A DNA stretch of 63,577 nt, counting the filler, from Ministeria vibrans ATCC 50519 (lineage: Eukaryota; Protista; Filasterea), in NCBI GenBank assembly GCA_943704425.1. It is 7 parts of 7 records of this genome, joined end to end, with 100 filler letters (N's around TTAATTAATTAA, not from the genome) between each part and the next. Parts side by side here need not be neighbours in the genome. Positions count along the whole stretch, not along the records: positions 1 to 30,322 come from CALSCP010002017.1; 6 more parts are not named here. One strand, 5' to 3'. Both the position numbers and the translations under genes were made by a program. Of the stretch, positions 1 to 63,577 are shown one piece after another (position 1 is the stretch's first letter; every line of letters starts with the position of its first letter). The notes beneath the pieces are model-generated. The model was given only the letters and a program-made list of their open reading frames with translations. It made no database searches and was not told the origin of the DNA.

Positions 1-630
1 TGGTCGGTGGCAGACGGGTCTCTCTTGCGCACTCTCACGGGTCACTCCAACGGCGTCCTGTCTGTCGCGTTCTCCCCCGACGGGCGCACATTGGCAAGCG
101 CATCCTACGACTACACCATCCGAGTGTGGTCGGTGGCAGACGGGTCTCTCTTGCGCACTCTCACGGGTCACTCCAGCAGCGTCGTGTCTGTCGCGTTCTC
201 CCCCGACGGGCGCACATTGGCAAGCGCATCCTACGACAACACCATCCGAGTGTGGTCGGTGGCAGACGGGTCTCTCTTGCGCACTCTCACGGGTCACTCC
301 AACGGCGTCCTGTCTGTCGCGTTCTCCCCCGACGGGCGCACATTGGCAAGCGCATCCTACGACAAGACCATCCGAGTGTGGTCGGTGGCAGACGGGTCTC
401 TCTTGCGCACTCTCACGGGTCACTCCAGCAGCGTCGTGTCTGTCGCGTTCTCCCCCGACGGGCGCACATTGGCAAGCGCATCCTACGACAAGACCATCCG
501 AGTGTGGTCGGTGGCAGACGGCTCTCTCTTGCGCACTCTCACGGGTCACACTGAATCCGTCGTGTCTGTCGCGTTCTCCCCCGACGGGCGCACATTGGCA
601 AGCGCATCCGGCGACAAGACCATCCGAGTG
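1..630 (+). repeat. Five near-identical 126-bp tandem repeats, each encoding one WD40 blade (array continues off the window)
   Basis: Units start at 1, 127, 253, 379 and 505 with tggtcggtggcagacgg; a sixth begins at 631 and then diverges. Confidence 0.97.
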
Positions 631-3600
631 TGGTCGGTGGCAGAGGGATTCTTGTTGGGTTCAGTGGAGACCTCACCGCTTGGCTGGATCACTGCTCTTG
701 TGAATGCCACACAAACATCCGAGAATGCATTTCTCGTTGAAATGGCCCTTGCTGTGTGGCCCAACCTCAACGAACTCTCCTTCACAAGTCTCACTTGCCC
801 TGTTCTCTGCAGCGACATTGCCAAAGTACTTCACCACTACAATAATTCCCTCCATCATATATCTCACCACGCCTTTTCCGCACCCTATTTAGCTACTCTC
901 CGCCCACCATGCTTTCGACACCTCCGCCATTTCCACGCTCCTTGCCTCCAATCTTGCCATTGGCACATCCGCCGCTGCCGTGGCTGCCCAGCGCAGCGAC
1001 TTGCCTCTCCTGAGCTTGCTTGTCTCAACCACCAAGATCCGCATTGACGACTCACTTCTCAACGTCGATTCGCCGTCTACCGAGTGCAAACAGTTCTTGC
1101 GCTCAATCAGCCAAAAGTACGCCACCTTGCCCGATCGCAGCACCATGTACCATCTCTCACTCGTCCCGTTTCTTTTCAGTGACGTTCCGCACTTTATTGC
1201 CCTTCTGCGCTCACGCAACCTCCAACGCATTGAGACACTGCTGGACACATACAACATGACGGATGTTACTGTTCCCGGCTCTGCGACTGAGCAACACGCC
1301 CTCCATCTGGCAGTGCAGCTCAATTCGGTCGACATCACCCGCATGCTTCTTGAGCGTGGTGCGTCGCCGAACGTGACTGACTCACACACGTGCACTCCAC
1401 TGATGCTTGCAGTCCGAGCTGGATCAAAGGATTTAGTGGAGTTGATGCTGTCCTACGGTGCGGACGGATCCATGGCCGATGATCAGGGAGTGACACCACT
1501 GTACACTGCGTGCGAGGCCAAAGGAACGGCGCTTGTCCAGTTGCTCGTGTCGTACGGCGCGGACACCAACGCGCCCAATGCAAGTGGAGTGACTCCTTTG
1601 CTCTGTGCGACCGAGACGAACGCCTTTCCCATTGTTGAACTGCTGCTTGCCCACCGTGCCAATCCCGATGCTGTACTACCAGACAGTGGCCACACTGCTC
1701 TTCATCGTGCCGTCAAACATGGTCACGTCGAAATCGCCAAAGCTCTCCTGGACGCCAACTGCAGTCTGACAGCAACCAATGCGGATGGCAACACCGCTCT
1801 CACACTCGCACGAAAGGCACCAAAAGGCTCGGGTGTGTTTGGGACACTGCGCAAGCTCAAGAACCATCATATGCACCAGCACCGCGAGGAGATTGCGACC
1901 GCTATTGAGAAGAGTACTGCATTGTTTGTATACATACCTTTTTGGTTCTGACCCATTTAATGTGTTGCATAGAGCGCGTCAACCCCACCACAACACCTCG
2001 CTTCACCGCCAAGGTCAACCCCCAGGTGCCCAAGTCTGTCAAACCCCGTCCACCTCAGACCCCCTTCGCCCCGTCCTCGTCCTCTTCCTCGACGCCACAC
2101 ACACCCTCGACACCGACCGGCCATGACTCGTCGACGCTCTTCCGCGAGACTCGCGTTCTTGGTGAGCACGAGACGCGCAACCGTGTGCTGCTGGTAGACC
2201 GACTTGCTCCGAGTGGACAGGTCCTCGACACTCTCGTGCTCAAGGTGTTTGAGAGCGAGGAGGCGCGCAACACAGAGCAGACTCATTTGGCGGAGCTGAA
2301 GAAGGTGAGCGTGCCGGTGGTGTCGCTGCTGGGATCGAGTGTGTACCAGGGCAAACCGTGTCTGGAGCTGGAGGCCGGCAAGCACAGTCTGGCCGAGTGG
2401 CTCACGGATGCACTCGAAGACGGCCACGACCGCCAGCTGGCAGTGCGCACACACCTTGGCACGGTGTACGAGCTGCTGACAAGCCTGCACACCAAGGGAG
2501 GGCGCATGCACGGCGACATCAAGCTGGACAACATCGTGGCGTTCGGTCGTGCGGGTACATCGTATCGCTTGATCGATTTTGGCACTGCGCGTGTGCTGGG
2601 TGAGTCTGTGTCCGACGAGTGGACTATCTCGTATGCACCTCCCGAGATTGCCGAGTGGCTGCTCGATCCGACGAGTCACAGTAGCGCGCCTGTTGCCACG
2701 AGTGCCATTGACATGTGGCAGTTTGGCGTGATGGCGTTCCATGCGGTGGCAGGCGAGCCACTGTTCTCGGGCAAAAAGAGCCGCGCGACAATGCTGCAGA
2801 CGATTGCTGCCTGGCCAGACCAGTGTGCAGGAAAGATTGAGGCGCGACTGCGTGCTGCGCGTGGCAAGCAGTCAATGGTGTCGACCGCAACGGACGAGTC
2901 GAAGGTGGCGCGATTGCTGAGCAAGTTCCTCGAACGCGACGCATGTGCGCGCGAGGCCATGACGGCACGACTGGGCGAGCATCCGCTGATGGGTGGTGTG
3001 GGTACAGGGCGCACGACGATGGCGATGATGGAGCGGAAGCTTGCCATGAGTGTGGAGAGTGCCCCGCTGCAGAGCGTAGTTCACCTGGAGAGTCTCTTGG
3101 AGACGCATTTGACGCGAGTGGAGCAGTTGGTTACGCGCGACGGAGAGGAGACACGACTGGCGCTGGAGGAGACGGAAGGACGCATGACGACGCAGATTCA
3201 GGCGACGCAGAAGCTGGTGATGGAGGTGGTGGATGCGAAGGAGCCGCGTCTGTTTGCACTCATACCGGCCGATGCAACCAACAAGTGGCGCGACTTTGGA
3301 GCGTGGGGCAAGACGACGTTTCAGCTGCACGCACTGTGTGAGTGCGGACCGCACTTTGTGGGTGGTGACGAGGGCGTGCGACTGCGTGTGCCCGGATCAG
3401 TGCTGCGCAAGATGCTTCCAGGACTCAAGGTGAGTGAGCAATGTATATGCAGTGAAAAGACGCCATCACCATGCATGGCGCTTTGTAGACACTCTTTACG
3501 TTGCTTTCTGCTGCGGCGCGGATTGCAGCGGCGTCGGCCGGACTGGGCGCATTCATTCCCGATGGGTGTGCGCTGCTGGACATGATTGCAGGCGGGGCAG

Positions 3601-3871
3601 AGATGATTAGCGGCATCATTGAGGGTAAACAAGAGGGGTGTTTGGGCTGAATCTAAGGCGGCGGCGGTGCGTAGGAATGGACGAGGCGATTGAGCGACAG
3701 CTGGACACCATGGACGCGGCTGAGCTGAGCACGCACCACGGCCACGCTCTGGGCGAGACCCTCACGGCACTGCGCGACCTCATGCGCGACAACGACGCTG
3801 ACTTTGCCGGTCTCCGTCAGCAGAAGCAGTCTGATGGCTCTATTCTGTGGGTTTGTTCCGCTCATTTTTGA
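1..3871 (+). CDS. 5'-truncated multidomain protein: WD40 repeats + ankyrin repeats + protein kinase + C-terminal CE..H / WVCxxH domain
   Basis: ORFs 7-1047, 980-1951, 1942-3585 and 3638-3871 join in frame via GT-AG introns 826-892, 1914-1972, 3430-3488 and 3625-3674. Motifs: WD40 (GHS..VxSVAFSPDG..LASAS.D.TIRVW), ankyrin (TPLMLA, TPLYTA, TALHRA), kinase (VLK, HGDIKLDN, DFG, YAPPE, DMWQFG). Stop TGA at 3869-3871. Confidence 0.85.
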
Positions 3872-4089
3872 CTTTTTGGTTTGTTTTTTTTTTGTTTTGC
3901 GTGAGTCAATTTCAACAATGAAAAATAGTTTTTTGAAAAGTATACATTCATCGATTGTATCCTCTCGTAGATGGATGTTATATCTAATATCACTCGTTAC
4001 ACATGTGAACCTAGATTCTAGAAGCCTTTCGAAACGTGTGAGAAATCACCAATTAACTTTTTAAAAAAAATCACTTTATTCATCAAACC

Positions 4090-4496
4090 ATGGACGAATT
4101 CAACCTCCCCATCAACCATAGTGATCTCGAGGACTCTGGTACGCAACATGCTTCGCCAAATAATACAAAATTCAAATAATCCTGAAATCGCCTTCCTCTG
4201 CCTGCCCTCTGTCCCATAGAGTCGAATGGCTACCATGTGAACACGTCCAATGCTGACATGTCGTCGCTGACGCCGTCGGAAGTCTCCGACCGACTTACTG
4301 GTAAACTGGAAAAAGAACACTCAAAAAATTCAAAAAAAATCACGACCTCAACTCTTTCCACTTGTAGACATCAGCAGGGCCTTCCGCTCGACTGGAGCCC
4401 TTGCCATCCGCGATAACCAGGTCTTCGACACCCTCTACGGCTGTGCACGGTACGCATTAAACACTTGTCTTGTCCCAACTTCAAAACTCTGAAATT

Positions 4497-4528
<32 letters not shown>

Positions 4529-7500
4529 AACAATAGGGACTTTGTGGAACTCGACGACGACAGTGTGCTGCAGGCATGGAACATTGTTCTTGGGGGCGTC
4601 CAGGCTGCGGCGGCGAGCATAGCAGCGGCGGCGACGGAGAGCATGGTCGCGTCGGAGCAGACGGAGTGGCGATCGGGCGCAAAGCAACTGTGTCTGCTCA
4701 TGACGTGGATGATGCAGACGGCCGAGTCGCAGGGTGCATGCCGCCGCACCCAGGCCGAGACCGCCGCTGCCGGCACCAAGAAGAAGAAGGCAACGACGGC
4801 GGCGGCAGCGGCGGTCTCGCGCGGCGTCGACTGGGACGCCCAGCTGGGACGCGCCCTGGCCATCCTCACGCAAATGCTCAATGCCAATCTCAGCCGCATC
4901 TGGAACATGGGCGTCGTCGACGAGGAGTTCTCCAATTTGTTCAGTCGCACCGCGAACCAGCTTCTGGAGGCGCCCTCCCACGTGCGCAACAAGACGACAC
5001 GCGATGCCATCTTCACCGTGCTTGCCACACTCGTCCAGCGCTACGGACACTCCATGTCGGTTGCTACGGCCACCATCCACATGCTGCCTCTCTTTGAGCA
5101 CCTTGCCTCGCCACTCGCACACCTTCTCTCTCGCTGCGCGAGCGCCCCGTTCAACGCGACCACCATCATTGGTGAGGTGGTGCGTGAGATTGGTCGTCTG
5201 CCCGCCGAGGACTTTAGCCGCGACACCACAGGCACGCGCAACATTGCCTCCTTCCTCACCGAACTCGCCGAGATCCAGCCCGCCCATATGCTTCCTTGCA
5301 TTCCTCACTTGCTTCCGCTGCTCGACGGCGACTCGTACGCCATGCGCAATGCACTCCTGGGTGTGCTCACCCAAGTGCTCAAGAACACACTCACGACCAA
5401 GGTCGACGACGACAACGACGAAGCCGACGACGACGACAAACAATCGACACAACAGCACACTGATGACGACACAGATGAACAAGAAGACAAGGAGGAGATG
5501 CGGCGCGAGCGGCGGGCAGCACGCGATGAGTTTCTGGCAGTGCTGTGCGAGCGAGTGCACGACTGCCATGCGTTTGTGCGCAGTCGCGTTCTCCAGCACT
5601 GGTACCAGCTGTGCGAGGCTCGTGCCATTCCGTTAACTCTCCAAAGCACCATTGTCGATCTCACCATTGGTCGTGTGCGCGACAAGTCCTCGGCAGTGCG
5701 CAAGAGTGCGCTGGCTCTCCTCACCGCCCTGATGGTGCACAACCCATACGGCGCCGAACTCAACGAGCGCACCTTTGAGCGTCTCTACACCGCCGAGACC
5801 ACTAAACTCGAGGAGATGGAGAAGAGTGCCAGCGAGTCTAGCGAGTCCAGCGACACCACTCCTGTGACGCCCGTCGAGGCACAAAAGATTGTCGTCAAGT
5901 ACTACAGCGACGCCCTTGAGTTTGCGCGTCGCCTCGACGGCACTGTCGCCGCCGTGTCCCAGCTGCTGGGCTCCAAGGTTGCCTCGGACGTGCTCGAGGC
6001 CATCGATTTTTTTGTGAGTGCGTCGCGTTTCAAGATCTCTTCGGCGCTGGTGGGTGTGCGCAAGATGCTTGTGCTGCTGTGGAGCAAAGAGCCGGCGATC
6101 AAGAGCGCTGCCATTGACGCATACCGCACGCTCTACTGTGCCGATGCCGAGGTCAAGGTTGCCAAGAACCTTATTGCGCTGACGATGGGTGCGTCGCTCA
6201 GTGAGCTCACGTCGCTCGAGGAGCTCGTGGCCAATCTCATTGACAAGGGAGACATTCAGCCGCCTGTCATTCGTCGTCTGTGGGACGTTGTGCTGCTCCG
6301 TGCCCAGAACACACAGCCGCAGCACGCACGGGCGGCCCTCATGATCATTGGCATGGCTGCAAGTGCCGACTCGGACATCATTGCGGGCTCCAACACGGCT
6401 GTGCTGGCTGAGACGGCCTTTGGCGAGCGCGGACGCAACGACCTGGCCTTTGCCCGCATTGCCTGCACTGTGCTGCAGAAGCTGGCACCGGCCAAGCGCG
6501 AACGAGGCTCTCTCGCGCCACCGCCCTCGCGCAAGAGCACCGACGACCCCCTCTTTGTGTCGCTCGAGCAGCTTGTGGTGGACACGGTGGCAAGCGACGG
6601 CAACGACGTATGGTTTGGTCTGGCCGAACAGGCCGTCGACACCGTCTACCGCCTTGCAGAGCACCCTGACCGTGTGTGTGGTCGTATCATTGCGCGCATC
6701 CACCAGGCTGTGTTGGGTGGCGACACGGCGACGGCGTGTCGTTCGACGCTTTTGGCACGCCTCCTCTTTATCGTGGGCCACGTTGCACTGAAGCAGCTTG
6801 TGCACTGCGAAGTGATCTCGGGCGAGCTCAAGCGCCGTCGGGCCGTGAAAGAGGCGATGCAGGGTGGCAAGAAGGCTGCGCAGCGCCAGAAGAAGGGCGG
6901 CGAGTCGTCAATTGAGGACGACATGGGCGTTGCGGCAGCGCAGGAGGACGCTGAGGCGGAGTACATTGCAAATGTGTGCGAGAACGAGTTGGTGACGGGT
7001 CGCGAGGGACTGCTTGCCATGTACGGTGAGCTTGTGGTTCATGTGTGCACACAACCCGAGGTGTACGCGTCGGCGACACTGCGGGCCTCGGCGACGCTGT
7101 GTCTGTGCAAGTTTATGACGGCAAGCGCACAGTACTGCGAGGCACATCTGCGTCTGCTCTTTACAGTGCTCCAGCGCGCGCGCGAGGCGACTATCCGCAG
7201 CAACATTGTCATTGCGCTGGGCGACCTGGCTTTCCGTTTTCCCAATCTGGTGGAGCCGTGGACGGGCCACGTGTACGCACGCCTGCGTGATGCAGACGTG
7301 GGGGTGCGCAAGAACACGCTTATGATGCTTACGCACCTTATCCTCAACGATATGATTAAGGTACGCGGCCAAATCAGTGCCATGGCCGTGTGTCTCGAGG
7401 ACCCCGACGCGCGCGTCGTTTCCATGGCGCGTCTGTTCTTCTTTGAGTTTGCGCGCAAGGGAAATGCCGTCTACAACATTCTGCCCGACGTGATTAGCCG

Positions 7501-8290
7501 CATGAGCCATGAAGAGCATGGTGTCGACGAGAACGCCTTCCGCCGCATCATTGGCTATCTGTTGGGCTTCATTCAGAAGGACCGCCAAAGTGAGGCGCTC
7601 ATTGAGAAGCTCTGCCATCGCTTCCGCGCATGCACGGCCTCCCGTCAGTGGCGCGACATTGCGTTTTGTCTGTCGCAGCTCACCTACCCCGACAAGTGCG
7701 TCAAAAAGCTCATTGACAACTTCTCGTGCTATCAGGACAAGCTGGGTGACGTCGATGTGTTTGCGGCGTTCACCTTGATCCTGGGCAAGGCACGCAAGCT
7801 GAGCAAGCCGGAGGGACGACTGGCGCTGGACGAGCTAGAGCAGCGCATTGCCAAGTGCCATGAGGAAGGCGCAGTGGCGCTGGCGAGCGAGGACAAGGCG
7901 GCTCGTGCACTTGCAAAGACATCGTCGTCGAAGCGCGAGCGCTTTATGGAGGTGGCGGCCGTGGCACGCGAGCAAGAGCGCGTCGAGATGGAGGCGCGCA
8001 AGGAGGAGGAGGAGGAGGCACGACGAGGGCGAGAGGAGGAGGAGAAGAGTGCGCTCAAGGCGGCGAAGAAGAAGGAAGCCGAGAAAAAGAAGAAGAAGAA
8101 GGCAGTGATGGTGGTGGAAGAGGAGGAGAGTGAGGATGAAGACTTTGTCGAGGACGACGACGAAGAGGTGGAGAACACGGTGCAAATTACGACGGTGACG
8201 GCCAAGAGCAAGGCGAGCAAGGCCAAGGAGACGACTAGTGGTGTGCGATCCAAGCCACGGGGTCGCGCAGCAACAGCCAAGGCCAAATAA
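4090..8290 (+). CDS. NCAPD2: Condensin I subunit 1 (CAP-D2/Cnd1/Ycs4)
   Basis: 1248-aa ORF with HEAT repeats and Cnd1 signatures (IRSNIVIALGDLAFRFPNLVEPWT, LTHLILNDMIKVRGQ, EKLCHRF). Three short upstream exons from ATG 4090 (MDEFNLP) joined by GT-AG introns. Confidence 0.95.
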
Positions 8291-8588
8291 GAAGAGCAAG
8301 CAAGTGGCGAGTGTGTGACAAATGAAAATATTTTTAAAAATATTATTACAATATCTTCTCAATTCTTCAATCTCTGACTAAATTTTTTGACATGTCAACT
8401 CTGTCTTATGTGCAGGTCTGCAGGGCTATGTACCGTTATCGTGGTCAAAGAAAAAGCGTATGAAGGTGGCGACGATGCCGCTAATTTCGCCAGTGTCCAC
8501 TCGTGCACTGTTTGTTTTCCATTCCTTGGTTTAGGGCTCTTTCTTTTATAATGTTTACATATTACTGGGACACGGTGTTGCTTTGGGC

Positions 8589-9764
8589 TTAGGCGACTTT
8601 TGCAAGTGAGGTGTCGCCCGTCTTTGTGAGACGGATGACATCGGAGACCTCCTCCTTGGCAGCTGTCTCTTTGGTGCTCCCTTGCTCGTCCTCCTTCGTG
8701 TCCGTGGCGTCCATGCCAAAGACAGACCAGATCATCTTGATGGCACGCGATGCAAGCGAAGGGTCTTGCGTCTCAACCTTCTGGACCGTGGTCGTCGTCT
8801 TGGCGCTCGTTGTGCATGTGGTGGAGTCGGCACAGACCTCGGGTGCCTCTGATGCCCCACTCGAGAGCTTGGCCGGACCACTATCGGTGAGAACACCGCC
8901 CGCCTCAATGACTGACGACTCCATTTCGGGGCAGGCCACGCCCTGGATGCGCATGGCGGCCGCGACACAGAGGTGCACAAAAGCCTCAATGTTGGTGTTC
9001 TCCTTGGCCGACGTCACCATGTATCCGTCAAAGTTGTCCTGTCCTGCCAGCTGCACCTCCTCTTCCGTGACCGCGCGGTCCTTCTGGTCCCACGCCGTAG
9101 CCACGAGCAGCTGAGGCACTCGGTCGTAGTGACCTTCTTCGCGGACACGTGCATAGTTGCGTGGAACCGCGCCTTTCTTCTTGGATTTCTCCACCTTGGG
9201 CGTGCGCTTGCGTGCCTCGGCGCGCTCGCTCTCGCTCATGTTGGCAAGGACCATTTCTTGACCCTTCATAAACCCACTGAATCTCTTGATGGTGTACAGC
9301 GTCGACTCGAGGCCCCGGGTGTTCGACGGATCAAACGCATGCACTACAACGTCCGCCGAACGGAACGCCGAGTACTGCTCGAAGTGGTTGCTCATACGTC
9401 CACGCGAGCCGGGCACATCCGAAATGTTCACCTTGAGCGTCTTGTCACCGACCTTGACGCTCGTCGAGGCCGAAGAGGGAGCTGAACAGAAGCATAAAAA
9501 GAAACGAAAAGGTGGTTGAGCAACATGAGGGGCGTTTGGTGTGTCTCGTACTGGCGCGACTGCCCATCCAGAAGATGCCGCTCTCTTTCTTCTCCTCGAA
9601 GCTGGCGTTGCCGTCACATGCGCGCGTCAGCAGGGCAGTCTTGCCAATGCAGGAGGAGGAGGAGGAGGAGGAGGAGGAAGGAATGAGCAAACTTGACGTC
9701 AAATTGGACTCTTTCTGACTTACTTGGCACCGCCAACAATCGCAACGTTGATCTCGTCAAGCAT
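8589..9764 (-). CDS. Atypical Ras-superfamily small GTPase with long C-terminal extension
   Basis: Spliced product MLDEINVAIVGGANIGKT (G1), ...RAT (G2), ISDVPG (G3), VATAWD (divergent G4), TSAK (G5). No CAAX box. The first intron needs a non-AG acceptor. Confidence 0.7.
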
Positions 9765-10050
9765 CGTGTATTGTTTGTAAAATGTAAACAAGTATAAGGG
9801 TGTTGGAGAGGGGAAATGGATACGAAAAAAAAGTGCTTGTTTTAAAATTGTAAGTTGTCAAAACAAAACGAAAATGTCACGACACCAAAATGACACTCGT
9901 GTGATAAGTGTTGTTGTTGAGGCCATTTGGCACGGTGCAGACCCTGACACTAGCTGGTGGAGCAAGATCGTCACCAATCGCCAGCACATTTCCTGAAAAG
10001 TGAAAGTGGTTCTAATAACTTGAGTTGACACTTTTTTGACAATCTTGGAC

Positions 10051-10956
10051 ATGATTGGCACTACGCTATGCTTGGGGGCGTTGGTACTCGTGTTGTTTGC
10101 ATTTGTGCAACGCCGGAGCGGGGCACGGAGAGCGGAGAGGGACGAAGGACAAGACAAGGCAGTTGGTCGACCAACAGTTGCAGTGGAGAAGCGCTCCTTC
10201 TCCTTCCAGGACTGGCTCGACGACCCGCGGCATGGGACGAGTGAGGACTTTCGACATGTGCAGCAGTCGACCATGTGTCCGTTTGCGCGCAAGGCGGTTG
10301 TTGTGTCGGCATTGGGCGATGACTTTGACGAAAGCAAAACGTTGGAGCAGAACGTCATTGAGAGCGTTGTGCCGCTCTTTGCGCAAGCAGTCGACTGGGT
10401 GTACAACGCTGGCCAAACAATCGATGCGTTTCTTGTTGAGATACCGGCGCGAAACGGACTCGGGCGCAAGTACGGCGGAACATTGCAAGATCTTGCGCGT
10501 ACAGTCCAACGCGTGTTGCGCACCCTCTCCGACCACGATCCCGCCCAGATGCATGCCATGGACAATGACATCCGATCCAATTTATGGAATTTCGTGTGGG
10601 GCAGTCCCGAAGCGGTATGACATGGCGCTCATTGTTGTTTCTATTTGGGAGAAATGACCGCGATGATTTAGGCGCATTTTATTTCCGTGCTGGCCGCTTG
10701 CTATCCGGCAACAAGCTCGCGATATTCGTACGGACGAGAAGGGGTCTATTTGTTGTTTCAACCGGAGGTGTCGTTTTTGGACAAGGGCATCACAAGTGAC
10801 TCGGATCCAAATTCGGTGCGACACACAACAAGGAAGCGCTTTGATGAGGCGGACCAGTCGTACGAGTGTCGTGACTCGTCCCAGTTTACCATGGTTAATT
10901 GGATTGTGAGGCCCGAAAGTGACAAAGAGCCGCCGATTCGGTGGTGGGAGATGTGA
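10051..10956 (+). CDS. YqcI/YcgG-like protein with N-terminal transmembrane anchor
   Basis: Two exons joined by phase-0 intron 10615-10671. Hydrophobic N-terminus (TTLCLGALVLVLFAFV); motifs CPFA, LSDHDP, WNFVW, ACYPATSSRYSYG, LLFQPEVSF resemble the YqcI/YcgG family as recalled. Confidence 0.55.
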
Positions 10957-11177
10957 GAGTACATTGTGTATTGTGCTGTTTGTTTTGTGTTCAGTCATGT
11001 TTTGACATTGTGTACAGCTCTTGATGTACAAGATTAGAGGTTTATTTAGTACGGGTTGTAAAAACTGAACAAGTGCGTAAAGGGTTAGTGCGTGAGTGCG
11101 TGAGCGGTGAATAAACTTTTTTGATTTGTACTGTATTGTTGCGTCACGTTTCAGACTCACACTGTCAGTTTTTATGC

Positions 11178-13304
11178 TCAAAATCCATCGTCATCTCCAA
11201 AATCATCCAAATCATCGTCATCAAAGGCACTCTCGTCGTCAAATCCAAACTTTTTCTTTTCCTTCCCATCCCCTCCTCCTTCTCCTCCAAAATCATCAAA
11301 GTCTACTCCCGATCCTTCCGCAATCTCAATGCCATCGTCATCGCTCTCTCCAATCAAAGCACTCTCTCCACCCTGGAAAGCACACAGTAAGAACAGAAAA
11401 ATTAATATCAATATCAATATCAATGACTACACTATTCCAGCACCCCCCACTTACACTGTCAGAGAGCTCCTTCGACAGACTCTCAAACCCTTTTCTCCCT
11501 AAAACAAAAAGGCCAACGTAAATACACACTCTCTCTCACCACGAACTCACCACTACCTTTCGCCTTGTGCACAAAGGGTTTTGCACCCAACAAAGGCCCT
11601 CCCAGGCCCACTCCACTCTCACTTCCTGCATCCCCATCCTCGTCCTCCTCCTCATCATCGTCGTCCGTGCTCACCCTCCGTCGCTGTCCTCCACTCCGCT
11701 TCTCCTTTTCACTTCCTCTCAGCTCTTCCTCCCGCAATCGCTCTCGCAGTCGCTCCAAATGCTTTTCCGTCTCCTACCACACACACATACCACACACAAA
11801 CACACACACACACACACACACGTACATATAATATAATTAGTGTAATTCTAAGCCACAGACACACCCCGCTTCCTACCGCAAACCGCTCCCGATCCACCTT
11901 CTGCATCTCCTCCAGTTGATTCTCCAGAAACGACACATTGCGAAACTTGTTCACATACTCCCCATACGACTCCCGCAGTTCCTTCTCCAGTTTCTCATAT
12001 TCATCCATAAACGCAGGTCTAACCACAGAAAAAGCGAGACAGAGAGTGAGAGAGTGAGAGAATAGCACCCTACTTCTTAATACAAATACATTTCTTCTAC
12101 TACTACGTAATACCTCCCTCACTCTTTCCATCACAAACTCATTCCTCGCACAGTGACTTGATTCTAACCTTGTCCCTTTGAGTGCTCTAAGTCGCTTTCC
12201 CGCTCGTTCCAATTCATTGCGCTTCTTCTCAATCTTGGCCGTCAGATTCACTTCATCGCCGACCAACTGCTCCATTCGCTGCACAGTCTCCTCACTCTGC
12301 GTCTGGATCCCATCAACACTAAACACAATGTGATCACACGCTCACCACCCATGCACGACCCTCTTTTTTTTGTGTGTACCTTTGCGTAATTGCGCGCCGG
12401 ATGTCCTCTGCATCCGTCCGATCCAGTCGTCCAATCGTCCTTTGGCGCTGAGTGCGCAGTTCAATCTCTCGTCCTAACAAATCATACAGCGTTGCTCCTC
12501 TTCGTGTGATTTCAGAGCCAAGCTGCCGTGTCTCTCGCAAGTCCTATATATCTTATTAAACCTAATACTCATCTTTCCGGAGTGTTTGTGCACCTGTAGC
12601 CGTCCCTCAACGTCAAACGTTGCGTCTTTGCCGTCCAGATTGCCACCTCCGCTGTTTTCGTCGTTGTGACTGCCCGCGCCCGATGCCGACAGCTCCGTCG
12701 CTCGCAAAGCCTGGTACAGAGCGGAGGCAACCTTTAGAAGCTCTTTCACAGCGTAGCCGTCGGCCGAGTACAGTTTTTTGGTGTTCAAGTTGATGTGCTC
12801 CTGAAAAAACCAGTGAGTGTTTTCAAAACGACAGTGGCAATGCCGCACCTTGGACGCCATGTACTGCGCCACAGCCTTGACAAACGCCACACGCTCACTC
12901 TCGGTGTCCAAGTGCACAGGAATATCGGCATTGGGATCGTAACTATGGTGAAACCCCGTTCAAAAAACGCATCGTTCTGTTCTCGACCGCCCTCACCGTT
13001 GAACAAGCCAACGCGCCAGCTCGGCGACAAGCGTGAAGTTTGGCTGACGAAAGTTCTCCATTGATATCATGCGTGGGTAGCCCAGGGCTCGCATCATCTC
13101 CGTAAAGTCTGCAAGAGAATGTCAAGAAGGGGTTGTCAAGGGAAACCGCACACACACACACACACACAAGACAGCACAAAAAACATAGGTCCATTGTCTG
13201 CGTGCCAGAGTGCCCGTGGACGTCTCCTAGCGGACATTGGTGGGCACGAGAGAGAGACAAGAGAGACACTGATGTTCCGTACTTCGGAGCTCACGGTACG
13301 ACAT
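11178..13304 (-). CDS. CLUAP1: Clusterin-associated protein 1 / intraflagellar transport protein 38
   Basis: Multi-exon: [63 protein letters not shown], acidic tail ending DDDGF*. Confidence 0.93.
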
Positions 13305-13541
13305 GCTGAACTGATTCCGATGTGGTTGTTGCAATCACTTGCAAGGTTGGAGGCAATACAGCAGTCAGAATGTATCCCAGTCAGTAGCCCAAAAAAATTA
13401 ATATTTTAGTCATTTCTCTAATTTCTCTTCTAATTTCTCTTCATTCACGTTCCTCAATTGATTCGCCGGTCTTTTCCCTTCTCGACTCTTTTGCATTCGT
13501 ATTACATAAATTCTCTCGCTCACAGCAAGTCAGAAACTTCA

Positions 13542-15614
13542 ATGACAAGGTATGAGGAAAGTTGGCAAACAAACGACAAACACTCAAGGCCCATCCTCGC
13601 TCCAGCGCACGAGACATTGTCGTTGCTCAGTTGAAGGGTCCCCTTGACGAGCTTGATGCACTGTGGGACACGCTGGGACTCGCACATGAAGCGCGCGTTG
13701 AGAGTTTCGACAAGTACACGAAAAATTTCGTCACAGTTTTAACAAACTTTATCGCGGAAACGCACGAACAACTCTCTCGGTACGTGCATGCCCCCCTCGG
13801 TGACACTTACAATTCAAACTTATGTGACATGCTTCTGCGGCTGTAGCGACCAAGCGCTTGTCGACGCCAACATCAAACGCATCGAAGAGCTGCTTTTCGA
13901 GCTCGACGAGGGCCGTCTCGACTTTGACGTGTCCCTGTCCCTTGCCGCGCAAATCCGTCTGTCCCAAGCCAAGATTGAAGAGCTTGAGGCTCTCTTCGAC
14001 GAGCGCGAGCAAACTATCCTTGCCCTGGGCGAACAAGAACGTACGCAGCCAAATTCGATTTTTTCAAAATTATTTTGATCGTCCAAACTTTTGCAGAGAC
14101 CCTTCTTGAACGTCTTGGTCGCGAGGCTGTCGATGAGGATGCCGAACCCACACAGAGTTACATTACAGCACTGCGAGTCACCGTTCGCACTCTGGAGAAA
14201 GAAACCGACCAACGAGAGGTACAACACTCTGAAGGTGAATGAGTGTTTTATACTCGTATTTTATACTCGTATTTTCTAGACTGCGTTTGCTCCCGAAGTG
14301 ACCGACATCCGAAGAATGTTTTCGCTGCTGACACTCGAACCGCAAGACGGACTCGAAACAGAGGTAAGCCATATAGACAAAACAACACAACAATCACTGT
14401 ACAAACGTTTGATACAATCATAGGTGGTGGAAGGAACGTATCGATTGGACGAGACGACATTGAGCAGGGTTCAGGCTCTCCGGGAAACCCTTGCGGCATT
14501 GGTGGAGACGCGCCAGGCAGCAATTGACGACGGAAAAAGCGAAGTGCAGCGACTGTGGACCCGGATGCGGGTGAGTCAAGAGGAGCAGGAACGCTTCCTG
14601 GCTGCACTACCCAACGACCTTGGAGGGACAACCGGCGATGCATTGCTTGCGGAGCTGAATCGCATGACTCAGCTGCGCGACGAGCACATGGACAGTGCAA
14701 TTGCGGGGGCACGCGACGAGATCAAGGCCATGTGGGAGGCCATGTACTTTTCGGAGGAGCAGACCAAGGGGTGCGAGGCATACTGGTGCGAGGAGGACAA
14801 CAGCGAAGGGCTGCTGGACACGCTCGAGTTGGAGATTGCACGTCTGCAAGAGATGTACAGCGAAAACAAGGCGTTGTACACTCTTGTGGCCGAGCGCAAG
14901 CGGTGCTTTGCGACGCTCAAGCACCTCGACAGTGCCCCGTCGGCCGGCCGTTTCACCAATCGCGGCGGCTCATTGCTCCAGGAAGAGAAACAGCGCCGCC
15001 AATTGGCCATATCACTGCCGCGCCTCAACACCAAGATCTTGTCGGCACTCGACGAGTACGAGCACCGCAACTGCCAGACACTGCTCATCGACGGCACACC
15101 CTACCGCACAACACTGCAACACGAGCAGGACACATGCGACCTCTTCCTGCGTCGCCACGCGCCGGGTTCCGCCGCCGCTGCAGCAGCAGCAGCAGCAGCC
15201 TCCGCCTCCCTCATGAGCACTAGTTCAGCATCCGCCTCCACATCCTCCATGCGCACCCCCCACAAAAAACAACACAGCCTGCAGCAGACCAAGACACCCA
15301 TTCGTGCCACACCACTGCGTTCGCACACCCCCAAAGCCCAGACAAACACCTCCTCAGCGACTCCGCAATTCCATCCCACCCCCAAAGTCAAGCAACAACC
15401 GCCCGCCCCGCTCCCATCCTCTGCCTCCCCCCATTTCCCCCACCTCTTCAGCGCACCTTCCTCCAAACCCCCGCGCCACTCTCTGCTCGAGTTCAAGTCA
15501 CTCGAGACAGATGTCGATCAGGACCTCAGTCTGCGCTCTGTCGGTTCCTACACTGACTTTGAGACGGGAATCATTACTGCACATGCAAAGCGGAGCTCCG
15601 CCATTCGCGAGTAG
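13542..15614 (+). CDS. PRC1: PRC1/Ase1/MAP65 microtubule-bundling protein
   Basis: Coiled-coil exons with LDALWDTLG, QRLWTRM, KAMWEAMYFSEEQ and the hallmark RFTNRGGSLLQEEKQR; Ser/Thr-Pro-rich tail. Start exon inferred. Confidence 0.88.
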
Positions 15615-15654
15615 TCACATTACAAAAAACACCATTCGTATACCTTTTGTTTCT

Positions 15655-17451
15655 TCAGAGTATTTCTTGGATGGGATCGGAGTCGTTTCCCTTTGCTCGT
15701 TCTCGTTTGCGCATAGCTTTGTGTTTGTTTCCCTTTGTGTGTGCCTCCAGTTCGCTCAAACCGCTCAGTCGTTTTTCTGTGAAAAATAATACTACTCGTA
15801 AGTGTGCGTGTGCGTGTGTGCATGACGTAAGTGCGCAGGTACCGCAGAAGAGACAGCGAAAGGAGCGCCACTGCGTGATATCGCCATTGAAGGAGAAGGA
15901 GGACTGCTGAGTGCGCTCCAGTGCGTCGGAGAGCACAGTCGGGTGAGTGGACGCGACAAGAGGGGCAGGGAGCTGCCCAGAGCGCGTCTTGAGGGTCATA
16001 GCAATTGCACAAGCGGGTGTGCTCACGAGTGCGTCAAATGAAAGTGCATTAGTGCTATTCCATGTGTACATCGGCGGAAGACCTTTGGTGCTCGGAGGCC
16101 CTATTAGTCGTCGACGGATCCACGACAGCTATAAAAAAAAAAAAAAACGTCGTACAAGTCATAAGCCATTCACGCGAACGAACACACACATACAATATAA
16201 CGATAATTATATAAATTATATGAATTCTCCCTTTCTCTCTCTATCACTTTGTTTCGTTCTCCCTTCTCTCTCGATCTCTCGATCGCTTTCTCTGTCTCCT
16301 CCTCTCTCTCTCTCGTTATCTCTCTATTATAAAACTTATATATGTTGTGTCGTGTTTGAATACTTGTTTGCGTGCATAGCGTCTTGTGGCTGTTTTAACT
16401 TCGTTGAGACACGCGTCGAGAGGAGCAACGCCTTCAAAATGCCCCTCCAATTGGCGCAGCCCAATAGCCTGTCGTACCCCCATGTCACAAGCAATCGTCT
16501 CTTTGACGCGCTCCCATGCCCGTCTGCCTTCGTCTACCAAACCCGCTTCTACCATTTCGTCCACGCGACGGTCTAGGCGTTCGTCAAGGACATCCTTGTC
16601 GCACACAGGCCAGAACACAACCGTGTCAACTCCCTCGAATCGCAGTTGACGTCCCTCACGGCCAACGCCAAACGCACTTGCTTGCTTGCCCGTCTCTCGG
16701 TACACCTCCAATGCTCGACGGATCTTTCGGTCGTCGTTTTCGTGTAGTTTCTTAGCCATCAGCGGATCGACACGCTCTTTGCAAACAAAAAAGAAGAAAA
16801 AAGACAATGGTGTCAAAAACACCATCCAGTTAGGTCGCAAAGAATAATCTTTCAAGGTCATACTCAGTTGGGCGTAAAGAGACTCATCGCCGTCACCGCT
16901 GCCGCTTGGTCTTGCCTCCTCTTCGTCTGCCCTAGACGCGTGCACTGCCCCGGCGCCGTCGTCGCCGTCGCCGTCGTCGCCGTCGCCATCGTCATCGTCG
17001 CTGAGAGCGCGCCAGAGCAGAGCCTACACAAACACTGCTTCAGTGTGCTGTCGTGCGCCACAGAGACCTGTTCGACACCTCAATATAGTAGTTGGTTCCG
17101 CCGACGATGACTGCGACCTTGCCGCGACGGTGGATGTCTTGGATCTGCGTCGAGAAGCGTAAGAAACAGTCGCGAGACGGGTCAACGAAAGCCGTTGCTT
17201 ACAATGGGCACTGCCATGTCGCGGAAACAGGTCACGGTCATCACGTGGTCAACGTCAACCACGCCGATCATGTGGTGAGGGACTCCCTTGCGCTCTTCCG
17301 GTGTCGCGGCGTTGCTTGCAACCTCGAGACCGCGGTACACTTGGAAGGCGTCCGCACTGACAATTTCACCGTCGACTGCGAGTGCCACGTCCACCGACAG
17401 CCGGGTTTTCCCGGCCCCTGTCGTTCCCACTATGACCACTGTGGTCGGCAT
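15655..17451 (-). CDS. TRIT1: tRNA dimethylallyltransferase (MiaA/Mod5/TRIT1) with C-terminal zinc finger
   Basis: GTTGAGKT P-loop, IVSADAFQVY, VPHH, VGGTNYYIE, LDERLDRRVDEM, ATRRYARKQ, C-terminal CGTC...HTKGNKH. Confidence 0.93.
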
Positions 17452-17761
17452 GTTTGACAGTACGCTTGGGGGGGGTGAAATTGAATTGATTAGAAGAAGA
17501 AGAGAAATAAATAAGAATATTACTGAATAACTGAATAAGTGAATAACATAATACTGTCACCACGCAAAAACACAGCCAGACCGCCTTGCAAACTCAACCG
17601 ATACCGTATACATTAGACAAGTAGACGGCCTATGTGTGACATGGGAGAGCAGTGGCAGGTCAGAGTGCTGTGTCGTCGCTATTCAGTGAGGCAGTCGCAA
17701 GAGTAATCACTATTGTTATTATTATTATTACGCCTATTTAATGATTTTATAACTTTACTTC

Positions 17762-18043
17762 ATTACCTTTCAAGTACTCTTTCATTTATATAAGTCGACA
17801 TAAGACTCTCGGTCTATGGCGCTGCGTATCAATAGCAACACCGCTGTCTGATAAGACCCAAGGCACCCATCCCTCTCACTCCACAATCCGCACTCGGGTT
17901 GTTCAGCAAGAGTTCTACAAGGTATTTTCCTCTCTCTCTAAAAACACTCTTTGGAAAAGAAAAACACGAACATCACTCCTCCTCATGTGGAAACCAGTTC
18001 CACCGTGGAGGGGCGTCATGAAGAGGAATGACGCGTAGTGGTA

Positions 18044-18044
<1 letters not shown>
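17762..18044 (+). repeat. Dispersed repeat family A, copy 1
   Basis: Shares blocks cataagactctc, aagacccaaggcacccatc, catgtggaa, ccaccgtggaggggcg and gacgcgtagtggta with the copy at 18222, and diverged versions with 21265 (rc) and 57049. Confidence 0.8.
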
Positions 18045-18075
<31 letters not shown>

Positions 18076-18221
18076 TACACTCACACACCGTCACTCTCAC
18101 TCAGCTGTTGTGTCGTTGGTCGGAACATCGTTGCCCGCCTTTCCATTATTCTTGACATGGTTCTGGTACCGCTATATATTGAGCGTCCATTCACNNNCTT
18201 TCATCTTTTTTTTTTTTTTTT

Positions 18222-21567
<3,346 letters not shown>

Positions 21568-21715
21568 AAATTGTTCATCAAGTTTGGGGTTTATCGTGGA
21601 TTTCGAATAAACACGATGCACTGTAGATCCACTGAATTTTGAAGACACGCAAAATAATTATTATAAGGTTAGTTACTTAGTTGTTTTGTTTCAGACTTCT
21701 TTGTCTTTCTTTCCA

Positions 21716-28405
<6,690 letters not shown>

Positions 28406-28509
28406 ACAAAAACTAATGCAATAATAATATAATAATAATACTGCTGCAGCGTTTTGAGTAAGTCGCTCCTGTAGTGCATTGTAATACAATAAATTTGATC
28501 TGTTCCATC

Positions 28510-30174
28510 TCAGACAGTCGGCTGATCGGCCAACGGAACACTCGACTACACACAACAAAAATGAAGGGTCGATCTTATTATTTTCTATTCGATTGTTCGA
28601 TACCTTGACAAGAGTGATGGCGGCGAGTTCCTTTGAGAATTCTTCAATGACAATGGTTGCGTGGAGAAGACGCTGTTCGGCAGTTGAGAGGAGATCCTGG
28701 TCGGGCGACAGGCCCAGCTGTTGCTGTTGCTGTTGCTGGTGTTGTGGGGAGGTGGTGTCTTGGGGTGGGGCGAGCAGGAGTCGTTGGTCGATGAGGTGCT
28801 CGAGAAGGCGAGGGATGCGCTTGAGGGAGGGACCTTGGAGGTCGGAGTGAAGGTGGGAGAGGATGCGGAAGGGAGTGCGAACGGAGGCGGGAAGAGGCAA
28901 GTTGGGTTCGAGGAAGAATCGGTGGAGAAGAGGGTCGGCGTAGAGGGCGAAGCGTGAGAGGATGGACGTGACAAGTAGATTGATCTCATAGGGTTCGTCA
29001 AGGCAGCGCTCGAGGGTATTAAAGAGGGCCGTGAGGAAGGGGCCCTCGTTAAATGGTTCGGGTTCGGCGTCCGAGAGCAGTGGGGGTGCAGGCGGAGAGG
29101 GGAACGTGGGAGCATGGCAGAGAGCGTCGTAGACACGGTCGTGCGCGTCGGCAACGTACGGGTCATAGCCAATGTCACCGCACTTCCACGCACACTTGAG
29201 GGTCTCGGGGACTACTGAGAGGTAAAGATTGACGGTGGTGGCTGCAGCAGTGGTGTACTGGGCATCCAAGGGCTGTACCAGCGCAGGCACAGCAGCCAGA
29301 TAGTCACGCACCAGCATAGAGAGACACAGAGACGAGTGGCGCGACACAAGCGTGTCAAAGAGACGCAACACTGCTTCGCGCAAATGCGTCTCGGCCGCCT
29401 CACTGCGCGCCAACAGCGACTCAAATACCCCATAGCACACAAACCGGACAAACACATCCACAAGCTTTGCATTGCGCACTCGTCCGCTCATCACTGTTAC
29501 CAAAAGAACAGCTTCATGCGCGCCTTAAAAACCAGAGAAAGAAAACGAAAAAAAAGAGGAGTGCGTGAGCAAGTTTGAAAGTGAGTGTGATTGTTACTGA
29601 CCTGCCTCTGACACTTGAATGATTCCCGCACGAACAACTGTGTCCAAAAACGACTCACGAAGAACTGTTAGAAACTGTAAAACGAAAAAGGTCAAAGAAA
29701 AAACAAAGAAACAGAAAGAGAGAGAGGAGAGAGAGGAGAGAGAAAGAACAGAGCAATAGCGAGAGAGAGAGAGTGTGTGTGTGTGTGGATACGTGATCGA
29801 CAAAGAGCGGATGTGCATAGGATGCAAGTTCATCACAGTAATCGAGAACAGAGAGGAATGTCAGAACGGGCTGAAGACGATGTAAGCGCGACGCAGGAGC
29901 TATAGGACAAAATAGAAACCATAAATGAGAGAACGCAAAAACAGAGACATTGCTTGACTGGCGGACCTTCTTTTCTCTTTCCTGGAGTAGAACTGGAGCG
30001 TTTTGGGGTAAGCGCGACATCAGATGTGAGCAAGGTAAGATCGGTCTTCTCGATGCGCATTGGAATTGCGTCGTAGAGACGAGTAAGACGCGCGACAATC
30101 AGATGACTGACGGCTGTGTCTCGTGCAAAGGCAGCCACAGTCGCGGTTTGCAGCGATGCCAGTCGAAGAATTTC
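28510..30174 (-). CDS. FTS- and Hook-interacting protein (FHIP/FAM160 family), 5'-truncated by contig end
   Basis: EGPFLTALFNTLERCLDEPYEINLLVTSILSRFA, FLSVLDYCDEL, IVIEEFSKELAAI match FAM160/RAI16-like conserved blocks; multi-exon. Confidence 0.85.
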
Positions 30175-30322
30175 CTGTATCGTAAAAAAGAGAGAAAAGA
30201 AAGAGAGAAAGTGTGTGTGTGTGAGTGAGTGAGTGAGAAGGGAGAGAGAAAGAAGGGAGAGAAACAAAATTGATAGACAAAGTGATAGACAAAGTGAAAG
30301 ACAAAGCGAAAGACAAAGTGAT

Positions 30323-30422
30323 NNNNNNNNNNNNNNNNNNNNNNNNNNNNNNNNNNNNNNNNNNNNTTAATTAATTAANNNNNNNNNNNNNNNNNNNNNN
30401 NNNNNNNNNNNNNNNNNNNNNN
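30323..30422. other. Artificial contig-joining spacer N44-TTAATTAATTAA-N44
   Basis: 100-bp block with a six-frame stop linker, identical in design to five others in the window. Confidence 0.97.
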
Positions 30423-30479
30423 ACAATTTTTTCACACTTTTCAAAAAAAATCGTAATGGCAAAAAAAAAAAAAATAGAC

Positions 30480-30772
30480 GTGAGCTGTAAGATTTGACAG
30501 TAAGTGGCATGTTGTCGAGGGGGGGAGGAGGCTGGGTTGCTGGGTTGCTGTGGGTTATGTTGCGGTGGGAAATCGGGGTGGAAACGAAGGATTTGCGTGT
30601 GTGGGTGGTCGTAGCAACGGCCAAAAGAGAAGGGTTGCACTTAGTGACGGGACATTTGCCAACATGATCAGCACGCCGATCAGCCGCCTAAGGCGTAGTG
30701 ACCTTGTTCCTGGGCAAAGCACGCCAATGGAATGGCTGCCAGTACTGCCAGGATCAGCGAGACAAGACCCAT
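30480..30772 (-). CDS. 5' fragment of a secreted protein (signal peptide), truncated by contig end
   Basis: MGLVSLILAVLAAIPLACFAQEQ, then a probable short intron into QPFSFGRCYDHPHTQ...; the donor site is weak. Confidence 0.4.
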
Positions 30773-30826
30773 CGAGGGGAAGGAACTAAATAATTATAAT
30801 GATGACTAAGATAATAATAATAATTC

Positions 30827-30871
<45 letters not shown>

Positions 30872-31051
30872 TTATTAATAATAAATTATTAATAATTATT
30901 AAAATTATTTTAATAATACTAACTACGGAGTACGAAGTACTCCGTACTCCATTATCAAACGAATTATCAATGAACATCGATAATTCCTTTAAGTCTTGTT
31001 CTGACATTGAGTACAACTCATTCTCTATTCATTATTATTTTCGTATTTCCT

Positions 31052-32911
<1,860 letters not shown>

Positions 32912-33109
32912 TTAATATTATTATTGATTGTTATTCTTCTATTGATTATTATTCTTTTCTTTTATTATTATTAATTTTTTTCTTATTTCTAACGATTAAC
33001 ATTATTGCGTCATGTTTTAACTTATTATCTTGACAAATATGGCAATAAGATGAGATAACACTGACTTTCATTAAACGCTAAATAATAAAGAAAACAAACA
33101 AAAAAAGGC

Positions 33110-36100
33110 TCACTTGAGCTTCCGCACATCAAACACCCCGAAATGGCCATCAAAGCCAACCACAAGTCGATTGATGCCGGCGGGCGCAATGCTCTGCACC
33201 GGAGCCGCAAACTCAACGGTCTTCATCGTTTGTGCACTCCCGTACAGCGGCAAAACGTGCAACCGGCACGTGCCCTTCTGGTTGGTTACTATGCGCAGCG
33301 ACGTCTTCGCAAAATCTTCCACGCCCGACTTCTTACTTTCTGCCGCCTGATCATTGGACAGGCTGAGGCGCTTCGATGAGTCGGTCTTGCGCAAAGGAGC
33401 TCGTCCTCCGCCGCCAACGGAGCTTGCACGTCTCGGCGACGAGTTCGCCGAGGGTGGGAGCGACGCGGAACGTCTCGGCGACGAGTTCGCCAAGGGTGGG
33501 AGCGACGCGGAACGTCTCGGCGACGAGTTCGCCGAGGGTGGGAGCGACGCGGAATCCACTTCTGAGCCGTTGAAGCTTCGTCGACTGCGCGGTTCATCAC
33601 TGGCTTCCGCCATCAATGCCACTGGTGAGGACGCCGTCGACTCAAACACGTTCTTGTTCTCCGTCACAGAGCCGAGCCACATGACCGCCACACACGTCGC
33701 CTGCACGGGCACCACACACGTTTCACTGTGTATGGGTGTATCGGGACTTGGCAGGCGCCACAGTCGCACGTCGCCACTCTCGTCCAGTGTCCACGGAGCT
33801 CCACGTCCGCCCAGCCATAGTCCACACACGGGGCTTACATGCCCAACCATCTCGACAAACAGCTCCAACGAGGCAGAGTCGTCCCTCTCTTCCTCCCCCT
33901 CCTCCTCCTCCTCCCTCAGGTCCCTGAGAACTCGCACGGGCGGTAAAGTCCACGCGCGAATGACTGTGTCAAAGCCAAAATAAAGTCGATGGCCCAGCGA
34001 GTCATCGTTCTCAGAGTAAATGGCAGCAACCCGCACATCTTTGAGTTTCTTCACATCACCAAACATCGCGACGCGCTTCCACGTATTGTTCAGACGCCAC
34101 ACTGAGACACTTGGGTCGCCGGAGCTGCAGGTGACTGCAACAGTCCCATCGGATGCAAGCGCAACCACATCAACCGCGTCATTATGCTTCTCCATCTGCT
34201 GCATTGTGTCAAAGCCCGACTCTAGTGGGGAAGAAGACCATAAAATCGCTTGCCCGTCCTTTGAGCCGGTGAGGACATGGTCGCCAGTTTCGTCGAGAGC
34301 CAGAGACAAGACCGAGCTGGACGGTTCAATATTCGCCAGTAATTGACCCGATTCGATGTCCCAGAGCTCCACACGGCCAGAAGCGTATCCAATAGCCAAA
34401 CGCTGGCCGTTTCCGCTGACGACAATATTGAGGACATTCTTGCGCCGAACGGCAGCCTCTCGCAACCTTGACACATCGGGCAAAAACCAGACTCGTGTCG
34501 CACCATCTGTCGTCCCGGCAACCACTTGCACCAGACCATCTTCCTCTCCAGAGTCAGCGCCAGTAGTGAGTGCCACGCTTGTGACCGACGCATCATTCCC
34601 AAGCAACATTCCCAACTGACGCTCGGTCGACGACGCCGCATCCCACACACGCAAGAGTCTCTCTCCACAGCCCGTCACCGCCAGAGATCGGTCTGTCGAG
34701 AGAGCAACGGCTTTTGCCGCACACGACGTCTGCCCAACACCCAGTCCCACGTCCGACTCATCCTCGACCTGAACCACACCACCCTGCGCATCGAGAGACA
34801 GACGCCACACCGCCAGCTTGTCTGCTCCGCCCATGGCAAAAAGTTCGAGGTATCCATCGTAGAGATCTGGCAGCCTCAAGGACACAAAAGTTGTCAGCGT
34901 TGCCCAGCTTTGCTTTTGGCGAACCACTTGCGATCGATCCAAGTCCACTGCCATGTTCGAGTCAGAGTCTCCCGACATGTCACTCTTCACCTCCCACACG
35001 CGCACTTCGCCATTGACAGAGGCACTTGCGACATGTAATTTGGGCAGCTTGAGAAGGTCCAATGTTTGAATGACCGACACACTCGACACGGTGTCGCAAT
35101 GGCCCTCGAGCACCACCGCCGGGGCACCGTCTTTCCATACCCACACGCTCTCGTCTTGTGACCCAGACACCACAAATGATGCGTCCACGGAGGGCGACGC
35201 AAGAGCACGAACTGCCTTGGTGTGCAACTTCGCCGCCTCTCCACGGGACGTGCCGTCGGTGGTGCTCCACCAACGGACCGTCGAGTCACTCGCGCCAGTC
35301 ACAATTGTGTCGTTAAACTCGTTATCGGACGTGATTATCAGAGCATGGATGGGATTTCCAACGGTAGGGTCGCGGCCCATCGCAAGAATGTCTGACCGCC
35401 ACACCAGCGTGCCATCGTCACCAGATACATCCCACCAACAGAGAACGCCGTCTGCACCACCTGTAACAATGTACATGCCATCCGTTGACACGGCCACAGA
35501 CGTGACACCGCCGACATGAGCCGAGTCCAACACCATCTCAGCCCGCCGATTAGACTCGTGTGCAAGAAAAGAACACTTCCATGACGCCGAAGGCTCGAGG
35601 TAGGGCCCGCTCATACTGTTTTTGAGGCTATCGGTTGCTGACTGTAGAAGACTGACCACAAAATCGTTTTTCTCAGCGCCGAGGTGGCCCTGCAAAAATA
35701 GAGTCAGGGAACGGTCGCTGAACGCAGTGGATGTCTCGTAGCCAAGCGCCAAGACGTCACGAACCATTCGCAGTGCGGCAAGCTTGGTGGATAAATCAGA
35801 GTGTTGCGGACGCGAGATCAACATCGTCAGATGACGCACAGCAGCGGCGTAGTCGCGAAGGACTGCACTTGACACATTTCCCTTTGTGCGTCCATCGGCG
35901 ACGCGTGACCAGATCCACCTGAACGACAACAGTAGGTCGCACATTTTGACTGTCTCGCCTGCACCCGCCATCTGCTCAATCAGGTGTTCAAGCAGAAATT
36001 CCGTTTCTGCATTTCGCGGCAGATCGCACCAGCTGCTGTTACTCTTCTTTCCATACGAATCATTCCATACGGAAAAGACGATACGGTGTTGCTTAGCACG

Positions 36101-38880
36101 CTCCTCCACCGTATTAGCTTTTGTCTCGACGTCGATGTAGTCAAACTGGACAGCGTGCATGGTGACCCAGTCGCCATCCCCGTCCGACTGCTGCAGCAGA
36201 GAGCCGTTGACAAGACGTTGAAGGGTGGTCGCACCAATGTTGTCTATGACATGTTGCGTGCCAATAGTTTCTTTTGACTGTGATGCTTCCCTGACCAAAT
36301 GCCGTTGTTTCTTTGTCCACATCTTCACAATCGTGTTGGAGGGAATTTGAGCGCCCTTTCCAAAAACAACCAAGTCTTTGTAGCAGGATGTGACAAACTT
36401 CAGTTCATCCATGGGGTCCTCCATGGCGTCGAGGCTCATCTTGGTTGCCTGAAAGGGCGTCAATGGAATGTTGGTCGAGGACGATTCGAAATCCCAATTC
36501 GGTAGCGCCTGGCGGACGTTCTCAAATACGGCGCTCCATCCCTCTCGCGTCGCCGCCGTATGGGCAAGTATGCCACCAACCAGGGCAATTGCCAAGGGCA
36601 AGCCGCCGCACATGTCGACAATTTTACCAGCACAGTCGGGAACAAAGCCATGTCGTGTCGTGTCCCACGACGCATGTTTGCACAGCATCTCGAGCGCCAG
36701 CTCCCGCGGAAGTGTCTCAAGCGCCAGGCGACTCGAGTCATCGTGAGCAACCCGTCGATGGCGTGTTGTCACCAAGACACGACAGCCCGGTGCCTGCTGG
36801 CAAACATCATAGAGAGCAGCGGTAAATCCAGTTTGCATCTCCCAGACGTCATCGAGTACAATGAGGACGTGACGTGTCCCGATCTGCTGAGCGAGCGATT
36901 GAACAGCTTTTTCAATCGGATTGTCGAGGCCGTTCAAGTCAATGCCAGTACCGCCAAAAGATTGCTCCAGGAGCACCAGAGTGCTTTCCACTGAGCGCGT
37001 TGATTGCTGTCCAATGGCGACCCAACGAACTCGGTCGCCAAATGCCAGCTGAAATTGCTTGTCGTGCACTACACCGCGTGCCAGCATTGTTTTGCCAAGA
37101 CCACCTTCGCCGACAAGAGTGTACATGGGAACAGCGCCTGAAGCTAAAGCGTCGTTGCCGAGAAGAAACCTCCGTATCCGCTGCAGATCTTTCTGGCGTG
37201 AGACATAGGAGCGCGGTAAGCTTGGAGGCCAGAAGTGCAATGCAGCGCTGGAGAGGCGATCGCCGCCGCTACACTCAGACAGCCGCTCGCTGAGTGCCTT
37301 CAAGCGAAACTGACGGGAGTCTGTTGCACTGTCACTGGGAATTTCGAGCTCGCTGCAAATATCGCGGAGAGCGTCCAGAAGATTTTTCGCCTCCACGGGG
37401 TCGAATTTTGACGCGTCTTTGGCCAGAAACTTGCGTGCGGCCTCAAAGGAAGCGTACACGAGGGGGGCACACATGTCGTTGAAGGCGTACTTGCGCGCGA
37501 GGAAGGTCTCCTGCAACAAGTTTGCCTCAACCAGAATCTCGGCAAGCAAGTCGTTGTCCGTCGATTCAAGAGCGGACCGGGAGACTTCTGGGGAGTACGA
37601 CTTGCGGAAGAACAGGTACTCGCCCTTGTTCTTGTCAAAGCCGGGCACTTTGACACGACCGTACGAGCACACTTGCGAGAGAATTTCGCTCTGGGGCGGA
37701 ACTGAGTTGTACAGTTTCAAGAGCTCTCCCAGACCTTCGCGCATGGCTATCGCCAGCATTGGGGCAGTCACCCAGTTGGCGGGCGCCGACGCCCCTCGCT
37801 GTACCATTTTGAAGACGGATCCATCACGCCAGGCCTGTTCAAATGCCATTTGCAAGAAGGTACCATTCGTAATGCTCCACGACGATGCCTTGAGGTTGGT
37901 GCCGGTGATGACTTGAAAGCAGGGACAGAGGACGCGCTCGAGGAACGACTCGGAGAGCTCCGAGCCAAACAAGGGCCAGGCTGGCGTGACCTTGTCGAGA
38001 TGGTCGCTCAAGATCGCTGCACCGGCCTTGCAGGCGTCAATAATCACCAATACCTGACCCCAACGCTGCTGCTCGGGATCGGTGACGCCGAGAATGTTGG
38101 CGAGGAGGCTGAGCGAGAAGAGCTGTGACCACTGTCCTGTGTGCGGATCCGCTTTGGCCTCTCCGAAAATCATGCCAAACTCAGGGGTACCGGCAGGAGT
38201 GGCAGTGGTGGCGGTCTCGCCATGGCCCACAAGGTACACGAGGAGCTGGTCGTGCGGGGTGACGGCGTGGCCGGGAGCTTGGTGAATGAGATCGACGACT
38301 GCTTGTTCGACGTTGGCCGTTGCGATCGACTCACAGACCGTCCACTGCTCGCTGGGCGACATCTGCTGCGGCTGCGACACGTCCGACAGCACGTGGACAA
38401 TGTAGCCCATCTCGGCAAGCGTGTGCGACAGCGAGGCGGTCGCTGCGGCAACTCCATCGAGATTGTCGAGCGACGCCTGGTCGGCGTAACGCGCGCGTCC
38501 GATGACAAGCGCTAGCTTGCAGTGGTGTATGTGTAGGTGTATCTGTGATCTGGCGCCCGTGTCGTCGCCAACAGCGGGCAGTTGTTCCGGTTGAGAGTCT
38601 GTCACAAAAATAGTGAAAAAAAAAAATAAGCGAAGTTTACTTTACGGAGAGTGACGCAAAAACAACATTCAAGACGCGTACCGGGGACGTGACTGGCACC
38701 AGGCTCGCTGTTTTCGGGAGGGGGTGTGCTTGAGGTGTCGTCGTTGTCGCGTGGCGTGTTCGTTGGTGTGTGTTGGGCTGCGGATGAAATCCAAGCGAGA
38801 AATTTCAACAGAGATGCCAGAGAGGCAATCACGAAGATCCAGACCGACGCTTGTGATGGTCCAGATGGGGCGCTTGGCAT
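33110..38880 (-). CDS. Caspase-like (peptidase C14) + NB-ARC + WD40 STAND protein, Apaf-1-like, with N-terminal hydrophobic segment
   Basis: Exon 1 (38880-38682) joins a 5.5-kb exon via phase-1 GT-AG intron 38599-38681. Motifs: LALVIG, YLVGHG (His), IIDAC (Cys); Walker A GEGGLGKT, Walker B LIVLDDVW, VLVTTR, GGLPLA, MHAVQ; helical domain LLLSFRWI; multiple WD40 repeats. Confidence 0.9.
33428..33553 (-). repeat. Three 42-bp coding tandem repeats (SASLPP[S/L]ANSSPRR)
   Basis: Unit acgtctcggcgacgagttcgcc[g/a]agggtgggagcgacgcgga x3. Confidence 0.95.
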
Positions 38881-39022
38881 GGTAGGATGCGGCTTATTGG
38901 AAGATTGAGAAATGGATTGAAAATAAATTCTAATATTGTTTATTATTTGTTTTTTGTTGTAAGGTTTGCATTTTATTTAAGTCATAGAGAAAAAAGGGAA
39001 AGAGAGACAAAATAGCGACTGA

Positions 39023-39219
39023 TCAGATGTGAGAAGCGCCCGTTGTGTCGAGCATTCCGTCCTGAATGTTTCCCTTGCTAAAGTCCGTTAGTGGCTTTTT
39101 GCCTGTGAGACGTTCGTGTTCTTCGGGAGTGCGCCACAAAGTGTGAGGGATGAGCCATTTGTAGACGACTGAGAGGAAAGAGGCAGGAGGGGGATTAGAG
39201 ATGTGGGGAAAAGTGAGCG

Positions 39220-39317
<98 letters not shown>

Positions 39318-39493
39318 TGTGTGTGTGTGTGTGTGATAGAGAGTGTGTGTGATAGAGAGACAAAGTGATAGAGAGACAAAGTGATAGAGAGACAAAGTGA
39401 TAGAGAGACAAAGTGATAGAGAGACAAAGTGATAGAGAGACAAAGTGATAGAGAGACAAAGTGATAGAGAGACAAAGTGATAGAGAGACAAAG

Positions 39494-39581
<88 letters not shown>

Positions 39582-42046
39582 GAAAAATGTACCAAAAGTG
39601 TAGATGATGGAAAGAAGCATTAGAAGACCGATAAAGGCAAAAGTGTCGCGAGGCCCAAAGGCATCGTAGATGGCGGTGACAAAGATGGGACCGATGGTGC
39701 GGGCGCCCGAGCCACAGGCGGTGAGAAGGCCCATGCCAAAGCCCTGGGGCGCGGGACCCAGCACCTTACTGTAGATGGAGAACATCATGACGGACGACAT
39801 GGGGTAGCCAATGCCAATGAGCGCACTGCCCGCAATGAACTGGCCGAGCGGCAGAAGCGGCTGTGTCTCGCACCAGTGCGGTTCTGATGTGTTCGAGTTT
39901 GCATCGCCCAGTGCAACTGTGAGGGGCGACAGAGGAACGTAAAGGGCATACGCCTCTGACGAGATGTTGGTTTGGTTCGTCACAATAGGAGAGTGACATG
40001 CCATCTGGTTGAGTGACAAAGAGTGTGGGTAAGTACGTGAGTGAGTAAAGCAAGTTACAGTTCGAATAATAAACGTACATGACCCGGACCAAAGGGCAGG
40101 TAGACGACAAAGCCAAGGAAGCAGAAGAAGAGGCCCCAGATAAGAAGAGGGCGCTCGCCCCATTTGCGCGAGGCAGGTTTGATGCCCATGAAGACAAAAA
40201 CGGCGAGGATGCCCGAGACGCCGTAGAGGATGCCGTTGAACAGATCCTGTTGTTGGCCCGTCCACCCGTACTCATCACCCGTCAGCGGTGTGCCAATCCT
40301 GTTGGAGAGAGTGATAGTAAGTGAGTGAGTGACTGAGAGTAAGGGTGTGTATGTGTATGTGTGTGTGACTGAGAGTAAGCGTGTGTATGTGTATGTGTGT
40401 GTGTGTGTGACTGAGTCACTGCGTATGTGTGTGCGTGTGTATGAATTGGTGAAAATGAAGCGGAGTGCCCTTACGTTTCGTAGACAGAGAAGACAAATAG
40501 AATGATGGTGAAGATGATGAGAGAGGACAGTGCAGCAAACTTGTCATATGCTTTTGCTTCGGGTGAGAGTTCCGTTTCCTGTTTACTCTCTCCTCCTTCG
40601 AGTTGAGCAATCTATGAATGGAATGCGTCAGAGAAGGTGAGGGGAGGGATCACGAGTCTTGACCTTGTGTTCGCGGAAAAAGACAAAGACACAAATGAGA
40701 TTGATGAGGCCGAGCACAGCGGAGATCCAACCAGGGCCCGTCAGGAAGTCAAGAACAAAGGGACCCGAGTGAATACCCGGCTTGAGCGACGTAAAGGCCG
40801 AGCCCATAGCGGGTCCCACAATAAAACCCAGGCCTTGTGCGGCGCTCATGTTTGCCATGGCGGCTGTGCGTTCCGTCACACGCGTCGCTGTCGCAACGTA
40901 TGCGCGACACACGGCGACATTGCCTGCGCCCAGACCCACCAAGATGCGGGCCACTAGCATGAAGTACTCGGCGTTGCTGCCGTTGAATGATCCCGCAAAG
41001 CAGTACATCACATTGCCTGCAAAGAATGAATGTTTCACGATCATGACATGCGTAGGGTGCAGAGCAAAGAATTGTGTGTGTGTGTGTGTGTGTACCGCCA
41101 ATGGTGAAGAAAAGTGTGATAATCAATGGTTCCATGTACGGACGGTAGTTAGACCAGACGCCAAAGACGGGCGATCCAATGAGCTGACCCAGCGAGTAGG
41201 ATGACACAATCCAGCCAAGGAAGGTCTTTGTGCCGCCAAGACTCTGAAGGTAAGGCCACAGAGTCGACAGCACAATCGAGAAGCCTACAAGTGTATTGTG
41301 TTTGTGTTTTAGTGAGTGGGAGTGAGTGAATAACAGCAAAAGGCAAAGGGTGCTCCAGAGCTGCTGTGCCTCCTTCGTACCGACACTGGAGAGGAAGGTG
41401 GTGAGGTACATGACGCGGATGGAGTTCCAGCGACTCTTGTAGTCTGCGTCGCTCTCTTTGGCCACTTCCAGCGGCTCTGAGTTGGGGTGGTCTTCGCCGT
41501 CGCCGCCACCGCCAGTGCCCAGCAGCGACTGGCTTTCCTCGATCGTGCTGATGGGATCGCTGTACTTGCGCCCGCGTACCGACGATTCTTCGCCGTACGT
41601 TCGGCTCTGCCAGCTCGCTCCAAACTTCTCCTCTGTGTCGTTGTACGCGTCCAACGGCGATCTTCGGCGCTTGTCCCATTGACCGCCACGTCTACACAAA
41701 GCGTCACGACGACACCGCGTCAGCAGACAAGGCTGTGCAAAAGTATATTCTTTCTCTTTTCACTCCATTTTTTTTTTTTTTTTTTTTTTGAAAAACGCCT
41801 TTTTTTTGGTGTCGCGAGATTTTGAGCGAATATGTGATTCTGAGCAAGAGATGGGTGTGGTACAGGTGTTCTAAGACATTCTGAATGCCGGAGAGCGGCG
41901 GGAAGGAGCGCGCAGGGGCTTTGGGGGACGATCATATGTTAAAGGATGTCTTACCCATAAGGTGAATCGTCATTGGCGCTGCTTAAGCTGCTGACTCCCG
42001 CATCGTGCGTGACGCCCGTGGTGGCGAGAGCGTCTTTGATACTCAT
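39023..42046 (-). CDS. MFSD8: Major facilitator superfamily transporter, MFSD8/CLN7-like
   Basis: SIRVMYLTTFLSSVGFSIV..LWPYL, SYSLGQLIGSP, ARILVGLGAGNVAVCRAY, IYSKVLGPAPQG, GSGARTIGP. First exon from ATG 42046 splices in phase 2. Confidence 0.88.
39223..39575. repeat. Intronic (GA)n/(GT)n microsatellite enclosing a 16-bp minisatellite (GAGAGACAAAGTGATA)x~9
   Basis: Direct reading; perfect 16-bp units at ~39352-39500. Confidence 0.95.
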
Positions 42047-42332
42047 AGCGAGAAAAAAATGATGAGAAATGAGTTGGGCTGCTGATCAGTCAGTGATCAT
42101 ACAATGTCCAACTCATCCCATTGTCAGTCCACATTTCAACTTTCGAAGCTGGGCTGTCGAGATCACTCAAATGAGTTAGATGAGAGATTTGATCAGGAAA
42201 AGGGTTGCAGGGATCTGGGACAGGATCAGGTTTGTCTGTCTTTAGTGCTCAATTTTTTCAAAAGGTTTCCAACCAAATTTCGATCAGAAACTAGAAAAAA
42301 ATCAATTCAATTTTACTTTTTAGCGCCTTAAA

Positions 42333-43303
42333 ATGGATCCACAACCCCCCTCACACTTTCTCGTGATGGTCAGCGGGCAAATTGCGTCAGCTCAGGTTTG
42401 ATAAACTTCATTCAGTGTCAGTTAGACAACCTACACTTCCTGTTCGTCCCTGCGACCTATCCCGCAATCCCAACGTCTGCACTTTCACTACATACACCCC
42501 ACAGCAACCATGTATCCTTTCCACCAAAGCGCGCGTAGCCCTGTTGGTCCTAGTGCTTCCTGTGTCGCATTGACGACAACTGTGTATTTTCTCTTTGTTG
42601 CTTTTTGTGCAGTTTCCCGAACACGACAACCTATATGCCAAGTATGCCTTTGTACACGGCAAAGACTGGGCCATTGTATCGGTAAGAAGCCGGCCGGGTC
42701 GTCGCCGTCGAAGCGCCAGTCGCTGAGCAGCTTAACTCTATTATTATTATGATACTCTTCGTCGCAGGGACTTGACGAAGGAATCACACAGATTGCGCGC
42801 AAGAGTGCTGACGAACGACAGGCGCTCGTGTGGAACTTTCCTCTTGATGTTACGTTTAAGAGCACCAATGTGTACGGATGGCCGCAGCTCGTGGTGAGCG
42901 TGTACGGTTTGGATGGAGCGGGACGCGACGTTGTTAGGGGTTACGGCACCGTCCGTGTGCCTCTGTCGCCTGGACGTCACACCTGCACTGTGCCATTGTT
43001 TGTGCCGCAGTCGTCGTCCAAGTTACAACAGTTTATTTCATGGCTTTTGGGTCAATTGCCAGAGTATGTTGATGCAAAATTTGTGACACAGAGCGAAGGG
43101 AGAGAAGGTAAGACAAGACGGAGCGAAAAGATCGATATGAATTCGAAAGAAATTCCCTACATGATTCGACTCTCTAACCTCTTGCAGTAACGCGCGTGCG
43201 CACCCAAGGAAATCTTGATGTGTCGTTTACCGTGGTATCAAAGGACATGAAACGATGTGGCTACGAGACGGGTCCGGTCTGCGCAGAGACTGACTATTTG
43301 TAA
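42333..43303 (+). CDS. B9D1: B9 domain-containing protein 1 (ciliary transition zone, MKS module)
   Basis: [74 protein letters not shown]. Confidence 0.93.
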
Positions 43304-44014
43304 TTGTAACATTCTTCAGTGTACGTAATTTAGACGGTGATTGTTTTTTTTTGTATTCATGATTGACACAAAGTATAATATTATTGAGTCCTGATCATTA
43401 TTATAATGGAATAATTATAGCAAATACTAATATTTTATTATTGTTATTATATAATTATTCACTATATCTACTCCAAGCGCCCTCAGTACTCCGAAATCTT
43501 TGTGATTGCCAAGGCAATTCATCAGACAATTCAGACCATCAAGGGCAATAAGTCGCAGTTTTAGATACTGATCACAGCGCGTGAACGTACTTGCAGGCGG
43601 AAATACCAATGAGCATGGGCTCTTGCTGGACCGCCTTTACTCTGCGCTGAGATCTCTGTAGCCTGACGGACGGCACACTCTCTCCCCAGATTTTCAAATG
43701 CTCAATGCTGCACTCCCAAGAGGTCCACCACCGCTGCACCACTCCCGCCCACCAAATTAAACAGCGACATTCTCTCGCCGACGACCGCGTCTTCCGGGTT
43801 TCCTCCCAGGCCAAACTGGTTCGATCGCGAGCAGACTCTGTCCTACGCAGATTTCTTGCCCCAAATTAAAGTACACTGCACCGACGACTTTATAGTAACT
43901 TCCTCGCCAGTTCTTTCCTATATATAAATACCGTTTGTTTTTATTCAGTTATTTCTCTCCCACTCTCGCTTTCTCTCTCTCCTCTCTCGTGGACTCTCCT
44001 TTGGCGTCAAACTC

Positions 44015-44114
44015 NNNNNNNNNNNNNNNNNNNNNNNNNNNNNNNNNNNNNNNNNNNNTTAATTAATTAANNNNNNNNNNNNNNNNNNNNNNNNNNNNNN
44101 NNNNNNNNNNNNNN
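44015..44114. other. Artificial contig-joining spacer
   Basis: N-TTAATTAATTAA-N block. Confidence 0.97.
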
Positions 44115-44682
44115 GACACCCGCAAGCGGCCTCCAACTCCCAGCCCTTTTCACAGCAGCGTCTTGAGGCGCAAATTAGCAAACTGCGTACCAGCAACGAC
44201 TCTCTCAGATCAATCAGCATATCGGTATGTATCTCACTCCCTAGTGTCCTCGAAGTGTCCTCCCCAATCCCCAGGGGCCGGGATGATGTATGGCGTATCT
44301 AGCGCCTATCACGTCACTTGTGCCTGGCCATCAACCATCCTGTCTCCGCTCCCTCTCGATCCTTCTGTAGCTCAGAAAGTGGTTCTGAGCAGATTGCTCT
44401 CTTTGTGATAGATCAATAGATTATTTGGTGATTTTTTATTTTTATTTTTTACCAATCATGCTGGTACAAACGGTTGGCGCTGCAGCGGAGTGAGTGAGTG
44501 CAGCCTGTAGTTTGCCTGTAGTAATTTTAAAAGATTAAAAACATAATTATATTATTAAAATTTTTCTTGTTGATCTTATTTTCACTTTTTTCTCCTGTAT
44601 TAACCTTCCTAGCGTTGCCCACGCTCCCATCCCACCCCTCCCCTCTCTCGTGTACAGCTCTGCCCCGACATCGTGCGTGGCC

Positions 44683-46090
44683 ATGGACGATCTAGTGGAT
44701 GGTTTCCACGCAGTCGACATTGGCGGTCTCTCCCGCTCCGTCTTCCCCACCATCGAGTCTGGCGATGCGGTATGCGACACGCATCATCCTGCTCTAGACG
44801 CCTCCATGTTCTCACATTTTATTATAATTATTCTATTATATTGTGTTGTAATGTAATGTAATGTATTGTTATGTTATGTTGTACAGTCGGCTCTTTCAAC
44901 ACTCTTGCGATTGGGCGCGTCCGCAAACGCACGCGGACCCCATAATACGACGCCGTTGATACGAGCTTGTGAGGTATGTGTGTCGCAGTTTATTTTGAAA
45001 ATCACTGTTTCGGTTTCTGTGTTAAAACTGTTCGACCCAAAATATGACATATTTCTATTTTGGCCCATTTGTAGCACAATTCTCCCGAGATGGTCCGTCT
45101 CCTGCTGGACCACGGCGCCAACATAGACCGTGCCTTCAATTCCAACACGCCGCTGAGCATTGCGGCGCGCATTGGCGCTGCTGAGTGCGTTCAAGTGCTG
45201 CTCGACAAAGGGTACCGCTCTGTTCCACTCGTCTTTTGCCCTCTCATGTGCCATTGTAGTGCCGATGCCATGCGCCGCAACGACGACAACCTCTTGCCGG
45301 TGCAGCAAGCTGCGAAAAGCGGCAGTGTGGCGACCGTGAGTGCGCTGTTGGACGCGAGGAGCGCAGCAGGCGTCCGCGTCACCTACGACGACTCTACTCT
45401 CTCCTCTCTGCTGTCCTTTGCCAGCTCCAGCCACCACCTCACCGTCCTGCGCATGCTACTAGTACGAGGCATTCCCGTTGATCCTGCCGACCAGGCCATC
45501 CGCACGCCTCTCTGTGCTGCTGCAAAGCACAATTTTGTCGAGGGTGTCCGTCTGCTCGTCCAATTTGGAGCTGATGTCAACAGAGAAGCTCCAAACGGTA
45601 CCATTTTTTTTTCATGGTGTTTAGAATGTTGTTTATTTTTATTTGTGTATTATTTTGAGGTTTAGAGAGTTTGAGAGTATCTGTGTGTGTGTGTGAGAGA
45701 GAGAGACAAAGTTACAGTTCTGATTGCCTTGTCTCATAGGCCATACTCCACTTTTTACTTCCTGTCGAAGAGGTACTTATTTGTCTCATTGTACCCTAGT
45801 CATAAGTATACTACTAATGCTGAATAGTGTGACAACCAAAAGTCATAAAATGGATTCTATCTCAATAATCCAATCCTCGTTTGAGATACGTGTATTAACC
45901 TAAACTCTGATTGAATTGATTTGGGTTAGGACACGCTGAAGTGGCGCGGATGCTATTGGATGCAGGAGCACATGCAAACGACACTGCGCGCAGAGGAGAC
46001 ACACCTCTGTTTGCAAGTATATTTGAAGGTAGAAAGAGAAGAGAAAGCGACGGAGTGTGCGTATGTGCGTTCGTGTGTGTGATTGACAAT

Positions 46091-46122
<32 letters not shown>

Positions 46123-46682
46123 ATGTGTAGGGTTCGTTGAGATTGTAGAGGCTATATTGAGTCACGGTGGAGACGTACATGCAAAGATGAATGATAATAC
46201 TACACCAGTAAGAAAGAAACAAAGTGATATCTATATAATAATTATATAGAGAGAGCACCGTTCCCCTAATGAATTGCGTGTCACTCCGCCTCTCTCTATT
46301 AGCTTCATGTTGCCGCCCAAACCGGTCGATTGGACATTGTTCGTCGATTGGTGGCCAAAGGAGCAGATGTTAATTCTCGAAAACTCTCTGGTATCGAACA
46401 ATAATAATAATCTTACAACATAAAAAATCATAATCACATCTGTATGGAAAAGAAATAGTCATTGATGTTTTATATTTGTTTAGGAACGACTCCCGTGTTT
46501 GTTGCCAGTCGAAACGGACACACTGAAGTGGTTCAATATCTCGTAACGCGCCTCACATTGGAGTATATTTATTATGCTTTTTTGAATGATATTATTATAT
46601 AGATTGAGTCTGGTGCCAATTTGACACTGTGCAAATCAGATCAGTTGACACCACTGCACGTGGCAGCATCGCGAGGACATGC

Positions 46683-46773
<91 letters not shown>

Positions 46774-48093
46774 GGGGGAGAGAGAAACAAAGTGATAGAG
46801 AGGAAGAAACAAAAGTGATAGAGACGAGAAAGAAACAAAGTGATAAAGAGGAGGAAGAAACAAAAGTGATAGAGAGGAGAAAGAAAACAAAGTGATGGAG
46901 AGGCGAAAGAAACAAAGTGATAGAAAGAGAGAAAGAGAAGGGAAAAAAAACGGAGAGAGGGAGGGCTCAGAGTGACTGAGTCACAAAACGAGAGAGTTTG
47001 TGACAATCAGTGACAATGACTTCTCTGTATTTGTTGTTCGATGTAGAGTACCATTTGTGCATTGGTCAGGACGGGCCAGTTAAACATCGATGATGTTGGG
47101 CGACAACAGGGCACTCCTCTCTCGTGTACGTATCAAGTGTATATGTTACGTCTTTTTGTGCGTCATTGTTGTGTTTGTATTTCTCTCTGTTTCTTTCTCT
47201 CTCTATCTACCTCATCCTCGTTTTTTGCTTCGGTCTAGTTGCTGCTCGTCGTGGTCACACTGACTGTGTGCGTGTACTAGTCTCTCATGGCGCAGACGTC
47301 AATATCACTTGTGTCATTGACGAGATCAGAAAGTACTTTCTCATTTAGTATCATTCATTTCATAACTCTCACTCTTCCTTTTAACCGCAGTGCGACTCCT
47401 CTCCTGTGTGCCATCTCCCGCAACTTCCCTGACACTGCACGCGTTCTGCTTGCGTCCTATGCTGATCCCCATCCCCGTTTCACCTGGCGTGGTCTCGCGA
47501 CAACCCTTTTAGAGTGTGCTGGTACAAAGGCAGACACGTTGACCCCTCAAACTCATTCCACCCGCACATCCGCTCGCTCTCTTCCTTTCTTTTACATACT
47601 TTCACACCACCACGTTTTCTCCCACTCACTCACTCACTCACTCACTCACTCACTCACTCACTCACTCACTCACTCACTCACTCACTCACTCACTCACTCA
47701 CTCACTCACTCACTCACTCACGCACTCACTCACTCACGCACTCACTCACTCACGCACTCACTCACTCACTCACTCACTCACTCACTCACTCACTCACTCG
47801 CTCACTCGCTCGCTCTCCCCACACATTCGCGCACTCTCCCATTCTTCTACCTCACAAACACACAATCACACACTCACCTTCTCTTTCCCTCTCTTCTCTT
47901 ATCCACTCCCATTTTCTGCCCAGGGCACATTGACATTGAGCTTCCTCATCTTCTGTGCTCTCCTGAATGGTCGACTCTCAGACATCTTTCCTCCATCAAT
48001 GTCGTTCGCAATCGTATTCCTGACGAACTCCAATTTCTCGATTTACCCCAGTGTTTCGTCTGTCACTCTCGTCCCTTTTCTCTCATTCATTAA
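44683..48093 (+). CDS. Ankyrin-repeat protein with possible C-terminal SOCS box (ASB-like)
   Basis: Many short exons with ankyrin motifs (TPLIRA, TPLSIAA, TPLCAAA, TPLFAS, TPVFVAS, TPLHVAA, TPLLCA). Last exon STLRHLSSINVVRN...LDLPQ. Start uncertain. Confidence 0.75.
46688..46925. repeat. Intronic (GA)n followed by degenerate GAAACAAAGTGATAGAG units
   Basis: Direct reading. Confidence 0.9.
47623..47812. repeat. (CACT)n tetranucleotide microsatellite, intronic
   Basis: Direct reading. Confidence 0.95.
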
Positions 48094-48260
48094 CCGTTGA
48101 ACAATGAATATAACTTGTAGATAAAAAATGAAGAAAGGGTTTTGAACAGTTTAAAACAAATTTATCCCACTCAATCATTTCGGGAATATTTATAATTATT
48201 GTTTTTTCTGTATTTCGATTTTCACACACACCAAAGTCACACACAGACAAAACACAAACA

Positions 48261-50155
48261 CTAAACTGATTCAGTCAGCGATCGCAACAAATCGCCATGG
48301 TACTCTCTCAACTGTGTATGCAACGCGTCGCATTCGCTCTGGACGTTCCGCATCTGCTCTTCGTGTGCACTGCGCATTGCGCTCATTTTCGCGCTCAATT
48401 CGCGCACTGTTTTTTCGTTGTGTTTGATTTTCGTTGCAAACGCATTCTTCTCGCTGCGCAGCGCTTCTTCATCGCGTCGTGCCGTCTCAATAGCCTCCTC
48501 AGTTGCACTGCGCTTGAGATCGTTCTGCTTCTGAAGGCGGATCAGTCGGTCTGCGTTAGACGCAATCAGTCGCGTCAGTTGTTGTTCTTTGCTCTGCAAT
48601 TCTTTAATGCGCAGTGCCTAAAAAGAAACAAACCAAAATTAACATCAAAACATTCACGCATTGCTTTTCAAAAAGAGAGAAGACGAAGACTGCATTCAAT
48701 GTTGGTTATAGCATATTAAAATTAATGTTTTTTTTTGGTTCAAACGTTGTACCTGACGCTCTTTGAGCTCACCGGCCGTCTCCATCTTGTGTTGCACCTC
48801 GGCAAGTCTGTCGGCCTCAACTTGCATTTCCTCCATAAAGCGGATAGCTTTGCGTACGTCATCATCGACTCTCTGGAGCGAATCAAGTTTGACTTGTAGT
48901 TCGCGCGATTTGCGCTCCGTCGCCTGCAGCGCCTCCTTGTCGTGTTGCAGCGTCTCTGCCATGTCCTACACAAATGGTATAAGTGTAAAACTCTCATTTC
49001 CTTATAATCTTTTCGGTTTCGTACTTTGAGCTGTCGTTTGATCTTTTCGGGGGCAGGCACAATTTGCTTTCTGAGAGCGTCACACTCCTGTTTGGCGTTG
49101 AGGGCGCGGAACTTGACGTCGGCGAGTTTGTCGGCGAGAACGCTCGTCTGGGCCTTGAGCTCGTTCGACTCGCCCTTGATGGTCGCCTGCTCAATGTTGC
49201 GGGCGTTGATGTTTTCGCCGAGCTCCTTCACTTCGACGGTGAGTGCGTCCACCTCGGGCTGATCGCGCTCGCGTGCCGCTCGAATGTCCGCCACCTTGGC
49301 CGACAGCTGCGCGTGCGCCTCCTCCAAGTGCGTGCGCTTCTCCAGCAGCTTGTCCGACTCGCCCATGATCTCCTGGTACTTGGAGATGTGTTCCTCGCGG
49401 AACTTGAGGAAGTTGATGATGGCGGAGAGCAGTCGCTTAGTGCGCTTCGGCTCTGGCTTGTACAGATCGCACATTGGCGTGAAGTCGTGCACGCCACACG
49501 CCACAAGAAGCTTCTCAATGGCCTTGTGGAACACTAACTCGGGCGTTGCATCTTCATAGAGCTGCGCGTCACAGTGAAACAGTGAGAGTAAATTTGAATT
49601 CTTTGTCTCGATTGTAAAGTTGAGCCGACTCACCTCGGGCGAGTCAAACTCATAGGACTGTGGTTGAGAAAGCTCGTCGCGTGTGACACCCAGAATGAGC
49701 TCGAGAAATCGCTCAAAAATGAACTTGAGCTGTTCCTGAAAATTTGAAAAAGTATCAAAAACTTTTCAGTCGCAATAGACAACAAAGCGACTAGGTAAAG
49801 CCAAATAATAGATATGGGTAATACTAACACACAGTAATACGTGCTGTGGGCGCGGTATTGGGGCAAAATAAAAAGAGAATCGGCGAGAGAGCGCAAAAGT
49901 GATTTTGAATTTTTTTTTTTAAAAAAAAATCGGGTTTGGTCGATGGAACAGACAGAAGCAATTTAAGGGAGGGCAACGGCAGCAACGGCAGGGTATGATG
50001 GAAGTGGGCAGATGGAAGCACCCCCGTACGCTTGTTAAGTCCTTGACGTCCGCAAGACTGAGTTTGATTCCGGTTTGAGCGAGACATGCGACAATGTTGG
50101 ACCACTGGAGGATAGGAAAGGTGTGCTGCGCAGCAGCGTCGCGTCCCATTGACAT
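48261..50155 (-). CDS. NUF2: Kinetochore protein Nuf2 (Ndc80 complex)
   Basis: TFPIL..IVACL, GVHDF..DLYKPEPKRTKRLLSAIINFLKFREE, QIVPAPEKIK, long coiled coil. Confidence 0.92.
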
Positions 50156-51387
50156 CTTGGCAAAAAGAGGGGTAGAATAAAAAAGAGTGAATTCAATCGA
50201 TTATAAATTATTGAATTGAAAATAGAATATTTACAAATTAATTTTATGGCTTTTTCACCCAGAGCCCAGAAGCAAGATCACCATCATCTGCACCCTTTAC
50301 CAATTACCAGGCCAGCATCGAGCAGCGTTCTTGAATTAATGTTATTCTTTCTTTAAAAGTGTCACAAATGAACAGCGCACTCTCAACATCAAAAATTTCA
50401 TATTTTAGTATGATTCTGTTGCTGCGACTGGGTACACACTGCAAAGAAGAATGATCAATGTAGGCGGCGCCTCACCTCTGAAGGTGTACCATTCAAAATT
50501 GAGCGAGTACTCGCCAGAGCACAGACCAACCGTATGGCATGACAGGCGCCGTGGTTGACGCTGCTCCGACCACCTTATCCGTGTGCTCTTCTTCGAGCTC
50601 TCCGGTGAGGTGCATCATGACAGTGCGGCCAGAACATGACAGGGCACTGACGTGCTTGTGCGTCGAGTGGCAAGCACACGATACGACCTTGAAGTAGCCA
50701 GTGGGCGGGTGCGTCAACATTGCAGCTGCAGGTGGTAGCGACAGGTGGCTCGCGCAACGACTCCGTTGCCAGAGCACACTCAGCACAGGAGACGACGTGG
50801 CGGGAGCAGTGCGCCTGAGTCGCGATGGACTGTCCGCGTTGACGTCGTTTACAGCCAGCGGGCAGGTCGACCGCCCTCAGGGCCGTCGAGGGTGATTCAC
50901 CACGGCAGCCCATGAAAGGCACGCGTGTCGCCCCACAGTCGCCCCACCACCTGAGACGCGAACTTGCGTCAGAACCAAATCCACTATGGAAACGGATTCG
51001 CTCCACTGTCCACGCCATCCCGTGCATTGCCTTTCCGTACTCTACCCCACGACGTCCCGTCAGCGAGTCAGCGACACAAACAAGACATTGCGGAAACGAT
51101 CAACCGATCAATCGTAATGAAATGCGCTGTGTCTGCGACAAGACCGCTTCCCGCTCCGTGCCGTCGTCCGGATTCGTAGAATCCAGTGGAAAACAAAAAC
51201 ACGACAGAGGTCAGAGAGGGAAGAATAGACAAAGAGAGACGGAGTGAGTAACAATACGAATTATAATAATGTCGAAAGTCGACGGTCGAAACGATAAGAA
51301 TAATAATAATTATTCTCACAAGATCCTCTCCACTCAATTCATTTCACTACTTCACCATCCAGACCAGCATCAATTCTACGACACAGC

Positions 51388-51589
51388 ATGTCAGCCTCAA
51401 ACGACGACGACGGCACGCGCTCGCGGGGCCAGCAGTACGCGCTGATCGTCACACGAAGTGGGTACGACCAAAAGACAGTCGCGCTCGACACGCTCAAGGG
51501 CGTCGCTCCCACGGCGCGCAACGTGGCCGTCGACCTGGTCCGGCAGGGATTCATGGTCGTCGTGGTCGCGGACACGCCCATGGCGCTGC
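51388..51589 (+). CDS. 5' fragment of a second caspase-like (C14) domain protein, cut by contig end
   Basis: YALIVTRSGY..VALDTLKGVAPTARNVAVDLVRQGFMVVVVAD aligns with LALVIGRARY..SLDNLDGVAAATASLSHTLAEMGYIVHVLSD of the 33110-38880 protein. Confidence 0.6.
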
Positions 51590-51689
51590 NNNNNNNNNNN
51601 NNNNNNNNNNNNNNNNNNNNNNNNNNNNNNNNNTTAATTAATTAANNNNNNNNNNNNNNNNNNNNNNNNNNNNNNNNNNNNNNNNNNNN
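51590..51689. other. Artificial contig-joining spacer
   Basis: N-TTAATTAATTAA-N block. Confidence 0.97.
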
Positions 51690-51740
51690 TCTTTCGACTC
51701 AAATTAAAATTATTATTATTATATTTATTATTATTATTAC

Positions 51741-51799
<59 letters not shown>

Positions 51800-51884
51800 G
51801 TATCATTTGTATTATATGTATCATTTGTATTATTTGTATTATTTGTATTATCTGTATTATTATTATTAAATTTATTTGCAATAG

Positions 51885-52718
51885 GCGCTGTTGTACATGA
51901 CGTTTGTTGGGTCACGCGAGCGACAGCGGCCGAGTTATCGATCGAGCGGTGAGGAGGAGACGGATGAGGAGGAAGGTGGACGCGCTGGGAACGATGGGGG
52001 AAAGTCGCGGTTTGTGACAGCGCGTGTTGAGAATACGGTGTGTGATGAGGCGCCTGTGACATCGGCGCAGATGGTAGATGTGCTGAGCCATTTGCAGCGA
52101 GATGCGAGTGTGGTGCAACACACGGAGATGGGTGAAGGAGGAGGTGGTGGTACAGTGGCGCTAGGCGAGGGTTTTCGTCCGGCATCCTCCGTAAAAGTGG
52201 TTGCGAAGAGCAAGGGCAAGGGAGCGGCCGCGAAGCAGAAAGGGTTGCCACCGTCTGCTGCACAATCCAGAAAGTCTCCCTTTTTTGCAGCCTCTGACGA
52301 GGTCGATGAGGAGGAGTTTTATGTGGCGGGGTTGTATGCAGCTGGTGCGAAGCGGGCGCCGGCGCAGGTCTCGGACGAGTCGGTGCCGGCCAAGAAAAAG
52401 TCGAAGATGCAGTCGAAGGCCGATGTCAGGCGCGGCAGTCTCCTGTCGTACTTTCAAAAGGTCAAGCCGACTGTGACGGAGACATCCCAGACGCAAGTGA
52501 GAGAAGCAAACGACTCGAAGGCGGAGACGAACACCGAGACGTCGTTGGTGGACGTTGAGATGGAGAATGAGGTGGACACGGTGAGCACGACGACCGAGAG
52601 TGCGCCCAGCCAGACAGTCCTGTATGTGGAGTCAGTGGAGGGAACACCGAGCGCCGCACGACGTCGTGGTAAGTCACTGGGAGTACGACGACCGTCGCAG
52701 GCGACCAGTTCCAAGTGA
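51885..52718 (+). CDS. Terminal exon of a 5'-truncated gene; disordered tail with MIP/PIP-box-like motifs
   Basis: Acceptor caatag ending at 51884, GC-rich open frame to TGA 52718; motifs KSRFV, RKSPFF, RRGSLLSYF. Confidence 0.65.
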   Translation, partial: ALLYMTFVGSRERQRPSYRSSGEEETDEEEGGRAGNDGGKSRFVTARVENTVCDEAPVTSAQMVDVLSHLQRDASVVQHTEMGEGGGGGTVALGEGFRPASSVKVVAKSKGKGAAAKQKGLPPSAAQSRKSPFFAASDEVDEEEFYVAGLYAAGAKRAPAQVSDESVPAKKKSKMQSKADVRRGSLLSYFQKVKPTVTETSQTQVREANDSKAETNTETSLVDVEMENEVDTVSTTTESAPSQTVLYVESVEGTPSAARRRGKSLGVRRPSQATSSK

Positions 52719-54100
52719 GAGACGTTTCGAACCCCCCTCAAGTAACATATTCATATAACATTGTAAGATGACGATGATTCAGAGTTGATGAGTGGAGTCA
52801 CTGAAATTATTACAGTATATATTTTTATTCTATTTTATTCCTAATAAGTATTACAGTAATTTTTTTTGAAATATGTGTCCACCAACAGCCGATCCAGCAG
52901 TGTTGTGCAGACCTTTATCAACTATGGCGTTTGAGAACCCGCAAGGATGAACAGTATTGAACATGGGCTGGGTAGTACTGGTGAAGAAGGCACAGTAAGT
53001 TGAATAAGAAAAAATTAATACAGAATCTGTTCTCAATGTCAAAACAAGGCAATATTGAATATGCGAACAAAAGACCAGCACAATGTCGTAGACTACTAAA
53101 TAAAAAGAAAAATATAATAATCGAATATCGAATTGAAATAATCGAATAATTGCCACAATTTTTTGCTGTTCGTGTCACCCACACTTTCGCCATGTCTCTA
53201 CGCCCGAAGCAAATTGTCTTCGAGGTAACTCGCACGCTCAGCCATTGCTTTCCCTCAGCATATTAAATATAATATGATGAGCAAAGAATCACAATCGTTC
53301 GACCCTTAAGTCGTTTCAAGTGGAAACAATCGCTCAGATCTCGAAGATCCCGCTGTGTTTTGCGTCTCCGGCTCATTCCAGTGCACCTGTGTAGGAGAAA
53401 TGGGAAGAACTCCGCGTGCCCCTTGACGCGATTCTCAATCACAAAGGTAAAATCAAGAGAGAGAGAGAGAGAGAGACCAAAAAAAAAAAAAAAAAAAAAA
53501 AAAAAGAGTGACGCGCAACACAAAAACGGTTGAACGAATTTTCTCGCTGAGTTCGCATCGAAGGGCCGTTTGCTGCCGCTGTCTCAACGCGTCTTGCTCT
53601 TCCACGATGCTTCCACGCGCTCCATCGCTGCGTCGCATGGCGTGGACTGTGTGTCGTGGATGAACTTTGGGCACACTCACTCAACGACCTTTTTGTCGCT
53701 TATGCCGTGAAATCCCGCTGTTTGGCAGTGCAGCGCCGGCGACCGTGTAGTCTACATGGTCCACTCCACACCCATCCGGTGTTTTTCCTGTCGTTTTGCC
53801 CTCCCTAATGGGTTTCTTGAGCATTAGTTCTTTTGCAATAATCGTCAGCGCTTCAAAAAAGTCATCAAAGGAACGCTGTGTCGTCGCCACCGCTTTACCC
53901 AGGCTGGGTCTATTGAACACTACCCTCCCACGTATCCCAGACGCGCGCTCATCACTTTGGGGGGGGGGGTTTTGTCGTCTTTTTCGTGTTTTTGTAGAGT
54001 CGAGTTCGAAACTGTCTGGAATGGATATGTTCCAAGTTGTGTACAAGTAAGGACCCACAAGAGAGACAGAGACAGACAGAGAGAGAGAGACAGAGAGAGA

Positions 54101-54200
54101 NNNNNNNNNNNNNNNNNNNNNNNNNNNNNNNNNNNNNNNNNNNNTTAATTAATTAANNNNNNNNNNNNNNNNNNNNNNNNNNNNNNNNNNNNNNNNNNNN
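54101..54200. other. Artificial contig-joining spacer
   Basis: N-TTAATTAATTAA-N block. Confidence 0.97.
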
Positions 54201-54233
<33 letters not shown>

Positions 54234-55211
54234 AAGTCGCTCAGTAGTAGCTAGTGTGTCCTCATGCAGTCTCAATTGAGACGCGTTGAGTATTCTAAAC
54301 AGTTTGAACATCACAGCGCCAAATCATATTAATGAAAACACCACAACTTGCTTACAAGGTCAGCTGGGCTCCTCTGGCTCAGGCGCTTGGTACCAGTTGT
54401 CCTGCAAGACGATGGAGATTCGGGTTAGTTCGATGGGAGACGGTCAGCGGCGTAATTCGGAGCATATCACAATGTTCCTCGTGGGACAACACACAAAAAA
54501 AGGGAAACGACGAAAACAACCCGACGCGAGCCGTACAGACGCGCATCGCCGCCGCTATATGACAGTATGGTGCGGTTGTGGCTGATTGAGGCGTAGAATC
54601 GGTGCGATTAAGACAGAAGGGGAGCGAAGCAGCACAAAAAAAAAACAAAGAAAAAAAAACGCTTACACGAGGACAGGGCAGCGTGATTCTCACAGGGATG
54701 TGGTCCTGGACGTGTCGTGTAGAAGCCCGTCAGTCGGTCGGGGTACCTTGGACGGCGCGCAGGGACGTCGGTGGCAGCAAGACGACGATTGCTTGGTGGG
54801 GCCAAAGCAAAGCGAGAAGCGACAGTGCGGCGTTACAAGGCGCAAGACGCGCATGTGTATCGACAGGATGGGGCTTTAGTGGCCATCGCGTAATAAAAAA
54901 ACTATTAGTTAAAAAAAAGTTATTCGATCGTATCAAATTTATCAATTCATCGACTCACACTCGACTCACAATCCAAGGGCACCAATAAACCGATCTTGCT
55001 CCGCTGAAGGCGCTGAATCTGCTCCGTTTGGCGTTTGCCGGGGTTTGGGCTAAATGGTCTCTGATGTTGCAGATGCTCTTGTCTTTTCAAAGGACGAAGA
55101 CTTGAGTTCTCCTTCTCTAGTTATAATTAACATTCACGAATTTATTTCTTCATTCAATCTTCATTCATGATTCAGCATTCTTCTTCACAGTTTTTCATAG
55201 AGAACAGATTT

Positions 55212-56805
55212 ATGGACCGTGCTGTGCGCCACGCCGAACGATCGTCGCTGCTCAATCGAGTTCTGTCCATTGCACACGACGCGGAATTTGTCGCGGGTGT
55301 GATTGCAAAAAGCTTTTCGGAGCTGCCGCGCATTGCCAACCTACGGGCGGGCGCCTGGTATCTGCAACACTATGACGAGGCAGTGTACTTCAAGAGCACT
55401 GATGGGCATCCGGGCGAGTGGGATTTCAGCGTGCGACGGCTGAACTTGCACGTTGTCAAGTTGGCGGCTGCTCGAAACGGCTGCGTTGTCGTCGACAGCA
55501 CTATCCGCGGCCGCTCGCTCCCCGACTCGTTCTCCAAGACCATTCCCATTTGGTGTGCTGTGCTTAACGCTGTGGTCCGGCGTCTTCGTCCCGAGAAGTG
55601 GCCGTCTGATGTCCAGACGGGGTTGCACACTCCCGCCCATATTGTGTCGGCCAGCGAGCACGCCGCCATCAGTGCCCTTGTGCCCGCCTGGTGCGACAAG
55701 CTTCTTGCGTCGCGTGTGAACCTTTCGGTGCTACTCGACACGCTTGAGCGCCCTTTGCGGTGTGTCTGGGCTGCGCGTTCGATCGACCCAGACCTGGCCA
55801 ATGTGGCACACTTTACTCCGATTGTCCTGGTGTCTGCTTCAGAGGTGAGTTTTGATTTTTGTATTGTGTTTGCTTTGAGTGTGTTTTATTGCTCTCTTTT
55901 TCGTTTCTATGTCTTAGTGTATTCGTGAGAGTGCGGGTGCCATGGAACGACGCGTCAACAACGAGCTGCAAATCTCGTTTATGTATTTACAAGGAGCGGG
56001 TGGCGACGAGGAGATGTGGAGCTGTGGACTCACACCCGCATTAATGTGGCGGAACATTGGCTATTTGACGGGGTCGTCGGGTGCTGATGAGTGCAAAGCA
56101 AGAGTCGCAGAACTGGTTGGACAGGATCAAGAGGCGGGAGAGGGCGACGACGACGAGGCGGGGCCTTCGAGTGACTGTGCTTTTCATGAAATTGGAGTGG
56201 GTTCGGGGCTCTTTGTGGGTCGTCGTCGGGCAGGCCGACCACCGCTGTGCTGGACTTATTTTGATTGTGTCGTTTGTTGTATGGAGGTTGCGTATGAAGG
56301 GATGTTTGATGGTTGCGCTGCGACCCCTCCCTCGCGCAACGATGGTCACTGTACCATCCAATGTGACTGTGCCGGTGATGTTGATGTACCTTCCTTGGCC
56401 CTTTTGAGTGACGATGGTGGTGGTGAAAGCAGCGCTTGTTCGTCATCGTGCTTCTTTCATTTGCCAGCACGTGAAGGACGACGTGACAAAGTCGTGCTCG
56501 TGGCCAGTCTCGATTTGGTTGTATCGTTTATTGGAGACCACTTGCGGCGCAACAAGCGAGTGTTGGTTCATTGTGCGCAAGGCAAAGATCGCTCAGTGGC
56601 AGTGGCTCTTGCGACACTTGCTGTACACTTTGAAGATGATGGAAATGGGGGACAACTCCGACTCAGAGCACACGCGCGAGCGCGGCGCGATGTCACGCGC
56701 GCTCTTCTTACCCAGTACCTTGCGTATCTCTGTGCGTATCGTACGCTGGCGTTGCCGTCGCGCTCGACGATGAAGAAGCTTTATCTCTTTTTCGAAGGGG
56801 AGTGA
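55212..56805 (+). CDS. RIT1: Initiator tRNA A64-2'-O-ribosylphosphate transferase with C-terminal DUSP-like domain
   Basis: NRVLSIAHDAEFV, ANLRAGAWY, YFKSTDGH, RRLNL, VDSTIRG..PDSFSKTIPIWCAVLN, YLQGAGGDEEMW, VHCAQGKDRS. Phase-0 intron 55845-55917. Confidence 0.92.
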
Positions 56806-57048
56806 CCCATTGTGTAAAAATGGTGCATTGTATTTTGAGCTCTTTCATCGAGCTGGGGCGAGCACCGTATGGCATGAGTGATTTTAGCGAGACCTGTTTC
56901 TTCCCTAAAGCTTTCACAAGATATCAGTTATTGCATGCAAGTACTTGGTGCAGATGAGTGTGTTTTCTGCTGAATGAAGGAGACTATTATCAAACAGTAG
57001 AAGCAAGAGTGTGATCGCTATCCAGTGGGGTAATCGCAATGGCTTTTA

Positions 57049-58200
57049 AATTAAACTTTCAGATGACTTTCATTATACAAGCCAACATAAGACGCTCAGT
57101 CTTTGATTACAACACTGCTTATCACTAGCAGCCTTGCTGACGGAGAAGACCCAGGGCTCACCCCACAATCCAAAAAAAAAAGGGTTAGTTTTGCCCTCGG
57201 ACGGACCCTAGGACTTCCAAAAAAAAATCCAAAAAAAAAACAAGTCTCTCGTCGGAATGTCCGTTTCGGCCCATGCAGGGGTGAAGCAGCCGCTTCGGAT
57301 GGTTAGATTGTCTTGTACAGTGAAGCTTTTGCCCTAGGACTTCCAAAAAAAACCAAAAAAAACAATGAAGCTTTTGCCCTAATCCGTAGGCTAGGCCTTC
57401 CAAAAAAAACTTTCAATTTTCCCTATTACCCGCTTTAACGCTCTTTCGGCTCAGAATTCATTCTCACCGTCAAGTCCCTTGCAGCTGAGCAGGCGCTCCG
57501 TCGTCTCCATCAGACCCTCATCGCAAAAAAAATAAAAACACAATTTGCCGGTGTGGTTCTCTGCCGTCGTCGTGCCGTAGTCTCTTCTGATGTCCACTTC
57601 CTTGCACTTGAATAGTCCCAACACTACTTGAAGCCACTGTAAACCGCCGGCGTCCTTACGAACGGGATGCCCAAGACACAGCTGCGCAAGCCTCCTTCAT
57701 CACCTCACTGGCTCACCTTGGCTTATCAGTGACTTCCACCTGCCCAGTCTCTAGAGTATTTCGGGTCCATATATTTTTCAGTTGTCAGATCATTACTCCC
57801 CGCCTTCCCAAGAACGGACATTTCGTGATAAATTGCGAGAAAAGCAAATTTCCAAGAATTTGGAAACAGATAATTAAGCTGTGTGTAATGGTCAAAAAAT
57901 GTCATTCAATTTCGCCGTATACAAGTAGTTTAAAAACGCATACGCTTTATATTCGGTATAGTGCGAAATATACTGTAATACATTCTTGATTAGATATTTA
58001 TGTACGGCGAAATATTAGCATATCACAGTCTTCAGTTCGTTGAATGGCCGGAGGTTTCAGGCCTGAAGGGACAATTTATTCATATCGAAGAACGATGGAG
58101 AAAAGAGATAATTGCTTACATTTTTTTTTTTTTTTTTGGAAGTCCTAGGGCAAAAGCTTCATTGTACAAGACAATCTAGCCATCCGAAGCGGCTGCTTCA
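57049..58200. mobile_element. Partial copy of the composite element: repeat A 5' part plus an inverted pair of repeat B (57282-57352 / 58130-58200)
   Basis: tgaagcagccgcttcggatggttagattgtcttgtacagtgaagcttttgccctaggacttccA(n) recurs almost perfectly in reverse complement at the contig end; aaactttcagatgactttcattatacaagccaacataagac matches 18226. Confidence 0.65.
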
Positions 58201-58300
58201 NNNNNNNNNNNNNNNNNNNNNNNNNNNNNNNNNNNNNNNNNNNNTTAATTAATTAANNNNNNNNNNNNNNNNNNNNNNNNNNNNNNNNNNNNNNNNNNNN
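58201..58300. other. Artificial contig-joining spacer
   Basis: N-TTAATTAATTAA-N block. Confidence 0.97.
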
Positions 58301-58440
58301 AAACAATAAAAATGTTCAGAAATTAGAAATGTTATTGGGGTGAAGGGTGTAAAAACAAGAATAGAGAAGGGCTCACTCACACGCACTCTCACAAACACAC
58401 ACACACACACACACACTTAGACAAAAAGAAGAGAGCGAGG

Positions 58441-59505
58441 TCAGAAACGAGAATTTCGCCTGCGCACACTCTCGGCCTTCTGGCGACGGAACTCGGCCTC
58501 TTCGGCCTCCGCAGCCTCCTTGAGACGCTTCTTCTCCAGCTGCAGTGGCGTCATCTCAGCCTCGGTAAGTTCCTTCTTGGCCGCAATGGGCGCCTCTTCC
58601 GCCGCAACCATACCGCCAAACGTGAATACAAACTTGCCTGCAGCAGGAGCAGCAGCAGGGGCCGCTGCGGCAGCAGGGGCCGCAGCAGGGGCTGCAGCAG
58701 CTGCCTTGCGCTTGCGTTCCTCCTCCTCTTGCTCGCGTCGCTTCCGTGCCGCCGCCTCTTGCTGTCGCTTCTCCTCCGCCTCTTTCTCCCTGCGCGCTCG
58801 CTCAGCCGCCTCGCGACGTCGCTGCTCTGCCTCGCGTTCCTTCTCCTTCTCCCGGCGCTCCATCTCCATCTTCTCTCTGTCGCGCTGGTCAGCCGCCGCC
58901 CGTTCCGCTGCCTTGGCACGTGCCTCTGCCTCTGTTTCCTCCGCCCGTCGTCGTGCATTCTCTTCTGCAACACGCACGCGGGCAGCCTCCTCCCTGTCGC
59001 GTTCCTCGCGCATCTGCTGGTTCGCAATCTCACTCTGTCGACGTGCCTGCATCTGGCGCGCCGCTGCCTCCTCGCGATCTGCCTTCTCTGCAGCCGCCTC
59101 AGCTTCGGCCATCTCTTGCTCCAACGTACGCCTCTTTTGCATCTCGGCCACTCGCTCACGTTCCGCCATCTGTCGCTCCGCCTGCTCATTGCTCGTCGCC
59201 GAGTCACGACGCTGCTTCTCCATTCGCTCGCGGTACTCGCGTTCCTGTTGCAAACGCTCACGTTCCTCTTGTTGCGCACGCGCCGCATTGCTACGAGCAG
59301 CAGCGGCGAGACGATCCTCCTCGGCACGCGCCCCTTGATCGGTCACGGTCATGGCCGCGAAGTTGGATTGTGTCGTCTCGTGTTCTGCTCCCTGACGTGC
59401 CTCCACCTCAGCAATGTGCGCCTGACGCACCAGGTACTCTTCGTGTGTCTCCCCATCAATGACATACTTGTCCATTGAAGCGCGTCGCTTCGCAAACAGG
59501 TCCAT
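58441..59505 (-). CDS. E/R/K/A-rich charged helical (coiled-coil or single alpha-helix) protein, probably the last exon of a truncated gene
   Basis: 354-aa ORF rich in E/R/A/K with an AAPA linker; no catalytic motif. Confidence 0.7.
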   Translation of the reverse strand: MDLFAKRRASMDKYVIDGETHEEYLVRQAHIAEVEARQGAEHETTQSNFAAMTVTDQGARAEEDRLAAAARSNAARAQQEERERLQQEREYRERMEKQRRDSATSNEQAERQMAERERVAEMQKRRTLEQEMAEAEAAAEKADREEAAARQMQARRQSEIANQQMREERDREEAARVRVAEENARRRAEETEAEARAKAAERAAADQRDREKMEMERREKEKEREAEQRRREAAERARREKEAEEKRQQEAAARKRREQEEEERKRKAAAAAPAAAPAAAAAPAAAPAAGKFVFTFGGMVAAEEAPIAAKKELTEAEMTPLQLEKKRLKEAAEAEEAEFRRQKAESVRRRNSRF

Positions 59506-59568
59506 TCCCGTGCCGGCACTCGACTTGCGCGACTACGCACACAACCATAACATAAGGCACACAACAAC

Positions 59569-59608
<40 letters not shown>

Positions 59609-59873
59609 TCCAATGTCAAAAAAAGAGCCAAAGAGAAGAACATTGGAATCGATAGATCGTCGACTTCATCCCAAAGAAGCGGCCAATACGCATACAGTGC
59701 AGGCAAAAGCACGCGCGCGACACCAACAGCAGAGGGGACAGAGACGAAAGGAAAGACACCGACAAGAGCAACGGTCGAACAGAGTGTTTGGAGCGCACGC
59801 AGAGGGGGGTAATGTAGGCAACGGCAGTGGCCATGCTCACTTCGCCCTGCGACGCGGCTTCGCCCCGGCCCAT

Positions 59874-59973
59874 NNNNNNNNNNNNNNNNNNNNNNNNNNN
59901 NNNNNNNNNNNNNNNNNTTAATTAATTAANNNNNNNNNNNNNNNNNNNNNNNNNNNNNNNNNNNNNNNNNNNN
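59874..59973. other. Artificial contig-joining spacer
   Basis: N-TTAATTAATTAA-N block. Confidence 0.97.
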
Positions 59974-60030
59974 AAAAAAAACATGATGATTCTCAGTGTG
60001 ATGGACGCAAGAAGGGGAAAGGGAGACATG

Positions 60031-60449
60031 CCTCGTTCGGGGAGAGAGGGGTCGAGGCGGGCTCGCTTGGCGTGCGGGCCTGCGTCGAGCGCACCACCAC
60101 CACCACCACCACCAGCAGCAGCAGCAGGCGGAGCGGGGCGCTTGAGGACGGCGGCTGCAGCGGCTGCGAAGCACTTTGCGCCGTTCGACAAGGCACCAGC
60201 GCCACCGCCGCTGGGGGCTGCAGCCGCACGTGCAGCCGCCGAGGTGCCTGTGCTGCTGCGTGCCTCGTGCGCGGCCGGCTTGGCTGGCAGGGCCCCTGCG
60301 GACGCCTTGGGGGCGGGAGTCGCTGGCACTGTCGACTTGGCGCCGGAGAAGGGCTGTGCGCCGACGGCGATCAGCTCGTCGTCGTCGGGCATCATCCCTT
60401 TGGCAGCCGCGTCGGCAGAGGTTTCACCTCGGCGCCGAGCGTGGCTCAT
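60031..60449 (-). CDS. 5' fragment of an unknown Ala/Pro-rich protein with NLS-like PHAKRARL, truncated by contig end
   Basis: GC-rich ORF from ATG 60449 following an AT-rich intergenic stretch. Confidence 0.5.
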
Positions 60450-60701
60450 CGAAGAGCAGACCTTTACGTTTCAGTCGATCAAATAAAACTGTGTGTTTCA
60501 GTTTTTTTTTTTTTTTTTTTTCCTTTTTTTTTTTTTTTTTCAATATTATTATTATTATCATAATAATAATAATAATTACTATTATTATTTATTATAATAT
60601 TTTATTATTATTATGTTTCTTGATCGTGACGACGTCACTCGACGTGCGATGAAAAGACAAATAATTGTTAATAATTATTATTATTATATTTATAAGGACA
60701 G

Positions 60702-63465
60702 TTATTGGAGAAGTCTGGGGGTAGTCTCGTAGGAGCAGTCGGGACAGCGCACAAGGGCGGAGGTGGAGCAGACGGTGCAGCGCAGCAGCGGGTTCTTTGC
60801 GCTCTTCTTGGTGCCGTGACAGGTGGGACAAGGGACAAAGTAGAGACCGCCACAGGTGGAGCAGTCAAGTTCGGTGCGCAGTGGGAAGGAGGCAAGAAGT
60901 TCCTTGAGGCGGCCGCTCTCGACCAGCTCGGAGACTTCCTTGGCGCCTCCTATGCGCTGTCCACTAATGAAGAGCTGCGGAACAGTGATGGTGTCGTCGG
61001 TAACACGCTTGAGCATGGCATAGTATTCGGGATAGACAGTGTCGCGCAACTCAAAGCGCACGCGCATTGACACAAGGATGTCCAGGACGGTCTTGCAGTT
61101 GGCAATGGTCTCGCGCACCGCACGCACAGACGTCGTGTATAGCAACACCTTCCCTTGGTCCTCCTGCATCATCGAGACCACATCGCGCTTGCGCAGCGTC
61201 TTGCTTGTAAACGCCCGCTGTGCCGATTTGACCCGGTGACTCAGCCCACGCACTTCACCGTCCTTCTCAATCGATTCCATTTTGGGCCCAATAATGTCCC
61301 TATACCACAATAGCATGAATGTGTTGAGTAATGCATTGATTGCATGCATATATATGTACCTAAACCCCACATAGGCCTCCGTGATGTCTGCCTTGTTCGG
61401 TTCGGTCGTCTCGCCCGCATTGACCACTGTCGGCATCTCACAAAACGACACGGCCTTCACTTTGTCCTCTTTGGGTAGAGCCGCAACACTTCGCGCGAGC
61501 TCTTCACTCCCAAAATCCTATGATAACACAATACTTAGAGGTCAGAAGAAACAAGAGAGAAGGGGGAGAAAGAAACAAGCTGATAAAGAGAGAGAGAGGA
61601 GAAGAAAGAAACAAAGTGATAGAGAGAAGAGGAAACATACACACTTGTACCTGTTTGGGTTTCCATGGCATGTGAAGGGCCTTGAGGACCAAAAGAGCCC
61701 AGTCGACACCTGCAAAGAAGGGATGCTCCTTCACCGCACTGAGACCGCGCTTGTCAACGCGCAACGCACTGTTCGAACCCAGTCGCCCGCGAGGATCCTT
61801 CGTCAGCAACTGTGCAAGAGAGAGAGAGAGAGAGGAGAAAGAAACAAAGTGATAGAGAGAGAAAAATGATAGAAAGACAGAAACAAAGAGAGAGAGAAAA
61901 AACAATGTGATAGAGAAAGAGGAGGGAGAAGGAAACAAAGTGAGAGAGAGGTGTCAGCGACCTCCACTGTAAGAGAAGTCTTTTTTGCTTCGCATACCTG
62001 TTTCACAATGTCTTGTGCATCACTGGGCATGTTTGGTGGAAGGGAGATGGTTCCAAAAAGAATATGGTGGGTGGTATTATTTGCATTGTCATAGTGGATG
62101 GGAGGAACGCCCGTTAGAAGTTCATAGATCATCACTCCTAAAACAGCAATAAAATGATATTATTAACATGAACATGATAAAAATAATAATTGAGTGGGTT
62201 TGTGAAACACGTAGATAGACGTGTAAAAGTGTGATAGTTGTGTCGTTACCGAGTGTCCACCAATCGGCAGTAAGAACGGGGGCAGTGGATTTGAGTTGTT
62301 CTGGCGAGGCATACTGAAACAAAGATAATAATGAGATGGTGTCGCGTAAATGCCGTCTTGCAATACTTCTGCAGTGTAAGCGATGAGACGTTCACCAGTA
62401 GTGAACACTGTGTAGTCCACAATGACCAGGTTCCCGTCCATATCAAGCCAAAGAGCAGATGGGATCAGCGTTCTAGGTCATGAAAGAAAGGTGGGAGTTG
62501 ATAGGAGTGAGAGTTGACATTGAGGAGGAGTAAGGTCAGCAGCGTCGTACTTGGGACAGAGACCGTGCTTGTGTGCTTCCGCAATGGCCGTTGCCAGTTG
62601 CGCAGTGTAAAAACGTACATCTTCAATCGGCATGCGTCCATCATCACAATCCTACAAAAGAAAAGACAGAATCACTGACTCAAATGAACCAATTCAGTAT
62701 CATCACTCCGCTGTACGTACCGTCAGGCGCACAAAGAGTGTTCCACCATGAAGATAATCTGTTAAAAGACACAAATACGACTAGACAAGAAAGGAGCACA
62801 ACTCAGTCAGACAAACAAACGAACAAGAAAAAAAAAAAAAAACAGTACGTCATTTTCAAAGAGAAACTTCAAACGAGCGGTCCAGTCAAGAAGAGGGCGG
62901 GCAGGCCATGCGGGGTCGGCAGCGGCTGCATCACTGCGCGCCATGACCTTCATCATGTACAGCCGGTCTGTGTCCATCTTGCGCACTTTGAGACACTACT
63001 CAGCAGAGGGAGGAGAGGCGGGAAGTTAGTGGGCAAGAGAAACATGTTTGCGTAGGTGGTGGCACTACTCGTTACAATATTGAATGGCTATTATACCACA
63101 CACACACACTCTCTCTCTCTATCACTTTGTTTCTTCTCCCTCCTTTCTCTCTCTCTTGAGATACTACTCAGTATATCACAATGGTTATCAATTAATTGAT
63201 TGAGACACCACTCATAACACAAGGGCTACGATCATCTTATAGCTTTCTGGTACGCCTTTTACACTACATTCTCGTCGTGATGTGTGCCTTCACTTACCTT
63301 TCCAAAAACATCTTCGGAGAGCACTCCAATGACGTCAAAGAGCGACAGAGTAACCTTTTCCGCAATAGCATGAAATGCAAATGCAATTGTCACTCGCCCC
63401 ACTTCCACTCGTCGTTTGCGCTCGTCTATCGCAAACATTTTGATCTCATTGCAAAACTTCCACTG
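60702..63465 (-). CDS. AGC-family pseudokinase fused to a glutaredoxin-like + Cys-rich zinc finger (GRXCR-like) domain; 5' end off window
   Basis: Exons: FDVIGVLSEDVFGK, KVRKMDTDRLYMMKVM, VRFYTAQL, YASPE, DWWTLGVMIYELLTGVPP, LLTKDPRGRLG, KEHPFFAGVDW..PWKP. Spliced in frame to KVLLYTTS..VRETIANC, VPQLFISGQRIGG and four CxxC motifs. Confidence 0.85.
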
Positions 63466-63467
63466 TA

Positions 63468-63577
<110 letters not shown>

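Follow-up and report, generated by a model that had tools for sequence, protein, structure and literature searches.

The window, which is placed on its scaffold at G000:C2017:48251-78628, opens with a gene in which four modules are predicted to follow one another: a tandem array of WD40 units, ankyrin repeats, a protein kinase, and a C-terminal module that matches no Pfam family (Table 1). Several conventional genes lie downstream of it, and a run of 30 A's at 4498-4527 stands just before the condensin frame. The plus-strand region 21686-27718, which holds a 1,573-aa LRR-rich frame, an (ATAATA)n tract of 560 bp at 25722-26281, and then a transmembrane-like segment with a tyrosine-kinase frame, looks like an LRR receptor tyrosine kinase. 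No resemblance to human or viral DNA was found. The host is non-fungal, as the earlier note on this DNA had supposed, and probably a holozoan protist: the best matches of the condensin protein are from Metazoa and Capsaspora (37-41% identity), with no fungal protein among its 32 matches, and the genome gives 28 SH2 matches vs. only 2 Zn2Cys6 matches and no light-harvesting proteins; the LRR and tyrosine-kinase frames of the window point the same way.

Table 1. Features of the array gene and its neighbours (positions in the window), and of related loci elsewhere in the genome (contig named)
Feature	Position	Strand	Basis
Five near-identical WD40 units of 126 bp, frame 1	1-630	+	Tandem Repeats Finder, translation, Pfam, AlphaFold2
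Degenerate propeller end (last strand d, possibly closing strand a) and linker to predicted donor	631-825	+	frame 1 open
Predicted intron 1, 67 nt, GTACTT...TTTAG, phase 0, frame 1 to frame 2	826-892	+	sequence reading
Exon: helical linker and ankyrin repeats, frame 2	893-1913	+	Pfam Ank 4e-35, Ank_2 7e-35
Predicted intron 2, 59 nt, GTACTG...ATAG, phase 1, frame 2 to frame 1	1914-1972	+	sequence reading
Exon: low-complexity linker, kinase, start of C-terminal module (~2992-3429)	1973-3429	+	Pfam Pkinase
Small exons and introns of C-terminal module, internal boundaries approximate	3430-3871	+	donor GTGAGT at 3430, stop TGA at 3869-3871
Condensin subunit 1 (Cnd1)	4544-8290	+	
Weak Ras-like frame	8589-9617	-	
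MAP65/ASE1 protein	14424-15614	+	
DUF5917/KELAA protein	28397-29503	-	
WD40-Roc-caspase copies	G000:C1080:~37600-43500 (L034, L035); G000:C1443:~31200-37000 (L033, L036)	-	nucleotide matches
WD40-Roc-caspase, further contigs	C1507, C2659, C1887, C1799, C1564, C2424		
WD40-Roc-caspase, more than 30 contigs of 100-850 bp	including C2204, C1718, C1114, C407, C268		
NACHT loci	G000:C2623:9070-12906	+	
NACHT loci	G000:C138:20228-23245	-	
NACHT loci	C716, C2290, C2192, others		

Tandem Repeats Finder reports a single array at 1-644 (period 126, 5.1 copies, 96% matches, no indels), and Pfam recognizes WD40 in it with an E value of 2e-74 over five matched stretches. Each unit encodes 42 amino acids. 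The frame 1 translation returns exactly the variable residues that the earlier note had listed: SNG-L, SSS-V, SNG-L, SSS-V, and TES-V after the GH of units 1-5, and YDY, YDN, YDK, YDK, and GDK around the conserved Asp. Pairs of units differ at 1-12 of 126 nucleotides (90-99% identity) and at 1 to 6 of 42 residues, all of them predicted hotspot or loop sites; units 1-4 are separated by only five single-base changes, and unit 5 supplies most of the divergence.

Variation in the array is strikingly confined. Only 13 of the 126 columns vary among the five units, and 12 of these 13 lie within codons 16, 17, 18, 20, 36, and 38. The one other column shows a GGG/GGC third-position change in unit 5, which is synonymous, so that the remaining 36 codons contain this one synonymous change and no amino-acid change. 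In the six hot codons 12 of 18 columns vary vs. 1 of 108 elsewhere (Fisher p = 1e-11); pN is 0.38 in the hot codons and 0 in the other 36, while pS is 0.108 and 0.013, respectively. The earlier note had claimed homogenisation at the DNA level together with hypervariability at a few surface codons, and had named an even spread of the differences, with dN/dS well below 1, among the observations that would count against it; both the low silent divergence outside the hot codons and the clustering within them bear the claim out, and we regard the repeat pattern as real and beyond chance. When codons 17-20 are scored by type and codon 38 as K or non-K, all four combinations are present, a distribution that fits recombination between the sites and might also reflect recurrent mutation. 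Adenine-targeted mutagenesis of the kind driven by diversity-generating retroelements (DGR) was considered and rejected, as the substitution types are mixed and there is no template copy elsewhere in the genome.

The positions of the hot codons are those known from the HNWD genes of Podospora anserina. Paoletti et al. (2007) described four strongly selected codons in HET-E-type units, two of them (7 and 9) on either side of the conserved codon 8 and two (25 and 27) on either side of the conserved codon 26; the d-a loop holds one of these pairs and the b-c turn the second, and both places are at the top of the propeller. In the units described here, codons 18 and 20 flank the invariant Val19 and, 18 codons further on, codons 36 and 38 flank the invariant Asp37. 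With the register fixed by this conserved Val/Asp spacing and by the strands of an AlphaFold2 model, codons 18, 20, 36, and 38 correspond to codons 7, 9, 25, and 27 of Paoletti et al. Later work sorts HNWD repeats by positions 10, 11, 12, 14, 30, 32, and 39, and our six variable codons are six of these seven positions (chance probability 1.3e-6); the seventh, codon 3 in our numbering, is invariant, and no amino-acid change falls outside the HNWD set. The earlier note had pointed to just this coincidence with the HET-E/HET-D hypervariable positions, and the comparison upholds it.

The AlphaFold2 model covers window 1-825 with a mean pLDDT of 80.9 and values above 90 over the repeats, and shows four strands per unit (a, 19-24; b, 30-35; c, 40-44; d, 50-54). 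On this model the d-a loop contains codons 16-18 and the b-c turn contains codons 36 and 38; codon 20 lies where strand a begins. By the established topology of WD40 domains, the d-a loop and the b-c turn form the ligand-binding top face. The propeller fades after unit 5: 78 of the next 126 bases differ from that unit, and the model of the degenerate end contains a strand at 218-223, after which the pLDDT drops below 50.

The array begins at the edge of a scaffold gap of 2,020 N (G000:C2017:46231-48250) and is therefore incomplete. A whole-genome DNA search found the unit at one other site only, the last 209 bases of a 3,280-bp contig, C2271. To the left of the gap the sequence runs out in a CT-rich repeat, and C2271 opens with (CT)54; moreover, the Noc2 profile of Pfam is matched at positions 10-71 left of the gap and at positions 78-127, 135-205, and 223-291 on C2271. 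Because of the shared CT repeat and the Noc2 gene that runs across, we place C2271 in the gap, where it carries the missing 5′ end of the WD40 gene. Its WD40 frame starts with an ATG directly after a stop codon and continues with 45 residues resembling strands b-d of a blade, followed by a full unit (TEW-E after GH, YDK at the Asp) and an SSS-V unit cut by the contig end. From codon 11 onward the first of these units equals the consensus in DNA save for codons 16, 17, 18, and 20. Counted over both contigs, the gene thus comprises at least seven homogenised units and a split closing blade, i.e. eight or more blades; it is these seven units of a single genome that our unit comparison covers overall. 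The earlier note had proposed inspecting the upstream sequence for a NACHT domain. There is none: the 1.5 kb between the Noc2 stop and the WD40 ATG on C2271 contains no NACHT, P-loop, or long frame, and the Pfam matches of the gene are limited to WD40, Ank, and Pkinase.

Ament-Velasquez et al. (2025) showed that units can go missing from arrays of this kind, or be added to them, when they are assembled from Illumina reads. As the assembler failed at this array, which adjoins the gap, the number and order of the units are unreliable, and the shuffled combinations put forward in the earlier note depend on the order of units in an array that the assembler did not close. The unit types themselves are probably real because the variable codons span about 70 nt, which should lie within a typical short read, provided that the assembly was made from short reads. 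Elsewhere in this assembly gap edges can be duplicated: an apparent 126-bp tandem repeat at L035 6738-6989 (G000:C1080) is the same stretch of about 40 residues on both sides of a short N run, that is, a scaffolding artefact.

Downstream of the propeller, both predicted GT-AG introns join the frames exactly; their GTAC donors resemble those in Noc2 and other genes of this genome, in which GTAA donors also occur. Pfam searches were run exon by exon rather than on the joined protein. The ankyrin exon shows in addition a weak ANK_LRRK2 match (1.4e-6), and the Pkinase match (E = 1e-16) extends over profile positions 30-255 with readable kinase motifs (VLK with the beta3 Lys, HGDIKLDN, DFG, and PPE) and a degenerate glycine-rich loop. 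The domain is probably of the Ser/Thr type, and its activity is predicted at most. The C-terminal module is common to paralogues and to the proteins P0003, P0033, and P0130, and the last exon aligns with the C-terminus of P0130, a stand-alone homologue; an AlphaFold2 model of the module from a six-sequence alignment (pLDDT 48.8) was too poor to use. The locus may instead hold a pair of genes, one for a WD40 protein with its end at 1047 and one for an ankyrin-kinase protein that begins near 1150, given that the joined model is read from the sequence and its exon junctions are predicted. We favour the fused gene because a paralogue on contig C524 has WD40 blades before the same kinase and module.

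That paralogue (G000:C524:9280-13150, plus strand; L042 4280-8148) and a second one (G000:C578:516-2765, plus strand; L045) share the kinase and module at 34-36% identity. In the C524 copy, ordinary intron-separated WD40 blades and long (TAT)n-type tracts precede them. On the minus strand of a third contig (G000:C2679:2550-8058; L043), a 1,465-aa frame encodes LRR, Roc, COR-A, and COR-B followed by the C-terminal module (74% identity), and no kinase domain is seen between COR-B and the module. More distant relatives include P0003, which combines a Kelch propeller with kinase and module. None of these loci shares the unit at the DNA level; the best multi-blade protein match in the genome is 39-40% identical to the WD40 part, and no further 126-bp array was present in 23 candidate loci. 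The unit is thus confined to one locus, so that exchange of repeats among paralogues, a feature of the HNWD genes, does not take place here.

A second genotype comes from a metagenome scaffold of 1,566 bp (L016; ENA ERZ23497041, scaffold_15765, sample SAMN09406010) that is 99.5% identical to window 2438-4003. Five of the 8 mismatches in 1,566 nt lie in the kinase exon, and all five are synonymous; five synonymous exonic SNPs out of five in an independent scaffold indicate that the exon is coding and under constraint, and that another genotype occurs in nature. From these 5 synonymous SNPs in about 990 nt we estimate a silent difference of about 2% between the two genotypes in the kinase exon. 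Searches for closer or allelic copies gave little. Two exact-match scans of JGI metagenome contigs, one with the unit core and one with the unique 3′ flank, were empty; a word-based protein search retrieved no near-identical WD40 fragment, only relatives of 36-66% identity, and for the kinase exon nothing beyond the window's own protein; and an exhaustive search of 1.84 billion representative proteins contained no orthologue of the kinase exon, its best non-self match being 33% identical.

The genome also holds a second WD40 gene family, with at least eight larger loci and many tiny contigs, whose copies are 73-100% identical in nucleotides and which fragments the assembly. Its members are laid out as seven WD40 blades, one exon each, followed by a Roc-like GTPase with P-loop and DFAG motifs (nearest Atlas clusters Roc, score 0.91), a middle region of about 670 aa that belongs to no known family, and a Peptidase_C14 caspase with the His/Cys dyad; PDB sequence searches with pieces of these proteins were blank. 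Among 41 blade copies of the family, the most variable positions are Asp-1, GH+5, and Asp+1, and extra residue types average 8.0 at the seven HNWD-type positions vs. 1.26 at the others (Mann-Whitney p = 1e-4). NACHT domains give 13 matches in the genome, several in very long open frames of up to 2,991 aa; the loci on C2623 and C138 match WD40 too, and scans of the NACHT loci on C716, C2290, C2623, and C2192 detected no 126-bp tandem array, so that NACHT-WD40 genes are present here but with repeats that are not homogenised. This family and the NACHT context would make an immune-like reading of the array gene more plausible.

The array resembles the HNWD genes of P. anserina (het-e, het-d, het-r) in its 126-bp WD40 units that are near-identical in DNA, and in hypervariability at six of the seven classification positions, among them the four codons under strong selection that lie next to the Val and the Asp in the d-a loop and b-c turn; the identity among its units falls within the 80-100% found between units of one HNWD gene. 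It differs from HNWD proteins, which are NACHT-WD40 NLRs, in that the gene has no NACHT, HET, or other N-terminal death domain; that its WD40 array is N-terminal and partnered with ankyrin repeats and a kinase; and that it is a single locus without paralogue exchange, in a non-fungal host and without RIP. The gene is not an NLR, and the description "HET-E-type non-self recognition domain" may be kept as a working analogy only; the diversity-generating role that the earlier note inferred is likewise putative.

Hu et al. (2017) defined a Highly-Repetitive class of WD40 proteins (internal identity above 0.7), found in bacteria (50%) and fungi (36%), and reported that WD40 proteins of recent origin and high internal identity occur in prokaryotes, protists, and fungi alike, noting that hotspot sites are diverse. 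The present array belongs to this class by its internal identity, with most sites conserved, and by the diversity of its predicted interaction hotspots. Repetitive WD40 proteins with variable hotspots are thus already known in bacteria, fungi, and protists, and the phenomenon is not new for protists; the survey by Hu et al. was made at the protein level, and neither the architecture seen here nor the homogenisation at the DNA level is described there.

Two further groups of proteins invite comparison. Bacterial PkwA-type proteins likewise couple a Ser/Thr kinase to a highly repetitive WD40 propeller of the SPDG type, whereas in our gene the WD40 part comes first and the order is reversed, ankyrin repeats lie in between, the introns are eukaryotic, and the C-terminal module is common to eukaryotic proteins. 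ROCO/LRRK-type kinases share the set of ankyrin, kinase, and WD40 domains, to which the ANK_LRRK2 match and the close similarity of the C-terminal module to the one that follows the LRR-Roc-COR-A-COR-B protein on C2679 can be added; unlike in these kinases, the Roc-COR tandem is absent from every exon in Pfam searches, and the WD40 part is N-terminal rather than C-terminal. From its sequence, the gene looks like a Roc-less relative of the organism's ROCO kinases.

Our data suggest how such an array came about. At silent sites the units (1.3% apart) are as alike as two strains of the species (~2%). Because the silent difference between units is within the range between genotypes, the backbone has been homogenised or duplicated very recently: the array was either amplified in the recent past or kept homogeneous by unequal crossing-over and gene conversion, as judged from its sequence, and both candidates stand because no orthologue is available for comparison. 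The hot codons behave differently, as they differ by up to three bases between units. Relaxed constraint is insufficient to explain them, given the roughly 29-fold excess of replacement differences in the hot codons (0.38) over silent differences elsewhere (0.013); selection for different residues in different blades has to be assumed, whether or not conversion still goes on. The reading of the array as homogenised, with variation selected at the top face, is well supported.

Taken together, these results are best explained by a sensor kinase with a WD40 propeller of near-identical units whose top-face residues are under selection and whose partner binding controls the output, a reading of the whole that we hold to be probable with moderate confidence. 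The protein would be the product of a single intron-poor gene, a cytoplasmic sensor kinase with an N-terminal WD40 beta-propeller of at least seven near-identical units and a split closing blade, followed by ankyrin repeats, a Ser/Thr-type kinase, and the conserved unnamed module, with neither NACHT nor Roc. Selection would favour different residues per blade at the six positions; the propeller would bind a partner through its top face, and binding would control the kinase and the C-terminal module. The partner could be foreign, could come from another individual of the species, or could be an ordinary cellular protein.

It is possible, if rather doubtful, that the gene carries a young propeller for one ordinary cellular partner, built by a recent burst of unit duplication and then fitted by directional selection of the blade contacts to a fixed self ligand, with no continuing diversification. 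The low silent difference between units relative to that between strains agrees with such an origin, as does the paralogue on C524 with its ordinary intron-split WD40 region before the same kinase, and Hu et al. (2017) read highly repetitive WD40 proteins as very young, with hotspots adapting to partners. However, both the first and the last unit depart from the others by 2-3 bases in each hot codon although the flanking DNA is identical, a pattern that simple recent duplication hardly accounts for without very strong selection or an exchange of tracts.

Somewhat less probable, and in our view unlikely, is an innate-immune or allorecognition receptor in the sense of HET-E, in which the array would recombine into new blade combinations, alleles would vary in their number of units and in their hot-spot residues, and recognition of a ligand, whether foreign or allogeneic, would trigger the kinase and module as a defence or death signal. 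The six variable positions shared with HNWD repeats, the occurrence of all four codon 17-20/codon 38 combinations that recombination would be expected to produce, and the genome's NACHT matches and expanded WD40-Roc-caspase family, whose variation falls at the same positions of the blade, speak in its favour, but the gene has no NACHT or other oligomerising NTPase, the unit exists at a single locus, the two metagenome scans and the word search gave no fragment of an allelic array, and variable hotspots are general to highly repetitive WD40 proteins, from which immunity need not follow (Hu et al., 2017).

We consider it very unlikely that the WD40 module was gained from bacteria by horizontal transfer. 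The database proteins closest to the WD40 part come from cyanobacteria, actinobacteria, and Chloroflexota, with 55-66% identity, well above the best multi-blade match in the organism's own genome; yet single blades of the WD40-Roc-caspase family (C268, C1443) match the unit just as closely, at 60-62% identity, and consensus-like repeats match one another across lineages. Transfer is not required, since the genome's own single blades are equally similar, and the spliceosomal introns downstream and a GC content like that of the surroundings also argue against it. An assembly artefact, in which the array or the order of its variants would stem from a mis-assembled, collapsed repeat, is highly improbable: the array does begin exactly at the gap, the contig that fills the gap is longer than the gap estimate, the assembly contains a duplication around a small N run elsewhere (L035), and Illumina assemblies of such repeats are unreliable (Ament-Velasquez et al., 2025), but errors would not strike only six functionally meaningful codons and keep the frame open, typical short reads should cover the variable codons, and two independent contigs end in the same unit.

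Repeats with high internal conservation and hypervariable contact residues are the route by which fungal NLRs reach new specificities; most documented cases are from fungi and from bacteria that are filamentous or multicellular. In the present gene the DNA-level signature of fungal NLRs, at the same blade positions, appears in a non-fungal, probably holozoan protist and on a protein without a NOD, which suggests that the repeat mechanism does not depend on the NLR chassis and is able to serve a kinase output. Given that the array broke the assembly, short-read genomes of protists are likely to contain more genes of this kind than have been counted. Along with the WD40-Roc-caspase family, the gene provides a concrete set of candidates for variable intracellular receptors in unicellular relatives of animals.

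In conclusion, we tentatively raise a broader proposal, which we rate as unlikely at present: that a unicellular relative of animals uses propellers with selectable top faces as a variable receptor repertoire in two ways, through a NOD-less, kinase-coupled array homogenised by recombination and through a many-copy WD40-Roc-caspase family diversified between paralogues. If true, fungal-style diversification by concerted evolution and caspase-linked sensing would have arisen outside fungi and animals, independently or earlier.

What the first reader, a model, noticed from the sequence alone, without database searches (positions are those of the whole stretch)
33110..38880. Self-contained 'apoptosome': caspase-like protease fused directly to an Apaf-1-type NB-ARC/WD40 sensor
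Seen: an intact C14 His-Cys dyad (VGHG, His at 38222-38224; IDAC, Cys at 38030-38032), a full NB-ARC (Walker A at 37088-37111, DDVW, TTR, GLPL), an Apaf-like helical domain and WD40 propellers in one polypeptide. Known: animal Apaf-1 recruits a separate caspase-9 via CARDs, while protease-STAND fusions are characteristic of bacterial immune/conflict systems. Inference: ligand-triggered oligomerisation would activate the protease in cis, giving a protist a one-gene sensor-executioner for death or immunity.
Basis: partly seen in the sequence, partly recalled or inferred. Interest (0 to 1): 0.9.

Follow-up and report, generated by a model that had tools for sequence, protein, structure and literature searches.

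The report
Caspase-like protease fused to Apaf-1-like sensor
A flagellated marine protist makes one spliced, polyadenylated mRNA for a 1,895-residue protein that joins a caspase-family protease to an Apaf-1-like ATPase switch and WD40 sensor, a layout known in bacteria that I did not find reported for a eukaryote.

Summary
One minus-strand gene has exon 1 at 38880-38682, an 83-nt GT..AG intron at 38681-38599, and exon 2 at 38598-33110. It encodes, in order:
- a short hydrophobic N-terminus;
- a divergent Peptidase_C14 domain with an intact His/Cys dyad;
- a helical linker;
- a complete NB-ARC module (P-loop, DDVW, TTR, GLPL, MHD-like His);
- an Apaf-1-like helical domain;
- about 13-14 WD40 blades.

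An RNA-derived contig lacking the intron spans protease, NB-ARC and WD40, and another contig of that run ends in a poly(A) tail, so this is one eukaryotic transcript. It is neither two genes nor bacterial contamination.

The modelled p20 half matches caspases and metacaspases (Z 11.5), with Cys192 falling on the caspase catalytic Cys. The NB-ARC model matches ADP-bound Apaf-1 best.

By sequence, the nearest NB-ARC relatives are bacterial defence-island STANDs. The protease has a metacaspase-style D-x-C motif, not the caspase QACxG. Only four remote protease relatives exist in 1.8 billion proteins. One of them is also joined to NB-ARC, there with TPR repeats.

The mechanism is inferred, not shown: ligand-triggered oligomerisation activating the protease. 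I rate it a new variant of a known, mostly bacterial, kind.

The parts
38682..38880 (-). Exon 1: ATG plus 66 codons and 1 nt. Contains a 19-residue hydrophobic segment (residues 13-31, nt 38788-38844), then a Thr/Pro/Asp-rich spacer.
   Evidence: Kyte-Doolittle 19-residue mean of 2.15. RNA contig X6 covers 38682-38850.
38599..38681 (-). Spliceosomal intron, 83 nt, GT..AG with a polypyrimidine tract.
   Evidence: Sequence. Contigs of runs X6 and X15 skip exactly these 83 nt, ends CT..AC on the + strand. Run X4 keeps them.
33110..38598 (-). Exon 2: the rest of the coding sequence through the stop codon. No internal stops.
   Evidence: X6 contig of 5,243 nt is continuous over 33525-38598.
37601..38527 (-). 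Caspase-family (Peptidase_C14) domain, ORF aa 27-335. The p20-like half is well supported; the p10-like half is recognisable by motif only.
   Evidence: Pfam PF00656 27.4 bits. PADLOC 'caspase' and NCBIfam caspase_w_EACC1 give weak hits. AF2 core pLDDT 65-88. Foldseek gives 44 hits at E<1e-3; all those listed are caspase-fold proteins. VIA-align Z 11.5 to Yca1 and caspase-1/-11. In the Atlas, 28 of 30 feature neighbours are Peptidase_C14 clusters.
38222..38224 (-). Catalytic His (ORF aa 128, VGHG).
   Evidence: Invariant in the 5-member family alignment. Aligns with the caspase ...THG His.
38030..38032 (-). Catalytic Cys (ORF aa 192, IDAC). Asp190 gives a metacaspase/paracaspase-type D-x-C.
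   Evidence: Cys and Asp are invariant in the family. Model residue 189 coincides with caspase-1 C285 and caspase-11 C254 at the alignment ends.
37235..37600 (-). Helical linker of about 120 aa between protease and NB-ARC. Absent in the relative L001.
   Evidence: No Pfam family. Collinear BLASTP with L001 jumps from aa 335 to aa 458.
36506..37192 (-). NB-ARC nucleotide-binding domain plus HD1: Walker A 37088-37111, Walker B DDVW 36842-36853, TTR 36761-36769, GLPL 36593-36604.
   Evidence: Pfam 107.6 bits. Motif columns invariant across 23 NB-ARC proteins. PDB sequence hits: ZAR1 64.9 bits, Apaf-1 39.5 bits.
36149..36160 (-). MHD-like motif (MHAV) of the winged-helix domain. His817 is invariant.
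   Evidence: WH_DRP and APAF-1-like_WHD are sub-threshold hits in the right place.
35606..36103 (-). Second helical domain (HD2, Apaf-1-like), ORF aa about 833-1000.
   Evidence: AF2 model helices 393-557. Foldseek aligns 555 columns with Apaf-1 1-591 (1z6t) against about 390 columns for plant NLRs. Pfam APAF1_C only 14.9 bits.
33746..35548 (-). WD40 sensor region, about 12 recognisable blades. An acidic insert and further blade-like segments follow downstream.
   Evidence: Pfam WD40 and many beta-propeller families. Blade-ending motif count.
33428..33554 (-). Three tandem copies of a 42-nt unit inside the C-terminal region, encoding a Ser/Pro/Arg-rich 14-aa unit. Copy number appears variable.
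   Evidence: TRF finds 3.0 copies at 97% match. X15 contig skips 84 nt, i.e. two units.
33113..33313 (-). C-terminal about 65 aa, beta-rich. Possibly the last blade that closes a propeller (inference).
   Evidence: Translation. No Pfam hit.
33030..33050 (-). Polyadenylation site, about 70 nt after the stop codon.
   Evidence: X6 contig ends at 33040 with a 24-nt poly-T loose end on the + strand.

Best explanation
This is a genuine nuclear gene of a flagellated marine eukaryote. It encodes a 1,895-residue 'all-in-one' STAND/NLR-like protein. In order, it has a short hydrophobic N-terminus, a caspase-family (metacaspase/orthocaspase-like) cysteine protease, a helical linker, an NB-ARC ATPase with winged-helix and Apaf-1-like HD2 domains, and a double-propeller-sized WD40 region. 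The gene structure, single transcript, domain order, intact catalytic and ATPase motifs and the folds are shown here. The following steps are inferred by analogy with Apaf-1, plant and bacterial STANDs. The ADP-bound monomer is held closed by the WHD His and the WD40 region. A ligand bound by the WD40 propellers allows nucleotide exchange and ring-like oligomerisation through the NB-ARC. This crowds the N-terminal protease domains so that they become active by induced proximity. They then cleave the protein itself and/or unknown substrates, probably after Arg or Lys given the D-x-C motif. The result would be a cell-death or immune output. The hydrophobic N-terminus may tether the complex to a membrane.
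For: One gene, one mRNA. The ORF is uninterrupted. The intron is removed in contigs of two runs. One spliced contig covers 33525-38850, and a second contig of the same run ends in a poly(A) tail at 33040. Neighbours are eukaryotic genes: xylulokinase, an MFS transporter and a B9 ciliary protein with introns.
Protease. Pfam C14 scores above its cut-off. His, Gly, Asp and Cys are invariant across the five family members. The AF2 core matches caspase-fold proteins in the top Foldseek and VIA hits, at Z 11.5, rmsd about 3 A over 125-136 residues, with Cys192 falling on the caspase catalytic Cys. Atlas neighbours are C14 clusters.
Switch. NB-ARC scores 107.6 bits. The P-loop, DDVW, TTR, GLPL and MHD-His columns are invariant. 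The AF2 model (pLDDT 79, pTM 0.81) matches ADP-bound and full-length Apaf-1 best, at E 6e-16 and up to 555 aligned columns including HD2.
Architecture precedent. The whole-protein Atlas neighbours are mostly bacterial caspase + STAND + WD40 proteins. The literature describes metacaspase-NACHT-WD40 as widespread in bacteria (PMC3501461). The closest NB-ARC relative P0002 is a bacterial NB-ARC-APAF1_C-WD40 gene directly preceded by a CHAT caspase-like protease gene.
Conservation of the fusion. The distant relative L001 has the C14-like domain collinear with, and after a single frameshift in the same reading frame as, NB-ARC + TPR.
Against: No activity, oligomerisation, ligand or substrate has been tested.
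The p10-like half and the loop after the catalytic Cys are modelled at pLDDT below 50. A complete active site and the His-Cys distance are therefore not demonstrated.
The Pfam C14 score is only 6 bits above its cut-off.
Seven of eight differences between strains are amino-acid changes. That fits either diversifying selection or relaxed constraint.
The two closest metagenomic relatives carry a frameshift (L001) and an in-frame stop (L004). These may be assembly errors or decay.
No candidate death effector such as a gasdermin lies in the 13.6-kb piece.
A hydrophobic N-terminus could instead be a signal peptide, which would be odd for a cytosolic ATPase switch.
Confidence: 0.6

Rival explanations
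1. The protein is a regulated protease with a non-lethal role, such as proteostasis, signalling or developmental processing, as argued for many metacaspases and orthocaspases. The NB-ARC-WD40 part would act as a scaffold or substrate-recruiting module rather than a death or immunity trigger.
For: The review PMC5756287 stresses homeostatic roles for non-metazoan caspase homologues. No death effector gene lies nearby. The gene is expressed at detectable level in several ordinary culture RNA data sets.
Against: Characterised STAND proteins with N-terminal effector domains and C-terminal repeats mostly act in immunity, death or allorecognition (PMC7159879, PMC4986451, PMC12881547). The nearest bacterial NB-ARC relatives sit in defence-island-like contexts: IS66, a Phd/PIN toxin-antitoxin pair, WYL and CHAT.
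Confidence: 0.2
2. The protease domain is catalytically dead or the gene is decaying. It would then be a scaffold (pseudo-protease) or a lineage-specific gene under relaxed constraint.
For: 7 of 8 inter-strain differences are non-synonymous. Relatives carry a frameshift or a stop. The domain is very divergent, with only 4 remote hits in 1.84 billion representatives. The p10 half is poorly modelled.
Against: The 5.7-kb reading frame is intact and the mRNA is spliced and polyadenylated. His, Gly, Asp and Cys are invariant at about 30% identity across family members. All ATPase motifs are intact.
Confidence: 0.1
3. The hydrophobic N-terminus is a cleaved signal peptide, so the protein enters the secretory pathway or an organelle and acts there.
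For: A 19-residue hydrophobic stretch starts at residue 13 with small residues after it. Extracellular or membrane-associated bacterial metacaspases with N-terminal transmembrane helices are described (PMC3501461).
Against: NB-ARC switches need cytosolic nucleotides. No positively charged n-region precedes the hydrophobic stretch. The four relatives lack such a segment.
Confidence: 0.06
4. Artefact: two adjacent genes, a chimeric assembly or bacterial contamination merely look like a fusion.
For: Bacterial proteins are the closest architectural analogues.
Against: The ORF is continuous. A spliced RNA contig spans all domains, a further contig of that run carries a poly(A) tail, and the same sequence is present in runs from 8 studies. 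There is a GT..AG intron, and the flanking genes are eukaryotic with introns.
Confidence: 0.02

Closest known systems
Bacterial metacaspase/orthocaspase-STAND-WD40 proteins (metacaspase-NACHT-WD40; two Chloroflexus metacaspase-NB-ARC proteins; Asplund-Samuelsson et al. 2012, PMC3501461)
   Same: They share the N-to-C order: C14 protease, STAND NTPase, WD40 repeats in one polypeptide. They are the nearest neighbours of the whole protein in the Atlas. N-terminal transmembrane helices are also reported in some.
   Different: This one is a spliced, polyadenylated eukaryotic gene. Its NTPase is NB-ARC with an Apaf-1-like HD2, whereas most of the bacterial proteins carry NACHT or nSTAND. Its protease domain has no close bacterial relative: no bacterial hit at E<1e-3.
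Apaf-1 / Dark / CED-4 apoptosome
   Same: The NBD-HD1-WHD-HD2 module is followed by about two propellers' worth of WD40 repeats. ADP-bound Apaf-1 is the best structural match. The output is a caspase-family protease activated on an oligomeric platform (inferred here).
   Different: There is no CARD. The protease is covalently attached rather than recruited. The protease is D-x-C metacaspase-like, not Asp-specific QACxG. Sequence similarity to Apaf-1 (39.5 bits) is lower than to plant ZAR1 (64.9 bits) or bacterial NB-ARC-WD40 proteins (94 bits).
Fungal NLRs with N-terminal protease domains (S8 or CHAT) that control gasdermins (reviewed in PMC12881547)
   Same: These are eukaryotic all-in-one protease-NOD-repeat receptors. 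WD40, TPR or ANK sensors are interchangeable, as with WD40 here and TPR in relative L001.
   Different: The protease family differs: C14 here, S8 or CHAT there. No gasdermin-like neighbour lies in this piece. The organism is a flagellated protist, not a fungus.
Bacterial NB-ARC-APAF1_C-WD40 STANDs in defence islands (hits P0001 and P0002)
   Same: They are the closest sequence relatives of the NB-ARC part (26-28% identity, E 1e-20 to 1e-21). P0002 is directly preceded by a CHAT caspase-like protease gene.
   Different: There the effector is TIR (P0001) or is encoded as a separate gene (P0002). Identity is low, so there is no sign of recent transfer.
Eukaryotic metacaspase-like proteases (p20-only) of algae and early animals
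   Same: They share the His-Cys dyad and the D-x-C motif, and they occur in protists and algae.
   Different: The review PMC5756287 states that, among the p20-only (p10-less) caspase homologues, only the prokaryotic ones carry additional domains and the eukaryotic ones consist of the p20 domain alone. This protein carries about 1,500 additional residues of NB-ARC-WD40 and has a recognisable p10-like segment.

Membership tests
Peptidase C14 (caspase/metacaspase/orthocaspase/paracaspase, clan CD) | Significant match to the family profile | tested here: met
   PF00656 scores 27.4 bits against a cut-off of 21.4, E 3.3e-6. Three of the four relatives give PF00656 matches, only one above the cut-off. 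28 of 30 Atlas neighbours are C14 clusters.
Peptidase C14 (caspase/metacaspase/orthocaspase/paracaspase, clan CD) | Caspase-haemoglobinase fold with His after beta3 and Cys after beta4 | tested here: met
   The AF2 core runs beta1-alpha1-beta2-alpha2-beta3(His)-hairpin-alpha3-beta4(Cys). VIA-align gives Z 11.5 to Yca1 and caspase-1/-11, with model residue 189 matching C285/C254. The p10 half is at pLDDT below 50, so only the p20 half is shown.
Peptidase C14 (caspase/metacaspase/orthocaspase/paracaspase, clan CD) | Dyad residues juxtaposed in space; proteolytic activity | not testable with these tools
Caspases in the strict sense (Asp-specific, animal type) | QACxG pentapeptide and the Arg179/Gln283/Arg341 Asp-binding pocket | tested here: not met
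   The motif is IDACKAG, with Asp in place of Gln283. The position of Arg179 (two residues before the conserved Gly of the L-x-G motif) is Leu. This assignment rests on established caspase/metacaspase structural knowledge.
STAND NB-ARC (AP-ATPase) NTPases | Walker A, Walker B (hhhhDD), RNBS-B/sensor-1 TTR, GLPL and the MHD-type His in the winged helix | tested here: met
   All are present and invariant in a 23-sequence alignment. Pfam NB-ARC scores 107.6 bits.
Apaf-1/Dark/CED-4 apoptosome family | N-terminal CARD that recruits a separate CARD-caspase | tested here: not met
   No CARD appears among the Pfam families listed. The N-terminus is a C14 domain.
Apaf-1/Dark/CED-4 apoptosome family | HD2 (APAF1_C) helical domain between WHD and WD40 | tested here: inconclusive
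   Pfam APAF1_C scores 14.9 bits, below the 22.8 cut-off. However, the AF2 model aligns over 555 columns with Apaf-1 1-591, which includes HD2.
Apaf-1/Dark/CED-4 apoptosome family | Orthology: NB-ARC groups with animal Apaf-1 in a phylogeny | not tested
   No Apaf-1, CED-4 or Dark sequences could be obtained for a tree. By bit score, bacterial (94) and plant (64.9) NB-ARCs are closer than Apaf-1 (39.5).
Bacterial metacaspase-STAND-WD40 conflict proteins | C14 + STAND + WD40 in one polypeptide | tested here: met
Bacterial metacaspase-STAND-WD40 conflict proteins | Prokaryotic gene | tested here: not met
   Spliceosomal intron, poly(A) tail and eukaryotic neighbours.
Fungal protease-NLR / gasdermin clusters | Adjacent gasdermin-like substrate gene | tested here: not met
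   The neighbours within the 13.6-kb piece are xylulokinase, an MFS transporter and a B9 protein. The rest of the genome was not available.

The most novel reading that the evidence does not exclude
This is a working single-chain 'cis-apoptosome' of a unicellular eukaryote. An Apaf-1-like NB-ARC-HD2-WD40 switch, possibly membrane-tethered, would activate its own covalently attached caspase-family protease on oligomerisation to kill the cell or defend it. Together with the C14-NB-ARC-TPR relative, it would define a protist family of protease-armed NLRs. That family would be a living example of the 'all-in-one' state proposed to precede the adaptor-mediated Apaf-1/caspase-9 arrangement.
Probability: 0.35. 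Interest if true: 0.8.

Novelty: new variant of a known kind. Interest (0 to 1): 0.6.

Why it matters
Animal apoptosomes bring caspases to an NB-ARC platform through adaptor domains. Bacteria often fuse the protease directly to the switch. A review of non-metazoan caspase homologues (PMC5756287) says that, among the p20-only forms, only the prokaryotic ones carry extra domains. This expressed protist gene is an exception to that picture. It gives a tractable one-protein system in a eukaryote for asking whether induced proximity on a STAND ring is enough to fire a caspase-family protease. It could also show what such a protease cuts, and whether regulated death or immunity in unicellular eukaryotes uses NLR-like sensors. 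Finally, it adds a data point on whether eukaryotic apoptotic parts came from bacterial conflict systems.

Tried and rejected
- No full-length relatives turned up. A word-indexed search of aa 1-1000 found no protein with C14 + NB-ARC, and not the protein itself.
- An exhaustive phmmer of the protease part found only 4 remote hits. A profile search with their alignment returned only one of its own members.
- A PDB sequence search with the protease part found nothing at E<=10. The profile version gave only marginal caspase hits.
With the single protein it found nothing in metagenome contigs or viral contigs.
- The organism could not be named. Run labels are coded, and the neighbouring xylulokinase only gave 53-58% identity to animal enzymes.
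- Bacterial contamination and a two-gene artefact were considered and rejected.
- A gasdermin-type neighbour was looked for and not found.
- No homo-oligomer or complex prediction was run. The protease model is too weak, and NB-ARC copies would exceed the size limit, so a negative result would have meant nothing.
- Exon 1 was only translated and inspected. All searches used exon 2 by reference.
- The His-Cys distance could not be measured because model coordinates are not exposed.

Full report
**What is there**

The piece carries one very long open reading frame on the minus strand, 33110-38605, 1,831 codons with no internal stop.
- His of VGHG at 38222-38224
- Cys of IDAC at 38030-38032
- Walker A GEGGLGKT at 37088-37111
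- DDVW at 36842-36853
- TTR at 36761-36769
- GLPL at 36593-36604

The first Met inside the long ORF lies within the protease fold, so the ORF cannot start there. Upstream, a 66-codon ORF beginning with ATG at 38880 ends in a GT donor. An 83-nt T-rich stretch ending in AG follows. Exon 1 (38880-38682, 199 nt) plus exon 2 (38598-33110, 5,489 nt) gives 1,896 codons in frame, i.e. a 1,895-residue protein. All searches used exon 2 by reference.

**Transcript evidence**

The sequence is held by runs of 8 studies. In run X6, a 5,243-nt contig covers 33525-38598. It then skips exactly 38599-38681 (ends CT..AC on the + strand, i.e. GT..AG on the gene strand) and continues over 38682-38850. Run X15 shows the same joint. 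Run X4 keeps the intron, as DNA would. Another X6 contig ends at 33040 with a 24-nt poly-T loose end, which is a poly(A) tail about 70 nt after the stop.

So the protease, the NB-ARC and the WD40 region sit on one spliced, polyadenylated mRNA. The contig break at 33457-33525 coincides with a tandem repeat. The flanking genes are eukaryotic:
- a xylulokinase at 31173-32453(-)
- an MFS transporter at 39195-41699(-)
- a B9 ciliary protein at 42595-43190(+), split by an intron

The organism is therefore a flagellated eukaryote. The runs that hold the sequence include algae and seawater metagenomes. I could not name the organism.

**Protease domain**

Sequence evidence:
- Pfam Peptidase_C14 matches ORF aa 30-195 at 27.4 bits (cut-off 21.4).
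- PADLOC 'caspase' and NCBIfam 'caspase, EACC1-associated type' give weaker matches over the same residues.
- The domain is very isolated. An exhaustive phmmer against 1.84 billion representative proteins found four hits, at E 1.5e-10 to 4e-5 and 29-35% identity.
- In the five-sequence alignment the His, the following Gly, and the D-x-C Asp and Cys are invariant.

Structural evidence:
- An AF2 model from this shallow alignment is poor overall (mean pLDDT 53.6). Its core (residues about 23-190, pLDDT 65-88) has the p20 order beta1-alpha1-beta2-alpha2-beta3-hairpin-alpha3-beta4.
- Foldseek against the PDB returns 44 matches at E<1e-3. The top matches listed are all caspase-fold proteins: MALT1, Arabidopsis metacaspase 9, caspases 1/2/3/9 and a Candida metacaspase.
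- VIA-align gives Z 11.5, rmsd about 3 A over 125-136 residues, to yeast Yca1 and to caspase-1/-11 p20.
- The alignments end at model residue 189/190 against caspase-1 285/286 and caspase-11 254. The predicted catalytic Cys therefore coincides with the caspase catalytic Cys.
- The Atlas language-model search places the domain among Peptidase_C14 clusters: 28 of 30 hits, score 0.96.

The second half contains a metacaspase-like p10 pattern: a strand ending ...VITGT, then ...NGTFLQMAF. It is modelled below pLDDT 50, so a complete active site is not demonstrated. The motif is D-A-C, as in metacaspases, orthocaspases and MALT1, not the caspase Q-A-C-x-G, and the caspase Arg179 position is Leu. From established knowledge of these families, I infer Arg/Lys specificity at P1 rather than Asp. 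It is a caspase homologue, not a caspase in the strict sense.

**Switch and sensor**

Pfam NB-ARC scores 107.6 bits over aa 472-700. In an alignment with 22 NB-ARC proteins the P-loop, the Walker B DDVW, TTR, GLPL and a His at aa 817 (M-H-A, the MHD position) are invariant.

An AF2 model of aa 441-1010 is good (pLDDT 79.4, pTM 0.81). Its best PDB matches are full-length mouse Apaf-1 and ADP-bound human Apaf-1 1-591, at E 6e-16 to 3.5e-15, TM 0.56-0.62 and 480-555 aligned columns. Plant NLRs align over only about 390 columns. The helical domain after the winged helix is therefore Apaf-1-like in fold, although Pfam APAF1_C is below threshold (14.9 bits).

By sequence the order is different. Bacterial NB-ARC-WD40 proteins are closest (94 and 90 bits, 26-28% identity), then plant ZAR1 (64.9 bits), then Apaf-1 (39.5 bits). 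The two bacterial hits lie in defence-island-like contexts. One is TIR-NB-ARC-WD40 next to an IS66 transposase. The other is NB-ARC-APAF1_C-WD40 directly preceded by a CHAT caspase-like protease gene, beside a Phd/PIN toxin-antitoxin pair and a WYL protein.

Downstream, Pfam finds WD40 and many propeller families over aa about 1020-1520. A motif count gives about 12 blades up to aa 1617, with blade-like sequence beyond that. This is roughly two propellers.

**Is the fusion unique?**

No. Among the four protease relatives, metagenome scaffold L001 has the C14-like ORF followed by an NB-ARC + TPR ORF. Reading the frames shows that, after a 1-nt frameshift inside the protease domain, the p10-like part runs without a stop into the NB-ARC. 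Both parts align collinearly with the window protein in that one frame, at E 0.008 and E 0.036 for single comparisons. So a distant relative, about 30% identical, has the same protease-NB-ARC join with a different repeat sensor. This is the usual modular pattern of NLR-like proteins. L001 has a frameshift and L004 an in-frame stop. I cannot tell whether these are assembly errors or decay.

**Comparison with what is known**

The C14-STAND-WD40 layout is well described in bacteria. Metacaspase-NACHT-WD40 is 'widely distributed', and two Chloroflexus proteins carry NB-ARC (PMC3501461). It is common in multicellular bacteria (PMC4986451, PMC7159879). The whole-protein Atlas neighbours are mainly such bacterial proteins.

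In eukaryotes, fungal NLRs with S8 or CHAT protease heads that control gasdermins are known (PMC12881547). For p20-only C14 homologues, the review PMC5756287 states that only the prokaryotic ones carry additional domains and that the eukaryotic metacaspase-like proteases consist of the p20 domain alone. My literature searches found no eukaryotic C14-NB-ARC fusion. That is absence within the held library only. I therefore rate this a new variant of a known kind: a bacterial-style all-in-one protease-STAND in a eukaryote, with an Apaf-1-like switch.

**Mechanism**

The domain order, the intact motifs, the folds and the single mRNA are shown. The rest is inferred. The protein would have a closed ADP-bound resting state. 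Ligand binding to the WD40 region would allow nucleotide exchange and NB-ARC ring formation. The N-terminal protease domains would then be activated by induced proximity and cleave the protein itself or other substrates, leading to a death or immune output.

Points against, or still open:
- The p10 half is poorly modelled.
- Seven of eight inter-strain differences are non-synonymous, which fits either diversifying selection or relaxed constraint.
- No effector gene lies nearby.
- The hydrophobic N-terminus could be a membrane anchor or a signal peptide.

**Verdict**

Interest is moderate to high (0.6).

Noticed in passing
window 38788-38844 (-), exon 1 residues 13-31: A 19-residue hydrophobic segment (Kyte-Doolittle mean 2.15) sits at the extreme N-terminus, ahead of the protease. 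It could be a membrane anchor or a signal peptide. The four protease relatives lack it.
   Followed up: partly
window 33428-33554 (-): Three copies of a 42-nt tandem repeat encode a Ser/Pro/Arg-rich 14-aa unit inside the C-terminal propeller region. Two units read R-S-A-S-L-P, which fits the 14-3-3 mode-1 consensus RSxSxP (from memory, not tested). A contig of run X15 skips 84 nt (two units), so there is either copy-number variation or assembly collapse.
   Followed up: partly
window 33217, 34795, 35466, 35628, 37520, 37939, 37970, 37987: Of eight single-base differences between runs of differently labelled organisms or strains, seven change the amino acid. Three of them fall in the loop just after the catalytic Cys (aa 207, 212, 223). 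The sample is too small to separate diversifying selection from relaxed constraint.
   Followed up: partly
window 39222-39573: A long (GA)n/(CT)n microsatellite with a 16-nt super-period lies about 350 nt upstream of the start codon, between this gene and the MFS gene.
   Followed up: no
window 42595-43190 (+): A B9-C2 ciliary basal-body protein gene in two exons (Pfam 117 bits for the second). It shows that the organism builds cilia or flagella.
   Followed up: partly
window 31173-32453 (-): A xylulokinase (FGGY) exon whose best matches are all animal enzymes at 53-58% identity. No closer relative, and not the protein itself, is in the 5.8-billion-protein collection.
   Followed up: partly
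window 39195-41699 (-): A weak MFS-transporter-like gene split into at least two ORFs. The gap at 40325-40443 holds GT-rich tandem repeats and is probably an intron.
   Followed up: no
L001:1700-2100 and L004:1300-1642: The two closest metagenomic relatives of the protease are interrupted at the same region. L001 needs a 1-nt frameshift to continue into its NB-ARC-TPR. L004 has an in-frame stop where L001 has Arg. These are either errors or pseudogenes.
   Followed up: partly
contig of P0002 (JGI 3300050821, no DNA held): A bacterial NB-ARC-APAF1_C-WD40 gene is directly preceded by a 200-aa CHAT (caspase-like) protease gene, next to a Phd/PIN toxin-antitoxin pair and a WYL regulator. It is a split version of the same protease + Apaf-like switch idea.
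   Followed up: no
L003:2942-4087 and L002:588-2180: Large ORFs with no Pfam match flank the protease relatives on two other scaffolds. They could be unrecognised partner or effector domains.
   Followed up: no
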